From an uncultured Oscillospiraceae bacterium (GTDB lineage: Bacteria; Bacillota; Clostridia; Oscillospirales; Oscillospiraceae), in NCBI GenBank assembly GCA_958436045.1, contig CAUBIP010000002.1:1087-65086 (forward strand): a stretch of 64,000 nucleotides of DNA, written 5' to 3'. Below, piece after piece: positions 1 through 64,000 of the stretch (the stretch's first letter is position 1; every line of letters begins with the position of its first letter). The position numbers were made by a program, and so were the translations under genes. A model generated the notes under the pieces. It worked only from the letters and a program-made list of their open reading frames with translations, was not told the origin of the DNA and made no database searches.

Positions 1-976
1 TATCCGGGTCGTTGGCTGTCTCCAGCATGCAGCAGCGGGGCGGGAGCGTAAAAGCCTTGTTCAGGCACAGCGCCCCCAAAAGCTGCTGGGCCACCAGGTC
101 CCCGCCGGAATAGCCGGAGACGACAATGCTAAACAGCTGCTTGCCCTGCAGAAGATTATTGACCGTCAGGCTCGTCAGGCGGTTGATGAATGCCATGACA
201 TTGGCGCTGAGGGCGTCGTTGTAGTTTGGGCACAACACCAGCAGCGCGTCGCTCTCCAGCACCGCCGGATAGACGTTCTCCACCATCGCGCCGCCGTAAA
301 AGCAGCCGCCTCGCTCGGCAAAATGGGCGCAGACCCGGTAGGAGCAACCGTTGCAGTCATGAATCGTCCCATTGCGCAAGGAGAGCTCCCGGGTCTGCAC
401 CTGCCCGGAAAGCAGTTGGCAGACCCGCCGCCCCAGGGCCAGCGTGTTCGACGTCTTCTGGTTTGATGCGTGCAGCATCAGAAGCTTCGCCTCCGGCCGC
501 ACCGGCACTGCAAATTCCAGTAGCCGCTGCACCAACTGGACAGCCAGGGCGTCATAGGCCGCACGATGGGAAAGGCCCAGTTTTTTGGCGCGGATGTCCA
601 AATTTTGCAGCGAGCCCGTCGCCTCCAGCAGTGGCTTTCCCATCAGCCAACAGCCGGCAAGATTTGCCGCCAACAGCAGCGCCTGGGCAGTCTGCTTGGT
701 GTAGAGCTCGCCTGCACCGTCAATCAGCAGTGCGGCGCAGGCGCCTTGCATCGCATCCGGCGACTGGCGCAGCAGCATCAGCAGGCGGCAGACATCCGGA
801 TCGATGCCCGCCTGGTCCACAGCGATGGCAAAAAGTACCCGCCGCTGCCGCAGGTCCGGCAGCGCGCCGCCCGCCATATCATAGCGCCGGAACGGGACGC
901 CCTGGAGCGCCGTCTTTAAAACAGCCTCTAGCCGCGCGTGCCGCCCGGCGGTCACCACCAATAGTTCATTCGTCAT
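1..976 (-). CDS. Tandem flavodoxin-fold protein, NAD(P)H-dependent FMN reductase / iron-sulfur flavoprotein-like (C-terminus lies beyond window start)
   Basis: Not in the ORF track because no stop lies in the window. Hand translation from ATG (976-974) stays open to nt 1: MTNELLVVTAGRH... The second half reads LLMLHASNQKTSNT...HDCNGCSYRVC...LLVLCPNYNDALSANVMAFINRL...VVSGYSGG. GC3-rich. The start overlaps the stop of the upstream gene (966-976). Confidence 0.6.
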   Translation of the reverse strand, partial: MTNELLVVTAGRHARLEAVLKTALQGVPFRRYDMAGGALPDLRQRRVLFAIAVDQAGIDPDVCRLLMLLRQSPDAMQGACAALLIDGAGELYTKQTAQALLLAANLAGCWLMGKPLLEATGSLQNLDIRAKKLGLSHRAAYDALAVQLVQRLLEFAVPVRPEAKLLMLHASNQKTSNTLALGRRVCQLLSGQVQTRELSLRNGTIHDCNGCSYRVCAHFAERGGCFYGGAMVENVYPAVLESDALLVLCPNYNDALSANVMAFINRLTSLTVNNLLQGKQLFSIVVSGYSGGDLVAQQLLGALCLNKAFTLPPRCCMLETANDPD

Positions 977-2204
977 AATCAAACTCCCGCAGCGCCTGCA
1001 GCACTGGCGCAAGGCGCGCCTGCAGCGCCGGATGCAACGCCTGATATACAGGCTCCACGCCCAACCGGGTCGACCGCAGGCTGCAGCCAAAATACGCGCC
1101 GCCCAGGGCCAGCGTCCCGTCGTGATCCTCCCCGCGCAGCGTCCGCAGGACACTGATGGCCGCAGAGGACAGGCCGGGGGCGATATAGGGCTTATAGCCC
1201 AGCGCCCGCACCTGCAAGTTGGCCGTGACGGTATCCTGCGTCAGCTGCCGGGAGCGCGCGTCGTCATAGCCCTGCCCGGCGGCATTGGCCACCACCAGCT
1301 GCTGGCCGTGGGGCCCAAAAACCTGCCCTTGGGAAAAGTCAACGCCCCGCTGCGCGGCGTAATACTGCGCCCGGGCCCGCATGACACCCAGTCCGTAGCC
1401 CTGGATCTGCTCCGGCAGCAGCCCCGCTGCGTCAAAACGCCCGTCCTCATCCCGGTTCGACGCCAGGAACACCGACTGGCAGAGATAGTCCACCGGGTCG
1501 GAGATCTGCGCAAAAAGCCCGGTAAAGCCCGCCTCTCGGGCCATGCGCGCATAGCCCTGCAGCATATCCCGGTTGCGCTTGTATTGGATCATCCGCACAT
1601 CGCCGACCTGCGCGCCCACCGGCGGCACCCCCAGCGACGCGGTGAACAGCAGCGCATCGCAGTCAAACAGCCGCGCCAGCGGCACCGCCTCCACCGGCGG
1701 CACCCAGCCGCCCGCATGCTCCGGCAGTACCTGGTTCATCTCCAGGCAGTACCGGCGGCACTGGGCCTCGTTGGGGTCATAGATGCCGATGCCCGTCAGG
1801 TCCCGTCCCAGCAGGACTAAGCCCTGCAGGACCGTCCCGCCGACGTCTCCCAGGCCCACCAGATGGACCCGGAAGCCATCCCGGCGCCGCCGGGTCGCCC
1901 GCAGCACATCCCAGCAGCGGGCAAACACCGTATTCAAAACGCACGCGCCCTCCGCCTGCACCAGCGCCGCCAGACCGTCCTCCGCCTGCTGCGGCGGCAG
2001 CGGCTGCAACGCCGCCTGCACATCCTGCGCATCCAGGCGGCGCAGATCGTCGATGCGATACAGCCCCCGGCTTTTCGCCGGGTCCCGCCGGACGGTGATG
2101 ACCAGGGGCGCAAACGGCGCGCTGCACGGTGCAGCGCCCGCCGGCACCCCGCCGCCCCGATCCCACAGGCACAGGCCCTCAAACTGGTATAGTTTTTCCA
2201 TCAA
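966..2204 (-). CDS. L-lactate/malate dehydrogenase-family 2-hydroxyacid dehydrogenase homolog with ~110-aa N-terminal extension
   Basis: 412-aa ORF. Rossmann GxGxxG (VHLVGLGDVGGTV), IYDPN, ISDPVD (cf. LDH NPVD), GLGVMRARA, and GPHG (cf. catalytic GEHG). ATGA start/stop overlap with the giant gene at 2201-2204. Confidence 0.7.
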   Translation of the reverse strand: MMEKLYQFEGLCLWDRGGGVPAGAAPCSAPFAPLVITVRRDPAKSRGLYRIDDLRRLDAQDVQAALQPLPPQQAEDGLAALVQAEGACVLNTVFARCWDVLRATRRRRDGFRVHLVGLGDVGGTVLQGLVLLGRDLTGIGIYDPNEAQCRRYCLEMNQVLPEHAGGWVPPVEAVPLARLFDCDALLFTASLGVPPVGAQVGDVRMIQYKRNRDMLQGYARMAREAGFTGLFAQISDPVDYLCQSVFLASNRDEDGRFDAAGLLPEQIQGYGLGVMRARAQYYAAQRGVDFSQGQVFGPHGQQLVVANAAGQGYDDARSRQLTQDTVTANLQVRALGYKPYIAPGLSSAAISVLRTLRGEDHDGTLALGGAYFGCSLRSTRLGVEPVYQALHPALQARLAPVLQALREFDYDE

Positions 2205-5200
2205 GGCGTCTCCTCCCAGCCCTGCATCCGGTGCAGCGTATTGATATCATCCTGCACATACACCGACGCCGGGATATTTAAATCATAGGACAAATGCCCG
2301 CCCCGGTCCGGCATCCGGGGCCGGAACACGGCCTCGCCCAGCCGCTTGAGGGTCAGCGATTTGCCAAAATAAGAAAGATGCTCCTTTTCCAGCACCCGCA
2401 GAATCTCCTGCGTGCTGGCCAGCACCGTCTCCGAAAGGGCGTAGATCGCCCGCTTGGGGACGCCGCTGAAGAAATGCGGATACTTATACGGCAAGATCAG
2501 ATTGATCGTCGGCAGCATCTCCGTCTTGCGGCTTGTCAGGACGCTGTCACCGCCGATGAAGGGGTAGAGCAGGCTCTCCGTCTGCCAATAACGCATGGCG
2601 GGGATGAAATATTCGCACTCGGTCTCGATATTCTGCAACCGCATCCGGTCCTTGCCCCGGCCGGACATGATCCCAACGATCAGCCGGTCGATTTCCACCT
2701 GCTCCTGCCGCAGCAGCGGCGTCAGGTACTCCATCCGGTAGCCGTTGTGCATAAGATCATCCACCAGGATCATGGGCCGCCGGAAGGATTTGATCGTCCG
2801 GACCTGGTTGACCAGCGTCGAATACCCGGGGTATTCCTTGATCTCCAGCCCCCGGATATTGGGTAGGAAGACCTTTTCGACCTCCAGCCGCTTTGTCACC
2901 GTGTTCGGCACCAGGTCATTGGCCAGGATCTTGCCGAAGGGCACGCACATTTTGCTGCCCAGGCGGCGCTCCCCGGGCGGCACATTCGCCACGCCGTTGC
3001 AGCACTGGACCCGGCTGCGCAGCGCCTGGTTCAGGAGTTCAACATCAAAGCTCAAGATCAGATCTCCCGGGAACATCTGGGCAAAGGAGAGCCGCAGCGC
3101 CCGCCGCGCCTTCTCCACCGCCCGGATGACCTTCGGGTTCTCCCGGTGGGGGGCTTTCAGCTTCTGCAGTGCATCCAGGATCAGCACTACCGGGCGGCGC
3201 ATATCCACCACCCAGACCGACGGCTGCTCCGGCGTCGGGGCAAAGCCCAGCTCTCGCAGCGCCTGCTCCAGTGGTCCGGCGGCCGGGCAGCGGCAGATGG
3301 CATAGGTAATGCTCCGCTCCTGGGCCCGGGCCAGCAGCTCATTGAGAGCCTGCCGCTCCACGCTCTGCCCCGGGGCAACAGCGCCGACGCCGTCGATGAG
3401 CAGAATATTCCCCGAGACCCGCTCCCGAACGCAGGACGCCGCTTGGGCATCCTGCAGCACATCCAGCAGCTGATAGCTCTGGACCGTCCGCCCGCAGGCC
3501 CAGCCCCAGAGGCCGCCGGTGGCCCGGGAGCGCAGCACGCAGCTGGCCACGCCCGGCCATCCGGCCAGCTTTTCCGCCAGCTTCTGCGGGATCTCCGGCA
3601 AGATCTCCTGGGCATTTTCAAAATACAGCTTATGGGGCTGCAATACCATTTTATATTGCAGCGTCCGCAAATACAGGCCCCGCCGGTAGATGAAATTCTG
3701 CACGATCGGGTCCACCAGCATGGAGATATCCAGGTTCTTATCCACATATTCCCGGATGCGGCTAGAGGAGACGCTGTCAAAGAAGGGCGGCAGCTGCAGC
3801 ACCTCCAGCTTGCCGCGGATCACCGTCTCCAGCGGCGGTAGCTGGTCCGTCTCCTCCCGGGAGAAGACAATATGGTCAAAGTCCGCCGCGCCGCCAGTCG
3901 CGCCGGGGCGGTAAGCCGAGGCGTTGCGGACCACATCGCTGCCCACGGCCAGATAGACCGCCTGGTTCGGCAGCAGCTGCCGCAGCCGGGCCAGGTCCTC
4001 CGCCATGGCGATGTTGATGGGAATGTCATCCGGAAAGAGATAGACATCCAGCTGGTCCGCCACGGAAATGCTGGCGATCTGCCGCCGCAGCAGCTTGGCC
4101 AGCGTCTGCTTGCTCCAGGAGAATTCATCCACCGCCAGATAGACGTCAAACTGCTTGGCGCAGATTTCCTGCACAATGCGCTTGTGGCCAGAGGAGAAGG
4201 GGTCAAACGTCCCGGGGAAGAAGGCGATGGGCCGCTCCGGCGGCAGGACCGGCTCCGGCAGATGCACCTGGCACTGCACCAGGAAGCGATACAAATGGTT
4301 CAGCGCCGCCGCGCAGGTAAAGAAATTCAGCTGCCCGGGGTGCGGCTCCTCCAGTAGCGTCAGGAATTTTTTGCAGATGCGGATAAAATACCGCTGCCGG
4401 ACAGAAAGTGGCAGAGACGGATTGTCAAAGACCTGACGGCAGATCAGCGAGAGAGCCCGTTGGTGGATCATATCGTCAAAATGCGCTACACCCGTCAGCA
4501 GCAGGCCAAAGACCTGCTCCGTCACCGCTTCGCTTCCGGCTTGATTCGCCAGCACTACCGCCAGCGTCGTCAGTGCCGCCATAGCCGCTAGGGTATTGTC
4601 CGAATGGACCAGCTCTGCCAGGGACTGCAGGCACTCGTCAAAGGCAGAGTCCGGCAGCTGGCACAGCATCCGGCCCAGGAATTTCGGGATATAACGGGAG
4701 ACCTCCTCCCGCCCCGTCTCCAGCTCGCGGATGAGGTCGATCATCAGCTCATTCTGCTGGTCCGCCGGGAGCTTGGCGCAGAGCGCGACAAGATGCTCCC
4801 CCGCGTAATCCCGCACCGGCAGATGCTCGCTGACGCACAGCAGATTGCTCAAATGCATCGCCGTGTGGAACGCCATCTCCGGATGCGCCGTGACATTTTC
4901 ACACAGCATATCAATATGCGATATTTTCACGCTCCAGTGGACGGCCATTTTCATATTGCTCAGGTAAAGATGCTGCCGCTCTGCATTGCGCAAGGAGGCT
5001 GTCTCCCCCGCGCCCCGCAGCAGGACCGACCGCTCGTAGCCCACGGCGTAAGACTCCCCCGGCTCCAATCCCTGGGCGACACGGCGAACCTCCACCTGTA
5101 GCGCCTCGTCGCCAATCGTCAGCAGCTTGCGGAAAAAGCGCAGCGCGGCAATCTGCTCCCGTTCGGCAGCGCCGGATAAATGCGAGGCGAACTGCGCCAG

Positions 5201-6895
5201 CAGCGCCTGGCACTGCTGCGGCGTAAACGCAGCGTCCGGCACGTGGTTCAGCGTGTCCAGCAGCACAAACCGGTCCTGGGGCAGGTCCCTGCGCACCTGG
5301 GCCAGCAGCACTTCTAAATACTCTGGCCACTTTTCGCAGCTCAGATGACGAAAAATACTCTCGGCCACGATCTTCAGTGAGTTGGAGATCCGCAGCGCAT
5401 GCTTCGGCGCGATCTTTTGATCCGGATGCAGGCACTGCTCGGCATAGCTGGCCCAGATCTGGACCGACTCATTCAAAAAGGAGAGCAGATTCGGCGCCGC
5501 CGCCTGGGGCGGCACACCGGCCGGCAGCTCCTTGCGGTATTTCGGCCCGCTGTTTGTCAGCACCTGGCCCATCATCCGGGCCGCCCGCCGCCGGACATCG
5601 CCGTCATGGTGCATCAGCAGCTCATATAAAAACGCCAGCAGCTTTTGCTTCTGTGCCCGGGTCAGGTACGTGTGATATTCTGAATAAAGATGCAAATACG
5701 TCCGCACGCTCTGCAGATTTTTCTCATTGCGCGCCTGCTCCAGCAACTGCTCGAATGATGCGTCGTGGGTGATCTGGCGCATCAGGCGGATATTATTGTG
5801 GAAGGTCAGATTGCAGATCTGCCGCGGAATCTCCCGCCGAGGCAGCAGAGCCGCTTTCGGCGTGCACGCCGTACAAGCGCCGCGCTGCACCGGATCCGGG
5901 TCCACCCCGTGGCTCAGCAGGTACTGCTCAAAATCATGCAGCTTGGCATAGACCGTCCGGTAGCGCAGCTGCTTTTCCGGTGTCATATCCGCCAGCTTGC
6001 GGAAGATTTCCTGATAGGCTGCCTCCAAGGAAAAGATCTGCACCCGCTCCCGGCCCTCGGCATCCCGGTTGCCCCGGACCCGGAAGTCCGCATAGATCAA
6101 GAGCAGCGATTCGCCGGGCAGGTTCTCAAATTCCAGGTCCCAGGTCGAGTGATTGGCCGCGATGTTGGCAATCGTCGGCACACCGTGCCCCTCCAGCCAC
6201 TGCCAGGTAAAGTAATAGTGCAGATAGGGGATCCGCCGAGCATCCCGTCCACGGCAGCCGAATTTTCCGATGTCGTGGCTCAACGCTGCGGCGCTGCACA
6301 GGGCGATATCCACCGGGATCCCCGCCTGCAGCGCCTGCCGAGCCATATGCACCGCCACATGGTGTACACCGATGGTATGCGATGCCGGGTCGAAGGGCAT
6401 GATCTCCCGCCCGATGCGCATGAGCTCGATAAAATAATCGTCCTCCACCGCCTTCCAGAAGCGAGTGTATTCCTTGGTGATGCGGCTTTGCTGCAGCTCC
6501 GCCTCTGTCACGGCGTCAAGATCCGTCAAGGGATCAAAGGGGCAGTTCTCCCGGCTGATGGCATAGCGCAGCAGGCCCAGATAAAACACTGCCGCTTGCC
6601 GCTGCCCCGGCGTCATCGGGCTATGGCCCGTCTCCGGGAACATTTTCTGGCAGATCTCCTCATATAAAAACGCCAACCACCCCTCCGGCGGCTCTGGGCA
6701 CAGCGTCTGCAAATACAGCCTGCAGGTATTGAGCACCAGCTGGCAGCTGACCCGCTGGCCCACCGGCGGCAGGCAGCGCTCTGCGTAAAAGCCCACCTGA
6801 TCCAGCTGCTTCAGCAGCGTTTTCTTCTCCAAATGAAATTGCGGCGCATACTGCTCCAGCATCCACTGCCGGAGGCTGCTGACGGGTTGCTTCAT
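2201..6895 (-). CDS. Giant multidomain protein: HD phosphohydrolase + HEAT-like repeats + NadD/cytidylyltransferase-like nucleotidyltransferase + PRTase-like domain
   Basis: Uninterrupted 1564-aa ORF with GC3-rich codons. HD signature: GVHHVAVH / LSHDIGKF / IYADF (aa ~175-270). HEAT-like DGDVRRRAARMMGQVL. PGTFDPFSSGHKRIV plus SVSSSRIREY (aa ~890-1050). PRPP-loop-like MILVDDLMHNGYRM (aa ~1375). RBS GGGGAGGA lies upstream of the ATG. Confidence 0.8.
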   Translation of the reverse strand: MKQPVSSLRQWMLEQYAPQFHLEKKTLLKQLDQVGFYAERCLPPVGQRVSCQLVLNTCRLYLQTLCPEPPEGWLAFLYEEICQKMFPETGHSPMTPGQRQAAVFYLGLLRYAISRENCPFDPLTDLDAVTEAELQQSRITKEYTRFWKAVEDDYFIELMRIGREIMPFDPASHTIGVHHVAVHMARQALQAGIPVDIALCSAAALSHDIGKFGCRGRDARRIPYLHYYFTWQWLEGHGVPTIANIAANHSTWDLEFENLPGESLLLIYADFRVRGNRDAEGRERVQIFSLEAAYQEIFRKLADMTPEKQLRYRTVYAKLHDFEQYLLSHGVDPDPVQRGACTACTPKAALLPRREIPRQICNLTFHNNIRLMRQITHDASFEQLLEQARNEKNLQSVRTYLHLYSEYHTYLTRAQKQKLLAFLYELLMHHDGDVRRRAARMMGQVLTNSGPKYRKELPAGVPPQAAAPNLLSFLNESVQIWASYAEQCLHPDQKIAPKHALRISNSLKIVAESIFRHLSCEKWPEYLEVLLAQVRRDLPQDRFVLLDTLNHVPDAAFTPQQCQALLAQFASHLSGAAEREQIAALRFFRKLLTIGDEALQVEVRRVAQGLEPGESYAVGYERSVLLRGAGETASLRNAERQHLYLSNMKMAVHWSVKISHIDMLCENVTAHPEMAFHTAMHLSNLLCVSEHLPVRDYAGEHLVALCAKLPADQQNELMIDLIRELETGREEVSRYIPKFLGRMLCQLPDSAFDECLQSLAELVHSDNTLAAMAALTTLAVVLANQAGSEAVTEQVFGLLLTGVAHFDDMIHQRALSLICRQVFDNPSLPLSVRQRYFIRICKKFLTLLEEPHPGQLNFFTCAAALNHLYRFLVQCQVHLPEPVLPPERPIAFFPGTFDPFSSGHKRIVQEICAKQFDVYLAVDEFSWSKQTLAKLLRRQIASISVADQLDVYLFPDDIPINIAMAEDLARLRQLLPNQAVYLAVGSDVVRNASAYRPGATGGAADFDHIVFSREETDQLPPLETVIRGKLEVLQLPPFFDSVSSSRIREYVDKNLDISMLVDPIVQNFIYRRGLYLRTLQYKMVLQPHKLYFENAQEILPEIPQKLAEKLAGWPGVASCVLRSRATGGLWGWACGRTVQSYQLLDVLQDAQAASCVRERVSGNILLIDGVGAVAPGQSVERQALNELLARAQERSITYAICRCPAAGPLEQALRELGFAPTPEQPSVWVVDMRRPVVLILDALQKLKAPHRENPKVIRAVEKARRALRLSFAQMFPGDLILSFDVELLNQALRSRVQCCNGVANVPPGERRLGSKMCVPFGKILANDLVPNTVTKRLEVEKVFLPNIRGLEIKEYPGYSTLVNQVRTIKSFRRPMILVDDLMHNGYRMEYLTPLLRQEQVEIDRLIVGIMSGRGKDRMRLQNIETECEYFIPAMRYWQTESLLYPFIGGDSVLTSRKTEMLPTINLILPYKYPHFFSGVPKRAIYALSETVLASTQEILRVLEKEHLSYFGKSLTLKRLGEAVFRPRMPDRGGHLSYDLNIPASVYVQDDINTLHRMQGWEETP

Positions 6896-7034
6896 CCCAT
6901 ATCCTCCCCGGGTAAACTCTTTTGATCTCTATCATCCTCCGGGGCGTACCCCGATTTCTTCCATATGCATGCCGCTTGGGCAGCGCCTTATTAAATTATT
7001 TTACCACGTTTTTCGCCCCGGCGCTACCGCTTGG

Positions 7035-7075
7035 CAAAACAAATCCCCGGCCTTGCAAAAAATCGCAGACCGGGG
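7035..7075 (-). terminator. Intrinsic terminator after trmO
   Basis: Minus-strand hairpin CCCCGGTC...GGCCGGGG followed by ATTTGTTTTG, immediately 3' of the trmO stop (7083). Confidence 0.6.
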
Positions 7076-7082
7076 CGTACCG

Positions 7083-7772
7083 TTATGTTTTCTTTTCCAG
7101 GCTGACGACCGTCAGACAGCGCCCGGCCACCCGGAAGCGCACCTCCCAGCCGCCGAAGCCAAAGCCATAGACCCGTGCCGGGTCGTCCTGGTACCGGGGC
7201 CGCGGGTCCTGCGCCAGCACGCCGCGCAGGGCCGCCGCCTGCTCCTCCGGCAGCTGCCGCACCAGCTCCGGCGGCAGCTCAACCGCCAGCGGCTCCTCCT
7301 GGTTCCGGCCCGCAAAGCCCGCTGCCGCATCCGGCACGCAGTCGGCATAGGGCAGATAGGGCTTGATATCCCAGATGGGCGTACCGTCCAGCAGATCGGC
7401 CCCTGCTACATGCAGCACCGGCCCCTGCGGCGTCTGCGGCTCGACACGCAGCAGGCGGACGCAGGAAAGGCCCAGGGAATTGGGCCGGAACGGCGAACGG
7501 GTCGCAAAGACGCCGATGCGCGTGTTGCCTCCCAGCCGGGGCGGCTTGACCGTCGCCGACCAGCGCCCGGCGTTGGCGGAAAACCCCCAGATCAGCCAGA
7601 TATGGGAAAACTCCGCCAGCCCCCGCACCGCGTTTTCATCCCGGAACGCCGGGGCGAATACGATTCGCGCCCGGAGCTCCTCCACCAGGCCGCTCTGCCG
7701 GGGGATTCCAAATTTTTCAGAAAAGTCGCTCTCAATATGCGCGATCTCCTGGATCGTCCACTGCGCCCCCAT
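7083..7772 (-). CDS. trmO: tRNA (N6-threonylcarbamoyladenosine37-N6)-methyltransferase TrmO/TsaA family
   Basis: ORF 7083-7799. The internal ATG at 7772 is preceded by GGAAGGAG. Motifs FGIPRQSG, GVFATRSPFRPNSLG, DGTPIWDIKPY. Confidence 0.8.
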   Translation of the reverse strand: MGAQWTIQEIAHIESDFSEKFGIPRQSGLVEELRARIVFAPAFRDENAVRGLAEFSHIWLIWGFSANAGRWSATVKPPRLGGNTRIGVFATRSPFRPNSLGLSCVRLLRVEPQTPQGPVLHVAGADLLDGTPIWDIKPYLPYADCVPDAAAGFAGRNQEEPLAVELPPELVRQLPEEQAAALRGVLAQDPRPRYQDDPARVYGFGFGGWEVRFRVAGRCLTVVSLEKKT

Positions 7773-8799
7773 TGCTTTGCTCCTTCCATTGCGTCTCATA
7801 GCCTTCAGGATTTTTCACCTGCCAGTTCCAGGCATCCCGGCAGATCTCTGCCAGGCTGCAGCGGGGCTCCCAGCCCAGCAGCGCCCGGGCCCGGGCCACA
7901 TCCGCATAGCAGACAGCAGCATCCCCGGGCCGCCGCGCGGCCATCTGCACTGGGACGGTCACATGGTTGACCCGGCGGAAGGTCTCCACCAGCTCCAGCA
8001 CGCTGCAGCCTCGCCCGGCGCCCAGATTGACCGCCTCGACGCCAGAATGGGCCACGCTGTAGTGCAGCGCGGCCAGATGCCCCCGGGCCAAATCCATCAC
8101 ATGGAGATAATCCCGCACGCCGGTGCCGTCCGCCGTGGGATAATCCCCGCCGCAGATCTGCAGCGCCGGGCGCTGGCCCGCCGCTGTCTGCACCAGCGCC
8201 GTCATCAGGCTGCCGGATGCGCCGTCCTCACCCAAAAGACCGCTGGGGTGCGCCCCGGCGGGATTGAAATAGCGCAGCAGCACCGCGGAAAAATTGCCCC
8301 GCGCCGCCGCTTCATCCCGCACGATCTGCTCAAGCATAAATTTAGACCAGCCGTAAGGGCTGGCGCAGCCGCCGACCGCGGCCCGCTCTGTCAGCGGCGA
8401 GACATCCTGCGTGCCGTAGACCGCCGCGGAGGAAGAGACGATGAGCCGCTTCACCCCAGCGCGCCGCATACACTGCAGCAGGGACAAGATCGCCCCCAGA
8501 TTGTTCGCATAATAAGCAAGGGGCGATGCCACGGACTCCGCCACGGATTTTCGCCCGGCAAAATGGAGCACCGCGTCCGGCTGCTCCCGGTCAAAGACCG
8601 TCTGCAGTCCCGCCGTATCCGCCACATCCACCTGGTAAACCGAAGGGGTCTGCCGGGCCACCGCCGTGATCCTGCCGATGACCGCCGGCGCGCTGGCCGA
8701 AAAATCATCCGCGATGACCACCTCCACCCCGGCCTGCAGCAGCAGCGCCGCGGTGTGCGCGCCGATATACCCGGCGCCGCCGGTCAAAAGAACCCTCAT
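7732..8799 (-). CDS. galE: UDP-glucose 4-epimerase
   Basis: MRVLLTGGAGYIGAHT Rossmann start, SPYGWSK (YxxxK), typical GalE length. The 3' end overlaps the trmO start. Confidence 0.85.
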   Translation of the reverse strand: MRVLLTGGAGYIGAHTAALLLQAGVEVVIADDFSASAPAVIGRITAVARQTPSVYQVDVADTAGLQTVFDREQPDAVLHFAGRKSVAESVASPLAYYANNLGAILSLLQCMRRAGVKRLIVSSSAAVYGTQDVSPLTERAAVGGCASPYGWSKFMLEQIVRDEAAARGNFSAVLLRYFNPAGAHPSGLLGEDGASGSLMTALVQTAAGQRPALQICGGDYPTADGTGVRDYLHVMDLARGHLAALHYSVAHSGVEAVNLGAGRGCSVLELVETFRRVNHVTVPVQMAARRPGDAAVCYADVARARALLGWEPRCSLAEICRDAWNWQVKNPEGYETQWKEQSNGGAVDDPGDRAY

Positions 8800-8947
8800 A
8801 GCTTACCCCCTACGCTTTCTTGCCTCCAGTTTACCACAAAACCCCGCCCGGCGCAAGAAAAAAGCCCGCCCGGCAGCCGGACGGACTCACGTGCACAGCG
8901 CCTGCTCCCATTGCATAGACTGAAGGGAAAAGGACGGTGAGCATACT

Positions 8948-9688
8948 ATGCCATTTTTATTTTTAAGCCCCTCGACCCAGGAGTATAACCCTTACGTCAC
9001 CACCGGGAACGAGGAGTACTGGATGAACCGCCTGGCCGACGCCATGACCCCGTACCTGGAGACCTCCGGTATCAATGTCTCCCGAAACGACCCCGCCGGG
9101 ACTGTCGGCAATTCCATCCGGATGAGCAATGCAGGCAACTACGATTTCCACCTGGCACTGCACTCCAATGCCTCGCCCCCGGCGACCAGCGGGCAGCAGA
9201 CCGGGATCGACCTCTACTACTATCCCTCCAGCGCCCCGGCGCTGCGGATGGCCAATATCCTGGCAGATAACCTCCGCCCCATTTACCCCCAGCCGGAAAA
9301 AGTCCGGACCCTGGCCACCACCTCACTGGTGGAGGTACGAGCTACCCGCGCCCCGGCCGTCCTGGCAGAGCTGGGCTACCACGATAACCCCCAGGACGCC
9401 CAGTGGATTGAGAACAATCTCCAGACCATCGCCCGGGCCCTGGCCACCGGTGTGTGCGAATATTTCGGCCTGCCGCTTCTCTCTCCGGGCGAGGTCCGCA
9501 ACGCCGTCGTCTCGACGGACGGCAGCAACCTGAATCTGCGCGGCGGTCCCTCGACCACCGCGCCGGTGCTGCAAAAGGTCCCGGACCATGCCTCCGTGGA
9601 GGTCCTGGGTGAGTCCGGTGGCTGGTATGTCATCCGCTACGACGGGCTCGTCGGCTACGTGCTGGGCAATCATCTGCTGTTTTTGTGA
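8948..9688 (+). CDS. N-acetylmuramoyl-L-alanine amidase (Amidase_3-like) with C-terminal SH3b-like domain
   Basis: LSPSTQEYN, DFHLALHSNA and AELGYHDN motifs. C-terminal GWYVIRYDGLVGYV is SH3-like. Confidence 0.7.
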   Translation: MPFLFLSPSTQEYNPYVTTGNEEYWMNRLADAMTPYLETSGINVSRNDPAGTVGNSIRMSNAGNYDFHLALHSNASPPATSGQQTGIDLYYYPSSAPALRMANILADNLRPIYPQPEKVRTLATTSLVEVRATRAPAVLAELGYHDNPQDAQWIENNLQTIARALATGVCEYFGLPLLSPGEVRNAVVSTDGSNLNLRGGPSTTAPVLQKVPDHASVEVLGESGGWYVIRYDGLVGYVLGNHLLFL

Positions 9689-10293
9689 TCAGACACCAGA
9701 GCAGGCGGCTGCGACTCGACATCGCCAAGCATCCAGCCCACCGGCTTGCCGCAGACGGGGCACGTCAGCGCCGCGGTCTTTGCCGTGTAGGTATAGCCGC
9801 AGTTGGCGCAGCGCCAGACGATAGGCGACGCCTTGGCAAAGAGCTGCCCGGCCTCCAGCTGCGCACCGCACTGCCGGAAGACCTCGTAATGCACGCCCTC
9901 TGCCACAGCGATGCCCCGCCACAGCCGGGCAGCGTCGGCAAAGCCCTCCCGCTCCGCTGCCGCAGCAAAAGCCGGGTAGACATCGCTGTGCTCCTCCCAC
10001 TCACCCGCCTGCGCGGCTTTTAGATTCTCCGCCACTGTGCCCAACACATAGGGATAGCCTGCCGAGATGGTGAGATTTTCCAGGCCGCCCCGGTTCCATT
10101 TGCAAAGCAGCTCCATAAATTCCTGGGCGTGGGCCAGTTCATTGGCCGCCGCCGTCTCAAAGATCCGGGCGACGACCTCCAGGTCCTCCCGCCTAGCAAC
10201 GGCGGCGGCCAGCTGGTAGCGCGTGCGGGCCTGCGATTCTCCGGCAAAGCTGCGGGCCAGATTTTGACATGTCTCAGAAGTTAAAAAATCCAT
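9670..10293 (-). CDS. rbr: Rubrerythrin
   Basis: Ferritin-like four-helix region with ExxH pairs (ELAHAQEF, AEGVHYEVF). C-terminal rubredoxin-type CANCG...CPVCG. Confidence 0.85.
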   Translation of the reverse strand: MDFLTSETCQNLARSFAGESQARTRYQLAAAVARREDLEVVARIFETAAANELAHAQEFMELLCKWNRGGLENLTISAGYPYVLGTVAENLKAAQAGEWEEHSDVYPAFAAAAEREGFADAARLWRGIAVAEGVHYEVFRQCGAQLEAGQLFAKASPIVWRCANCGYTYTAKTAALTCPVCGKPVGWMLGDVESQPPALVSDHKNSR

Positions 10294-10343
10294 AGATTTC
10301 CTCCGTTTTTCCGCATGAAAGTTTCCTTCTCCGGAGAGTATAA

Positions 10344-10385
10344 ACAGGCGCCGCGGTATTTATGCCGCAGCGCCTGTATTTTTTA
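10344..10385. terminator. Terminator-like GC hairpin between the rbr promoter region and the small ORF
   Basis: ACAGGCGCCGCGG / GCCGCAGCGCCTGT arms with one mismatch. Followed by ATTTTTTAT on the plus strand and TTTAT on the minus strand. Confidence 0.45.
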
Positions 10386-10403
10386 TCATCCGGGAGGAAC
10401 ACC

Positions 10404-10568
10404 ATGAAGCAAAAAAAGCAGCAGCGCACCACGCCGCCCCAGCAGGAGACGCCCTTTTCCGGGCCGATGACAAACTTCCAGTCCAACCAAACCGACCCGC
10501 AAGGCAGCTGGACCGGCTGCCCCGTCCACCGCGATGAGGTCCCAGTGCAGGACGCCGACGATCTGTGA
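10404..10568 (+). CDS. Small hypothetical protein (54 aa)
   Basis: GGGAGGA RBS 6 nt upstream of the ATG. GC3-rich codons. MKQKKQQRTTPPQQ...GSWTGCPVHRDEVPVQDADDL. Bracketed by hairpins. Confidence 0.45.
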   Translation: MKQKKQQRTTPPQQETPFSGPMTNFQSNQTDPQGSWTGCPVHRDEVPVQDADDL

Positions 10569-10594
10569 CCGCAGGCCGCGCCTGAACAAAGCAA

Positions 10595-10623
10595 AAGACC
10601 CGTGAGAAAAACTCATGGGTCTT
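10595..10623. terminator. Bidirectional terminator shared by the small ORF and tRNA-Arg
   Basis: AAGACCCGTGAG-aaaaa-CTCATGGGTCTT hairpin with T-runs on both strands. It abuts the tRNA 3' end. Confidence 0.7.
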
Positions 10624-10700
10624 TGGTACGCCGGAAGGGACTCGAACCCCCGACCTACTGGTTCGTAGCCAGTCACTCTATCCAACTGAGCTACCGGCGC
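10624..10700 (-). tRNA. tRNA-Arg (anticodon ACG), CCA encoded
   Basis: 77-nt cloverleaf: GCGCCGG / TAGCTCAGTTGGATAGAGT / anticodon loop CTACGAA / GGGGGTTCGAGTCCCTT / CCGGCGT-A-CCA. Confidence 0.9.
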
Positions 10701-10816
10701 ATACACACCTCACAAGGTGCTTAGATATAATAGCACAGCCAATCGGAAATTGCAAGGGATTTTTTCAAGAAAAACTATTTTTTACAACGGCTGTACACAA
10801 TATTATTTCCCCCAGC

Positions 10817-10845
10817 TTGACAAAGATGCGGTTTATGTGTATTCT
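10817..10845 (+). promoter_or_regulatory. Sigma-A-type promoter of the CHAP/SLH gene
   Basis: TTGACA, 17-nt spacer, TATTCT. Confidence 0.55.
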
Positions 10846-10928
10846 CATCTGTAGAATTTAGCAGCCTGGCATGCGATACGCCCGGACGCTGCAATCCCTG
10901 CAAAATCCCTGAAGAAAGAAGATGGCGT

Positions 10929-13019
10929 ATGAAAAAACGTGTACTTAGCCTGGCACTGGCTGTGCTGATGGCCCTCTCCCTGCTGCCGACGGCAGCCTCG
11001 GCCTCTACAGGCGGCAAGACCGCCGATGACGCGATCAACTGGGTCCGAAGCAAAGCCGGGCAGCCCTTGGATTACGACGGCGCATATGGCGCCCAATGTG
11101 TCGACCTGATCTGCTATTACTATCGCTGCCTCGGCCAGACCTCCCCTGGCGGTTACGCCAAGGAGTACCGCACGAATGCACTCCCGTCCGGCTGGCAGCG
11201 GCTCCAGGGCGTCCAGCCCCAGAAGGGCGATATCCTGGTCTACAATCCGAGCGTCAAAAATGAAGCCGGCCATGTCGCAATCTATGAATCGGATTACAGC
11301 ACCTGGCATCAAAATTATGCCGACCGGCAATATGTCGTCAATGTCACAAATGTGAGATATGACCAATTTGACAATTCCTACTGGGGCGTGATCCGCCCGG
11401 ACTTTTCCAGCGTGACCCCGGCACCGACCTTTGACAACATCGGCGCAGACGTCTACCGCCTGCTCATTCGGTCAGACGGCTGGAAGCATATCGGGACGAA
11501 TTATTACGACTCCAATAGCTGGAACGTGACGATCTCCCGCACCAACAATGCCAATGACCCAGCTCAGATCTGGCGTTTTATCCGCCAAGCTGACGGCAGC
11601 TATTATGTCCAGAATATGTTCAACGAGGAATACCTCACCTACGAAGGCAATTGCGCCTCGCAGGCGAAGGTGACGACCGCCCCCTTTGCTGGCCAGCGGG
11701 CGACGCGCTTCCAATGGTACATCAAAAGCTACAACGGTATTTTCAAACTGATCGCCAAGGACTCGGTCACGGCTGGCAACTGGCTCGTGCTCGATTGCAA
11801 AGACGGCTCCTCTGCCGCCGGGACGCAGATGCAGCTGTACGGCAACTGGGCGCACACCAGTGACAACAGCAAGGCCCAGCTGTTCAGCCTGTACACCATC
11901 AATTATGTCAAACCCGCAAGGCCCGCCGCAGTGCAGATCACCATTCCGTCTGTGGTAAGTGCCAAGACGCGCTTTACCGTACAGTGGACCGAAAGCCCCC
12001 TCCAGGGCGTGATGGATGAGCGATGGTATCGGATGCGGATTCGCTCGGAGGACGACTCCCTCGTTGCCAATTTCGAGTCGACCGCCAGGAGTGACACCTG
12101 CGCAATCTCAAAGCCGGGCCGGTACTATGTCACAGTGCTGGCAAAGAATACGAAATTTAAGGACTACTCGACGGAGACCAGCAGGGTCTACTTCACGGTC
12201 ACCGCAGAGCATATCCACCAGTACACAAGCACCGTCACGCCGCCGACCTGCACAGAACAGGGGTATACGACATACACCTGCACCTGTGGCGACTCCTACC
12301 GCAGCGATTACACCAACCCGCTGGACCACAGCTGGGACGCTGGTGTGGTCACGACCCCCGCAACGGAAACCGCCCCCGGCGTCAAGCGCTATACCTGCAC
12401 CCGCTGCAGCGCGACGCGGACGGAGGCCATTGCGCAGCTCACCTGCCCAAGCGCCGGATTCACCGATGTCCCGGGCTCTAACAACTGGGCCCATGCCGGG
12501 ATCGACTACTGCGTCTCCAACGGCCTAATGTACGGTATCGGCGGTGACCGGTTCGCCCCGCAGACCGCCACAACCCGGGCGCAGATCGTCCAGATCCTCT
12601 ACAGCCTGAGCGGCTCGCCAAGCGTCAGCGGCGCAGCGCCGTTTACAGATCTAACGCAGGACTGGTACAAAAACGCCGTGCGCTGGGCGTACCAGACCGG
12701 TGTCGTCTCCGGAATGAGCGCGACGACCTTTGCCCCCAATGTCCCGGTGACACGGGAGCAGATCGCGGTAATCCTGATGGGCTACGCGCAAAAGGTCCTG
12801 GGCGTCTCGCGCACCTGGACGCCTGCGGACTTGAGCCGTTATCCGGACGCGAGCCGCGTTTCTGCCTGGGCGCACAACGCTCTGGCGGACACCGTCTCCC
12901 TCGGCCTGATCTCCGGCACGCTGCGCGGCGGCCAGGCCTACCTGGATCCCCAGGGCAGTGCGACCCGGGAACAGGTTGCGACGATCCTGATGCAGTTTTG
13001 CAAAAATGTAAAACCGTGA
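10929..13019 (+). CDS. Secreted CHAP-domain peptidoglycan hydrolase with ricin-type lectin-like region and three C-terminal SLH domains
   Basis: Signal peptide MKKRVLSLALAVLMALSLLPTAASA. CHAP Cys/His (GAQCVDL, GHVAIYE). QxW repeats (QIWRF, FQWYI). SLH repeats (FTDVPGSNNWAHAGIDY, FTDLTQDWYKNAVRWAY, YPDASRVSAWAHNAL). Confidence 0.8.
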   Translation: MKKRVLSLALAVLMALSLLPTAASASTGGKTADDAINWVRSKAGQPLDYDGAYGAQCVDLICYYYRCLGQTSPGGYAKEYRTNALPSGWQRLQGVQPQKGDILVYNPSVKNEAGHVAIYESDYSTWHQNYADRQYVVNVTNVRYDQFDNSYWGVIRPDFSSVTPAPTFDNIGADVYRLLIRSDGWKHIGTNYYDSNSWNVTISRTNNANDPAQIWRFIRQADGSYYVQNMFNEEYLTYEGNCASQAKVTTAPFAGQRATRFQWYIKSYNGIFKLIAKDSVTAGNWLVLDCKDGSSAAGTQMQLYGNWAHTSDNSKAQLFSLYTINYVKPARPAAVQITIPSVVSAKTRFTVQWTESPLQGVMDERWYRMRIRSEDDSLVANFESTARSDTCAISKPGRYYVTVLAKNTKFKDYSTETSRVYFTVTAEHIHQYTSTVTPPTCTEQGYTTYTCTCGDSYRSDYTNPLDHSWDAGVVTTPATETAPGVKRYTCTRCSATRTEAIAQLTCPSAGFTDVPGSNNWAHAGIDYCVSNGLMYGIGGDRFAPQTATTRAQIVQILYSLSGSPSVSGAAPFTDLTQDWYKNAVRWAYQTGVVSGMSATTFAPNVPVTREQIAVILMGYAQKVLGVSRTWTPADLSRYPDASRVSAWAHNALADTVSLGLISGTLRGGQAYLDPQGSATREQVATILMQFCKNVKP

Positions 13020-13038
13020 CGCTTTCCCCGTTTTCAAA

Positions 13039-13069
13039 AGAGGCCCTGCCGTGCGGCAGGGTCTCTTTT
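13039..13069 (+). terminator. Intrinsic terminator after the CHAP/SLH gene
   Basis: AGAGGCCCTGCC-gtgc-GGCAGGGTCTCT followed by TTTT. Confidence 0.75.
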
Positions 13070-13206
13070 GAAACGCCAAATTTTTTCAAAAATATAGTCC
13101 CTCGCGCAGCGGCGTTTTTTGCGCCTGGTATATTTTGGCAAGGCTAAAACCCGCGGCGCGGCAAATACTAAGCCCATGCTTGAAGCAAATGACAGGAGGG
13201 ACAACC

Positions 13207-13665
13207 ATGAAAAAATTGAGCATTTTGATCGCGGTTCTGGCTGTGGTACTGTGCCTGTTCACCGGCTGCGCCACGACCGACGGCAACGTCTCCGGCTCCG
13301 ATTCCGGCAGCATCGGCTCCGATATGCCGGACAACGCGCCGACAGACCGCCCCAACACCGACGACGGCGCCATGACCGACCCGGACGATGACCTGGGCAG
13401 CGCCATGCCGGACGGCGACTCCGCCCCCGGCGACGGCAGCGAGAACAATGCCGCAGCCAATGGCCCGACAGGCGGCCAGAATGACACGCAGACCGACGCA
13501 GGCAGCGGCGCCCGGAATCTCCCGGCAGACGGCCGGGCAGATACGGCCAGTGGCCGCCCGGGCCAGCTCGTCCGAGGCACCGGCACCGCCGACATGGTCA
13601 CCGGCGATACTCCGGCGACGGACCGCGGCGCAAGCCGCACCGCCCCCGGCCCGCAGGCCGCGTAA
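13207..13665 (+). CDS. Low-complexity (D/G/T/A-rich) lipoprotein
   Basis: AGGAGGGA RBS. MKKLSILIAVLAVVLCLFTGC carries a lipobox (LFTGC). Confidence 0.6.
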   Translation: MKKLSILIAVLAVVLCLFTGCATTDGNVSGSDSGSIGSDMPDNAPTDRPNTDDGAMTDPDDDLGSAMPDGDSAPGDGSENNAAANGPTGGQNDTQTDAGSGARNLPADGRADTASGRPGQLVRGTGTADMVTGDTPATDRGASRTAPGPQAA

Positions 13666-13671
13666 ACACAA

Positions 13672-13720
13672 AAGGCATCCAGCCCCTGCTATGGCAGAAA
13701 GCCGGATGCCTTTTACGTTT
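13672..13720. terminator. Terminator between convergent genes
   Basis: GGCATCC...GGATGCC stem followed by TTTTACGTTTTTTTG. Confidence 0.55.
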
Positions 13721-13782
13721 TTTTGTTTTCCCGTTTTCATTTTCCGTTTTTTGCCGGGCAGCATGGGAGCGCCGCCGTTTTC

Positions 13783-14925
13783 TCACCCCGGCTGCCGCGG
13801 CAGAGCAATGGACAGCTCATAGCACCGCTCGCCCCCCGCCTGTTTGCGGGGCCGAAAGCCGTACTTTTCAAAGAAGTGGACCGTCGTATAATCGCCGTCG
13901 GGGATCGTACAGCGGATCTTACTCTTGCCCTGGCTGCGGCAATGGCTGACAGCCTGGCCCAGCAGCTGCACAGCAAAACCGCGGTACTTCCGTTCCGGCA
14001 GCACGCCAAGATAACGGATCACGCCGTGGTCCTGCTCCTGCTCTGGCTCCAGCAGCAGCGCGCCGACCAACGCCTGCCCCTGTCTGGCATAGTACAGCGT
14101 ATTCGGCGCCCGCACCAGGATGGCACGCATCTGTGCCTCGACCGCTGCTTCGTCCGTCCAGGTCAGCGTGCCGCAGCGCTGCACCCAGTTCTGGCGGCGC
14201 AGGTCCATATACAGCGCGCCGCCGTCCTGGGCTAACTCAAACCAGAGGTTATAGTCCTCCCCCAGAGAAGCGCTACGCTGGCACAGGCTGTCCAGCCGGT
14301 TCTGCGTCGAAAGGGCCAGGTCCAGATGGGCGTTGTCATTGAGATAATCCAGCGTAAACCGGCCGCCCTCATACTGCACCCGGCTCACGCCGGTGTTATC
14401 ACACCGGCCCGCCCGGTTCATCGTCTGCCGCGTAAAAAACAGCTCCGCCTGCACAGCCCGCAGGATCGCGCCGTGGGTAAAAATCGCCACCGTCTGGCCC
14501 GCGTGGCGCTCCGCGACCGCCCGAAGCGCCTCGATAAAGCGCCCGGTGGCCTGCTCCAGCGTCTCGCTGCCCGGTGCCTGCCAGGCCCACATATTCTGGC
14601 GGAACACGCGCATCTGCTCGGGGTAGAGATGCTCCAGCGTGCCGAAGCTCTGGTCCTCCCACGTGCCGAAGCATATCTCCCGGAATGCCGGCTCCCGGCG
14701 CAGCCGCAGCCGATGGTCCTTACAGACCGGCAGCGCCGTCTGCACTGCCCGGTTCAGATCGCTGGCGTAACAGGCATGCAGCCGCACCCCGGCGAAGCGG
14801 CGGCGAAGCGCCTCCGCCTGCCGCACTCCGGTGGGCGTGAGCAGCGTGTCGTGCTGGCCGTGCAGCCGCCGGTATAAGTTCCCCTCCGCCTCCGCATGGC
14901 GGATGAAGTAGATCGTCGTCATCAT
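13783..14925 (-). CDS. Histidine phosphatase (phosphoglycerate-mutase-like) / GNAT acetyltransferase fusion protein
   Basis: N-terminal TIYFIRHAEAEGN (RHG motif) ...FTHGAILR. The C-terminal half is GNAT-like (RKYRGFAVQLLGQAVSHCRSQG, FFEKYGF). The start shares one nt with the upstream stop (TAATG). Confidence 0.75.
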   Translation of the reverse strand: MMTTIYFIRHAEAEGNLYRRLHGQHDTLLTPTGVRQAEALRRRFAGVRLHACYASDLNRAVQTALPVCKDHRLRLRREPAFREICFGTWEDQSFGTLEHLYPEQMRVFRQNMWAWQAPGSETLEQATGRFIEALRAVAERHAGQTVAIFTHGAILRAVQAELFFTRQTMNRAGRCDNTGVSRVQYEGGRFTLDYLNDNAHLDLALSTQNRLDSLCQRSASLGEDYNLWFELAQDGGALYMDLRRQNWVQRCGTLTWTDEAAVEAQMRAILVRAPNTLYYARQGQALVGALLLEPEQEQDHGVIRYLGVLPERKYRGFAVQLLGQAVSHCRSQGKSKIRCTIPDGDYTTVHFFEKYGFRPRKQAGGERCYELSIALPRQPG

Positions 14926-15851
14926 TAAATCACCGTCACATATTTTGCCAAATCATCCCGCATTTTGCACGCCGCGTCTTTCGCGCACTGGGCCCAATCG
15001 CGGCCGTCGCTGCCGGTCTTCTGCCAGGCACCGATCACGCTGCGCGACGCGCTGACGATCGCGCCCCGGCCCGCCGCCGTGAACGCCTCACTGACATGCT
15101 TCGCCGTCCCGCCCTGGGCACCGTAGCCCGGCACCAGGAAAAACAGCCGGTCATACTGCTGCCGCAGCGCCCGCAGCACCTGCGGATACGGCGCACCAAC
15201 CACGGCGATCAGCTCGCTGTAGCCGTTTTTGCCGAACAGGTCGATGCTCCAGCGCATGGCAAGATCTGCCACCGCGCTGTAGACCATTCGGCTACCGGAG
15301 ATGAGGTCCTGCACCTCCCGGGAGGATTTGTTCGAGGTCTTGACACAAAGGAACAGATTCTTCCCCTGCTGCTTGCAATAGGGCAAAAACGCCTTGACGC
15401 TGTCACTGCCAAGATACGGGTTGATGCTCAGCCCGTCGCAGGCATAAGGCTGCAGGCAAGCGCCGTCCGGCGTCCGCAGGCCGCCGAAGACAGCGGCGGC
15501 ATAGAGCTGAGAGATATGCCCGACGCTGCTGTAGTTGGCATCCATCATCACATAAAAGCCCAGGCGCTGCGCCTGGCGCAGCAGGCGCTGCATCGCCGCG
15601 ATGCCGCAGCTGCCCAGGGCATCAAAGCAATAGCTCTGCACCTTCACTGCCGGGACAAGGCCCTGCAGTGCCTGCAAAATTTCGCCGCAGAATATCTCAT
15701 ACGCCGCGGCCAATGCCTCCAGGCTCTGACCATGGGTCCGATACGCCTCCTCCAGCAGATGCGGTGGCAGCAGCTCCACCGTCGGGTCCAGCCCAATCAT
15801 CGAGGGATTCTTCAGTTTTCGGATCTTCGCCTGCAATGCATCGATTGACAT
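14925..15851 (-). CDS. Orotidine-5'-phosphate decarboxylase (subfamily 2)-like protein with a substituted catalytic motif
   Basis: Internal ATG at 15851 with GGAAGGGAG RBS. Motifs IGLDP, AVKVQSYCF, SINPYLG, KTSNKSS, LVPGYGAQGG. The expected DxKxxD reads DANYSS (nt 15525-15542). Confidence 0.75.
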   Translation of the reverse strand: MSIDALQAKIRKLKNPSMIGLDPTVELLPPHLLEEAYRTHGQSLEALAAAYEIFCGEILQALQGLVPAVKVQSYCFDALGSCGIAAMQRLLRQAQRLGFYVMMDANYSSVGHISQLYAAAVFGGLRTPDGACLQPYACDGLSINPYLGSDSVKAFLPYCKQQGKNLFLCVKTSNKSSREVQDLISGSRMVYSAVADLAMRWSIDLFGKNGYSELIAVVGAPYPQVLRALRQQYDRLFFLVPGYGAQGGTAKHVSEAFTAAGRGAIVSASRSVIGAWQKTGSDGRDWAQCAKDAACKMRDDLAKYVTVI

Positions 15852-16063
15852 CGTAAAAACTCCCTTCCACACCCGCAGAATCGCTTTAAACCGCACCGCG
15901 CCGCTGGCGCGGCGGGACGCTTCGCGCCCCGCCTTACACCTCTTTGCGGCTATTATAACACAAAATTTCCCAATGCCAAATACCTTTTTCACTGCCGCAT
16001 GATTCCAGCCATATTTCCCGCCCCGCCGGTCATACTAACAGCGGGGGAAGGGAAGGTGAGCAT

Positions 16064-16231
16064 ATGAAGACAGGTGCCTTTTTCACCGCCGTTGGGCTCG
16101 GCATGGCAGCAGGTGCGACCGTCGCGCTGATGCTGCCCCGGCAGTGCGCCATCCGGCAGGCCATGCAAAAAGCGGCGGACTCTGTGGAGCAGACCGTCAG
16201 CGACGCGGCAGACCGGCTGATGGGCAGCTGA
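16064..16231 (+). CDS. Small membrane-anchored protein (55 aa), YtxH-like appearance
   Basis: Below the ORF-track cutoff. GGGAAGGTGAG RBS. MKTGAFFTAVGLGMAAGATVALML hydrophobic N-terminus. GC3-rich. Followed by a terminator. Confidence 0.5.
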   Translation: MKTGAFFTAVGLGMAAGATVALMLPRQCAIRQAMQKAADSVEQTVSDAADRLMGS

Positions 16232-16237
16232 GCCGCA

Positions 16238-16273
16238 CCCGGCGGCGGGTACGTCCCGCCGCCGGGGCTTTCT
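16238..16273 (+). terminator. Intrinsic terminator
   Basis: Perfect 12-bp stem CCCGGCGGCGGG-tacgt-CCCGCCGCCGGG, then GCTTTCTCC. Confidence 0.6.
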
Positions 16274-16282
16274 CCGATCCCG

Positions 16283-17194
16283 CTACGCCACCGCGCCCTT
16301 TTTCAGGTCCGGCGCCGCCAGGATCACCGTCGTGGAGAGGATCAGGGCAAAGCCCAAAAGATCCATCCCCGTGAATGGGACCTTCAGCCAGACGGCGGAG
16401 AGTACCGCGGCCGCCACCGGCTCGATGCAGGCATACAGCGCCGCCTTCGTCGGCCCGATGCGCTTCATGCCCATCATATACAGCGTAAAGGACCCGATGG
16501 TCCCAGCCAGTACGATCACCGCCATACACAGGACCAGGCGCGGCGTCAGCGCGACATGATACCGCCACGGCCGCAGCGTCACGCAGAGCAGCAGGCCGCC
16601 CAGGAACATGCCCCACCCCAGCAGCAGCGGCGCGGAAAAGCGCTGCAACAACCGCCGGGGCAGCAGATTATAGGCTACGACCGCCAGGGCCGCGACCATC
16701 CCCATGGCCAGCGTCTTACCGGAGATGGCCAGGGTGCCAAAATTCCCATGGGTCGCCAAAAGAAATACCCCGGCCGAAGCGCAGACCACCGCCAGCACCT
16801 CTATCCGGCCCGGCCAGCGCCGCTCCAGGCAGCAGACCACCAGCAGCAGCATTGCCGGTGCGGCGTATTGCAGTACCGTCGCCGTCCCGGCATTGGAGAG
16901 CTCGATCGTCGCAAAATAAGCGTATTGGCACATAGCCATGCCGAAGATCGCATAAAGCAGCAGCTGCAGCGCGTCCCGCCCCGACCTCCACGGGCCCAGC
17001 AGCTGCTTCGGGCTGCGGACCAAATGCCAGCCCAGCAGAAGCGCCCCGGCCAGCGTCATCCGCCAAGGCACCAGGAAATTCGAAGTCACATGCTCCGTCC
17101 GGAACAAATACTGGGCGCACGCGCCGCACAGCCCCCAAAAGCAGCCGCCCAGCAGCGTCAGCGTGACGCCGGTCATGGTCTGTTTGCGTTTCAT
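16283..17194 (-). CDS. EamA/DMT-family transporter
   Basis: 303 aa with about 10 hydrophobic spans in two EamA-like halves. Confidence 0.75.
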   Translation of the reverse strand: MKRKQTMTGVTLTLLGGCFWGLCGACAQYLFRTEHVTSNFLVPWRMTLAGALLLGWHLVRSPKQLLGPWRSGRDALQLLLYAIFGMAMCQYAYFATIELSNAGTATVLQYAAPAMLLLVVCCLERRWPGRIEVLAVVCASAGVFLLATHGNFGTLAISGKTLAMGMVAALAVVAYNLLPRRLLQRFSAPLLLGWGMFLGGLLLCVTLRPWRYHVALTPRLVLCMAVIVLAGTIGSFTLYMMGMKRIGPTKAALYACIEPVAAAVLSAVWLKVPFTGMDLLGFALILSTTVILAAPDLKKGAVA

Positions 17195-17353
17195 CTCTCA
17201 AAATCCCGCCTTTCCGACTTCTTATGATACCAGAGCCGGGCGGGAAAAGCAATCTGAAAACTGGTGCAAAATTTTTCAGGAACGCTGGACAAGCCGCCCT
17301 CCAGCCTGCTATAATAAGCCTATCTAAATTTCCGGCCAAGGAGGGCTCCCCAC

Positions 17354-17809
17354 ATGAAATGTCCGTATTGCGGCGACCAGGACAGCAAGGTCATCGACTC
17401 CCGTCATTCCGAGGACGGCGCCAGCATCCGCAGAAGGCGCGAATGCCTGGCCTGTCAGAAACGCTTCACGACCTATGAGACGGTAGAGAGCCTGCCGATC
17501 ATCGTTGTCAAAAAAGACGGCAGCCGGCAATCCTTTGACCGGACAAAGATCCTCAACGGCATGGTCCGCGCCTGTGAAAAGCGCCCGGTCTCCATGGCGG
17601 AAATGGAAGCCGCTGTCACGGACATTGAGCAGGTCATGCAGAATTCCCTGGAGCGGGAGATCAGCTCCTCTGAGATCGGTGAGCTGGTCATGGAGCGGCT
17701 GAAGCCCCTCGACGAGGTCGCCTATGTCCGCTTCGCCTCCGTTTACCGGCAGTTTAAGGACATCAACAGCTTTATGCAGGAGCTGAATAAAATTCTCGAA
17801 GAGCGCTGA
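17354..17809 (+). CDS. nrdR: Transcriptional repressor NrdR
   Basis: MKCPYCG...[12 protein letters not shown] zinc ribbon plus ATP-cone ([14 protein letters not shown]). Confidence 0.95.
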
Positions 17810-17903
17810 AGCTTTTCTGGCAAGCACAAAACCTCCGCACGGGATGCCCGTACGGAGGTTTTTTCGTGTTTCATGCAAGGAGTTCACGTCAGGTGCGCAC
17901 CGG

Positions 17904-18638
17904 TCAGCCGTCGTAGTGGTTGCCGATATCGTCACCCAAATCGCAGGTATAAATTAGTGCGACGGAATCGCCGGGCGAGAGCTTATAAACGCCCATGCCA
18001 ACACTGGGGAACGAACCGTTGACAGCAAATTCCCAGCCGGAGAGCTTTCCGCAGTCGAATTCATAGATATTGCAAAGCCCTGCCAGGTACGCCGAGGAGC
18101 CGCTGCCCTCAAAATCATAGTGCATTTTACGGCTCTTCAGTTCCCGCTTGAGCATGGTGAAGACGGTGTCGCCCTCTTCGTATTGCACTTCCGTCTTGGC
18201 AAGCAGGATACCATCCGACGGAATCAGCCCTTCCTTGCCCCGTTCCAGCTTATCCATATTATCCAGAATCGTCGAGCAATCAATGCTGATGGTGCAGGTC
18301 TGCGCCTGCGGCTCCTGGGCGTCAGGCTGCTGGGTGTTCCCAGCCGGTTCTGCCTGCACAGGCTTTGCCGTATCGTCACCTGCCGGCTGCTGGGCCGTGT
18401 CTTCACTGCCGGCAGCATCATCCGCATCTGACGCGCCGCCTGTCACCGTACCTGCTTCCCCGTCCTTGTCGGCGCCGTCATCATTCTCCGCTTCCTGTTT
18501 CTGCTGGGCCTGCGTGCTCTCCGGCTCCGTTGCCGGACTTCCTACAGTATCACTGCAAGCAGTCAGAAAGCAACTCAGAGTAAGCAGCAGCACCAGGCAA
18601 AGTGCCGTCCATTTGTAATGCTTCATCTGTCTCATCAT
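17904..18638 (-). CDS. Lipoprotein with C-terminal DUF4430-like (transcobalamin beta-domain-like) module
   Basis: Lipobox LSCFLTAC, an acidic low-complexity linker, and C-terminal LSGWEFAVNGSFPSVGMGVYKLSPGDSVALIY. Confidence 0.65.
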   Translation of the reverse strand: MMRQMKHYKWTALCLVLLLTLSCFLTACSDTVGSPATEPESTQAQQKQEAENDDGADKDGEAGTVTGGASDADDAAGSEDTAQQPAGDDTAKPVQAEPAGNTQQPDAQEPQAQTCTISIDCSTILDNMDKLERGKEGLIPSDGILLAKTEVQYEEGDTVFTMLKRELKSRKMHYDFEGSGSSAYLAGLCNIYEFDCGKLSGWEFAVNGSFPSVGMGVYKLSPGDSVALIYTCDLGDDIGNHYDG

Positions 18639-18657
18639 CCTTTATCGCTCTGTTTGT

Positions 18658-20826
18658 TTATTTGAAATAGGTGCCGAGAAGCTCATTCTCCCAGGCATCG
18701 CCAATGCTCCGGTCAAAGCGCATCAGCACGCTGGCCACTTGGGCGCGGGTCGCGCTGCCCTTGGGGTCCAGCTTACCGCCGCTGCCGACCAGCAGACCTT
18801 CTGCCGTGGCCCAGGCCAAAGCTTCTTTACTCCAGGAAGATATCTGGCTGTAATCGCTCCAGCCCTGCAGATTCTCCGACGCGGAGACATCCCCGCCCAG
18901 CGCCAGCTTCTGATAGCGGTAAAGATAGCACGCCAACTGCTCCCGGGTGACTTTTTCCTCCGGGCAGAATTTGCCGCCGCCCATACCGGCTGCAACCTCC
19001 AGCTCCGTCGCCCAGGCGATGGGCTCAGCGTAGTACATCTTGGCGTTAACATCCGAATAATACGCCGTGACATTCTGCTGCGCCGCCGGACGGCCCATCA
19101 TTCTCCACAGGATCGTCACGAGCATGCCGCGGGTTAGCGGGACATTGGGGCCAAAGGTCGTCTCCGTTGTGCCGACCAGCAGGCCCGCCTGGTTCGTATA
19201 ACGAACCGCCTCAAAATACCAGGTGTTGAAAGCCACGTCCGTGAAGGGGAATTCGCCGTAGCCGTTGGTCATATCGTAAATGCCGCTCATCCCGTCGGCG
19301 CAGCGCAGTAGGGAGGCCAGCGCCATCTGGGCCTGCATGGTCGCCAGGGTGTTGGCGCCCTTTCCGGCCTCGTGGCTGAAGCTGCCGTCCGCGTTGCGGA
19401 AGCGCAGCATCGCGTCCAGCACCGAGTTTTCACCCTTGACAAAACGGGCATCATCCAGGCCGATGCCCAGCTGGCACATGGCCAACAGCACCATGGCGCT
19501 GCTCTCGCAGTTGGCCGTGCCGTAGCTCTTAAATCCGCCATCGCTCTGCTGCAGGGCAGACAGGCAGTCAAGGCCCTTGTTCACTGCAGGACGGACCGCC
19601 GAGTCCCCGGTGTAAGGCGCCAGCGCCTGCAGGCAGATGGCCGTCACATCAACATCAGACGCCGCGGCGCTTTCGCCCCGCAGGTCCCAGCCGCCGTCCT
19701 TACGCTGGGCATCCAGAATGTACTGCACATAGGCTTTCCGCTGGCTGCTCTGGAAGGTATCGCCAGCGCAGTCCAGGGCCAGCAGCGCATACGCCGCGCC
19801 GGTCACGCCTTGCTTCGTCGTCTTATCATAATCCTCCAGCCACTTAAGCAGATCATAGCCTGCAAAGCTGGCCGGATCCTCGCCGACGGCCGCCAGGGCC
19901 AGAATGCTGCGGGAGTAGGCGGTGTACTGGCTGGCCGAGAGCTGGCCATTGCCGCTGACCAGAGCATCGTAGAGCCCTTCCAGATAATCCGCAAGATATG
20001 CCTCCGGCACCGGAACGCCCGCGCCGTACAGACCAATGATATCCCAAGCGCTGATATTCTCGCCCTGCTTGGCCAGGCTAATGGCTGCCGTGCCCTGCAG
20101 CGCTGTCATCGCGCTGTTGCGCCAATCCTTCGTCCAGGTCGCCTTGACCCGGGCTGTGGTGACCGGCGGCACCAAGACCGTCCCCGTCACGTTGGCGGAG
20201 ATCACATACAGGCCAGGCGCGTTGAGCTTCATCGTGACCTTGCCGTTTTCATCGGTCACATAGTCGGTCTCTTCGCCATCGATGGTGATCGCTGCATTGG
20301 CGATGGGCGTGCTGATCGTCTCCCAGTTTTCACCGTAGCCGAGCTTGGAGAGTGTCAGCGTAACGGTATCGCCAGCCGTAACCGAGATATGCCGTTCATT
20401 AAAATAAGAAAATGCGTCGGTATAGCCCGTCTTATCCTGGTAGACATAGGCGTAGACATCGTCGCCCGCCTTGACTTCCTCTTCCAGGCTCATCGGAACG
20501 GTAGTATTCACACAGTAGCCAAACGCACCACTGGTATCGCCCCAGAGCTTTGTGATGCTCAGACCGTAGTCGCCCCGGGCCGATGCATAGCTGTAAGTAT
20601 CATCGCCATAGATGGCATGGCCAACCTGCAGGACATCGTCAATATCCAACTTGCCGTTCTCATTTTCGTCCGTCAGCGGGACCGGATAGCGCGTGAGCTG
20701 CAACTCGCCCGCGACGCTGATGGTCAGATAGGCCACCGCCTCCGGCTCTGCCGCACCAACTGGCATGACAAGTAAGCCCGCGCACAGTGCCAGGACCAGC
20801 ACCAGCGCCAGAATTCTTTTTTTCAT
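18658..20826 (-). CDS. SLH-anchored surface protein with DUF4430-like N-terminal region and prenyltransferase/terpene-cyclase-like alpha/alpha-toroid repeats
   Basis: Internal ATG at 20826 with GGAGGAAAC RBS. Signal peptide MKKRILALVLVLALCAGLLVMPVGA. Repeats QRKDGGWDL, QQSDGGFKSYG, RNADGSFSH. Three C-terminal SLH repeats. Confidence 0.75.
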   Translation of the reverse strand: MKKRILALVLVLALCAGLLVMPVGAAEPEAVAYLTISVAGELQLTRYPVPLTDENENGKLDIDDVLQVGHAIYGDDTYSYASARGDYGLSITKLWGDTSGAFGYCVNTTVPMSLEEEVKAGDDVYAYVYQDKTGYTDAFSYFNERHISVTAGDTVTLTLSKLGYGENWETISTPIANAAITIDGEETDYVTDENGKVTMKLNAPGLYVISANVTGTVLVPPVTTARVKATWTKDWRNSAMTALQGTAAISLAKQGENISAWDIIGLYGAGVPVPEAYLADYLEGLYDALVSGNGQLSASQYTAYSRSILALAAVGEDPASFAGYDLLKWLEDYDKTTKQGVTGAAYALLALDCAGDTFQSSQRKAYVQYILDAQRKDGGWDLRGESAAASDVDVTAICLQALAPYTGDSAVRPAVNKGLDCLSALQQSDGGFKSYGTANCESSAMVLLAMCQLGIGLDDARFVKGENSVLDAMLRFRNADGSFSHEAGKGANTLATMQAQMALASLLRCADGMSGIYDMTNGYGEFPFTDVAFNTWYFEAVRYTNQAGLLVGTTETTFGPNVPLTRGMLVTILWRMMGRPAAQQNVTAYYSDVNAKMYYAEPIAWATELEVAAGMGGGKFCPEEKVTREQLACYLYRYQKLALGGDVSASENLQGWSDYSQISSWSKEALAWATAEGLLVGSGGKLDPKGSATRAQVASVLMRFDRSIGDAWENELLGTYFK

Positions 20827-20911
20827 ATTTGTTTCCTCCGGTTCAAATTTTGCCGACGGATGCGGAAAAAACCGCAGCTTTCCGTCATTCTCGCCTGTTT
20901 CGGATATCTGG

Positions 20912-20940
20912 ATTATACCAAGTCCCGTCAAGTTTGTAAA
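20912..20940 (-). promoter_or_regulatory. Promoter of the SLH surface-protein gene
   Basis: Minus strand: TTTACA, 17-nt spacer, TGgTATAAT (extended -10). Confidence 0.55.
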
Positions 20941-20977
20941 GCGGAAAAGTATGGCTTTTCCGCTTTACAAACTTGAC
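20927..20977. repeat. Perfect 23-bp inverted repeat with a 5-nt spacer
   Basis: GTCAAGTTTGTAAAGCGGAAAAG-tatgg-CTTTTCCGCTTTACAAACTTGAC. The arms overlap both -35 boxes of the divergent promoters. Confidence 0.9.
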
Positions 20978-21002
20978 AAGCCGCCGCCCCGGAGCGTAAA
21001 AT
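20973..21002 (+). promoter_or_regulatory. Candidate promoter facing purA
   Basis: TTGACA, 18-nt spacer, TAAAAT. It would give a ~165-nt leader. Confidence 0.4.
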
Positions 21003-21152
21003 AGAGACGTATCCGGCAAGATCTCCCGCGGCGCGGACATATTAGGAAAAATAATCGCGAGTATAACTTTTTTCTGTTTTACTTATACCAAGATTTGGAG
21101 TATCCTAAATACTGTATGAACCGCGCATCCGATCATTTTTGGATTTCCGTGA

Positions 21153-23872
<2,720 letters not shown>

Positions 23873-23890
23873 CACACTATAACACGCCAA

Positions 23891-23928
23891 AGCGGCGGCC
23901 CTTGCATTGTCAAGGCCGCCGCTTTTTC
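23891..23928 (+). terminator. Intrinsic terminator after purB
   Basis: AGCGGCGGCCCTTG...CAAGGCCGCCGCT followed by TTTTTCC. Confidence 0.75.
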
Positions 23929-24002
23929 CTGTAAAAAAATTCCTGTCCTGCCGTTTAGGTCCCAAAAAATCCGCCCATACTATGGGCGGAGGTGCATAAG
24001 AT

Positions 24003-24644
24003 ATGCAAAACAACAACAAGCACACCGGCTTCAAAGGCTGGATGCGGGATAAGGGCTACTACATAGTCCTTGTCCTCTGCATCGCAGCAGTCGGGATCTC
24101 GGGCTATCTGTATTTCAACCAAAGCGCTGCGCCGGACGCCGACGCCGCGCCCACCGCCGCCCTGCAAACGCCGAACGCCCCGGCGCAGGAGGAGACGGGC
24201 AAAGACGCTGCGTCTTTGTCACAGGAGGCGGCGCCGCCTAAGCTGAAAAAGCCGGTGGACGGCGCCGTCGCCCAGAGCTTTGCCACGGACCGTCTGGCCT
24301 ATAACGCCACGACGAAAGACTGGCGGGTCCATCCGGGCGTTGACCTGACCGCCAGCGTCGGCGACGCCGTCCGCGCTGCGGCAGATGGGACTGTCAGCGC
24401 CGTGGCGGAGGATGACTTCCTAGGCTGGACGGTGGAGCTCACCCACGACGGTGGCTGCACCACCCGCTATTGCAATCTGGCCGCGGAGATCCCCGTAGCC
24501 GTCGGCGACCAGGTGACGGCGGGCAGCCAAATCGGCACCATCGGCACTACGGCAAAGCTGGAGCTTGCCAGCGAGCCGCACCTGCACTTTGAAGTCTCCC
24601 AGGGCACAGCACAGCTCAACCCGGAGACCTGCTTTGCCGAATAA
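24003..24644 (+). CDS. Membrane-anchored M23-family peptidoglycan metalloendopeptidase
   Basis: N-terminal TM segment (YYIVLVLCIAAVGISGYLYF), HPGVDL and HLHFEV motifs. Confidence 0.8.
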   Translation: MQNNNKHTGFKGWMRDKGYYIVLVLCIAAVGISGYLYFNQSAAPDADAAPTAALQTPNAPAQEETGKDAASLSQEAAPPKLKKPVDGAVAQSFATDRLAYNATTKDWRVHPGVDLTASVGDAVRAAADGTVSAVAEDDFLGWTVELTHDGGCTTRYCNLAAEIPVAVGDQVTAGSQIGTIGTTAKLELASEPHLHFEVSQGTAQLNPETCFAE

Positions 24645-24659
24645 CACGCCAAAAACAGA

Positions 24660-24690
24660 AAAAGCGCTGGGGCACGCCCCGGCGCTTTTT
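24660..24690. terminator. Bidirectional terminator
   Basis: AAAAGCGCTGGGG-cacg-CCCCGGCGCTTTTT between convergent genes. Confidence 0.7.
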
Positions 24691-25031
24691 CACACCCTTT
24701 TGTATTCCTCAACTGCCAACAGGACCTGAAGCAGCTGTGCCTGCTCCACCTCAGATTTTGAGGCAAGAATTTCGTAACACGTCAACGGAATATTCTCTCC
24801 CTCCCGTTGCAGCCCGACATCCAGCTTTTCAAACAGCTGGGATAGGGGTACGTCTAGGGCTGCGGCGATCTTAGCGATGCTATCCAGCGTTGCGTTCTTT
24901 TCGCCCCGCTCCACCTGACCGATGTAAGTCGGATGGCAGCCGGAGCGTTCGGCCAATTGCTCCTGGCTGAGCTTGCTGCGCACGCGATAGTTCCGAATTC
25001 TTTGCCCGACCCATTTTGTGATTTCGCTCAT
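24690..25031 (-). CDS. XRE-family helix-turn-helix transcriptional regulator
   Basis: LSQEQLAERSGCHPTYIGQVERGEKNATLDSIAKIAAAL. 113 aa. Noticeably lower GC than its neighbours. Confidence 0.85.
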   Translation of the reverse strand: MSEITKWVGQRIRNYRVRSKLSQEQLAERSGCHPTYIGQVERGEKNATLDSIAKIAAALDVPLSQLFEKLDVGLQREGENIPLTCYEILASKSEVEQAQLLQVLLAVEEYKRV

Positions 25032-25062
25032 TGGGTTTCTCCTCCTATCTGTCTTCCAATAC

Positions 25063-25138
25063 AGTCTATAAATATCAGAAAATCAAATAAATAGACTATT
25101 GATATTATTTCAGATAGAATATATACTATAAGTATAGT
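25063..25138. promoter_or_regulatory. AT-rich divergent control region with dyad symmetries (candidate XRE operators)
   Basis: AGTCTAT (25063-25069) / ATAGACT (25091-25097) inverted repeat. ACTATA-ag-TATAGT palindrome at 25125-25138. The intergenic region 25032-25172 is about 25% G+C by hand count. Confidence 0.5.
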
Positions 25139-25172
25139 TTTAGATTTTTTAATGCTTATAGTATTTTAAGGA

Positions 25173-25682
25173 GTGATCCGATTGGAGGAATTACGAAGCA
25201 AAACCTGCTGCCTGACCGGGCACCGGACACTGCCGCCAGACAAGGCAGCGCAAATTGCGGACCGTCTGGATGCAGCGCTGCGACAGCTCATCGATCAAGG
25301 GTATCGCTACTTTGGCATCGGCGGCGCCCGGGGCTTTGATACGCTAGCGGCGCAGTGCATTCTCCGGCTGCGAGCGTCCTATCCGGCAATCCGTCTGATT
25401 CTCGTCCTGCCCTGCCGGGACCAGGCCAGGGGCTGGCCGCTCCGGGATAAATTTATCTATCTCTGGATCAAGCGGCAAGCCGATAAGCTGGTCTACACAG
25501 CCCAGTGTTATGATCACGGCTGTATGCAAAAGCGAAACCGCCACCTTGTCGCCCACAGCAGCTGCTGCCTGTGTTATCTGACTTCCCGCACCGGCGGCAC
25601 CGCATACACGGTCACCTGTGCAAAACGGGCTGGGCTTACTGTCTTGAATATCGCAGATCCCCCTGACACTGCCAGCCGCTGA
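25173..25682 (+). CDS. SLOG-superfamily protein, DUF1273 / YpsA-YoqJ-like
   Basis: CCLTGHR..., GYRYFGIGGARGFDTLAAQ, LVLPC, GGTAYTV. The start may be TTG at 25182 (AAGGAG RBS at 25169-25174). Confidence 0.7.
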   Translation: MIRLEELRSKTCCLTGHRTLPPDKAAQIADRLDAALRQLIDQGYRYFGIGGARGFDTLAAQCILRLRASYPAIRLILVLPCRDQARGWPLRDKFIYLWIKRQADKLVYTAQCYDHGCMQKRNRHLVAHSSCCLCYLTSRTGGTAYTVTCAKRAGLTVLNIADPPDTASR

Positions 25683-25749
25683 TGCACAAAGGGACCGAGC
25701 CTACGCGGTTCATAGCTGCGCAAGCTCGGTCTCTTTGTGTCCTCTTCCT

Positions 25750-26550
25750 CTAACGTGGCGCGTACCCCAGCCAGGCCCGTACACAGTTGGGCAGGGGGAA
25801 TCGCTTCGTGCCAAAGCCGCAGCCGCAAGCAGCCTCCGCCAAGGCAGGCCGGGGCCCGAAGGACGCGGCAAACTGGGCCAGCAGCGCCGCGCCGGTCGGC
25901 GTACACAGCTCCCCGGTGACCGCCGCCGGGCCAGGCTGCGTCGGGATCCCCTGCAGCAGAAATGCCGTGGCCGGCGCCGGAACCGGCAGCTCGCCATGGG
26001 CGCAGCGCACCGTCCCCCGGCCCGTGCTGACGGGCGAGGCACAGATATACGCCGGGGCCAGCTGCTCCAGCAGCATACAGCAGCCGACGACGTCTCCTAT
26101 GGCGTCCAGTGCGCCGACCTCGTGGAAATGTACCTGCCGCACCGGCACCCCATGGGCCGCGGCCTCTGCCGCCGCAATGCGGCCATAGACCGCCCGGGCC
26201 TGCTCCGCCACCCAAGCAGAAACCGGCAGCCCCGCCAGAATCGCTTCCACATCCGGTAGGCTCCGATGGTCGTGGTGATGGTGGTGATGACCGTGCTGGT
26301 GCTGCGGCGCAGTGCCAGGCAACTGCGCCGCCGACTCGGTCACGCCGCCAACTGTCAGCTCCATCTGTACTCCGCGGGTCTCTCCCTGCGTGACCGGATG
26401 GACCGTGAGCGCGACCCCCGGCAGCTCCAGGGCGGCAAACGCCTGCAAAAACGCATCCTGCGCCGGGGCCAGCGCAAACAGCGCCCCCAGCAGCATATCC
26501 CCCGCTGCGCCCATGGCGCAGTCAAAATAGAGTGTTTTCCCCGTCCTCAT
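25750..26550 (-). CDS. larC: LarC N-terminal half (LarC1-like) of the NPN-cofactor nickel insertase
   Basis: LYFDCAMGAAGDMLLGAL, His-rich HQHGHHHHHHDH, VHFHEVGALDAIGDVVGCC, GCGFG. Confidence 0.8.
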   Translation of the reverse strand: MRTGKTLYFDCAMGAAGDMLLGALFALAPAQDAFLQAFAALELPGVALTVHPVTQGETRGVQMELTVGGVTESAAQLPGTAPQHQHGHHHHHHDHRSLPDVEAILAGLPVSAWVAEQARAVYGRIAAAEAAAHGVPVRQVHFHEVGALDAIGDVVGCCMLLEQLAPAYICASPVSTGRGTVRCAHGELPVPAPATAFLLQGIPTQPGPAAVTGELCTPTGAALLAQFAASFGPRPALAEAACGCGFGTKRFPLPNCVRAWLGYAPR

Positions 26551-27029
26551 CGTGTCTCCTCTTCTCCGGCAGCCGCCAGGCTGGCAGCGATCTCCTGCCG
26601 GATCTCGTGCAGGCTCCGCCCAGTCTGCTGGGCGATGCGCACCAGGTCGTCATACTCCGCCTTGCAACGCCCGCCTGCCCACTTGCAGCGGACAGGGCCC
26701 AGCGGCGTCTGCACCGTCGCCGCTCTGCGGGGCAGCACCCGCCGCTGCACCGGCTGCACCCGCACACCGAGGGTCGTCGTGTGGGCAAACAGCAGGGCGG
26801 CAAAGCGGTCCTCCTCTCCCTCCCGGCAGAGGCAGCAGAGCATCACACCGGGGCGATTCTTTTTCATACCGATGGCGATGGTATAGCAGTCCAGTGCCCC
26901 GGCATCCAGCAGCTGTGCCGATGCAAAGCCGATCTCCTCCGGCGTCATATCGTCAAGATTGCAGGCAAGCTCGCAGATCGTTTCCGTTTCTGTCTCCGGC
27001 GTGCCGGGCCGGGCATAATATGCATTCAT
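26547..27029 (-). CDS. larC: LarC C-terminal half (LarC2-like), encoded upstream of the N-terminal half
   Basis: CNLDDMTPEE, IGMKKNRPG, TTTLGVRV. ATGA overlap with the LarC1-like ORF at 26547-26550. Confidence 0.8.
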   Translation of the reverse strand: MNAYYARPGTPETETETICELACNLDDMTPEEIGFASAQLLDAGALDCYTIAIGMKKNRPGVMLCCLCREGEEDRFAALLFAHTTTLGVRVQPVQRRVLPRRAATVQTPLGPVRCKWAGGRCKAEYDDLVRIAQQTGRSLHEIRQEIAASLAAAGEEETR

Positions 27030-27784
27030 GGCCGCACCCCCATATGATTGATCCGGTCCGCCAAAAAGCCCGCGCCAAAACCATTGTCGATATTCACGAC
27101 GCTGACACCGCTGGCGCAGGAATTGAGCATCGACAGCAGCGCCGCCAGCCCGCCGAAGGCCGCACCATAGCCCACGCTCGTGGGCACGGCGATGACCGGG
27201 CAGTCCACCAGACCGCCGATCACACTGGCCAGCGCGCCCTCCATTCCAGCGATGGCGATAACAACACTGGCCTGCATCAGGTCCTCCAGATGCGCCAGCA
27301 GCCGGTGGACCCCGGCCACGCCGACATCATACAGCCGCAGCACGCGGCTGCCCAAGACCTCAGCGGTCAGCGCCGCCTCCTCGGCGACCGGGATATCACT
27401 GGTGCCGCCGGTGGCGACGACGACCGTCCCCAGCCCGTCCGGCGCCGGCACCGGGCCAATCACACCGACCCGGCCCGCGGCATGGTAGGTAAGCGGCAGC
27501 TGCGCCGCCACGTACTCCGCCGCGTCCTGGCTCATCCGCGTGATGAGCACCGTCTCCTGCCCCCCGTCCCGGAGGGCGGCGGCGATGCGCGCAATCTGCT
27601 CCGGCGTCTTTCCCGCACCGTAGATGACCTCCGCCGCGCCCTGGCGCAGGCTCCGGTGTCGGTCGATCTTCGCAAAGCCCAGGTCCTCAAACGGGGCCAT
27701 TTTCAGCTGCAGTGCCGCGTCCTGCGGTGAGATCTCGCCCCGCTGCACCTGCCTAAGCAAGGCCGCCAATGCTTTCTCGTTCAT
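27026..27784 (-). CDS. larB: Pyridinium-3,5-biscarboxylic acid mononucleotide synthase LarB (PurE-like)
   Basis: DLGFAKIDRHR, ATGGTSDIPVAEEA, AGMEGALASV, VPTSVGYGAAFGG, VVNIDNGFGAG. Confidence 0.85.
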   Translation of the reverse strand: MNEKALAALLRQVQRGEISPQDAALQLKMAPFEDLGFAKIDRHRSLRQGAAEVIYGAGKTPEQIARIAAALRDGGQETVLITRMSQDAAEYVAAQLPLTYHAAGRVGVIGPVPAPDGLGTVVVATGGTSDIPVAEEAALTAEVLGSRVLRLYDVGVAGVHRLLAHLEDLMQASVVIAIAGMEGALASVIGGLVDCPVIAVPTSVGYGAAFGGLAALLSMLNSCASGVSVVNIDNGFGAGFLADRINHMGVRP

Positions 27785-28542
27785 TCATCTCTCGCCTCCA
27801 GATCCAATACTGCCGCCGAAAACTCTGCCCGCAGCGCCTGTAGGAGCACCTTGCGTTGCTCCAGCGCCCGGGGCAGCTGCGCCTGCGGCAACTGCAGCAA
27901 CGCTGTATCTCCCCGCTGGCGGACGCGAAAATCCCGAAAGCCCAGGGTAAACAGCGCCTGCTCCGCCCGCTCGATCCGGGCAAGATTCTCTGCCGTGATC
28001 CTCATACCGGGCTGGACTCGGGTAGCCAGGCAGGCATAGGCAGGCTTGTCCCAGACCGGCAGGCCCGCCGCCTTCGCCCCGGCACGGATCTGCGCCTTCG
28101 TCAGGCCGCACAGCCGCAGCGGTGACTGGACCTGCAGCTCCTGCAGCGCCCGCATCCCAGGGCGGTCCACCACAGCATCCGAAGCGTTCGTCCCGTCCCA
28201 AAGCAGGCGGTAGCCGTCCTTCGCCGCAGCGGCGGCAATGGCAGAGAAAATTTTCCGCTTACAGTAATAGCAGCGCTCCGGCGGGTTGCGCCGCACCTGG
28301 GCGTCCGCCAAGACATCCAGCGCCAAAACCTTCAGCGGCAGCCCCAAGCCGCCGCACAGCTGCGTCGCGTCCCGCCGCTCAAAGGCTGGCTGAAACTGGG
28401 TCTCGGCAAAATAGGGCTGCACCTGCGCGCCTGCCGCCTGGGCGCAGTGGAGCAGATACGCCGAATCCACTCCACCGGACAAGGCCAGCGCGCCCTTTGG
28501 GTTTGCGTTAAAATATTCCTGCAGTGTCATCACAAGCCCCAC
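27781..28542 (-). CDS. larE: ATP-dependent sacrificial sulfur transferase LarE (PP-loop ATPase)
   Basis: ALALSGGVDSAYLL PP-loop, CYYCK, TNASD. ATGA overlap with larB. Confidence 0.8.
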   Translation of the reverse strand: MGLVMTLQEYFNANPKGALALSGGVDSAYLLHCAQAAGAQVQPYFAETQFQPAFERRDATQLCGGLGLPLKVLALDVLADAQVRRNPPERCYYCKRKIFSAIAAAAAKDGYRLLWDGTNASDAVVDRPGMRALQELQVQSPLRLCGLTKAQIRAGAKAAGLPVWDKPAYACLATRVQPGMRITAENLARIERAEQALFTLGFRDFRVRQRGDTALLQLPQAQLPRALEQRKVLLQALRAEFSAAVLDLEARDE

Positions 28543-28693
28543 CTTTCCGCCTCTGTTACGCTGATTTTATCATAAAACCCGGGTCTGTCAAGTCGACCGG
28601 GCTGCCGGTCGCCCCAATATCTAGCAGGTGCAGCCCCAGATTTTGTGGTTTCCGGAAAATCCGGCGAAAAATTCGTATTTCTTAAAAAAATGA

Positions 28694-28722
28694 TTGACCA
28701 AACCGCAAACAGCCGTTATAAT
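28694..28722 (+). promoter_or_regulatory. Consensus sigma-A promoter of rpmH
   Basis: TTGACC, 17-nt spacer, TATAAT. Confidence 0.7.
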
Positions 28723-28818
28723 ACTAACTGTATGACCCCATCCTATGACGGGGTATTTTACGGGACTCGCTGCGGCTGGAGACAGCTGTTGAGCATATTT
28801 TTTCAGGAGGTGTATACA

Positions 28819-28953
28819 ATGCTGCGTACCTATCAGCCCAAAAAGCGCCACAGATCCAAAGTGCATGGGTTCAGAAAGAGAATGGCAACTGCCAACGGCC
28901 GGAAAGTTCTTGCACGCCGTCGTGCCAAGGGCAGAGCCAAGTTGTCTGCTTAA
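28819..28953 (+). CDS. rpmH: 50S ribosomal protein L34
   Basis: [53 protein letters not shown]. Confidence 0.95.
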
Positions 28954-29088
28954 AAGCCCTGGCCGCAAAACAATGCTCAATCCAGATGCTAATGAGATGT
29001 TAAGGGCGAGTAGATGTATATCTATTCGCCCATTGCTTTTCCGGCGCGTCGGCACGGTAGTGTGTTTGCCGGGCTGCGGGAGGTTATT

Positions 29089-29442
29089 ATGCGCTTCTCC
29101 AGATCTTTGAAACTGAATCATGTCTTCCGGAAGCTCTATAACCGCGGCGATTCCGCCGTGAACCGTTACCTGGTGCTCTACTGCCAGCCCAACCATCTGC
29201 AGGAAAACCGCGTTGGGATCACCGTCGGCAAAAAGCTGGGCAAGGCCGTCGTGCGCAATCGGGCACGACGCCGCCTGCGGGAGGTCTACCGGCTCAATGA
29301 GAGCCGCTTCCGCCCCGGCTATGATATCGTCGTCGTCGCCAGAAGCCGCGCCGTGACGGCGGACTTCGGCGCACTGCAATCGGCGTATCTGGGAGCAGCC
29401 AAGCGTCTGGGAATCCTTGTCGGAAAGGACGAAGAAGGGTGA
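29089..29442 (+). CDS. rnpA: Ribonuclease P protein component
   Basis: Internal ATG with [32 protein letters not shown] (RNR motif). Confidence 0.9.
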
Positions 29443-29651
29443 AGCGCGTTTTACTCAAAATAATCCGATTCTACCAGCGCTGTATTTCCCCGGCCTTTCC
29501 CGCCCGCTGCCGTTTTTCCCCCACCTGCAGCCAATATGCCTATGAGGCAGTGGCAAAATACGGCGCATGGAAGGGCGGCCGTTTGGCATTGCGGCGGCTA
29601 ATCCGATGCAATCCCTTTTACAAAGGGGACTATTTCGATCCAGTGCCCTAG
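29439..29651 (+). CDS. yidD: Membrane protein insertion efficiency factor YidD
   Basis: [34 protein letters not shown] overlap with rnpA. Confidence 0.9.
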
Positions 29652-29678
29652 GGCGCGCACACACAACGGAGGAAAAAC

Positions 29679-30923
29679 ATGATCCTAGCATTCGGCTTTT
29701 GGGATATTATCAAAGTCCCATTTGGCTATGTGCTGGAGTGGCTGTACAACTGGACAGCAAACTACGGCCTGGCCCTCATCCTGTTCTCCCTGGTCCTGAA
29801 GCTGATTCTTTATCCTACCAGTGCCAAGAGCAAGAAGAGCATGATGAAAATGTCGCGTATCTCTCCGCAGGTCAAGCTGCTGGAGCTCAAATACGGAGAT
29901 GACAAAGAATCCTATCAAAAAGCGGTCCAAAAGCTCTATAAGGACGAAAACGTTTCCATGACCGGCGGCTGCCTGTGGTCTCTGATCCCCCTGATCGTGA
30001 TCATCCCGCTGTACCAGGTCATCCGCCAGCCTATCCAGTATATGATGCACGTTTCCAGCGAGAACGCGGCGCTCATTCTGGAGGGCATCAAAAAAGCAGC
30101 CCCGTCGCTCTTTGCGCATGCCAACGACTACTACCATCAGATGATCGCCGCCAGCCATGTCGGCGAATATGCGGACCAGATCAAAGACTGGGTGCCGGAC
30201 CTCGGCAAAACCCTGCACAGCCTGAACTTCAGCTTCCTGGGCATCGACCTGGGGCAGGTGCCGGACTGGAAGATCTGGAAAATTGAAAACCTGAATTGGG
30301 CCGCCATTGGCCTGGTCGTCCTGCCGATCGTCGCTGCGCTGACGCAGATGCTTTCGATGCTGCTGAGCCAGAAGATGAACAACCAGGTCGCGACCAACGC
30401 CCAGGGTGAGCGGGATGACGCAGCTGCCGCCGTGGCAAACCAGACCAATAAGTCCATGATGCTGTTTATGCCCATCATGTCGCTGGTCTTCTGCTTCACC
30501 ATGCCCGCCGCCATCTCCGTTTACTGGATCGCCCAGGCCGTATTCGGCATGATCCAGGACTATTTCCTGACAAAGCACTACCGGAAGATCTACGACGCCG
30601 AGGACGAGGAAAAGCGCAAGCGCGCTGCGGAATTGGCCCGGATCGAAGCAGAAAAAGAGAAGAGACGCGCGCTGCGCCGGGAAAAGAACCCCGATCTTGC
30701 CGTGGAAAACACCAGCAAGAAGAAGCTGCAGCAGCGGCAAAAAGAAGAAGCAGAAGCAGCCGCCAAGGCATATGCCCGGAAGCACGCCGAGGAAACAGGG
30801 GCCGTCCCGGAAGCCGCGCCGCAGGAACAGAGCGACGCCGCCGTCGGCGAGCGCACCTACGCCCGGGGCCGTGCCTATAAGGCCGACCGCTACCAGAAGC
30901 CCAACGGCTCTGCGAAGGAATAA
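29679..30923 (+). CDS. yidC: YidC/Oxa1-family membrane insertase with long K/E/A-rich C-terminal tail
   Basis: Multi-TM 60-kDa-IMP-like core (LALILFSLVLKLILYP, MPAAISVYW) and conserved rnpA-yidD-yidC-jag synteny. Confidence 0.85.
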   Translation: MILAFGFWDIIKVPFGYVLEWLYNWTANYGLALILFSLVLKLILYPTSAKSKKSMMKMSRISPQVKLLELKYGDDKESYQKAVQKLYKDENVSMTGGCLWSLIPLIVIIPLYQVIRQPIQYMMHVSSENAALILEGIKKAAPSLFAHANDYYHQMIAASHVGEYADQIKDWVPDLGKTLHSLNFSFLGIDLGQVPDWKIWKIENLNWAAIGLVVLPIVAALTQMLSMLLSQKMNNQVATNAQGERDDAAAAVANQTNKSMMLFMPIMSLVFCFTMPAAISVYWIAQAVFGMIQDYFLTKHYRKIYDAEDEEKRKRAAELARIEAEKEKRRALRREKNPDLAVENTSKKKLQQRQKEEAEAAAKAYARKHAEETGAVPEAAPQEQSDAAVGERTYARGRAYKADRYQKPNGSAKE

Positions 30924-30935
30924 CAGGAGCGTACC

Positions 30936-31850
30936 ATGGAAAAAAGTATTATCGCAACCGGAAAAACCATTGACCTGGCGATCCAGGCCGCTTTGAATGA
31001 ACTGAAAATGGACCGCGACGCAGTCTCCGTCGAGGTCCTGGAAAATGCAAAATCCGGCTTCCTGGGCATTGGTGCCAGCCCGGCCAAGGTCAAGGTGACC
31101 TACGAGGCCCCGGATGCGGAAGTGGAAGCAGCGCCGGCCCCGGCACTGTCTGCCGCCTCCCGCTCCAAGCCGAAAAAGCAGCGGCTGCCGAAGGAAGAAA
31201 AGCCTGCCGCCAAGCAGCCTGCCGCACAGGCCCCCGCTGCGCCTGCGGCTCCCGCAAAGCCCGCAGAAAAGAAGCCTGCCCGGCCGCAGCAGGAAAAGCG
31301 CCCCGCACCGCAGCCCGAAGCGAAACCCGCTGCGCCGAAGGCCCCCCCGAAGGAATACCCTGTGGCCGCCCCCGGCTCGATGGAAGCCCGGATCGAAGCC
31401 TTTATGCAGGGCCTGCTAACCCACATGGGCTCGGATGCCGTGCCCCACGCCGTCGCCACTGGGGAGGACGCTTACATGGTCGAGCTCGTCGGTGAAAACC
31501 TGGGTGCGCTCATCGGCCGCCGCGGCGACACCCTCGACGCGATCCAGCACCTGACAAACTACGCCGTCAACCGCGGCGAGACAAAGCGGGTCCGCATCAA
31601 TGTCGACGCTGAGTCCTACCGGGCAAAGCGGGAAGAATCCCTGCAGCGCCTGGCTAAAAAGGTCGGCGCAAAGGTGACAAAATACCGCAGAAACATCACC
31701 CTGGAGCCCATGAACGCCTATGAGCGCCATGTGATCCACGCCGCCCTGCAGGATATGCCGGACGTCACCACCTTCTCCACCGGTACGGAGCCCAATCGCC
31801 GGATCGTCGTGGCCTATAGCCGCTACCGCAATTTCGACGAAAAGCAATAA
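30936..31850 (+). CDS. khpB: Jag/KhpB RNA-binding protein (Jag_N, KH, R3H) with P/A/K-rich linker
   Basis: N-terminal GKTIDLAIQAALNEL. C-terminal KH/R3H (LEPMNAYERHVIHAAL). Confidence 0.85.
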   Translation: MEKSIIATGKTIDLAIQAALNELKMDRDAVSVEVLENAKSGFLGIGASPAKVKVTYEAPDAEVEAAPAPALSAASRSKPKKQRLPKEEKPAAKQPAAQAPAAPAAPAKPAEKKPARPQQEKRPAPQPEAKPAAPKAPPKEYPVAAPGSMEARIEAFMQGLLTHMGSDAVPHAVATGEDAYMVELVGENLGALIGRRGDTLDAIQHLTNYAVNRGETKRVRINVDAESYRAKREESLQRLAKKVGAKVTKYRRNITLEPMNAYERHVIHAALQDMPDVTTFSTGTEPNRRIVVAYSRYRNFDEKQ

Positions 31851-31860
31851 CACGTTTCTC

Positions 31861-31898
31861 ACCCCCGGCGGCTACAGTGCGCCGGGGGTCCCTTTTTC
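31861..31898 (+). terminator. Intrinsic terminator after jag
   Basis: ACCCCCGGCG...CGCCGGGGGT followed by CCCTTTTTC. Confidence 0.8.
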
Positions 31899-31978
31899 AT
31901 CATTTTCCCGCCGGTGGGCAAGCTATACGCAGCCGGACCGGTACAGTTTACCGCAATCACACGAAACGGAGTCACCAC

Positions 31979-33730
31979 ATGCGAAGTCTTGGGATCTATT
32001 TAAAACCTTACCGGGCGCAGAGTATTCTCGCCCCGCTGTTCAAGCTTCTGGAGGCGCTGCTGGACCTGCTCGTCCCCATCGTCGTAGCCGCGATGATCGA
32101 CACTGGGGCCCTGGGCGGCAGCAGGCGTACCGTGCTCCTCTATTTTGCCGCGCTGCTGGGCATGGCCGCCGTCGGTCTGGGCTTCAGCGTCGTCGCCCAG
32201 TTTTTTGCGGCCAAAGCCAGCGTCGGCTTTGCCGGCGGCCTGCGGCAGGCGCTGTTTGACCATATCCAAACGCTCTCCTTCCCGGAGCTGGACGCCCTGG
32301 GCAGCGATACCCTCATCACCCGGCTGACGGACGATGTCAACCAAGTCCAGACGGGCCTGAATCTGAGCCTGCGGCTGCTGCTGCGCAGCCCGTTTATCGT
32401 GCTGGGCGCCCTGGTCTTCGCCTTTACCATCGACACCCGCTGCGCCCTTGTCTTCGCCGTTGCCATCCCGGTGCTGTTTCTGGTCATTCTCGGGATTATG
32501 CTCCGGAGCGTGCCCCTGTTTGGCAAAGTCCAGGCGGGGCTGGACCGGGTCACGGCGCTGACCCGCGAAAATCTGACCGGTGCCCGGGTCATCCGGGCCT
32601 TTTGCCGGGAGGACGCCTCCGTGGCGGAGTTTGCCGCCAGCAACGAGGCGCTGACCCGGCTAAACCTGCAGGTGGGCAAGCTCTCCGCCCTGATGAACCC
32701 GGTAACCTACGTGCTCATCAATCTGGCCACCGTCCTGCTCATCCGGCAGGCCGGACTACAGGTCGAGCTCGGGCGGCTCTCCCAGGGACAGGCTGTCGCG
32801 CTGTATAACTATATGCTCCAGATCCTGGTGGAGCTCATCAAGCTCGCCACCATGGTCATCACGCTGAATAAATCTGTCGCCTGCGCCCGGCGGGCCGCCA
32901 GCCTGTTCCAGGTGCATCCCTCGATGGCAAATGGCACAGCGCCAGCACCCCAGGCTGCCCCGGGCACCCCGGCGGTGACATTTGAAGATGTCAGCTTCAC
33001 CTACCCCAGCGCAGGTGCACCCAGCTTGCGGAACATCAGCTTTTCCGCCCAACCCGGGCAGACGGTCGGGATCATCGGCGGCACCGGCAGCGGCAAAAGC
33101 ACACTGGCCCATCTGCTCTGCCGCTTTTACGATGCCTCCTCCGGCCGCGTCCTACTCTGGGGGGAGGATATCCGTCGCTATGACCGGGCCGCGCTCCGCC
33201 GCCAGATCGCCGTCGTGCCCCAGCAGGCGACCCTGTTTTCCGGCACGATCCGGGACAACCTCCGCTGGGGCGACCAGGACGCCGCCGATGAGGCTCTCTG
33301 GCAGGCCCTGACCGTCGCCCAGGCCCGCCAAACCGTCGAGGACAAGCCCGGCGGCCTGGATTTCGTTCTGGAGCAAGGCGGCAGGAACCTCTCCGGGGGA
33401 CAAAAGCAGCGGCTGACCATCGCCCGGGCCCTTGTCCGGCAGCCGAAGCTCCTGGTCCTGGACGACAGCGCCAGCGCGCTGGACTACGCAACAGACGCCG
33501 CTCTGCGCCAGGCCCTGCACCAGCTGCACGATACGACAGTCTTTGTCATCTCCCAGCGCATCGCCAGCGTCCGCCAGGCGGATCAAATTCTCGTTCTCGA
33601 CGGCGGTGCCCTGGCTGGTTGCGGCGACCATACGGCGCTGCTGGCCAAATGCCCCGTGTATCAGGATATCTATCGCACCCAGTTCACGCAGGACGCGGTG
33701 CAGCAGCAAGGAGGGAAGCCCCATGGCTAA
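31979..33730 (+). CDS. ABC exporter, fused permease/ATPase subunit 1
   Basis: Six-TM N-terminal half, Walker A GGTGSGKST, signature LSGGQKQR, Walker B LLVLDD. Confidence 0.85.
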   Translation: MRSLGIYLKPYRAQSILAPLFKLLEALLDLLVPIVVAAMIDTGALGGSRRTVLLYFAALLGMAAVGLGFSVVAQFFAAKASVGFAGGLRQALFDHIQTLSFPELDALGSDTLITRLTDDVNQVQTGLNLSLRLLLRSPFIVLGALVFAFTIDTRCALVFAVAIPVLFLVILGIMLRSVPLFGKVQAGLDRVTALTRENLTGARVIRAFCREDASVAEFAASNEALTRLNLQVGKLSALMNPVTYVLINLATVLLIRQAGLQVELGRLSQGQAVALYNYMLQILVELIKLATMVITLNKSVACARRAASLFQVHPSMANGTAPAPQAAPGTPAVTFEDVSFTYPSAGAPSLRNISFSAQPGQTVGIIGGTGSGKSTLAHLLCRFYDASSGRVLLWGEDIRRYDRAALRRQIAVVPQQATLFSGTIRDNLRWGDQDAADEALWQALTVAQARQTVEDKPGGLDFVLEQGGRNLSGGQKQRLTIARALVRQPKLLVLDDSASALDYATDAALRQALHQLHDTTVFVISQRIASVRQADQILVLDGGALAGCGDHTALLAKCPVYQDIYRTQFTQDAVQQQGGKPHG

Positions 33731-35486
33731 AGCTTCTTTCAAACGCTCTGCCCAGCGGGCCAGCCTGGCCCAGCTGCTGCGGCGCATCGGCCGCGCCTGG
33801 CCTGCTCTGGTGGTCAGCACCCTGCTGACCGCCGCCACCGTCGTGCTGCAGCTGTATGTTCCCATTCTCTTTGGCGACGCCATCGACCAGATCGCCGGGG
33901 CAGGGGAGGTCCATTTTGCCCGCCTCGCCCGTTATCTGCAGGAGATCAGCCTTCTGGTGGCGCTGTCCGCCGTGAGCAACTGGATCTCTAACCGCATCAA
34001 CAACCGCATCACTTACCGGACGGTTCAGTCCCTGCGGGATGAGAGCATCTGCCACCTGCAAAAGCTTCCGCTCTCTTACCTGGACGGTCACACCGTCGGT
34101 GACCTGGTCAGCCGCATCACGGCGGATATCGATGTCATCAGTGACGGCCTGCTGCTGGGCTTTACCCAGCTGCTGACGGGGGGCCTGACCATCGCCGTCA
34201 CGCTGGTGTTCATGTTCTCTAAAAATCTCTCCGTCTCGCTGCTGGTCGTGGTCCTGACCCCGTTGAGCTTTCTGGTCGCCCGGTTTATCTCCAGCCGCTC
34301 GTTCCGGCTGTTCCAGCAGCAGAGCGTGCTGCGAGGCAAGCAGACCGCGCTGGTGGACGAGATGATCGGCGGTCAAAAGCTGGTCCAGGCCTTCGACTAT
34401 ACCGAGACTGCCTCCCGCCGCTTTGCCGCCATCAACGAGGACCTGATGCAATGCAGCCAGCAGGCCGTGTTTTACAGCAGCCTGACCAACCCCTCCACCC
34501 GGTTCGTCAACAGCCTGATCTATGCCGGCGTGGCGCTGCTGGGCATCTTCCTGATCCCCGGCGGCAGCCTGACCGTCGGCGGCCTGACGATCCTACTGGC
34601 CTATGCCAACCAGTATATGAAGCCGTTTAACGATATCAGCGCCGTCGTTACAGAATTCCAAAATGCGCTGGCCTGCGCAGACCGGATCTTCTCCCTGCTG
34701 GCAGAACCGGCAGAGCCGGAGGACGCGCCGTCCGCCGCCATAGCAGCGCCGGAGTCGGTCCGGGGTGCTGTGACGCTGGAGCAGCTCCAATTCAGCTACG
34801 ACGAGGCCCGCCCCCTGATCACGGACCTGGATCTGACCGTCCAGCCCGGGCAGCGGGTCGCCATCGTCGGCCCCACCGGCTGCGGCAAGACGACGCTGAT
34901 CAATCTCCTGATGCGCTTTTACGAGCCGGACGGCGGCCGTATCACCGTGGACGGCACACCGGTCACGGCGATGCCCCGGGCCGCACTGCGCCGTAGCTTC
35001 GGCATGGTCCTGCAGGATACCTGGATTAAGGGCGGAACCGTCCGGGAGAACATTGCCTTTGGCCGCCCGGACGCACCAGAGGACGCGATCATCCAAGCCG
35101 CCAAGGCCGCCCACTGCTGGGGCTTTATCCGGCAGCTGCCCCAGGGGCTGGATACCGTCCTCACCGGCGACGCCATCAGCCAGGGGCAGCGGCAGCTTCT
35201 GTGCATTGCCCGGGTCATGCTCTGCCTGCCGCCGATGCTGATCCTGGACGAGGCCACCTCCAGCATCGACACCCGCACGGAGATGCAGATCCAGCAGGCC
35301 TTCGAAACGCTGATGCAGGGCCGGACCTCCTTCGTCGTCGCCCATCGCCTTTCCACGATCCAGGACGCCGATATCATTCTGGTTATGCGGGACGGCAAGA
35401 TCGTCGAGCAGGGGATCCACGCCGCGCTGCTGGCCCGGGGCGGCTTTTACGCGACGCTTTACTACAGTCAGTTCAAGCAGGCCTAA
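33723..35486 (+). CDS. ABC exporter, fused permease/ATPase subunit 2
   Basis: ATG at 33723 overlaps the upstream stop by 8 nt. Walker A GPTGCGKTT, ISQGQRQL, ILDEATS. Confidence 0.85.
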   Translation: MAKASFKRSAQRASLAQLLRRIGRAWPALVVSTLLTAATVVLQLYVPILFGDAIDQIAGAGEVHFARLARYLQEISLLVALSAVSNWISNRINNRITYRTVQSLRDESICHLQKLPLSYLDGHTVGDLVSRITADIDVISDGLLLGFTQLLTGGLTIAVTLVFMFSKNLSVSLLVVVLTPLSFLVARFISSRSFRLFQQQSVLRGKQTALVDEMIGGQKLVQAFDYTETASRRFAAINEDLMQCSQQAVFYSSLTNPSTRFVNSLIYAGVALLGIFLIPGGSLTVGGLTILLAYANQYMKPFNDISAVVTEFQNALACADRIFSLLAEPAEPEDAPSAAIAAPESVRGAVTLEQLQFSYDEARPLITDLDLTVQPGQRVAIVGPTGCGKTTLINLLMRFYEPDGGRITVDGTPVTAMPRAALRRSFGMVLQDTWIKGGTVRENIAFGRPDAPEDAIIQAAKAAHCWGFIRQLPQGLDTVLTGDAISQGQRQLLCIARVMLCLPPMLILDEATSSIDTRTEMQIQQAFETLMQGRTSFVVAHRLSTIQDADIILVMRDGKIVEQGIHAALLARGGFYATLYYSQFKQA

Positions 35487-35559
35487 GCCTTGCCGCCGCC
35501 AGACTCCCATGCTATACTAGATGGCGGCCAAACCGTTTTTCACCGGAGGAGGGAACCAC

Positions 35560-37566
35560 ATGGATTTTAAACTGCACGCGCCTTACCAGCCAATGGGCGA
35601 CCAGCCCCGGGCCATTGATACGCTGGTCCATGGCCTGAACGCCGGTCTTTCCGAGCAGATCCTGCTGGGCGTGACAGGCTCCGGCAAGACCTTTACCATG
35701 GCCAATGTCATCCAATCTGTCAACCGGCCCACACTGGTGCTGGCCCATAACAAAACCCTGGCCGCCCAGCTCTGCGCGGAGTTCAAGGAGTTTTTCCCGG
35801 AAAACGCCGTGGAGTACTTCATCTCCTATTACGACTATTATCAGCCCGAGGCTTATATTGCCCATACGGACACATACATTGAGAAGGATTCTTCCATCAA
35901 CGATGAGATCGAGCGCCTGCGGCATAGCGCAACGTCGTCGCTGTTTGAGCGGCGGGATGTGATCGTTGTGGCCTCCGTCTCCTGCATTTACGGCTTGGGC
36001 GACCCCATTGACTATAAGAACATGGTCATCTCCCTCCGCAGCGGGCAGGAGCGCTCTCAGGTGGAGCTGCTGCGCAAGCTGACGGAGATCCGCTATGAGC
36101 GCAACGACGTCAATTTCACGAGAAATACCTTCCGCGTCCGGGGCGACACTGTAGAAATTTACCCCACCTACTGGGCCGGGCGGGCCATCCGCGTCGAATT
36201 TTTCGGCGACGAGATTGACCGCATTTCTGAGATCAACGCCGTCACTGGGATGCCGAACCGAATCCTGGAGCATGTCGCCATATATCCCGCCAGCCACTAT
36301 GTTGCCTCAAAGGAAAAAATGCAGCGCGCTATCGTAGAAATTGAACAAGAAATGGAGGAACGGGTCAAATATTTCGAAGAAAATAATATGCTTTTGGAGG
36401 CGCAACGCATTCGCCAGCGCACGAGCTACGACATTGAGATGATGCAGGAGATCGGCTTCTGCTCCGGGATCGAGAATTACTCCCGGGTGATCTCCGGCCG
36501 CGCCCCCGGCTCCGCGCCGATGACGCTGCTGGACTATATGCCCGACGACTTCCTGCTGATGATCGACGAGAGCCACGTTACGCTGCCCCAGGTGCGGGCC
36601 ATGTACGCAGGCGACCGCTCCCGGAAGGAGAGCCTTGTTCGCTACGGCTTCCGTCTGCCTTCCGCCTTTGACAACCGCCCTCTGAATTTCGAGGAATTTC
36701 AAAAGAAGATCGGTCAGGTCATCTATGTCTCCGCCACCCCGGCGGAGTATGAGCGCAGCCGCGCCGGGCAGGTCGCCGAGCAGCTCATCCGCCCCACCGG
36801 CCTGCTGGACCCGGAGGTCTGCGTCCGCCCCATCGCCGGGCAGATCGACGATCTCATTCAGGAGATCCACACTGTGACCGCCCGGCAGGAGCGGGTACTG
36901 ATCACCACACTGACGAAAAAAATGGCCGAAGACCTGACGGTCTATCTGCAAAAAGCGGGCATCCGCGTCCGCTATATGCACTCCGGCATCGACGCCATGG
37001 AGCGCATGGAGCTCATCCGCGACCTGCGGCTGGCGAAATTCGACGTCCTTGTCGGCATCAACCTGCTGCGGGAGGGGCTGGACCTGCCGGAGGTCTCCCT
37101 GGTAGCAATCTTAGACGCCGACAAGGAGGGCTTCCTCCGCAGTGAGACCAGCTTGGTCCAGACCATCGGCCGCGCCGCCCGAAACGCCGGGGGCCGGGTC
37201 ATTCTCTACGCCGACCATATCACCGCCGCCATGCGCAGCGCTATGGACGAAACAGCCCGCCGCCGCAGCTACCAGCAGGCGTATAACGACGCCCACGGCA
37301 TCGTCCCCAAGACAATCATCAAGGACGTCCGCGCCCTCATTGAGATCTCCAAGGACGCCGGGGCCGACCGCCGCCGCCAGCTGCGGACGAAGGCCGACCG
37401 GGAAGCCGAGATCGCCAAGCTGGAAAAGCAGATGAAGGAGGCCGCCCGGATGATGGAGTACGAGTACGCTGCCGTCCTGCGCGACCAGATCATCGCCCTG
37501 CGCAAAACCCAGCCCGAGAGCCCCGCCAGCCCGCACCCGAAGCGGAAACCGCCCAAGCATTTTTAA
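35560..37566 (+). CDS. uvrB: Excinuclease ABC subunit B
   Basis: [27 protein letters not shown]-terminal UVR motif ([11 protein letters not shown]). Confidence 0.95.
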
Positions 37567-37571
37567 AGAAT

Positions 37572-37618
37572 AAGACCTTGGAAAGCTGTTGGCTCTCCAA
37601 GGTCTTGTGCTTTGTTTT
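37572..37618. terminator. Bidirectional terminator
   Basis: AAGACCTTGGA...TCCAAGGTCTT followed by GTGCTTTGTTTT. Confidence 0.7.
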
Positions 37619-38654
37619 ATCCCTTTTCCCGCACCGCGTCCCGGTGCAGCGCCTGCAGCGCTTCCAGGCGGCGCGCACCGTCGCCCCGGTCCAGCCGGGT
37701 CGCAGCCAGGCAGACCCCATCCGCTAAGCGTTCGACCTGACCACTGACCCAAAGAGCCGCTGCCACATTGGCAAGCAGGACATCCCGCCGGGCATCGTGC
37801 ACCTCGCCCCGCAGCAGGGCCGTGATCTGCGCCGCCGTCTCGGCGTCCTTCTCCGTCTTTTGCAAAGTCCAGGAGCAGGACCGTAGCCCCAGCGCTGCAG
37901 GCGCTACCGTCTGCGCCTGCCAGGCGGTGCCGTCCCAGCGCAGAAGATCTGCCGGGCCGTCCAGCGTGATGCTGTCTGCCCCGTCTGCGCCCTGTACCAG
38001 CAACGCCCGCAGGCCGGGGATTTCTGGGATTGCCTCCTGCAAAATCTCCAGCGTCTCCCGATCATGGACCCCAAAAAGCAGATTGGAGATCGTCGCCGGA
38101 TTCATCAGCGGGCCGATGATCGTCTGGGTCAGCGCCCGGATCTGGGCCTCTGTCTCATCGTTGAGCGTCTGGGCCAGCGACGGGTGAAAGGCCCGGGGGG
38201 CCAAAAATGCCGTCTCCGCTGCCGCCAGCTGAGCCCTGGCCTCGGCTTCCGATCCCGCCACGTCAATGCCCAGCGCCGCCAGGACGCCCGCGCTGCCGAA
38301 ATACCCCGGCACGCTGGTGCGCACCTGCTTGATGACCGGCGCACCCGGCGCTGCCGCCAGCAGTGCGACAGCAGGCGCCAAGCGGCCCGCTCGCTCGCCC
38401 GCGCCGGTGGCGGCGATATCCAGCGCCGGACCAAAGGACGCGGCGTCGATGGGTGTGCAGTTGGCCCGCATGGCGTGGGCATAGTCCGCCAGCTCCTGGG
38501 GTGTCGGCCCTTTCATCAAAAAGGCCATCTGAAAGCCCAGCACCTGGACCTGGGTCAGCTCCTGGGTCATGATCGCGGCAATGGTCCGCTCCAGCTCCGC
38601 CCGGGTCAGGTCCTGCCCCAGCATCAGCTTGTCCATCAAATCTTTATAGAGCAT
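37617..38654 (-). CDS. Anthranilate phosphoribosyltransferase (TrpD)-like protein with substituted active-site motifs
   Basis: TrpD-type N-terminal helical bundle (QVLGFQMAFLMKGPTPQE) and IGPLMNPA. GTGGD reads ATGAG, KHGNR reads KQVRT, SGSAD reads FGSAG. No trp genes nearby. Confidence 0.65.
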   Translation of the reverse strand: MLYKDLMDKLMLGQDLTRAELERTIAAIMTQELTQVQVLGFQMAFLMKGPTPQELADYAHAMRANCTPIDAASFGPALDIAATGAGERAGRLAPAVALLAAAPGAPVIKQVRTSVPGYFGSAGVLAALGIDVAGSEAEARAQLAAAETAFLAPRAFHPSLAQTLNDETEAQIRALTQTIIGPLMNPATISNLLFGVHDRETLEILQEAIPEIPGLRALLVQGADGADSITLDGPADLLRWDGTAWQAQTVAPAALGLRSCSWTLQKTEKDAETAAQITALLRGEVHDARRDVLLANVAAALWVSGQVERLADGVCLAATRLDRGDGARRLEALQALHRDAVREKG

Positions 38655-38738
38655 CGGTCGCCCTCCGTTTCGTCATATCATAATACTTATTATAGGGCTG
38701 TGTACCCGTTTGTCTAGGGTGCGCGTCGGTTTCCGGCC

Positions 38739-38767
38739 TTGTGCTTTCCCAGAAAAAATGGTATGAT
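38739..38767 (+). promoter_or_regulatory. Promoter of the ymdB operon
   Basis: TTGTGC, 17-nt spacer, TGgTATGAT (extended -10). Confidence 0.5.
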
Positions 38768-38840
38768 AGCGGAAACGAACGAGAGAACTGCCGTTTTGCT
38801 GGTACGTACCGGCAAAGAAGCTATGCTGGGAGGAACCTAC

Positions 38841-39617
38841 ATGGAACGAAGATTGCTGGCCGTCGGCGACATCGTCGCCCCCAGCGGCTGCGCCTATTTA
38901 TGCCGTCAACTGCCCGCGCTGCAGCGCAGGTATGAAATTGATTTCACCGTCGTCAATGGGGAAAACGCCTCTATGCTGGGGCTCACGCCCCAACAGGCGG
39001 AGGACATCTTTGACGCCGGGGCCGACGTTATCACCATGGGCAACCACACCTGGGGCCGCCGGGAGCTGGTACCCTATGCCAAAAGCTGCCCGAACCTGCT
39101 CCGCCCGGCCAATTATGCACCCCAGGCCCCGGGGCACGGCTGGGGCATCTTTGAAACGGACTTTGGCGACGTCGCCGTCATCGACCTCATCGGCCGCTGT
39201 GGGATGGATTACACGCCGGAAAACCCCTTCCTGCAGGTCGAGCGCATTTTAAAGCGCATTGAGACGAAGCTGATCTTCGTTGAGCTCCACGCTGAAGCGA
39301 CTTCGGAAAAGCTGGCCATGGGCCACATGCTGGCCGGGCGTGTCACCGCCGTCTGGGGGACGCATACCCATGTCCCCACGGCCGACGCCCAGCTTCTGCC
39401 CGGCGGCACCGGCTATCTCACAGACCTCGGCATGACCGGCCCGGCCCACTCCATTCTGGGCGTCAAGCCAGCGCAGTCCATCGCAAAATTCCGGGGTGAC
39501 TTGGCCGGCCGCTACGAGCCCGCGCCAGGGCCCTGCAAACTGGAGGGCGCCATCTTCACCTTTGATGCAGACGCCGGCAAATGCCGCGGCGTCGAGCAGG
39601 TCGCTCTCTATGATTGA
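38841..39617 (+). CDS. ymdB: YmdB-family metallophosphoesterase (2',3'-cyclic-nucleotide phosphodiesterase)
   Basis: AVGDIVAPSG, VNGENAS, GNHTW, ELHAEATSEK, GTHTHVPTAD. Confidence 0.85.
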   Translation: MERRLLAVGDIVAPSGCAYLCRQLPALQRRYEIDFTVVNGENASMLGLTPQQAEDIFDAGADVITMGNHTWGRRELVPYAKSCPNLLRPANYAPQAPGHGWGIFETDFGDVAVIDLIGRCGMDYTPENPFLQVERILKRIETKLIFVELHAEATSEKLAMGHMLAGRVTAVWGTHTHVPTADAQLLPGGTGYLTDLGMTGPAHSILGVKPAQSIAKFRGDLAGRYEPAPGPCKLEGAIFTFDADAGKCRGVEQVALYD

Positions 39618-40683
39618 GCCAATCAAGCTGCTGCACGCGGCGGACCTGCATCTGGATTCGCCCTTTGCCGGGCTGCCGCCGGAGCAGGCGGCGGCGCGCC
39701 GCCTGCAAGCCCGCCAGCTGCTGGAGCTTCTCCCCCGCCTCTGCCGCCGGGCGGGCTGCCGCCTGGTGCTGCTGGCCGGGGATCTCTTTGATACCAGCGC
39801 AGTCTATCGCGATACCGTCGACCAATTGCGCCAGGCCCTGGCCGAATGCCCGGCGCAGGTTTTTATCGCCCCGGGCAACCATGATCCCATGGGGCCGGAC
39901 AGCCCTTACCGGCGCTATTCCTGGCCCAGCCAGGTGCATATTTTCACGTCATCCCAGATCGAAACGCTGGACCTGGGCGACTGCACCGTCTCCGGTGCCG
40001 CGTTTTGTGATGGGCAGCTGCCCTCCCTGGCGGGCTTTCACGCCCCGCAGGACGGGCGGCCGCATTTCATGGTCCTGCATGGCGACCCCAATGGCCCCGC
40101 TTATCGGACGGCCACCCCGGCGGATATCGCCGCCTCCGGCCTGTGCTACCTGGCCCTGGGCCATATCCACCGCCGCGCCGCCTGCCGAACGGAGACCGGC
40201 GTCACCTACGCTTGGCCCGGCTGCTTTCTGGGCCGCGGCTTTGATGAAACCGGTCCAAAGGGCGTATACTTAGTACAGGCCGCCCCGCACCAGGTCCAGC
40301 TGCACTTTCAAATGCTGGACGCGCCCCGCTATGAAATTCTGGACGTGCCAGCAGCCCGGCTGGCCGATCTGGCAAGCCAGCTGCCCAAGGACAGCACGCG
40401 CCATCATTACCGTATCCGCCTGACCGGCGACGGCCCGGCGACGGACCTTGCCGCGCTGCAGGCGCGGCTCGCGCCCCATTTTGCCTCCCTACAGCTGGTA
40501 GACGCGACACAGCCGCCGCTGCGCCCCGCAGATGCCGCGGAGGACTCTCTGCGGGGCCTCTTTACCAAGAAGATGCACAGCGCCATCCAGACCGCGCCGG
40601 ACGCCGCACAGCGGCAGACCCTGGAGCTGGCACTGGAATTAGGGCTGAAGGCCCTGGACGGCCGTGAGGTGACGCTGCCATGA
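39610..40683 (+). CDS. SbcD/YhaO-like DNA-repair metallophosphoesterase
   Basis: LLHAADLHLDSPF, LAGDLFD, APGNHDP, LGHIH. The start overlaps the ymdB stop. Confidence 0.8.
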   Translation: MIEPIKLLHAADLHLDSPFAGLPPEQAAARRLQARQLLELLPRLCRRAGCRLVLLAGDLFDTSAVYRDTVDQLRQALAECPAQVFIAPGNHDPMGPDSPYRRYSWPSQVHIFTSSQIETLDLGDCTVSGAAFCDGQLPSLAGFHAPQDGRPHFMVLHGDPNGPAYRTATPADIAASGLCYLALGHIHRRAACRTETGVTYAWPGCFLGRGFDETGPKGVYLVQAAPHQVQLHFQMLDAPRYEILDVPAARLADLASQLPKDSTRHHYRIRLTGDGPATDLAALQARLAPHFASLQLVDATQPPLRPADAAEDSLRGLFTKKMHSAIQTAPDAAQRQTLELALELGLKALDGREVTLP

Positions 40684-42527
40684 TCCTCAAGCGTCTGCAA
40701 GCCTCCTTCGGCAAGCTGGACGGCGCCGTACTGACGCTCCAGCCGGGCCTGAATCTCCTGTACGCCCCGAACGAGGGCGGAAAATCTACCTGGTGCGCCT
40801 TCCTGCTGGCCATGCTCTACGGCATCGACGCCAGCCAGCGCGACAGCAAGGCCGCCCTGGCAGACAAGCATAAATACCAGCCCTGGTCCGGCAAACCTAT
40901 GGCCGGGCGCATCGACCTTGTGTGGCAGGGCCGGGCAGTAACCATCGAACGCAGCAGCACACCGAAAGCGCCGTTCTCGGTCTTCCGCGCTTATGATACG
41001 GACTCCGGTGTGCCCATCGACAGCCTACAGGCGGCGACCTGCGGCCAGATCCTGACAGGCCTGCCCCGGAGTGTCTTTGCCCGCAGCGTCTTTCTGGCCC
41101 AGGAGGCCCACGCGTTGACTTATGACGAGGCTCTGGAGCAGCAGCTGCAGCGCCTTGTCTCGACGGGGCCGCAGGAGGCGACGTTTGCCCAGGCAAAGCA
41201 GCAGCTGCAGCAGCTGCAACGCCGCTGCCAGCATCATAAAGCCGGCCTGATCCCTGCCTGCCAGGCGGAGCTGGCCCAGTGTGAGCAGGCCCTGGCCCAG
41301 CGCAGCGCGTTGGAGGACGCCTGTGCCCAGCAGCAAAAGCAGCTCGCCCAGCTGGACGACGCCTATCGCGACGCCGCATCCCACTGCGCTGCCCAAACGG
41401 AAGCCGCCCGCCAGGATGCCCAGCTGCAAGCGAAGCTGGCAAATGCGCAACTGGCTGCCCTCACGCAGCAGCAGGCCGCGCTGCCGGAAGATGCGCAGCT
41501 GCGCCAATGGATGACCCAGCTTGCCGCCGCCCCGGCAGAGCCGCCGCGCCAAAAGCATCGCCGCTGGCCCTTCCTCGCTGCGGCGCTCCTGCTGGCCGTG
41601 GCCGCGGCGCTGCTGCGCCGCAGCCTGCCCGCCGCCATCGCCTGCGGCGTTCTGTCCCTGGCCAGCGCCCTGGCCGCGCTGCGGCCTGCCCGACAGATGG
41701 CAACAGACCACCTACCAGCCGAGATCGCCGCAGCATTCCCCCAGGCAAAAACGCGCGAGGAAGCCCAGACCGCGATTTTAGACGCCCTGGCGCTGCCCCA
41801 ACGCCGCGCTCAGGCCGAAGCGCAAGCCCGGCAGGCAGACGCCGCGCTGCAGCTGCTGCAGCTGCTCCCCACGCAGCCGCGCGATGACGCCATGCAGGCC
41901 CTGGACGCCCGCCGGACAAGCTGCCGCCAGCAGCTTGCCGCCGATCAGGCGCGTCTGGAAGCCTATCCGCCGCTGCTGCAACTGCAGCAGCAACGAAGCG
42001 CACTGACAAAACGGCTAGCGGCGCTCACCCAGCATTACGAAGCCCTCGGCCTGGCACTGGACGCTCTGCAGCAGGCCAGCGATACCCTGCAGGCCCGCTT
42101 CGCCCCGCCGCTGCGGCAGCTGGCCGGAACGTATCTGGCCCGGCTGACCGGCACACCACATCGGCAATTAGAGCTGGACCGGCAGCTGCAGGTCCGCCTG
42201 CAAGAGCCTGGTGACCCCGTCGCCCATTCCAGCCGCTGCTACAGCGCCGCTACCTGCGACCAGATCTGGCTCGCCCTGCGCCTGGCCATTGCCCAGCTTT
42301 TGGCCCCGCCGGAGACGCCCTGTATCCTGGACGACGCCCTGGTCTGCTTTGATGATGCCCGCATGGGCCGCGCGCTGGAGCTGCTCCGGCAGCTGGCCCA
42401 GCAGCGTCAGATCCTGCTGTTTACCTGCCAGACGCGGGAGCAGCGTTATCTCGATTCCCTTGATCCCCCGCAGGAAGGAGCCCCCTATGGCAAAGAAAAA
42501 GCTACAATCCCCGCTGCCCCCCTATGA
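40680..42527 (+). CDS. SbcC/YhaN-like AAA ATPase with Q/A/L-rich coiled coil and a central hydrophobic hairpin
   Basis: Walker A NEGGKST, long QQLQ/AQLA coiled coil, WPFLAAALLLAVAAALL..ACGVLSLASALAAL, C-terminal ILDDAL (Walker B-like). ATGA overlap with the upstream gene. Confidence 0.75.
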   Translation: MILKRLQASFGKLDGAVLTLQPGLNLLYAPNEGGKSTWCAFLLAMLYGIDASQRDSKAALADKHKYQPWSGKPMAGRIDLVWQGRAVTIERSSTPKAPFSVFRAYDTDSGVPIDSLQAATCGQILTGLPRSVFARSVFLAQEAHALTYDEALEQQLQRLVSTGPQEATFAQAKQQLQQLQRRCQHHKAGLIPACQAELAQCEQALAQRSALEDACAQQQKQLAQLDDAYRDAASHCAAQTEAARQDAQLQAKLANAQLAALTQQQAALPEDAQLRQWMTQLAAAPAEPPRQKHRRWPFLAAALLLAVAAALLRRSLPAAIACGVLSLASALAALRPARQMATDHLPAEIAAAFPQAKTREEAQTAILDALALPQRRAQAEAQARQADAALQLLQLLPTQPRDDAMQALDARRTSCRQQLAADQARLEAYPPLLQLQQQRSALTKRLAALTQHYEALGLALDALQQASDTLQARFAPPLRQLAGTYLARLTGTPHRQLELDRQLQVRLQEPGDPVAHSSRCYSAATCDQIWLALRLAIAQLLAPPETPCILDDALVCFDDARMGRALELLRQLAQQRQILLFTCQTREQRYLDSLDPPQEGAPYGKEKATIPAAPL

Positions 42528-43347
42528 CCGCCAGAGTCTGCGGCAGCAATTTCACGAGCACAAAGGCAAATTTATCGTCTATTTCACCCTCCGGGCCATC
42601 GTCGTCGCGGCGCTGGTGCTCTCCGCCATCCGCGGGCGCTATGAAAACGTCGCCACCTGCGCGCTGACGCTGGTGCTGTTTCTGCTGCCCGCCTTCGTGG
42701 AGCGCAACTTCCGGGTCGACCTGCCGGACACGTTGGAGATCATCATCCTCTGCTTTATTTTCGCCGCAGAAATTTTGGGAGAGCTGGCCTGCTGGTATGT
42801 CCGCTACACTGGGTGGGACACCCTGATGCACACCATCAATGGCTTTATGGCCGCTGCTGTCGGCTTCTCTCTGGTGGACCTGTTCAATCGCAACAAGCGC
42901 TTCCAGCTGGAGCTCTCGCCGCTGTTTTTGGCTCTGGTGGCGTTCTGCTTTTCCATGACCATCGGTATTCTCTGGGAATTTTTTGAATTTGCCATGGATT
43001 ATTTTTTCCAGACAGACATGCAAAAGGACACCGTCCTGCACGTGATCTCCTCCGTGAAGCTGGACCCGGCCAATAGTAATACCCCCATCGTCATCCGCGA
43101 TATCACCGACGCCAGCATCAATGGCCAGTCCCTCGGCCTGGGCGGCTACCTGGATATCGGCTTGTATGACACGATGAAGGACCTGTTCGTCAATTTTATC
43201 GGCGCGGTCGTGTTCTCTGTCATCGGCTTTTTCTATGTCCGCAGCCGGGGCAAGCAGAAGTTTGCCAAGCATTTTATCCCCGTCGTCGAGCAGGATGCCG
43301 CGCCGACAGACCGCGCCCCCAACGAGGGACCGGGCGCATCAGTTTAA
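42487..43347 (+). CDS. Multi-pass membrane protein, family not recognised
   Basis: ATG at 42487. 286 aa with about 6 hydrophobic spans (WDTLMHTINGFMAAAVGF, GILWEFFEFAMDYFF). Overlaps the 3' end of the ATPase gene by 41 nt. Confidence 0.6.
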   Translation: MAKKKLQSPLPPYDRQSLRQQFHEHKGKFIVYFTLRAIVVAALVLSAIRGRYENVATCALTLVLFLLPAFVERNFRVDLPDTLEIIILCFIFAAEILGELACWYVRYTGWDTLMHTINGFMAAAVGFSLVDLFNRNKRFQLELSPLFLALVAFCFSMTIGILWEFFEFAMDYFFQTDMQKDTVLHVISSVKLDPANSNTPIVIRDITDASINGQSLGLGGYLDIGLYDTMKDLFVNFIGAVVFSVIGFFYVRSRGKQKFAKHFIPVVEQDAAPTDRAPNEGPGASV

Positions 43348-43368
43348 GGATTTTTAACGCGCTTTTCA

Positions 43369-43397
43369 TTGACGCGTTTGCCGTAACGTGGTAATAT
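43369..43397 (+). promoter_or_regulatory. Promoter of greA
   Basis: TTGACG, 17-nt spacer, TGgTAATAT (extended -10). Confidence 0.65.
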
Positions 43398-43455
43398 ATT
43401 TGTAAGGACTGCCGGGCCCGTCCAAGCCCCGCGCCCAAAGGAAAGAGGCAGTTTT

Positions 43456-43962
43456 ATGCACGACGAATTGACAAAACAGGACATTCGCTTAATGCAGCAG
43501 GAGCTGGAAGACCGGATTCAAAACCAGCGGCCCGTCCTTTTAGAGGAGGTCAAGCGCTGCCGTGAATTTGGCGACCTGAGCGAGAATTTTGAATACAAAG
43601 AAGCCAAGCGTGCCAAAAACCGCAACGAAAGCCGCATCCGCTACCTGCAAAATATGATTAAAACCGCCCATTTGATCGACGAAGCCCCCAAACAGAGCAG
43701 CGTCGTCGGGCTGTTTGACAAGGTGGTCCTCTACTTTGAAGAGGACGAGATGGAGCAGACCATCCAGGTCGTCACCACGATCCGGACCGACCCGGACCAA
43801 GGCCTGATTAGCAAGGAATCCCCCCTGGGCAAGGCCGTCCTCGGCCGCTGCGTCGGCGACAGAGTCGAGGTCCAGGTCAGCCCTCAGTATCACTACGCCG
43901 TTCTCATCCGCGCCATCACGCAGGCGGAGGACGACGGCTCCGCCCCGATTTTACCCTTCTGA
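43456..43962 (+). CDS. greA: Transcription elongation factor GreA
   Basis: FGDLSENFEYKEAKRAKNRNESRIRYL coiled-coil tip. C-terminal FKBP-like domain. Confidence 0.9.
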   Translation: MHDELTKQDIRLMQQELEDRIQNQRPVLLEEVKRCREFGDLSENFEYKEAKRAKNRNESRIRYLQNMIKTAHLIDEAPKQSSVVGLFDKVVLYFEEDEMEQTIQVVTTIRTDPDQGLISKESPLGKAVLGRCVGDRVEVQVSPQYHYAVLIRAITQAEDDGSAPILPF

Positions 43963-44009
43963 CTGCCGGCACGTCCGGCGCATCCTAGAGAGAAAGGTGG
44001 CGTATCTCC

Positions 44010-45569
44010 TTGGCGCTGCAAAAGAATTTGTTTGAGTATCTCGAACACTCAGCTGCGCAATATGGCGACAAAGTCGCCTTTGCCGACCCAAAAAATGCCT
44101 ACACCTTCCGGTCATTGCTGCACGCTGCCGAAGCCATCGGCACGTTTATCATGACCCGGACCAACGCCTTGAATCGGCCCATCGCCATTCTGGTCGAGCG
44201 CTCCTCCCTGAGCCTGGCCGGGTTTATGGGGATTTTGGCCAGCGGCAACTATTACGTCCCCATTGACCGGGATATGCCGCCCCGCCGCTTGGAGATGATC
44301 CTGCGGCAGCTGCGCCCCGCCGCCCTGCTGGGCCCCCGGGACGCGGAGGAGGATATGGACCATTTTGCCGCCATGTGCCCGGTCTTCACCCTGGAGGAAG
44401 CCCAGCGGGCCAACCCGGTAACGATGTTCCTGACGGCCCGCCGTCAGATGGTCCTGGATATCGACCCGGCCTATGTTATCTATACCTCCGGCTCCACCGG
44501 CGCGCCCAAGGGGATTGTGATCTCCCACCGGGCCGTCATTGATTTCACCGAGTGGATGGCCGATACGTTCCGCTTCACCGATGAAGACATTCTCGGCAAC
44601 CAGGCGCCCTTCTACTTTGACCTCTCCGTCAAGGATATTTACCAGGGTCTGCGCTGCGGCTGCACTGTCCATATCTTCCCGCAGGAATACGTCCTGCTGC
44701 CGGAGCGGCTGCTTGCCTTTGCCGACGACTACGGCATCACCTCCTTTATCTGGAGCACCAGCTCGTTTAACCAGCTGGCAAACTCCGGCGCGCTGGCCAA
44801 GGCCGCACCCCGCTGGCTCAAGCGCGTCATCGTCGGCGGTGAGCCAATGCGGGCCCGGGAGCTGAATATCTGGAGGGCCGCCTTGCCGGACGTGCAGTAT
44901 GTCAATCTCTACGGCCCGACGGAAGTCACTGTCGACTGCACCTATTATATCGTCAACAAGGAATTTGCCGACGATGAGATGATCCCCATCGGCCGTCCAT
45001 GCCTGAACAAGCAGGTCATGCTGCTGGATGACGATCTCAACTTCGTCAAGCGCGGCCAGATCGGTGAGATCTGCGTCCGTGGTATCGGCTTGGCCAAGGG
45101 CTATTATAACGACCCGGACAAAACAGCCGCCGCCTTTATTCAAAACCCCGCCTCCGCCTATCCGGACCTCATTTACCGGACCGGCGACCTGGGCATTATG
45201 GACAAACGGGGCGTCATGCGCTTCTGCTCCCGGAAGGACGGGCAGATCAAGCATATGGGCTACCGCATCGAGTTGGGCGAGATCGAAGCTGTCCTGTGCA
45301 GCCTGTCTGAGATCAAAAACGCCGTCTGCCTGTATCAGGACGATACGGACCAGATCATATGCATCTACGACGGGCCCATTGACGAATCCCGCATTCTCTT
45401 CCGGCTGCGGCACACCGTGCCCAATTACATGCAGCCCAACCGGTTCATCCACCTGGAGCAGATGCCCTTTAATGCCAACGGCAAAATCGACCGAGCCATG
45501 CTCAAGAGCCGCTACATCACCCAGTCCCATCTGGAAAGCACGCCGGATGCCCACCCTGCGCCGCAATAA
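44010..45569 (+). CDS. Stand-alone NRPS-type adenylation enzyme (DltA-like), no carrier domain
   Basis: TTG start. Core motifs YTSGSTGAPKG, NLYGPTE, YRTGDLG, GRKDGQIKHMGYRIELGEIE, PNYMQP, NANGKIDR. The protein ends just after A10. Confidence 0.8.
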   Translation: MALQKNLFEYLEHSAAQYGDKVAFADPKNAYTFRSLLHAAEAIGTFIMTRTNALNRPIAILVERSSLSLAGFMGILASGNYYVPIDRDMPPRRLEMILRQLRPAALLGPRDAEEDMDHFAAMCPVFTLEEAQRANPVTMFLTARRQMVLDIDPAYVIYTSGSTGAPKGIVISHRAVIDFTEWMADTFRFTDEDILGNQAPFYFDLSVKDIYQGLRCGCTVHIFPQEYVLLPERLLAFADDYGITSFIWSTSSFNQLANSGALAKAAPRWLKRVIVGGEPMRARELNIWRAALPDVQYVNLYGPTEVTVDCTYYIVNKEFADDEMIPIGRPCLNKQVMLLDDDLNFVKRGQIGEICVRGIGLAKGYYNDPDKTAAAFIQNPASAYPDLIYRTGDLGIMDKRGVMRFCSRKDGQIKHMGYRIELGEIEAVLCSLSEIKNAVCLYQDDTDQIICIYDGPIDESRILFRLRHTVPNYMQPNRFIHLEQMPFNANGKIDRAMLKSRYITQSHLESTPDAHPAPQ

Positions 45570-45597
45570 TAAAGTTTCAGATTAGACATAGTAAAAA

Positions 45598-45636
45598 ACA
45601 CAGGCAAGTGCTTGACTTGCCTGTGTTTCTTTCTTC
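45598..45636. terminator. Bidirectional terminator
   Basis: ACACAGGCAAGT-gcttg-ACTTGCCTGTGT flanked by an A-run and a T-run. Confidence 0.8.
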
Positions 45637-45648
45637 TGTATTTCCCGC

Positions 45649-46341
45649 TCAGCGGTTCTGAAAAAAGCCACTGTCGGCCATAGAGACAAAATCGTTATCT
45701 GCCACGATGATATGGTCCACCAGCTGGATACCCACAGCGTCCAGCGCGGTCTCTAAACGGCGGGTTGTTGCCTCGTCCTCCCGGGAGGGCAGCGCAATGC
45801 CGCTGGTATGGTTATGGGCCAGGACGACGGACGTTGCATTGACCGCAAGCGCCGTCTCCACGATGCGCCGCACGGAGATCTCCGCCGCGTTGACGCTGCC
45901 GCGGGAGAGCATCCTGCAGTCCAGCACCTTGCACTTGGCATCCAGGCTCAGCAGATATACCTGCTCTTCCCGGGCACCGAAGAAATACGGGATCAGATAC
46001 GCGCCGCAGCGCTCGGTCGAGTTCAGGATCTTCTCCTGGCGTGTCTGGTCGATAAAATATCTTCTGCCTAGCGCCGGGATAGCATGCAGCAGGACCGCCG
46101 CATGTTCCGAGATCCCCGGCACCTGCTGCAGCTGCTCCGGCGACGCGTTGAAAACCGCCGAAAGAGAACCGAATTGTTCCAGCAGCGCATGGGCCAGCGG
46201 GTTCGTATCACGCCGGGCAATCGCATAGAACAGCAGCAATTCCAGGCAGTTGACGTCCGAGAGGCTGTCCAGCCCTGCCTCCAAAAATTGCCGCTTCAGC
46301 CGCTGACGGTGTCCCGCATGAACATTGCCTTCCTTTTCCAT
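45649..46341 (-). CDS. radC: RadC-family JAB-domain protein
   Basis: Internal ATG at 46341 with AAGGAGAGAG RBS. HRQRLKRQF, LELLLFY, HNHTSG JAB motif. 10 nt downstream of uvrA. Confidence 0.85.
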   Translation of the reverse strand: MEKEGNVHAGHRQRLKRQFLEAGLDSLSDVNCLELLLFYAIARRDTNPLAHALLEQFGSLSAVFNASPEQLQQVPGISEHAAVLLHAIPALGRRYFIDQTRQEKILNSTERCGAYLIPYFFGAREEQVYLLSLDAKCKVLDCRMLSRGSVNAAEISVRRIVETALAVNATSVVLAHNHTSGIALPSREDEATTRRLETALDAVGIQLVDHIIVADNDFVSMADSGFFQNR

Positions 46342-46351
46342 GCTCTCTCCT

Positions 46352-49174
46352 TTACAGCACGCCCCGCAGGTATTTCCCGGTATAGCTGGCCGGATGCTGC
46401 GCGATTTCCTCCGGCGTACCCGCCGCGACGATAGTCCCGCCGCCGGTGCCGCCCTCAGGCCCCAGATCAATGATATAATCCGCCGTCTTGATGACATCTA
46501 GGTTATGCTCGATGACCAGGACGGTATTGCCCAACTCCACCAGGCGCTGCAGGACCTCCGTCAGCTTATGCACATCGTAGGTGTGCAGCCCCGTCGTCGG
46601 TTCGTCGAGAATATAGATCGTCGAGCCCGTGGCACAGCGGGAGAGCTCCGTCGCCAGCTTGACCCGCTGGGCTTCGCCGCCGGAGAGGGTCGTGGAGCTT
46701 TGGCCCAGCTTGATATAGCCCAGGCCGACTTCTACCAGCGTCGCCACCTTGCGGCGGATCTTGGGTAGGTTTTCAAAAAATTCCAGTGCCTCATCGGCGG
46801 TCATATCCAGAATATCCGCAATACTCTTCCCCTTATAGAGCACCTCCAGCGTCTCCCGGTTATACCGGCGGCCACCGCAGGCCTCACAGGGGACATAAAT
46901 ATCCGGCAGGAAATGCATCTCGATGCGCACCAGCCCATCGCCGCTGCAGGCCTCGCAGCGGCCGCCCTTGACATTGAAGGAGAAGCGCCCCGGGCCGTAG
47001 CCCCGGGCCTTCGCCTCCGCCGTCGCGGCAAACAGGTCGCGAATGTCATTGAACAGGCCAGTATACGTCGCCGGATTCGACCGGGGCGTCCGCCCAATGG
47101 GGCTCTGGTCGATGGCGATGACCTTGTCCAGATGCTCGATGCCTTCAAAATGGTCGTGCCGTCCGGCCCGCAGCCGGGCCCGGTTCAGCTTTGCCGCCAG
47201 CTTTTTATAGAGGATCTCATTGACCAGGCTGGATTTACCAGATCCGGAAACGCCGGTTACGCAGGTAAACGTCCCCAAGGGGATGGCGATGTCGATATTT
47301 TGCAGATTGTTCTCCCGGCAGCCGAAGGCCTTGAGCCAATGCCCGTTGCCGCTGCGCCGCTGCGCCGGGACAGGGATCCTCCGCACGCCGGACAGATACT
47401 GCCCCGTGATGCTTTCCGGCGTGGCAATGATCTTCTCCAGCGGCCCTGCCGCGACAATACTGCCGCCATGGACACCCGCACCGGGGCCGACGTCCACGAT
47501 AAAATCCGCCGCCCGCATGGTATCCTCATCGTGCTCGACGACGATCAGGGTATTGCCCAGGTCCCGCAGGCGCTTTAATGTCGCCAGCAGGCGGTCATTA
47601 TCCCGCTGGTGCAGGCCGATGGACGGCTCATCGAGGATATACAAGACTCCCATCAGCGACGAGCCGATCTGCGTCGCCAGCCGGATGCGCTGGCTCTCGC
47701 CGCCGGAAAGGGTCCCGGCGGCCCGGGCCAGGGTCAGGTACTCCAGGCCCACGTCCTTCAAAAAGCCCAGCCGCGACCGCAGCTCCCGCAGGATCTGGTC
47801 GGCGATCATCGCCTGGGCGCCGGTCAGGTGCAGGTCGTTCACAAACGCCAGTGCCTGTGTCACCGGCAGGCGGCAGAAATCGGCAATGCGCATCCCGCCG
47901 ACCGTCACCGCCCGAGAGATCTCCGAAAGGCGGTCACCATGGCATGCCGGGCAAGGCTGGGCCGCCATATAGGACTCCAGCTCCTTGCGCATCGCGTCAG
48001 ACTGGGTCTCCCGCAAGCGGCGCTCCAGATTTGGCAGAACGCCCTCAAAGGGCTGCTCCAGTGTCCCCCGGCCATTGCCGCGGGAGTAGTGCAGCTGCAG
48101 CTTTTCCTTGCCAGTGCCGTATAAAATCGCCTGCAGCCCCGCTTTGGGCAGCTTGTTGATCGGGTCCTGCAGGGAGAAGTGGTATTTTTCCGCCAGGGCT
48201 TCAAAATACATCCGCGCGATGGAATCTGACTTGACGCTGTTCCAGCCGCTGGCCTCGATGCCGCCGTCCCAGATTGAACGGCTCGGGTCCGGGATAACCA
48301 GCTCCGGGTCAGCCTTTTGCAGAAAGCCCAGGCCGGTACACGCCGGGCAGGCGCCATAGGGATTGTTGAAGGAGAACATCCGGGGCGAAAGCTCCTGCAG
48401 GCTCACGCCGCAGTCGTCGCAAGCGTAATTCTGGGAGTACAGCGTCTCCGCGCCGCTGCCTGGCTCCTGGATGATGACCAGACCGCCGCTGCGGGCCGTG
48501 GCCGTCTCGATAGAGTCGGCCAGCCGGCGGCGGATATCGCCCCGCATGACCAGCCGGTCCACGACCAGCTCGATGTGATGCTTTTTATTCTTATCCAGCG
48601 TGATCTCTTCGGAAAGATCGTATAAGCTGCCGTCCACCCGGACGCGGACAAAGCCGCTGCGCCGCGCATCCTCCAGGACCTTGCTGTGCTCGCCCTTTTT
48701 CCCCCGGATGACCGGAGCCAGGACCTGAAATTTCGTTCCCTCCGGCAGCAGCCCGACCTTATCGACGATCTGGTCGATGGTCTGGCGGCGGATCTCCTTG
48801 CCACAGCGCGGGCAATGGGGCGTGCCGACCCGGGCCCAGAGCAAGCGCAGGTAATCGTAGATCTCTGTGACCGTCCCTACGGTGGAGCGAGGGTTTTTTG
48901 AAGTCGTCTTCTGGTCGATGGAAATGGCAGGGGAGAGGCCATCAATGGAATCCACATCCGGCTTGTCCATCTGCCCCAAAAACTGCCGGGCATAGGAGGA
49001 GAGGGACTCCACGTAGCGCCGCTGCCCCTCGGCAAAGATCGTATCAAACGCCAAGCTGGATTTTCCCGAGCCGGACAAGCCGGTGAACACGATCAGCTTA
49101 TCCCGCGGCAGGTCCAAATCGACATTTTTCAGGTTGTTCGCTCTGGCGCCGCGGATGGAAATTTTATCTAGCAT
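46352..49174 (-). CDS. uvrA: Excinuclease ABC subunit A
   Basis: [21 protein letters not shown], two ABC modules, 940 aa. Confidence 0.95.
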
Positions 49175-49312
49175 ACAGGAAAGCCTCCTGGGTCGTAAGT
49201 TGTTTTACCGCAAAATAAGCAGCATTTCAACAATTTATTATACCACGCTTCCGGCCTGGCGACAACTGGAAAATTGCAGGAAATATATGATTACTACAAC
49301 CCAAAAAGGCAG

Positions 49313-49362
49313 AAAAAACAGCGCCGCGGCCAGACACCCGAAGGCCCCTGCGCCGCAGCGCC
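49313..49362 (-). terminator. Intrinsic terminator after dapB
   Basis: Minus strand GCGCTGCGGC...GCCGCGGCGC followed by TGTTTTTTCTG. Confidence 0.65.
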
Positions 49363-49389
49363 GCTTCCTGTGCGATCCACGCGATAAGA

Positions 49390-50121
49390 TCAACGCACCA
49401 AATCGTCCATATTGTAAAGCCCCGCGGGCTTGCCCTGCAAAAAGGTCGCCGCATCCAGCGCACCGTCGGCAAACAGCGCCCGGTCGTGGGCTTCGTGCTT
49501 GAGGATGATGGTCTGGGTCCCCGTCGAGATCTGCACCTCGTGGATGCCGACAATCTCACCTCGCCGGATGGCGTGAATGCCGATCTCGCCCTCCTCCCGG
49601 GGGCACATGCCGCTGCGCCCGCAGTGATTCTGCGCCGCCGGGCGGCTCTCCCGGATGGCGTCGGCCAGCATCAGAGCCGTCCCGCTGGGGGCGTCCAGCT
49701 TGTGCCGGTGGTGGGTCTCGACGATCTCAATATCCGCGTCAGGGAACACCGCCGCCGTCTTCTTTGCCAGACTGCACAGCAGCGCGATGCCCAGGGACAT
49801 ATTGCCGCTGTAAAACACCGGGATCTTTTTCCCCGCCGCTTCGATCAGGGCCCGCTCCTCAGGCGTATGCCCCGTCGTCGCGACGATGACCGGCGTATTG
49901 ACGGCCTGGGCATACGTCAGCAGCTCCGTCACCGCGCTGTGGTGGGAAAAGTCGATGATAATATCCGCCTGCGGCGCTGCATCAAAGCTCTGCAGGACGG
50001 TCTCGCCGTCGCCCCGCGGGTCCACGGCGGCGGCCAGTGTGTAACGTTCCGGCTGCTGGGCGATAAGCCGCAGCAGCGTCTGCCCCATGCGCCCGCAGGC
50101 GCCATTTACGATAATTCTCAT
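49390..50121 (-). CDS. dapB: 4-hydroxy-tetrahydrodipicolinate reductase
   Basis: [33 protein letters not shown] overlap with dapA. Confidence 0.9.
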
Positions 50122-51005
50122 TGAATCAACCCCTGTTCCCGCATCAGCCGCAGCAAAACTTCCGCATGGGCCTGCTCCATGCAGGTCAACGGCAGCCGCA
50201 GCGAATTTTCACCAAAGCCCATGGCAGCCATCGCTGCCTTGACCGGGATCGGGTTGACCTCGCTGAACAGCGCGTTGATGAGCGGCAGATAGTCGCATTG
50301 CAGCTTAGCTGCCCCGGCGATGTCCCCGTCCCAGAAGCGATCGCAGATCTCCCGGGTCTGGCGGGGCATCAGGTTTGAGAGGACCGAAATGCACCCTGCG
50401 CCGCCCATGGCCAGGATCGGCACGAGCTGATCGTCATTGCCGGAGTAGAGGTCCAGCTTGCCCCGCAGCAGCGACTGGGTCTCGACAACGCTGGAGATAT
50501 CGCCGTTGGCTTCCTTGATGCCCCGGATATTCTCATGCTCCGCCAGCTTCAGATAGGTCTGCGGCTGGATATTGCAGCCCGTGCGGGAGGGGACGTTGTA
50601 AACGATCATCGGCTTCGTGCTGGCATCGGCAATGGCGTAGAAGCTCTCGACGAGACCCCGCTGGGTGGCCTTGTTATAGTACGGCGTGACGACGAGCATT
50701 GCGTCCGCGCCTACGTCGCAGGAATACTTCGTCAGGTTGATGGCGTAGTTCGTATCGTTGCTGCCTGTCCCGGCGATGATGACCGTCCGGCCCGCAGCTC
50801 GCTCCACGGCAAAGCGAATGCACGCCTTGTGCTCTTCGTCGGAAAGGGTCGAGCCTTCGCCGGTGGTACCGCAGATGACTAGGGCGTCGATCCCGTTTTC
50901 GATCTGCCAGTCGATCAGGCGGCCGAAGGTATCATAGTCCACCTCACCGTTGCGAAACGGGGTAATCAACGCGGTAGCGATGCCTCTGAAAATCGAATCT
51001 GTCAT
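50118..51005 (-). CDS. dapA: 4-hydroxy-tetrahydrodipicolinate synthase
   Basis: Internal ATG at 51005 with AAGGAGGA RBS. GIATALITPF, VICGTTGEGSTL, VVTPYYNK, YNVPSRTG. Confidence 0.9.
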   Translation of the reverse strand: MTDSIFRGIATALITPFRNGEVDYDTFGRLIDWQIENGIDALVICGTTGEGSTLSDEEHKACIRFAVERAAGRTVIIAGTGSNDTNYAINLTKYSCDVGADAMLVVTPYYNKATQRGLVESFYAIADASTKPMIVYNVPSRTGCNIQPQTYLKLAEHENIRGIKEANGDISSVVETQSLLRGKLDLYSGNDDQLVPILAMGGAGCISVLSNLMPRQTREICDRFWDGDIAGAAKLQCDYLPLINALFSEVNPIPVKAAMAAMGFGENSLRLPLTCMEQAHAEVLLRLMREQGLIQ

Positions 51006-51035
51006 AATTTTGTCCTCCTTCTGGTGAGAAAATAT

Positions 51036-51300
51036 AAGAAAAAGCAGCTCACATCCTCGCGGATCAGCTGCTCTGCATTCCCTGTTGCACCGCCAGGCGG
51101 CCAAATGGGCACGATCCGGCGATCCAAATTGAAACGATAGCACTCCGCAGTGATGCGACAGTCCGGCAGCTATTAGTTTACCGGCCCAGCACAGCTCCGC
51201 TGTATCCGAAGCTGCCTTCGGCAACGCGCCCCTTTCCGCAAGCCAACGGGATACAGCCCCTTCCAGCTCGTTTACTCATCACGCGATGCGCCTCTATCAT
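51036..51300 (-). promoter_or_regulatory. Lysine riboswitch (L-box) with terminator expression platform, upstream of dapA-dapB
   Basis: Minus-strand RNA: GAUAGAGGCGC...GAGUA...GAAAGGGGCGCGUUGCCGAAG...GCUGGGCCGG...GGACUGUC...CUAUC. It matches the B. subtilis lysC L-box core as I recall it. Followed by the AGCAGCU...AGCUGCU hairpin plus UUUUUCUU (51036-51073). Confidence 0.8.
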
Positions 51301-51308
51301 TAGCCAAT

Positions 51309-51337
51309 ATATTACCATCTTTTTTCCCCAATTGCAA
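51309..51337 (-). promoter_or_regulatory. Promoter of the L-box/dapAB unit
   Basis: Minus strand TTGCAA, 17-nt spacer, TGgTAATAT, immediately 5' of the riboswitch. Confidence 0.6.
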
Positions 51338-51374
51338 TGTATTTTTTCAAAAACAGTGAAAAAAATACATTGCA
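51333..51374. repeat. AT-rich perfect 15-bp inverted repeat (12-nt loop)
   Basis: TGCAATGTATTTTTT...AAAAAATACATTGCA. 39 nt downstream of the M20 gene stop, and it overlaps the -35 of the L-box promoter. Confidence 0.85.
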
Positions 51375-51412
51375 TCCAGGCTTTTCTTTTGTCTATTTCC
51401 GTAAAACGCGCT

Positions 51413-52510
51413 TCACGGCCGGTACAGCCGGGCCAGCTGCTCCCAGAAATCCGCGCCCCGCTGCAGCGCCGCCTCATCAAACTGGAAGTCCGCCGCGTGC
51501 AGCGCCGGCGCCGGGCCGACGCCCAGGAAGAAGAACATCCCCGGCAGCTGGCGCTGATACCAGGAAAAATCCTCCGTGATCATCACCGGCGCATCCAGCT
51601 GCACAAACTCCAGCCCGCTGGCAAGCACCCGGTCAAACAGCGCGTCGGGGTTCATCACCGCCGGATAGCCGTCGTTCATCGTGACCTCGACCTGGCAGCC
51701 CATCTTCTGCGCAACATCGCGGCCAATGGCGCGGATGCGCGCCTGCAGGCCAGTAAAAATCTCATCCTGGAACGCCCGCAGGCTCCCTTCCAGGACAGTA
51801 TGGGCGCTGACGGCATTGCGCACCGTCCCGCTCTCCATGCGGCCGAATTTACACAGGCGGAACACCTCCGGCGGCAGTGCGTCCACCGCCGCCATGACCT
51901 GCTGGTAAAAATCCACCCCGGCAGCCAGGGCATCAATGCCCTCCGCCGCTTTGGCAATATGAGCGGAGCGCCCGGTGATCTCCACCGTCACCTCGCAGGA
52001 GCGGCTCATCATCTCATTCCTGCGGCTGGCGATGACCCCCGACGGCAGATCCGGCCACAGGTGCATCCCAAAAATCGCCTCTATGCCATATTCCTGGAAG
52101 ATCCCCGTCTGGCACAGGTCTCGTGCGCCGCCGGTCGTCTCCTCCGCGGGCTGGAAGACCAGCAGGATATTCTGCGGCAGCGCCACCATCCGGTCCAGGC
52201 GGCGGGCCAACTCCAGCAGCATTGCCATATGGGCATCGTGGCCGCAGGCGTGCATTTTCCCCGGGTGGTGTGAGGCAAAGGGCAGCCCCGTCTGCTCCTG
52301 GACCGGCAGCGCGTCGGCATCGGAGCGGAACGCAATGGTGTGCTCCGCGCCGAAGTCAAAATACGCGCACAGTGCCCCCGCCATGGGCCGTAGCAGGCGG
52401 CAGCGCAGCGGGGCCAGGGCAGCAGTCAGATAGGCCAGCGTCTCCGGCAGCTGCCGGTCCAATTCCGGGATCTGGTGCAGTGCCCGGCGGTCTTCGATTA
52501 TTTGCAGCAT
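51413..52510 (-). CDS. dapL: M20-family amidohydrolase, probable N-acetyldiaminopimelate deacetylase
   Basis: [24 protein letters not shown]. Divergent from dapH. The specific function is inferred from context. Confidence 0.65.
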
Positions 52511-52669
52511 AGTTCCTCCTTTTCCGGCGCGGGCGGAGGAATAATAGTGGAAATTCCCGCCGGGCCGTGCTATGATAAAGATACGAGAGCTGAATCAAAC
52601 GCAGGATGCGCTTTGACCCGGGCTCCGTATCAAAATCGACTTCTAAACTTCACAAAGGGGCAATGGCTT

Positions 52670-53368
52670 ATGAATGCACAGGAAATCATTGAATACATCC
52701 GCACATCCGAGAAGAAGACCCCCGTCCGGGCATTTTTACAGGAGACCAAGCCAGTCGAATTCCCGAACGCCCAGGTGTTTGCTGCCGGGTCTGGGACGAA
52801 GATCGTCTTCGGCGACTGGAAGGATATCGGCCCAGTGCTGGAAGCCCACGCGGGCGATATCGCCCAACTGGTCATTGAGAACGACTGCCGCAATTCCGCC
52901 ATCCCCATGCTGGACCTCAAACCCATCAACGCCCGCATCGAGCCGGGCGCGATCATCCGGGAAAATGTCGAGATCGGCGATAACGCCGTCATTATGATGG
53001 GCGCGATCATCAATATCGGCGCGATCATCGGTGCAGGCACCATGATCGACATGGGCGCTGTCCTGGGCGGGCGCGCGACCGTCGGCAAAAACTGCCATGT
53101 CGGCGCGGGCGCTGTCTTGGCAGGCGTCGTCGAACCGGCCAGCGCGACGCCGGTTATCATTGAGGACGATGTGCTCATCGGTGCCAACGCCGTCGTGATC
53201 GAAGGGGTCCATGTCGGCAAGGGCGCTGTCATTGCCGCCGGGGCCGTCGTGGTAAACGATGTCGAGCCGGGCGCCGTGATGGCTGGTGTCCCCGCCCGGA
53301 AAATCAAAACGAAGGACGAGAAGACCGCCGGGAAGACCGCGCTGGTCGACGCCCTGCGGGCCCTGTAA
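52670..53368 (+). CDS. dapH: 2,3,4,5-tetrahydropyridine-2,6-dicarboxylate N-acetyltransferase
   Basis: [20 protein letters not shown]-terminus, hexapeptide repeats ([29 protein letters not shown]). Confidence 0.85.
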
Positions 53369-53481
53369 CGCCCCCGTGCCGCCGATCCTGTTTGCCCATA
53401 TCATAGAGAGAAACCACGCTCTTGTCAAGCAATGATGGGAACTTCCCGGCAAAACTGCACACAGATTCTACTCCTAACCAA

Positions 53482-53514
53482 AGCGCGCACCGGCATGCCC
53501 GGTGTGCGCTTTTC
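53482..53514 (+). terminator. Intrinsic terminator after dapH
   Basis: AGCGCGCACCGG-catgc-CCGGTGTGCGCT followed by TTTCG. Confidence 0.7.
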
Positions 53515-53591
53515 GCGTGTCTAAACAAATCAAATCCGTCCCAGAGCCAGCAGAGCAGCCGGAGAAATACTGCCTTCTTTTGCGCCCACGC

Positions 53592-53622
53592 TTGACAGTA
53601 TAGTATATATATGGTTTATAAT
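53592..53622 (+). promoter_or_regulatory. Promoter with a 19-nt AT-rich spacer (MerR-type geometry)
   Basis: TTGACA (53592-53597), 19-nt spacer GTATAGTATATATATGGTT, TATAAT (53617-53622). Confidence 0.5.
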
Positions 53623-53661
53623 ATTATTATACTATCACTTTGCAGAAAGCGAGGAAGAATA

Positions 53662-55056
53662 ATGGCAAAGACGCTGCTCCGAAACGCCCGGGCAATTGTC
53701 AGCTGCGACGAACGCGACCGGGTCTATGAACACTGCGATCTTCTGATCGAAGGCCAAGAGATCCTTGAGATCGCCCCGCATATCTCCTGCGAAAGTGCCC
53801 AGGTCATCGACGCCGCCGGTAAGCTGATCTACCCGGGCCTTGTCAATACGCACCACCATTTTTTCCAGACCTTTATCCGCAACCTGACCACCATCGACTA
53901 CCCGAATATGACCGTCCTGGAATGGCTGGACGTCTTTTTCCAGGCTGTCCGCTATGTCGACAGTGATGTCATGTACTATTCCGCCCTGACCGCCATGGCA
54001 GACCTGGTCAAGCACGGCTGCACCACCGCCTTTGACCACCAATACTGCTTCAATGCCCGCACTGGCAAGGCGTCGATCGACCGGCAGATGGAGGCAGCTC
54101 AGCAGATCGGCATCCGCTATCATGCCGGACGCGCAACGAACACCCGTCCCATGTCCGACGGCAGCCCCATTCCTGACGATATCCGTGAGGACACCGAGAC
54201 CTTTATCGCCCACACCCGCACGCTCATCGAAAAATACCATGACGCAAGCCCCTTCTCCATGCGGCAGATCGTCATTGCCCCCTGCCAGCCCATGAACTGC
54301 GCCGCAGACTGTTTCACCGCCTCCGTTGCCCTGGCCAAGGAGACCGGCTGCCGCCTGCACACCCACCTGGGGGAGGGCGAAAACGAATTTATGCAGGCCC
54401 GCTATGGGATGCGCACCCTGGAATGGTGCCGCTGTCTGGGCTTTTTGGGTGAAAATGTCTGGTTTGCCCACTGCTGGGAGCTGACGCCGGAGGAATACAA
54501 AATAATTGGCGATTATGGTGCGGGCGTCTCCCACTGCCCCGCACCGGCCATCCTTAGCGGCTTCCCGATCCTGCCCATGAAGCAGATGCTGCGTGACGGG
54601 GTCTGCCTCAGCCTGGGCTGCGATGGCTCGGCCACCAACGACTCGTCCAACCTCCTCGACTCCATCCGCACCGCCTATTATATGCAGTGCTATTTCGGCA
54701 AGGAGCGGGGCGGCGCAGTCACCGCGTATGATATTCTAAAAATTGCCACCGCAGGCGGCGCAAAGACCCTGGGCCGCAGCGACTTGGGCTCCCTGGCCCC
54801 CGGCAAAGCCGCAGACCTGTTTATGATCGACGGGACAACGCTGGAGCTTGTCGGCGCGACCCACGACCCCAAAAATCTCATCGGCCGCGTCGGCCTGACT
54901 GGCAATGTCGCCATGACGATGATCGGTGGCAAAATCGTCTTTGACGGTGTCAAGCTCACCGGCATTGATGAGCGCCGCCTGGCTGTTGAGGCAGACAGAG
55001 CTCACGAAAGCGCCCTGCGCTCCCAGTGCCCAGTTTTTCAGAAAGCCGGGGGCTGA
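53662..55056 (+). CDS. Amidohydrolase-superfamily deaminase (8-oxoguanine/guanine-type deaminase family)
   Basis: ATG at 53662 with GAGGAAG RBS. YPGLVNTHHHFFQTF, HTHLGEGENE, GCDGSATND. Confidence 0.75.
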   Translation: MAKTLLRNARAIVSCDERDRVYEHCDLLIEGQEILEIAPHISCESAQVIDAAGKLIYPGLVNTHHHFFQTFIRNLTTIDYPNMTVLEWLDVFFQAVRYVDSDVMYYSALTAMADLVKHGCTTAFDHQYCFNARTGKASIDRQMEAAQQIGIRYHAGRATNTRPMSDGSPIPDDIREDTETFIAHTRTLIEKYHDASPFSMRQIVIAPCQPMNCAADCFTASVALAKETGCRLHTHLGEGENEFMQARYGMRTLEWCRCLGFLGENVWFAHCWELTPEEYKIIGDYGAGVSHCPAPAILSGFPILPMKQMLRDGVCLSLGCDGSATNDSSNLLDSIRTAYYMQCYFGKERGGAVTAYDILKIATAGGAKTLGRSDLGSLAPGKAADLFMIDGTTLELVGATHDPKNLIGRVGLTGNVAMTMIGGKIVFDGVKLTGIDERRLAVEADRAHESALRSQCPVFQKAGG

Positions 55057-55059
55057 GCC

Positions 55060-55830
55060 ATGCGGGAATACCTGAATGTCGGGCAGATGAGCGCGCTGTT
55101 CCATCTCAACAAGCAGACGCTGCAATACTACGACCGAGAGAAAATTTTCTCCCCGGCCTATCGCAATCCGGAGAACAACTACCGCATGTACCGCTTCGAC
55201 CAGGTCTACGGCCTGGCCCTCATCTGCTATCTGCGAAAACTGGGCTTTTCCATCGCCCAGGTCAAGAAGTATCTCGATCTGCACGACCGCAGCAGTGCGA
55301 TCCAGGAGCTGAAAATGCAGTCGGCACTCCTACAGCAGCAATGCCAGAAAATGCTGGCCATGGATGAGGTTCTGCAGCGCAAGCTCCAATATGTTGAGCA
55401 GCAGCTCGAGCAGATGGCGTTGGGTCAGGCTTCGATCCAGACGCTGCCGGAGCGAAAATACATCCCCCTGGGGGAGGAGGCAACGCTATACCAAAACGAG
55501 ATCTTCTATTTTTACCCGACCATCGCCTTTGTCCAGGATGCGCCGTCAGGCCAACCCCGGATCTCCTTCGGCGCTTATCTGGAGCCCTCCCAGTCCGTCC
55601 CGGTGCGTTATCTGAAACAGGTCGAGACACTGCCCGCCATGCAGATGCTCTGCGCCCACTTCCGGGGCACGTATCCCGATGCCATCGACTTTGGCTGCCA
55701 GCTCCGCCTCGCCCATCCCGAGCTGCCACTGTCCGACGATGCGCTGCATTTCAATATCGTCGACCAATTTATTGAAACGGCACAGGAGAATTATATTACA
55801 GAAATTCAGATTCCCATTCTAGACGCTTGA
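55060..55830 (+). CDS. MerR-family transcriptional regulator with C-terminal effector-binding (GyrI-like) domain
   Basis: LNVGQMSALFHLNKQTLQYYDREKIFSP...YRMYRFDQV HTH. 3-nt gap after the deaminase gene. Confidence 0.8.
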   Translation: MREYLNVGQMSALFHLNKQTLQYYDREKIFSPAYRNPENNYRMYRFDQVYGLALICYLRKLGFSIAQVKKYLDLHDRSSAIQELKMQSALLQQQCQKMLAMDEVLQRKLQYVEQQLEQMALGQASIQTLPERKYIPLGEEATLYQNEIFYFYPTIAFVQDAPSGQPRISFGAYLEPSQSVPVRYLKQVETLPAMQMLCAHFRGTYPDAIDFGCQLRLAHPELPLSDDALHFNIVDQFIETAQENYITEIQIPILDA

Positions 55831-55841
55831 CCGCACTGGCT

Positions 55842-55898
55842 GCCCCGGCCCAAGCCCTGCCGTTCTGCACGCGCAGGCCCTGGGCCGGGCGCTTTTTG
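55842..55898 (+). terminator. Intrinsic terminator after the merR-family gene
   Basis: GCCCCGGCCCAAGCCCTGC...GCAGGCCCTGGGCCGGGC followed by GCTTTTTG. Confidence 0.7.
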
Positions 55899-55910
55899 CC
55901 GCGATGGCAT

Positions 55911-55951
55911 AATAGAAAAAGGGCGCGCTGCAGCGAGTCTGCAGCGCGCCC
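55911..55951 (-). terminator. Strong minus-strand intrinsic terminator with no annotated gene upstream of it
   Basis: Perfect 13-bp stem GGGCGCGCTGCAG-actcg-CTGCAGCGCGCCC followed by TTTTTCTATT on the minus strand. Confidence 0.75.
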
Positions 55952-56330
55952 AGATGCGGAGAAGCACCAGCCTGACCGGTCGCCCGCCCCTATTCGGGCA
56001 TCCAGTGGACCGGTGCGGCAGCCCGGTGTGAGCGGGAAACCGGGCCGCAGGCGGCATCGCCGCCAAAGGAGATTGGGAGAACACAGGAAGCAAGCCTGTC
56101 ATAAGCTGCCAATCGCATTGCGCAAAAAGTGCAATGTCCAGGAAGAACAAACATGATCCGCGCGTCTGACATGCGCTCTCACCCGCCGCCAAAGTCTCCG
56201 TGCCTTTGTAGGCCAAAGCGGAACCAGGGGGTGCTGCCCCACCGGTACGGCAGCCTCGGCAGCGCCTCCCATTTATGCGCCGCTCTGATTCGCCGTTTTC
56301 CGTTTTGCTTGGCTTCTATCTGCAGTGTAC
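55952..56330 (-). ncRNA. Candidate unannotated minus-strand transcript (structured RNA, or degenerate remnant)
   Basis: ~400 nt without a credible ORF in any frame. Many local GC hairpins. Possible TTGACA (56354-56349), 19-nt spacer, TACACT promoter. Ends at the 55911-55951 terminator. Confidence 0.3.
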
Positions 56331-56404
56331 TGCATATACCAACTATATTGTCAACCCCTTTCTCGGTTATTTTTACGTCAAAACAAGATAATACCCGTTT
56401 TCGA

Positions 56405-56434
56405 TTGGACAAATTCACGAAGCTATGGTAAAAT
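56405..56434 (+). promoter_or_regulatory. Promoter of ade
   Basis: TTGGAC, 18-nt spacer, TGgTAAAAT (extended -10). Confidence 0.5.
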
Positions 56435-56472
56435 CGAGCCATCAAACTACAAAGGAAAGGGCGGCATTTTTT

Positions 56473-58206
56473 ATGGCACAGCAGGAAAGCTACGTCGGCA
56501 AGATCAATCGAAAGCTTGCAAACAAGCGCCGGATCATTGAAGCAGCCTCCGGGCGGGAAAAAGCGGATCTGGTCCTGAAAAACGCAACGTATGTCAACGT
56601 ATTCTCCAACGAACTATGCACGGCAAATATCGCCTGCGCCAATGGGCTGATCGTCGGCATCGGCGACTATGCCGGGGAGCAGGAGTTGGACCTCACCGGT
56701 AAGATCGTCTGCCCCGGGTTTCTGGATGCCCACATCCACCTGGAGAGCAGCATGGTTTCCCCGACAGAATTTGTCAAAGCCGTCCTGCCCCACGGGACGA
56801 CGACCGTCGTCACAGATCCCCACGAGATCACCAACGTCATGGGGACAGACGGTATCGAGTATATGCTCCAGGCAACAGAGGGCCTGCCGGTGGATGTGCG
56901 GTTCATGCTGCCCTCCTGCGTCCCGGCCACGCCGATGGACGAAGCCGGGGCGACGCTGGACTACCGGACCATCGACATGTTCTATGACTATCCCCGTGTC
57001 CAGGGCCTGGCGGAGATGATGAATTACATCGGCGTCATCCGGGGTGATGAGGAGGTCATCAAAAAGATCGTCGCCGCCCAGGCACATCATAAAAAGATCG
57101 ACGGCCATGCCCCGGGCCTGACCAGCAAGGAGCTGGATACCTATATCGCCGCCGGTGTCTACTCCGACCACGAGTGCGCCACCCTGGACGACGCGCTGCG
57201 GAAGCTCCAGCGGGGCCAGTTTATCATGATCCGCGAGGGCACTGCCGCCCGGAATCTCGAGGCGCTGGCGCCGCTGCTCAACTGGAAATACCATGAGCGC
57301 TGCATGTTCTGCTGCGACGACCGGCACCCCAATGATCTCCTTTCCAAGGGCCATATCGACGATATCATCCGCCAAGCCATCAACCGCTACGGCGTCGACC
57401 CGATCATCGCCGTCAAGGCTGCCTGCCATCACGCGGCCCGCTACTTCCTGCTCAATAACCGGGGTGCCATCGCCCCCGGCTACCTGGCAGACCTGGTCGT
57501 CGTGGATAATTTCCAGGATTTCCAGGTTGAAAAGGTCTTTAAAAAGGGAAAATTGATGTTCGACGGCCAGCAGGTCGCCCCGTTCGATCCCCCGCAGATC
57601 GACCCGCACCTGGTCGCCCAGGCGCACCACACGTTCCGCGTCGCCCCCCTCACGGCGGACGACTTTGCAACCCCGCGCCAGCGTGCCATGCTCGGCATGG
57701 TCCCCGGTGAGATCATCACGACAGACAACGGCTATGCCGACCATATCGACCCCGCGCAGGATATTCTGAAGATCGCCGTCATCGAGCGCCACAAGGGCAC
57801 CGGGCACATCGGCCTGGGCTATTTGCAGGGCTACGGCCTGAAATCCGGCGCGGTGGCGACCTCAGTCTCCCACGACAGCCATAATATCATCGTCGTCGGC
57901 GCAAACGAGGCGGATATGGCCTTTGCCGCCAACCAGGTCGTCGCATCCGGCGGCGGCATCGTCGTGGCGGACGGAGGCCGCATCACCGGCCAGGTCGTGC
58001 TGGAGATCGCAGGGCTGATGAGTGAGGGCAGCCTGCCCCAGGTCAACGCGCGGCTGGAGCAGGCGAAGGCCGCCGCTTTCCGCCAAGGCGTCAACACCGG
58101 GATCGACCCGTTTATGACGCTCTCGTTCATGTCCCTGCCGGTCATTCCCCAGCTGCGGCTGACGACCCGGGGCGTGATCGACGTGGCAACGCAGCAATAT
58201 CTGTGA
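56473..58206 (+). CDS. ade: Adenine deaminase
   Basis: ATG at 56473 with AAGGAAAGGG RBS. PGFLDAHIHLESSMV, VTDPHEI, SHDSHNIIVVG. Confidence 0.9.
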   Translation: MAQQESYVGKINRKLANKRRIIEAASGREKADLVLKNATYVNVFSNELCTANIACANGLIVGIGDYAGEQELDLTGKIVCPGFLDAHIHLESSMVSPTEFVKAVLPHGTTTVVTDPHEITNVMGTDGIEYMLQATEGLPVDVRFMLPSCVPATPMDEAGATLDYRTIDMFYDYPRVQGLAEMMNYIGVIRGDEEVIKKIVAAQAHHKKIDGHAPGLTSKELDTYIAAGVYSDHECATLDDALRKLQRGQFIMIREGTAARNLEALAPLLNWKYHERCMFCCDDRHPNDLLSKGHIDDIIRQAINRYGVDPIIAVKAACHHAARYFLLNNRGAIAPGYLADLVVVDNFQDFQVEKVFKKGKLMFDGQQVAPFDPPQIDPHLVAQAHHTFRVAPLTADDFATPRQRAMLGMVPGEIITTDNGYADHIDPAQDILKIAVIERHKGTGHIGLGYLQGYGLKSGAVATSVSHDSHNIIVVGANEADMAFAANQVVASGGGIVVADGGRITGQVVLEIAGLMSEGSLPQVNARLEQAKAAAFRQGVNTGIDPFMTLSFMSLPVIPQLRLTTRGVIDVATQQYL

Positions 58207-58282
58207 CGCAGGCGCTTTACAAAGGGCGGAAATCCCGGTATAATGGAAAAAACAAGAATTCGGCGCGCCTTGCGCCTATGAG

Positions 58283-60097
58283 GTGAACCACTTGACAGAT
58301 CGCGCAAAAATCAGAAATTTTTCGATCATTGCCCATATTGATCACGGCAAATCCACCCTGGCGGACCGCCTGCTGGAGGAGTGCAATACCATCGACAAGC
58401 GGGAAATGGAGGACCAGATCCTGGACTCCATGGACCTGGAGCGGGAGCGCGGCATCACGATCAAAGCCCGCGCCGTCCGCCTGCAGTACCAGGCCGACGA
58501 CGGCGAGACCTATATCCTGAACCTGATCGACACGCCGGGCCACGTGGACTTCAACTACGAGGTCTCCCGGAGCCTGACAGCCTGCGAGGGCGCGGTCCTT
58601 GTCGTGGACGCCTCCCAGGGCGTCGAGGCCCAGACGCTGGCCAACACGTATCTGGCCATCGACAACGACCTGGAGGTCCTGCCGGTCATCAACAAGATTG
58701 ACCTGCCCGCTGCCCGGCCCCAGGAGGTCAAGCAGGAGGTAGAGGATATCATCGGCATCCCCGCCATGGACGCGCCGGAAATCTCCGCCAAAAATGGGAT
58801 CAATATTCACGCTGTGCTGGAAATGATCGTGCACGGCGTCCCCGCCCCCCAGGGCGACCCGGCTGCGCCGCTGCAGGCGCTGATCTTTGACAGCCAGTAC
58901 GACTCCTACCGGGGCGTCGTCGTCTATCTGCGCGTCATGAACGGTACGATGCGGCCGGGCATGGAGGTTCGGATGATGGGCACCGGCGCAGTCTATAAGA
59001 TCGTCGAGGTCGGCTATCTCAGCCCCCGGGGCATGATCGCCGCGCCGGAGCTGGGTGCCGGTGAGGTCGGCTATCTGACGGCCTCCATCAAGACGATCTC
59101 CGACACCCGGGTCGGCGATACCGTCACGGGCCTGGAAAACCCGGCGGCCGAAGCGCTGCCCGGCTATAAAACCGTCCAGCCCATGGTCTTCTCCGGCGTC
59201 TACCCCGCCGACGGCTCCAAATACGACGACCTGCGGGATGCGCTGGAAAAGCTGAAGCTGAACGACGCCTCCATGAGCTATGAGCAGGAAAATTCCATTG
59301 CCCTGGGCTTTGGCTTCCGCTGCGGCTTTTTGGGGCTGCTCCATATGGAGATCATCATGGAGCGCCTGGAGCGGGAGTTTAACCTCGACCTGATCACGAC
59401 AGCGCCGAACGTCGTCTACCGCGTAACGAAGACCGACGGCACAACCGTCGAGGTCTACACGCCGCTGAACTACCCCGATCCGGCGGAGATCCAAGAGGCG
59501 CAGGAGCCGTTTGTCAAGGCCAGCATCATCACACCGCCGGAGTACGTCGGCAATATCATGGAGCTGTGCCAGCAGCGCCGGGGTGAGTACCAGGATATGA
59601 CCTATCTCGACCAGAGCCGCGTTGAGCTGCACTATCTCATGCCCCTCAACGAGATCATCTACGATTTCTTCGACTCCCTCAAATCCCGCACCCGGGGCTA
59701 CGGCTCTCTGGACTATGAGCTCTACGGCTACCGGACCAGCAAGCTGGTCAAGCTGGATATTCTGCTCAACGGCGATGTTATCGACGCGCTGTCCTTCATC
59801 CTCTTTGCCGACAGTGCCTACGCCCGTGCCCGGAAGATCTGCGAAAAGCTGAAGGAGAACATCCCCCGCCAGATGTTTGAGATTCCGGTGCAGGCCGCCG
59901 TGGGCGGCAAGATCATCGCCCGAGAGACCATCAAAGCCCTCCGCAAGGACGTCCTGGCCAAGTGCTACGGTGGTGACGTTACCCGGAAGAAGAAGCTGCT
60001 GGAAAAGCAGAAGGAGGGCAAAAAACGGATGCGCAGCTTTGGCACCGTCTCCGTCCCCAGCGAGGCCTTTATGGCCGTGCTGAAAATGGACGACTAA
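58283..60097 (+). CDS. lepA: Translation elongation factor 4 (LepA)
   Basis: [36 protein letters not shown]. The start is GTG at 58283 or TTG at 58292. Confidence 0.95.
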
Positions 60098-60129
60098 GCC
60101 CGCACCCATCGCGAAAGGAAGAACAACGC

Positions 60130-61341
60130 ATGGCCTTTAACTTTAAAATGCCATATGAAAAAAAAGTCCTGCCCCAGCGGGAATTGGGCATTTATATTCA
60201 CATTCCCTTCTGCCGCAGCAAATGCCAGTACTGCGACTTCTACTCCCTGGGCGGCAGCCGGGAAAAGGCCGTGACAGACCGGTATCTGCAGGCGCTGACG
60301 AGCCATTTCAAAGAGACGGGCGCTAGGGCCACCGGGTACGTTGTCGATACCGTCTATTTTGGCGGCGGCACCCCCAGCTTTTTCGGCGCGGCGGGATTGA
60401 TCCGCATTTTCAACGAGCTCCAGCGGCGCTTTGAGATTTCGCCGGACGCGGAGGTCACCTTCGAAGCCAATCCCGACAGCGTCTCCCCCGCGCTGCTGCA
60501 GGCGCTGCACAACGAGGGTTTTAACCGCATAAGCCTGGGCGTCCAGAACGATGAGGACGATGTCCTCAAAAAGCTGGGCCGCCCGCATACCTACGCCCAG
60601 GCCATCCACGCTGTGGAGCAGGCCCGGGCCGCGGGGTTTGAAAATCTCTCCATCGACCTGATGTACGGCCTGCCCAACCAGACGCTGCCCCAGTGGCAGC
60701 AGACACTCTGCCATGTGATGGACCTGGAGCCGGACCATGTCTCCTGCTACGGCCTGAAGGTCGAGCCGGGCACGCCCCTCTGGGAGTATAAGGACTGCGT
60801 CAATATCCCCGACGGAGACACTCAGGCGGATATGTACCTCTACACCTGTGACAAGCTGGATGAGCTGGGGTTCCACCAGTATGAGATCTCCAACTTTTCC
60901 CGCCTTGGCTTCGCCTCCCGGCACAATCTGAAATATTGGACCGGCGGAGAATACCTGGGCTTCGGCCCCTCAGCTGCCTCGGATTTCGCCGGCAAGCGCT
61001 TTACCATTGCCCGGGATCTTACCGCCTACTGTGACGGCATTCTGACCGGCGGCGCAATCCTGAGTGAATGCGAGGAGATCCCCAGCCGTGAGCGGGCCGG
61101 GGAGTACCTGATGCTGCGTCTGCGGACGGTACAGGGCATTGATTCAGAAGAATATGTCCGCAGCTTCTTGCTGCCGTTCCGCCCGCTGGACCAGATCCTG
61201 CAAAAATGCAAGGAAATGGGCCTTGCCAAGCAGGAGGACACCCGTTGGCACCTGACCCCCAAGGGCATGCTCGTCTCCAACAGCATTCTGACTGAGCTGC
61301 TGCTGGCCCAGGAGCACTCCACGCCGCTGGCACGGCGGTAA
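60130..61341 (+). CDS. hemW: Radical SAM heme chaperone HemW (HemN-like)
   Basis: IYIHIPFCRSKCQYCDF (CxxxCxxC), YFGGGTPS. Conserved lepA-hemW synteny. Confidence 0.85.
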   Translation: MAFNFKMPYEKKVLPQRELGIYIHIPFCRSKCQYCDFYSLGGSREKAVTDRYLQALTSHFKETGARATGYVVDTVYFGGGTPSFFGAAGLIRIFNELQRRFEISPDAEVTFEANPDSVSPALLQALHNEGFNRISLGVQNDEDDVLKKLGRPHTYAQAIHAVEQARAAGFENLSIDLMYGLPNQTLPQWQQTLCHVMDLEPDHVSCYGLKVEPGTPLWEYKDCVNIPDGDTQADMYLYTCDKLDELGFHQYEISNFSRLGFASRHNLKYWTGGEYLGFGPSAASDFAGKRFTIARDLTAYCDGILTGGAILSECEEIPSRERAGEYLMLRLRTVQGIDSEEYVRSFLLPFRPLDQILQKCKEMGLAKQEDTRWHLTPKGMLVSNSILTELLLAQEHSTPLARR

Positions 61342-61358
61342 AACAACAAAAAAATAGA

Positions 61359-61396
61359 CGGCCATACCGGTACTCCGCCCGGTATGGCCGCTTTTA
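61359..61396 (+). terminator. Intrinsic terminator after hemW
   Basis: CGGCCATACCGG...CCGGTATGGCCG followed by CTTTTAT. Confidence 0.7.
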
Positions 61397-61411
61397 TAGA
61401 TTATACAGACG

Positions 61412-61447
61412 AAAAGGCATGGCCGTTTTGGAACGGCTATGCCTTTT
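61412..61447 (-). terminator. Intrinsic terminator after the GltD-like gene
   Basis: Minus strand AAGGCATAGCCGTT-ccaa-AACGGCCATGCCTT followed by TTCGTC. Confidence 0.65.
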
Positions 61448-61475
61448 ACGATTCATTTTTCGGGGTTTTGATCGC

Positions 61476-63512
61476 TTAATCGAGGATCTTCAGCGCGCCG
61501 GTGGGGCAGTTCTCTGCGCACTTGCGGCAGGACGCACAGATCTTGATCGTCTCTTCGCCCTGGAATTCCGGCTTGATGACCGTATTAAAGCCACGCCCCA
61601 CCAGGCCCAGCAGGCCCTTGCCGACGATCTCATCGCAGATCCGGACGCACTGGTTGCACAGGATGCACTTGCCCTGGTTGCGCTCGATGATCGCCAGGCG
61701 CTGCTCGGTATAGGCAGGGTGATTCTTGCCCATGAGCCGCTGCGGGTCGATGGGGGATCGGTTAGCAAACTTGATCAGGCGGCATTCGCCGTAATCAAAG
61801 CAGCCACACTCCAGGCAGCGCTTTGCCTCCGCCCGGGCTGCATCCTCAGCAAAGCCCAGGTTGATCTCCTTGAAGTCATGCTTCCGCTCCTCGGCGGGGC
61901 GGACCGGCATCTGGATTCGTGCAATCTTCTCCCGGTCAGCAAAGTCCTTCTCGCTGACCTGGCGCTCCGAGACATACGGCTTGCGATAGCCGACGAGGTT
62001 CCCATTCAAATAGGAGTCGACCACTTCGGCGCAGCGGTCACCTTCGCCGATGGCGGCAATGGCGATGGACGCACCCTTGTTCGTCGCATCGCCGATGCCG
62101 AACACGCCCTCGACACTGGTACGGTAGGTCGCTTCGTCGGCGGCGATGATGCCGCGGCTGTTGCACTCCAGGGCCTCGAAGCCCACAGGATTGACCTTCT
62201 GGCCGATGGCGGCGATGACGCTGTCCACATCCAGGATCTCAAATTTGCCTTCTACCGGCACCGGTGCACGGCGACCGGAGGCATCCGGCTCGCCCAGCTC
62301 CATGACCTGGAGCTTGACGGCCTTGACCTTGCCATTCTCACCGAGAATCTCAGCGGGGTTCGTCAGGAATTTGAAGGTGACACCCTCTTCCCGGGCCTCT
62401 TCGATCTCGATGGCTTCCGCCGGCATTTCCGCTTCCGTCCGCCGGTAGATGACATAGACCTTCTCCGCGCCCAGGCGCACTGCTGTCCGGCAGGCGTCCA
62501 TGGCCGTGTTGCCGCCGCCGACAATGGCGACCCGCTTGCCGATCTTCGGCGCCTGGCCCATGGCAACGCCCCGCAGGAAGTCGATACCGCCCAGCACGCC
62601 CTCCAGCTCTTCGCCGGGGCAGCGCACACCGGTGCTCTTCCACGCGCCAATGGCGACGATGGTCGCATCGTATTGCTCGCGGAAATCGTCAAAGGAAATG
62701 TCCTTGCCAATGCGGACATTGTTCTGCAGCTTGACGCCGACCGCGGCGATCTCCTCAATCTCTTCGTCTACGATCGCCTTCGGCAGCCGGTATTCCGGAA
62801 TGCCATAGCGCAGCATACCGCCCATCTTGGGCATGGCGTCCACAACCGTCACGTCGTGGCCCTTGCAGGCCAGGTAATAAGCCGCTGCCAGGCCACCGGG
62901 ACCGCCGCCGATGACGCCAACTTTTTTGCCCGTGGCCGGTTTGACCTCCGGCTGATAGCCGCCAGCCGCGCGGACGCGGTCCGCTGCAAAATATTTCAGA
63001 TACGCGATGGAGATCGGCTGCTCGACATACTTTCTGCGGCAAGCCGTCTCACACGGATGGGGACAAACCCGTCCGATGGAGGAGGGCATGGGGATCTTCT
63101 CCTTGATGATCCGCACCGCCTCCCGGTCATTGCCTAGGGCGATCTGCTTGACATAGGCCTGACATTCCGTCCCGGCAGGGCAGTTGAGCATACACGGGCC
63201 CTTACAGTCGCCCACATGGTCGCTCATCAGCAGCTCCATGGTGATCTTCCGCGACTGCGCCGCCCGAGGCGAATCGGTCATGATGACCTGGCCGTCCTTA
63301 GGGATCGTGGAACAGGCACGCAGCAGCTTCGGGCAGCCCTCCGCCTCGACGACGCACAGACCGCAGCCGGCGTAATGCTTCAGCTGACCGTTTTCACACA
63401 GGTTGGGGATCTCGATCCCGTTCTGCGCGGCGATCTGCAGGATCGTCTGCCCGGCAGTCCCGGTGCATTCTTTGCCATTGATGATGATTTTGATTTCAGC
63501 CATGATACGCAC
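61476..63512 (-). CDS. GltD/NfnB-like FAD- and NAD(P)-dependent oxidoreductase with N-terminal 2Fe-2S and C-terminal Fe-S cluster domains
   Basis: IIINGKECTG...CGLCVV (2Fe-2S), KKVGVIGGGPGGLAAA and KRVAIVGGGNTAMD dinucleotide folds, C-terminal CILCNQCVRIC and CRKCAENCP. Confidence 0.8.
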   Translation of the reverse strand: MRIMAEIKIIINGKECTGTAGQTILQIAAQNGIEIPNLCENGQLKHYAGCGLCVVEAEGCPKLLRACSTIPKDGQVIMTDSPRAAQSRKITMELLMSDHVGDCKGPCMLNCPAGTECQAYVKQIALGNDREAVRIIKEKIPMPSSIGRVCPHPCETACRRKYVEQPISIAYLKYFAADRVRAAGGYQPEVKPATGKKVGVIGGGPGGLAAAYYLACKGHDVTVVDAMPKMGGMLRYGIPEYRLPKAIVDEEIEEIAAVGVKLQNNVRIGKDISFDDFREQYDATIVAIGAWKSTGVRCPGEELEGVLGGIDFLRGVAMGQAPKIGKRVAIVGGGNTAMDACRTAVRLGAEKVYVIYRRTEAEMPAEAIEIEEAREEGVTFKFLTNPAEILGENGKVKAVKLQVMELGEPDASGRRAPVPVEGKFEILDVDSVIAAIGQKVNPVGFEALECNSRGIIAADEATYRTSVEGVFGIGDATNKGASIAIAAIGEGDRCAEVVDSYLNGNLVGYRKPYVSERQVSEKDFADREKIARIQMPVRPAEERKHDFKEINLGFAEDAARAEAKRCLECGCFDYGECRLIKFANRSPIDPQRLMGKNHPAYTEQRLAIIERNQGKCILCNQCVRICDEIVGKGLLGLVGRGFNTVIKPEFQGEETIKICASCRKCAENCPTGALKILD

Positions 63513-63518
63513 CTCCCA

Positions 63519-64000
63519 TTAGTCCACAGACACTGCGCCGAAGCGGCAGAGCGTGATGCACTGGCCACACTTGATGCAAGCATTCTGGTCGATCGCATGG
63601 GGCTTCTTCGGCTCGCCATGGATCGCCTGCACCGGGCACTTCCGGGCGCACAGGGTGCAGCCCTTGCACTTGTCTGGGTCGATCCGGTAGGAGAGCAGGC
63701 TGGTGCACTCCTGGGCGGGACACTTCTTATTGCGGATATGGGCCTCGTACTCGTCGCGGAAATAGCGGATCGTTGTCAAAACGGGGTTCGGGGCCGTCTG
63801 ACCCAGCCCGCACAGTGCGCCATCCTTGACACCCTTGCAGAGCTCTTCCAGCAGCTCCACATCGCCCTCTTTGCCCTCGCCCTGGCAGATGCGGTCGAGG
63901 ATCTCCAAAATACGCGTCGTGCCGATGCGGCAAGGCGTACATTTCCCGCAGGACTCCTTGGCCGTAAAGCTCAGGAAGAACCGGGCCATATTGACCATAC
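63519..64000 (-). CDS. NuoF/HydB-like NADH-binding flavoprotein subunit, C-terminal part (N-terminus beyond window end)
   Basis: SCGKCTPCRIGT, LCGLGQTAPNPV, then two ferredoxin-type clusters CKGCTLCARKCP / CIKCGQCITLC. The frame stays open to the window edge. Confidence 0.8.
   Translation of the reverse strand, partial: MVNMARFFLSFTAKESCGKCTPCRIGTTRILEILDRICQGEGKEGDVELLEELCKGVKDGALCGLGQTAPNPVLTTIRYFRDEYEAHIRNKKCPAQECTSLLSYRIDPDKCKGCTLCARKCPVQAIHGEPKKPHAIDQNACIKCGQCITLCRFGAVSVD

Follow-up and report, generated by a model that had tools for sequence, protein, structure and literature searches.

A 1564-residue protein with HD, NadD-fold and phosphoribosyltransferase-like domains is encoded in an operon with two oxidoreductase-like genes in Clostridia

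Results

A giant gene heads a three-gene operon

A single 4.7-kb ORF, running uninterrupted from an ATG to one terminal stop, was found to encode a 1564-aa protein in the window (the whole 64-kb stretch of DNA analysed; Table 1), as claimed in a preliminary description of this locus. On the same strand, the two alternative frames contain 38 and 53 stops. That description had considered a broken or absent frame in related genomes to be an argument against its reading; the ORF is unbroken in two Oscillospiraceae MAGs at 98% identity, as well as in ten other genomes at 35–54% identity. A Shine-Dalgarno-like sequence lies 6 nt before the ATG. Upstream, a terminator-like hairpin following the trmO gene suggests that the giant gene begins its own transcription unit. 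This hairpin is absent from the list of the automatic scan, because its loop exceeds the length allowed by the scan. A regulatory clue to the ligand, riboswitch included, was looked for and none was found.

Table 1 Features of the giant gene locus, in window coordinates.
Feature	Position	Strand	Residues	Basis
Partner 2, FMN_red-family flavoprotein	1..976, off the window's left end	-		tblastn at window 5-976
Partner 1, divergent LDH/2-hydroxyacid-dehydrogenase-like protein	966..2204	-	412 aa	conserved neighbour; profile vs PDB
Whole giant ORF	2201..6895	-	1564 aa	stop codon at 2201-2203; full-length homologues
Type-I PRTase-like domain and C-terminal helices	2204..3148	-	~1250-1564	Foldseek; conserved motifs
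GNAT-fold domain	3161..3634	-	~1088-1245	AF2 and Foldseek
NadD/NMNAT-fold class-I adenylyltransferase (NTase) domain	3650..4234	-	~888-1082	AF2, Foldseek, TIGR00482
Helical HEAT/ARM-like scaffold	4256..5863	-	~345-880	weak but consistent alpha-solenoid matches
HD phosphohydrolase domain	6041..6403	-	~165-285	borderline Pfam HD; invariant residues
N-terminal region	6404..6895	-	1-164	moderately conserved; W73 invariant
Shine-Dalgarno-like GGAGGA	6902..6907	-		direct sequence reading
Terminator-like hairpin GCCCCGG...CCGGGG with T-rich tail	7036..7076	-		by-eye reading

The giant gene is the first of a three-gene operon that also contains an LDH-like and an FMN_red-like gene. The start of the LDH-like gene and the stop of the giant gene overlap by 4 nt; the LDH-like gene lies directly downstream in 12/12 genome loci, and, counting every locus read, was found in 18 of 21. 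The FMN_red gene was found in 17/21 loci, with one further contig stopping before the gene. Both oxidoreductase partners occur across 25–98% identity of the giant protein.

Partner 1 resembles L-lactate and L-2-hydroxyisocaproate dehydrogenases, with Rossmann GxGxxG, DPVD and GPHG motifs, and its profile matches PDB entry 1hyh (E 2.7e-8) and L-LDHs (about 1e-7). Related members match Pfam Ldh_1_N; the window copy has no Pfam match. It retains what we take to be the equivalents of LDH R109, R171 and H195, but has an invariant Met at the presumed equivalent of Asp168 and an invariant Asp at that of Asn140, while Oscillospiraceae members carry an N-terminal extension of about 100 aa not seen in LDHs. 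Partner 2 contains a Pfam FMN_red domain (E 1e-15 to 1e-17), as do iron-sulfur flavoproteins (Isf) and NADPH-dependent FMN reductases (PF03358). It displays a compact four-cysteine motif, a trait of Isf proteins, but differs from these families in the invariant spacing of the cysteines (CX2CX4CX8C) and in an additional N-terminal domain of about 160 aa; no match was found to curated families.

Structural models strongly support a NadD/NMNAT fold for the NTase domain

All five modules called in the preliminary description hold at fold or motif level, and the motifs it quoted were all found where it had placed them. The Pfam searches it proposed gave a divided picture. HD was matched at 22.2 bits in the window protein (cut-off 22.0; 16/29 family members) and CTP_transf_like (PF01467) at 21.1 bits (cut-off 21.0; 29/29), but Pribosyltran in just one of the 29 members and HEAT only weakly (HEAT_2 in the window protein, E 0.0035; HEAT in 4/29 members, best 8e-7). 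The N-terminal region has no match in Pfam or NCBIfam family searches.

The AF2 model of the NTase domain (pLDDT 90.4) bears out the predicted NadD/NMNAT fold, with Foldseek matches to M. tuberculosis, B. anthracis and B. subtilis NadD at E down to 1.3e-8 and TM 0.77–0.79; the best 50 matches are all NadD/NMNAT. TIGR00482 (NadD) matches 29/29 members, at best 2.3e-13. The domain contains FFPGTFDPFSSGH, DEFSWSK, GSD...Y and SSSRIR (PGTFDPFSSGH at aa 894–904, SVSSSRIREY at 1041–1050), and residues A891-F-F-P-G..F-D-P-F900, H904, DEFSWSK929, G985/D987, Y995, S1043-S1044 and R1048 are invariant in the family. The ATP-site motifs of NadD, GxFxPxxxxH and SS(T/S)xIR, are thus present and invariant, and by eye the lysine of DEFSWSK occupies the position of NadD's PPHK. 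In contrast, the domain is just 17–22% identical to NadD, has Ser for the first His of HxGH (SSGH), and is embedded in a 1564-aa chain where NadD has roughly 200 aa. By sequence it is best described as NadD-like, not NadD, because the window protein scores about 30 bits against the NadD equivalog models, for which cut-offs are 112–315.

The GNAT- and PRTase-like folds are divergent

The NTase, GNAT and PRTase folds are predicted to form a single rigid unit (pTM 0.90). Foldseek analysis of the AF2 model covering the latter two (pLDDT 93.5) gave matches at E about 1e-5 to 6e-4, TM about 0.4–0.53 and 9–17% identity. A weak GNAT call made previously is borne out by matches to NatD, AtaT and GCN5 (E 1e-4 to 6e-4, TM 0.43–0.53), with the boundaries moved to those of Table 1. 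No conserved acetyl-CoA loop was found, the beta4-alpha3 loop being variable in the family consensus. The modelled GNAT-like fold is hence supported yet divergent.

For the PRTase-like domain, the models support a divergent XPRT/UPRT-like type-I fold, with XPRT as best match (6w1i_B, E 1.2e-5, TM 0.49) and UPRT, APRT and PurR also present. The preliminary call of a type-I PRTase therefore stands, although its extent (aa 1340–1455) was too small. Conserved motifs are CVPFGK, PNTVTK, VDDxxHxGxR and ESxxYPFxGGD, with MILVDDLMHNGYRM at aa 1375–1388 and D1379-D1380, G1385 and R1387 invariant. As in type-I PRTases, VDDLMHNGYR places two acidic residues behind a hydrophobic strand, and the Gly-containing loop that comes next sits at the N-terminus of a helix; DDLMHNG presumably aligns to the DDFLANG PRPP loop of B. 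subtilis XPRT. By eye, CVPFGK lies roughly at the PPi-loop position and YPFxGGD roughly at the base-binding loop. The domain shares the core fold of these proteins but has (N/K)GxR where TGxT is usual, and about 130 additional C-terminal helical residues.

Nicotinate, quinolinate and nicotinamide PRTases have a different, type-II fold, and no NaPRTase, QAPRTase or NAMPT structure occurs among the 50 best Foldseek matches. The domain is thus not considered homologous to a NadD-feeding PRTase, and the parallel drawn earlier with nicotinate PRTase feeding NadD was abandoned.

An HD domain and a helical scaffold precede the NTase domain

The HD call is supported by the borderline Pfam score together with a six-residue H..HD..H..H..D set that is invariant in the family alignment, and which we read as a putative two-metal site. 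Invariant residues are H173, H207-D208, H226, H249, D253 and D270, with motifs GVHHVAVH at aa 176–183, LSHDIGKF at 205–212 and IYADF at 267–271. The domain is most closely related to the HD part of DVU_1551-type proteins (NCBIfam model, E 1e-6) and, weakly, to an HD-GYP structure.

The nadD–yqeK link in Firmicutes, raised in the preliminary description, is real, and in mycoplasma YqeK is fused to NadD and proofreads its wrong products (PMC9426524). Like this fusion (PRK07152; JCVISYN3A_0380), the giant protein unites a NadD-fold adenylyltransferase and an HD phosphohydrolase in one polypeptide. It differs in the reversed domain order, with about 600 aa between, in three added modules and two operon partners, and in that some relatives have no HD domain. 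Furthermore, PRK07152 is matched only at model positions 3–192 and not in its YqeK half, and a YqeK-like assignment of the HD domain was rejected by sequence.

The fusion precedent (PMC9426524) could point to an enlarged housekeeping NaMN/NMN adenylyltransferase (NadD), in which HD would act as YqeK-like proofreading diphosphatase, the PRTase and GNAT folds as non-catalytic PRPP/nucleotide sensors as in PurR and PyrR, and HEAT as scaffold. Among functional models, those of NadD score highest in 29/29 members, NadD structures the best fold matches, NCBI, JGI and UniRef names are NadD-type where given, and PurR is among the PRTase-fold matches. We nevertheless regard this as rather unlikely given the low equivalog score of the window protein, the restriction of the family, as far as seen, to sequences assigned to Clostridia, an oxidoreductase pairing without role in NAD synthesis, and variants that lose the NTase motifs and keep the rest, which is unexpected for an essential NadD. 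No separate nadD was found in the window or the fetched loci, a result of little weight. Of the earlier proposal that pyridine-nucleotide salvage is joined in one chain, the folds and motifs of the modules remain; the type-I PRTase fold, the HD domain unlike YqeK and NadD scores far below cut-offs speak against the salvage itself.

RelA/SpoT and GlnD combine a synthetase and an HD hydrolase in a single chain, and the same logic could apply if a signalling nucleotide (an Ap4A-like dinucleoside polyphosphate or other alarmone) were made by the NTase and degraded by the HD domain, with the PRTase fold as nucleotide-binding regulator. This seems distinctly improbable: we know of no NadD-fold enzyme that is a dedicated messenger synthetase, sensor or output domains were not found, and HD-less variants and oxidoreductase partners fit metabolism better. 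It would be consistent with the best PRTase-fold match, XPRT 6w1i, being a ppGpp-bound structure, and with hydrolysis of Ap4A by YqeK-type HD enzymes (cited in PMC9426524). The first half of the HD domain is also weakly most like the HD-GYP phosphodiesterase 4mcw, but this match is not significant (E 0.05).

The HEAT/ARM-like call likewise holds on weak matches, the family profile matching CAND1/2 at E 8e-4 to 4e-3; HHDGDVRRRAARMMGQVL lies at aa 429–446. Conserved polar residues (W654, K657, H681, N684, R695, E716, E726) occur in this region. Bacterial HEAT-like repeats of AlkD and QueG bind nucleic acids, and CCA-adding enzymes also pair HD and NTase domains, albeit with an NTase fold other than that of NadD. 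A roughly 500-aa solenoid serving as binding platform for a macromolecule, be it an RNA end to be adenylylated, capped or repaired or a protein to be modified, is however very improbable, as no RNA- or DNA-binding domain was matched, the trmO neighbour is kept only in near-identical genomes, the partners are small-molecule-type oxidoreductases, and NadD-fold enzymes act on small phosphomonoesters.

Architectural variants point to a PRTase-like core

A survey of homologues and gene neighbourhoods, of the kind suggested in the preliminary description, revealed >6,000 full-length homologues along with the two conserved partners. The homologues are mostly MAG-derived, all from Clostridia where the source names them, and are annotated as "hypothetical" or after the NTase domain only. 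In line with the preliminary description, searches of the PDB, Pfam, NCBIfam and a paper collection found no characterised protein of such architecture.

Some variants lack the HD domain. One subtype shows decay of the NTase motifs and has, immediately upstream, a gene for a PPDK_N dikinase, another ATP-using, phosphate-transferring enzyme; the two genes overlap, or the start lies within 12 nt. In every variant the PRTase-like motifs are kept. Hence, these variants show that the constant core is the PRTase-like module and neither HD nor NTase, and given the HD-less forms, editing cannot be essential to the core function. The PPDK_N variants fit a requirement, beside this core, for ATP-dependent creation or activation of a phosphate ester.

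The decayed NTase motifs, the GNAT-fold domain without cofactor loop and the borderline Pfam HD and NTase scores of the window protein could also reflect a largely non-catalytic scaffold of pseudo-enzyme domains organising the two oxidoreductases. We give this scarcely any credence: in the HD-fused type, the catalytic-type HD, NTase and PRTase-like residues are the most conserved of the protein, invariant over 35–100% identity.

Discussion

Building on the established ORF, folds, conserved catalytic-type motifs, compact NTase-GNAT-PRTase body, operon and architectural variants, we tentatively propose, with less than even confidence, that the giant protein both produces and edits an adenine dinucleotide-type metabolite with a pyrophosphate linkage, which the two oxidoreductases then tailor or use. 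The PRTase-like domain would bind PRPP or a ribose-5-phosphate compound and form or hold a ribotide. Enzymes of the NadD/NMNAT family adenylylate or cytidylylate phosphomonoesters; the adjacent NadD-fold domain may adenylylate such a phosphomonoester with ATP, most simply the ribotide of the PRTase domain, yielding the dinucleotide-type product. The HD domain could then hydrolyse this product or wrong products, a role in editing or turnover comparable to that of YqeK towards NadD, with the HEAT-like region and degenerate GNAT-fold domain as scaffold or ligand-binding parts. The co-transcribed partners, an LDH-like NAD-type dehydrogenase and an FMN_red protein resembling Fe-S flavoproteins, would provide redox tailoring of the base or acid moiety, or use the product. 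In this scheme we infer all substrates, the direction in which each reaction runs and how the modules are coupled.

The NadD fold with intact ATP-site motifs, the PRTase-like model, the compact three-domain body and the invariant HD set argue for this scheme, as do the NadD-HD fusion precedent (PMC9426524), the two-oxidoreductase operon and the PPDK_N-coupled variants. Against it stand the weak PRTase- and GNAT-like matches (TM about 0.5; Pribosyltran in 1/29), the use of PRTase-fold domains as pure ligand sensors, of which PurR is among the matches, the GNAT fold lacking a conserved acetyl-CoA loop, an HD domain that appears not to be YqeK-like and is dispensed with in some variants, the Ser in HxGH, and the lack of a riboswitch or other ligand clue. 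Whatever its product, the giant protein is, judging from its sequence, a putative multi-enzyme of a large uncharacterised family, mostly MAG-derived and belonging to Clostridia wherever named.

An intact gene at the probable head of its own transcription unit

The giant gene reads through 1564 codons as one ORF; it starts with ATG, preceded at a distance of 6 nt by a GGAGGA sequence, and the remaining two frames on that strand contain 38 and 53 stops. This upholds the single uninterrupted ORF of the preliminary description, and all the motifs quoted there were found at the residues named. In a check for breakage in relatives, two Oscillospiraceae MAGs (98% identity) had the ORF intact, and so did 10 other genomes at 35-54% identity (Oscillospiraceae, Lachnospiraceae, Lentihominibacter and unclassified Clostridia). 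On the 3' side of the upstream trmO gene is a hairpin with a T-rich tail (read by eye; a promoter/terminator pattern scan was uninformative), hence the giant gene is probably the first in a transcription unit of its own. The genes upstream show no conservation across the loci compared. Rfam scans of window positions 1-12000 and nine related loci revealed no riboswitch ahead of the operon, the sole matches worth noting being one tRNA and a purine riboswitch in one relative (locus L008). The latter scores above its gathering score, lies ~1.3 kb beyond the FMN_red-like gene and is absent from the other loci, and is therefore probably associated with an unrelated gene further downstream. In another relative (L012) the giant-gene frame remains open for ~660 codons further upstream, which may mean that it is fused to the upstream gene there, or merely that the frame is free of stops. 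A role in a defence system was considered and dropped, since the giant gene occupies the same place beside the same two neighbour genes in distantly related genomes.

Several other genes in the window were recorded. The TrmO ORF as listed overlaps the end of the GalE-like epimerase ORF by 68 nt, and its real start is probably a later Met. The tRNA gene lies between a rubrerythrin-like ORF and an ORF with CHAP, RicinB-lectin and S-layer homology (SLH) domains, the product of which is probably a cell-wall-anchored peptidoglycan hydrolase; G+C at this ORF is ~0.55 compared with ~0.62-0.66 in the upstream genes. A further ORF fuses a His_Phos_1 histidine phosphatase (E 3e-49) to a GNAT acetyltransferase (E 4e-11).

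Coordinates of the giant gene, its partners, related loci (L numbers) and other features
Feature	Location	Strand	Size or score
Giant gene	window 2201-6895	-	1564 aa
LDH-like ORF	window 966-2204	-	412 aa
FMN_red-family flavoprotein gene	window <1-976	-	cut at window edge
TrmO ORF, as listed	window 7083-7799	-	
GalE-like epimerase ORF	window 7732-8799	-	
tRNA gene	window 10627-10700	-	Rfam 64 bits
CHAP/RicinB-lectin/SLH ORF	window 10929-13019	+	696 aa
His_Phos_1-GNAT fusion ORF	window 13783-14925	-	380 aa
Purine riboswitch	L008:14063-14161	+	42.3 bits
Extended giant-gene frame	L012:3844-10683	+	2280 aa without stop
ORF 3' of FMN_red-like gene, Sinanaerobacter	L013:17100-17330	+	76 aa
LDH-like and FMN_red-like pair, with HD-less variant	L017:11794-13855		
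LDH-like and FMN_red-like pair, with HD-less variant	L018:3361-5113		
LDH-like and FMN_red-like pair, with HD-less variant	L019:11548-13627		
LDH-like and FMN_red-like pair, with HD-less variant	L020:998-3110		
PPDK_N (dikinase ATP-binding domain) gene	L015:3-1694		cut at contig end
PPDK_N (dikinase ATP-binding domain) gene	L016:699-3278		
PPDK_N (dikinase ATP-binding domain) gene	L020:5365-7989		
PPDK_N (dikinase ATP-binding domain) gene	L021:5317-8004		

A large family without a curated name

A word-indexed search with the giant protein gave more than 6,000 significant matches, a non-redundant set of full-length sequences; the best 120 are all 1500-1640 aa long with 95-100% query coverage. 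A profile built from three distant members gave 7,857. An exhaustive HMMER search with the last 480 residues of the protein, run on 1.84 billion cluster representatives, returned only 388 matches (161 at E<=1e-30). The 150 of these that were listed are giants of the same kind, their fragments or shorter variants, and nothing else; the GNAT-like and PRTase-like module is therefore confined to the giant-protein architecture among the matches inspected. Anaerovorax odorimutans and Sinanaerobacter chloroacetimidivorans are among the cultured carriers, and many of the sequences come from gut Oscillospiraceae, Lachnospiraceae and Anaerovoracaceae. One representative of 1457 aa (P0364) aligns to residues 60-1082 and 1229-1558 of the window protein, with a linker of ~100 aa compared with ~146; judging by this alignment, P0364 may represent a variant whose GNAT-like domain is reduced.

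Names in any source are limited to "hypothetical protein", "cytidyltransferase-related domain protein" and "nicotinate(-nicotinamide) nucleotide adenylyltransferase". We found neither a curated family nor a solved structure, and no paper that mentions these proteins, in agreement with the earlier statement that no protein of this architecture has been characterised. Sequence searches of the PDB with the whole protein and the family profile gave weak PPAT/NMNAT and CAND1 matches only, with no PRTase and no HD protein among them.

An HD domain with a set of putative metal ligands precedes a helical region

The window protein scores 22.2 bits against the Pfam HD model (PF01966; gathering cut-off 22.0), and 16 of 29 diverse family members match it at E<=0.01. 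The family alignment shows H173, H207-D208, H226, H249, D253 and D270 to be invariant; we read this H..HD..H..H..D set of six residues as typical of two-metal HD enzymes. The closest relative is the HD part of the DVU_1551 NTP transferase family (NCBIfam, E 1e-6). A search of the PDB with the HD-only profile gave nothing significant, the top match being the HD-GYP structure 4mcw (E 0.05). A signalling-nucleotide synthetase/hydrolase, in which one chain would both make and degrade its product, was considered in light of this HD domain and the nucleotidyltransferase further along the chain; we regard it as quite unlikely. NadD-HD fusions have a precedent, in which YqeK hydrolyses the wrong products of NadD (PMC9426524). 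The fused NadD-YqeK model PRK07152 matched the family over its NadD part alone (positions 3-192 of 361), leaving the YqeK (COG1713) half unmatched, and no YqeK model was found among the matches.

The helical region (residues ~345-880) gives weak matches to the alpha-solenoid families HEAT_2, HEAT, HEAT_EZ, Adaptin_N and CAND1. HEAT_2 matches the window protein at E 0.0035, HEAT models match 4 of the 29 members (best E 8e-7, weak overall), and sequence searching gave CAND1/2 at E 8e-4 to 4e-3, likewise weak. Action on RNA or protein through a HEAT platform is a reading we consider highly unlikely.

The nucleotidyltransferase domain is NadD-like

AlphaFold2 modelling of residues 884-1564 with 47 homologues gave a pLDDT of 90.4 and a pTM of 0.90, the latter indicating that the NTase, GNAT-like and PRTase-like domains are predicted as one rigid body. 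The NTase model has the class-I nucleotidyltransferase (Rossmann-like) fold, and NadD/NMNAT structures account for all of its best 50 Foldseek matches (E down to 1.3e-8, TM 0.77-0.79 over ~200 residues, 17-22% identity). Residues invariant in the family comprise FFPGTFDPF..H904, DEFSWSK929, G985-S-D987, Y995, S1043-S1044 and R1048. The ATP-binding motif (H/T)xGH reads PGTFDPFSSGH in the window protein, with Ser in place of the first His/Thr, and the second ATP-site motif reads SSSRIR, compared with ISSTRIR in the family consensus and distant members.

NadD models match all 29 members (best E 2.3e-13). The window protein nonetheless scores 29.6 bits against a cut-off of 112.45 (TIGR00482) and 29.5 against 150 (NF000840); curated NadD cut-offs span 112-315 bits, compared with ~30 for this protein. 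The domain is thus NadD-like, yet well outside the NadD equivalog (TIGR00482/PRK00071). No second NadD-like gene was found in the 64-kb window or in the fetched related loci, a search that covered loci rather than whole genomes. A housekeeping NadD with added sensor and proofreading domains would be consistent with the fold; set beside the equivalog scores, we consider this unlikely.

GNAT-like and type-I PRTase-like domains form the C-terminus

A second AlphaFold2 model, covering residues 1085-1564, has a pLDDT of 93.5 and a pTM of 0.92, and Foldseek matched it to type-I PRTases and GNATs at TM ~0.4-0.53 and 9-17% identity. The model contains the type-I PRTase (PF00156) core fold, with B. subtilis XPRT as the top match (6w1i_B, E 1.2e-5, TM 0.49), followed by UPRT, APRT and PurR (E 3e-5 to 6e-4). 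An acidic pair with Gly and Arg is invariant (VDD1380..G1385.R1387), and the motifs CVPFGK, PNTVTK and ES..YPFxGGD are also conserved. The PRPP-motif region reads MILVDD then LMHNGYR, such that both Thr of xxxTGxT are replaced while the acidic pair and Gly are kept. Sequence-level matches were sparse: Pfam Pribosyltran was detected in 1 of the 29 members (E 0.0018), hhalign of the family profile against B. subtilis XPRT aligned the PRPP loop alone with low probability, and the same comparison with E. coli UPRT gave no meaningful alignment. The XPRT segment in that alignment is DDFLANG, the enzyme's own PRPP loop.

The type-II PRTases of NAD synthesis (PncB, NadC and NadV) are not among the 50 best Foldseek matches, and no nicotinate, quinolinate or nicotinamide PRTase was found in the Pfam, NCBIfam or PDB sequence matches. 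The preliminary description had seen the three chemistries of pyridine-nucleotide salvage joined in one chain. While its module calls hold, this reading is not supported: the PRTase-like domain adopts the type-I fold, with no relation to the nicotinate, quinolinate and nicotinamide PRTases, the sequence of the HD domain does not resemble YqeK, and the NTase, although NadD-like, lies well outside the NadD equivalog.

The neighbouring domain has the GNAT fold (PF00583), with Foldseek matches to NatD (4ua3, E 1.1e-4), AtaT (6gtr, TM 0.53) and GCN5. The pyrophosphate-binding motif A for acetyl-CoA (Q/RxxGxG/A), expected after strand 4, is not conserved, the loop behind the ILLIDGV strand being variable in the family alignment, and none of the 29 members has a Pfam acetyltransferase match.

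Two oxidoreductase genes accompany the giant gene

The LDH-like ORF overlaps the stop of the giant gene by 4 nt and lies directly 3' of it in 12/12 genome loci. Pfam gave no match for the window copy; more distant members match Ldh_1_N, and the family profile matches L-2-hydroxyisocaproate/L-lactate dehydrogenases at E 2.7e-8 (1hyh) to 1e-7. Comparison with a B. stearothermophilus LDH sequence indicates that the equivalents of R109, R171 and H195, the substrate arginines and the catalytic His, are retained, while an invariant Met occupies the position of the catalytic Asp168 and an invariant Asp that of Asn140. The third gene encodes a flavoprotein of the FMN_red family, which carries an additional domain at its N-terminus and an invariant CX2CX4CX8C motif. 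Profiles of the partners detected the LDH-like protein in 18 and the FMN_red-like protein in 17 of 21 loci, including that of the cultured Sinanaerobacter. NCBIfam has no names for either partner, nor for the ORF behind them in Sinanaerobacter, which is without a family match. In L017 a BcrAD_BadFG/DUF2229 activase-like gene lies 3' of the pair.

Natural variants differ in the HD and NTase modules

Representatives of 1050-1310 aa start with Met, align from residue ~340-390 of the window protein onwards and are without the HD domain; no separate HD homologue was found near their genes in the loci examined. One HD-less group (L017, L018 and L019) has intact NTase motifs and keeps the LDH-like and FMN_red-like genes. 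In the other (L015, L016, L020 and L021; 1100-1244 aa), a PPDK_N protein is encoded immediately upstream in 4/4 loci, with overlapping starts in two and spacings of 2 and 11 nt in the other two; the three complete copies are 860-895 aa long. The NTase motifs of this PPDK_N-coupled group are degenerate, with H904 replaced by Asp in four of five and GSD and SSTxxR eroded, while the PRTase-like motifs are still intact. In L020 the oxidoreductase pair lies ~5 kb upstream of the giant gene rather than downstream.

The persistence of the PRTase-like motifs while HD and NTase vary identifies the PRTase-like module as the constant core, with HD, active NTase and dikinase as its interchangeable companions, all of them handling phosphate esters or ATP. 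A pseudo-enzyme scaffold could be argued from the eroded NTase motifs of the PPDK_N-coupled group; with three apparently live active sites within one giant chain, we consider it extremely improbable.

Proposed function

The superfamily of every fold and the HD-NadD fusion were known already, while the five-module architecture, the fixed oxidoreductase partners and the modular variants are undescribed. Folds, motifs, operon and variants are what is directly observed, and we infer every substrate. The most economical reading, which we put forward tentatively, casts the giant protein as a multi-enzyme: it would assemble an adenine nucleotide conjugate with a pyrophosphate link and also edit it. 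A ribose-5-phosphate compound would come from, or be held at, the PRTase-like site, the NadD-like site would adenylylate a phosphomonoester, and the HD site would hydrolyse the product or wrong products, by analogy with the action of YqeK on NadD (PMC9426524). The LDH-like dehydrogenase and FMN_red-like flavoprotein would then tailor or use the compound. A more specific proposal, for which we hold out only a slim chance, is that the three-gene unit, its third product taken as an Fe-S flavoprotein, makes and edits an adenine-dinucleotide-type cofactor or metabolite that was not known before, and does so in many Clostridia, gut lineages among them: phosphoribosyl transfer would attach a base or acid, the NadD-like domain would adenylylate it and the oxidoreductases would tailor it, with the PPDK_N dikinase replacing the adenylyltransferase step in the sister lineage.

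Database names like "nicotinate-nucleotide adenylyltransferase" are one-domain over-annotations and are unfit for metabolic reconstructions. The family is abundant and testable, with three apparently live active sites in a single chain, a fixed oxidoreductase pair, and variants in nature in which the HD or the NTase step is swapped. If a new nucleotide-linked metabolite is made or edited, the metabolism of dominant gut anaerobes would gain a pathway; if the protein is instead an elaborated NadD, it would represent a new mode of controlling NAD synthesis.
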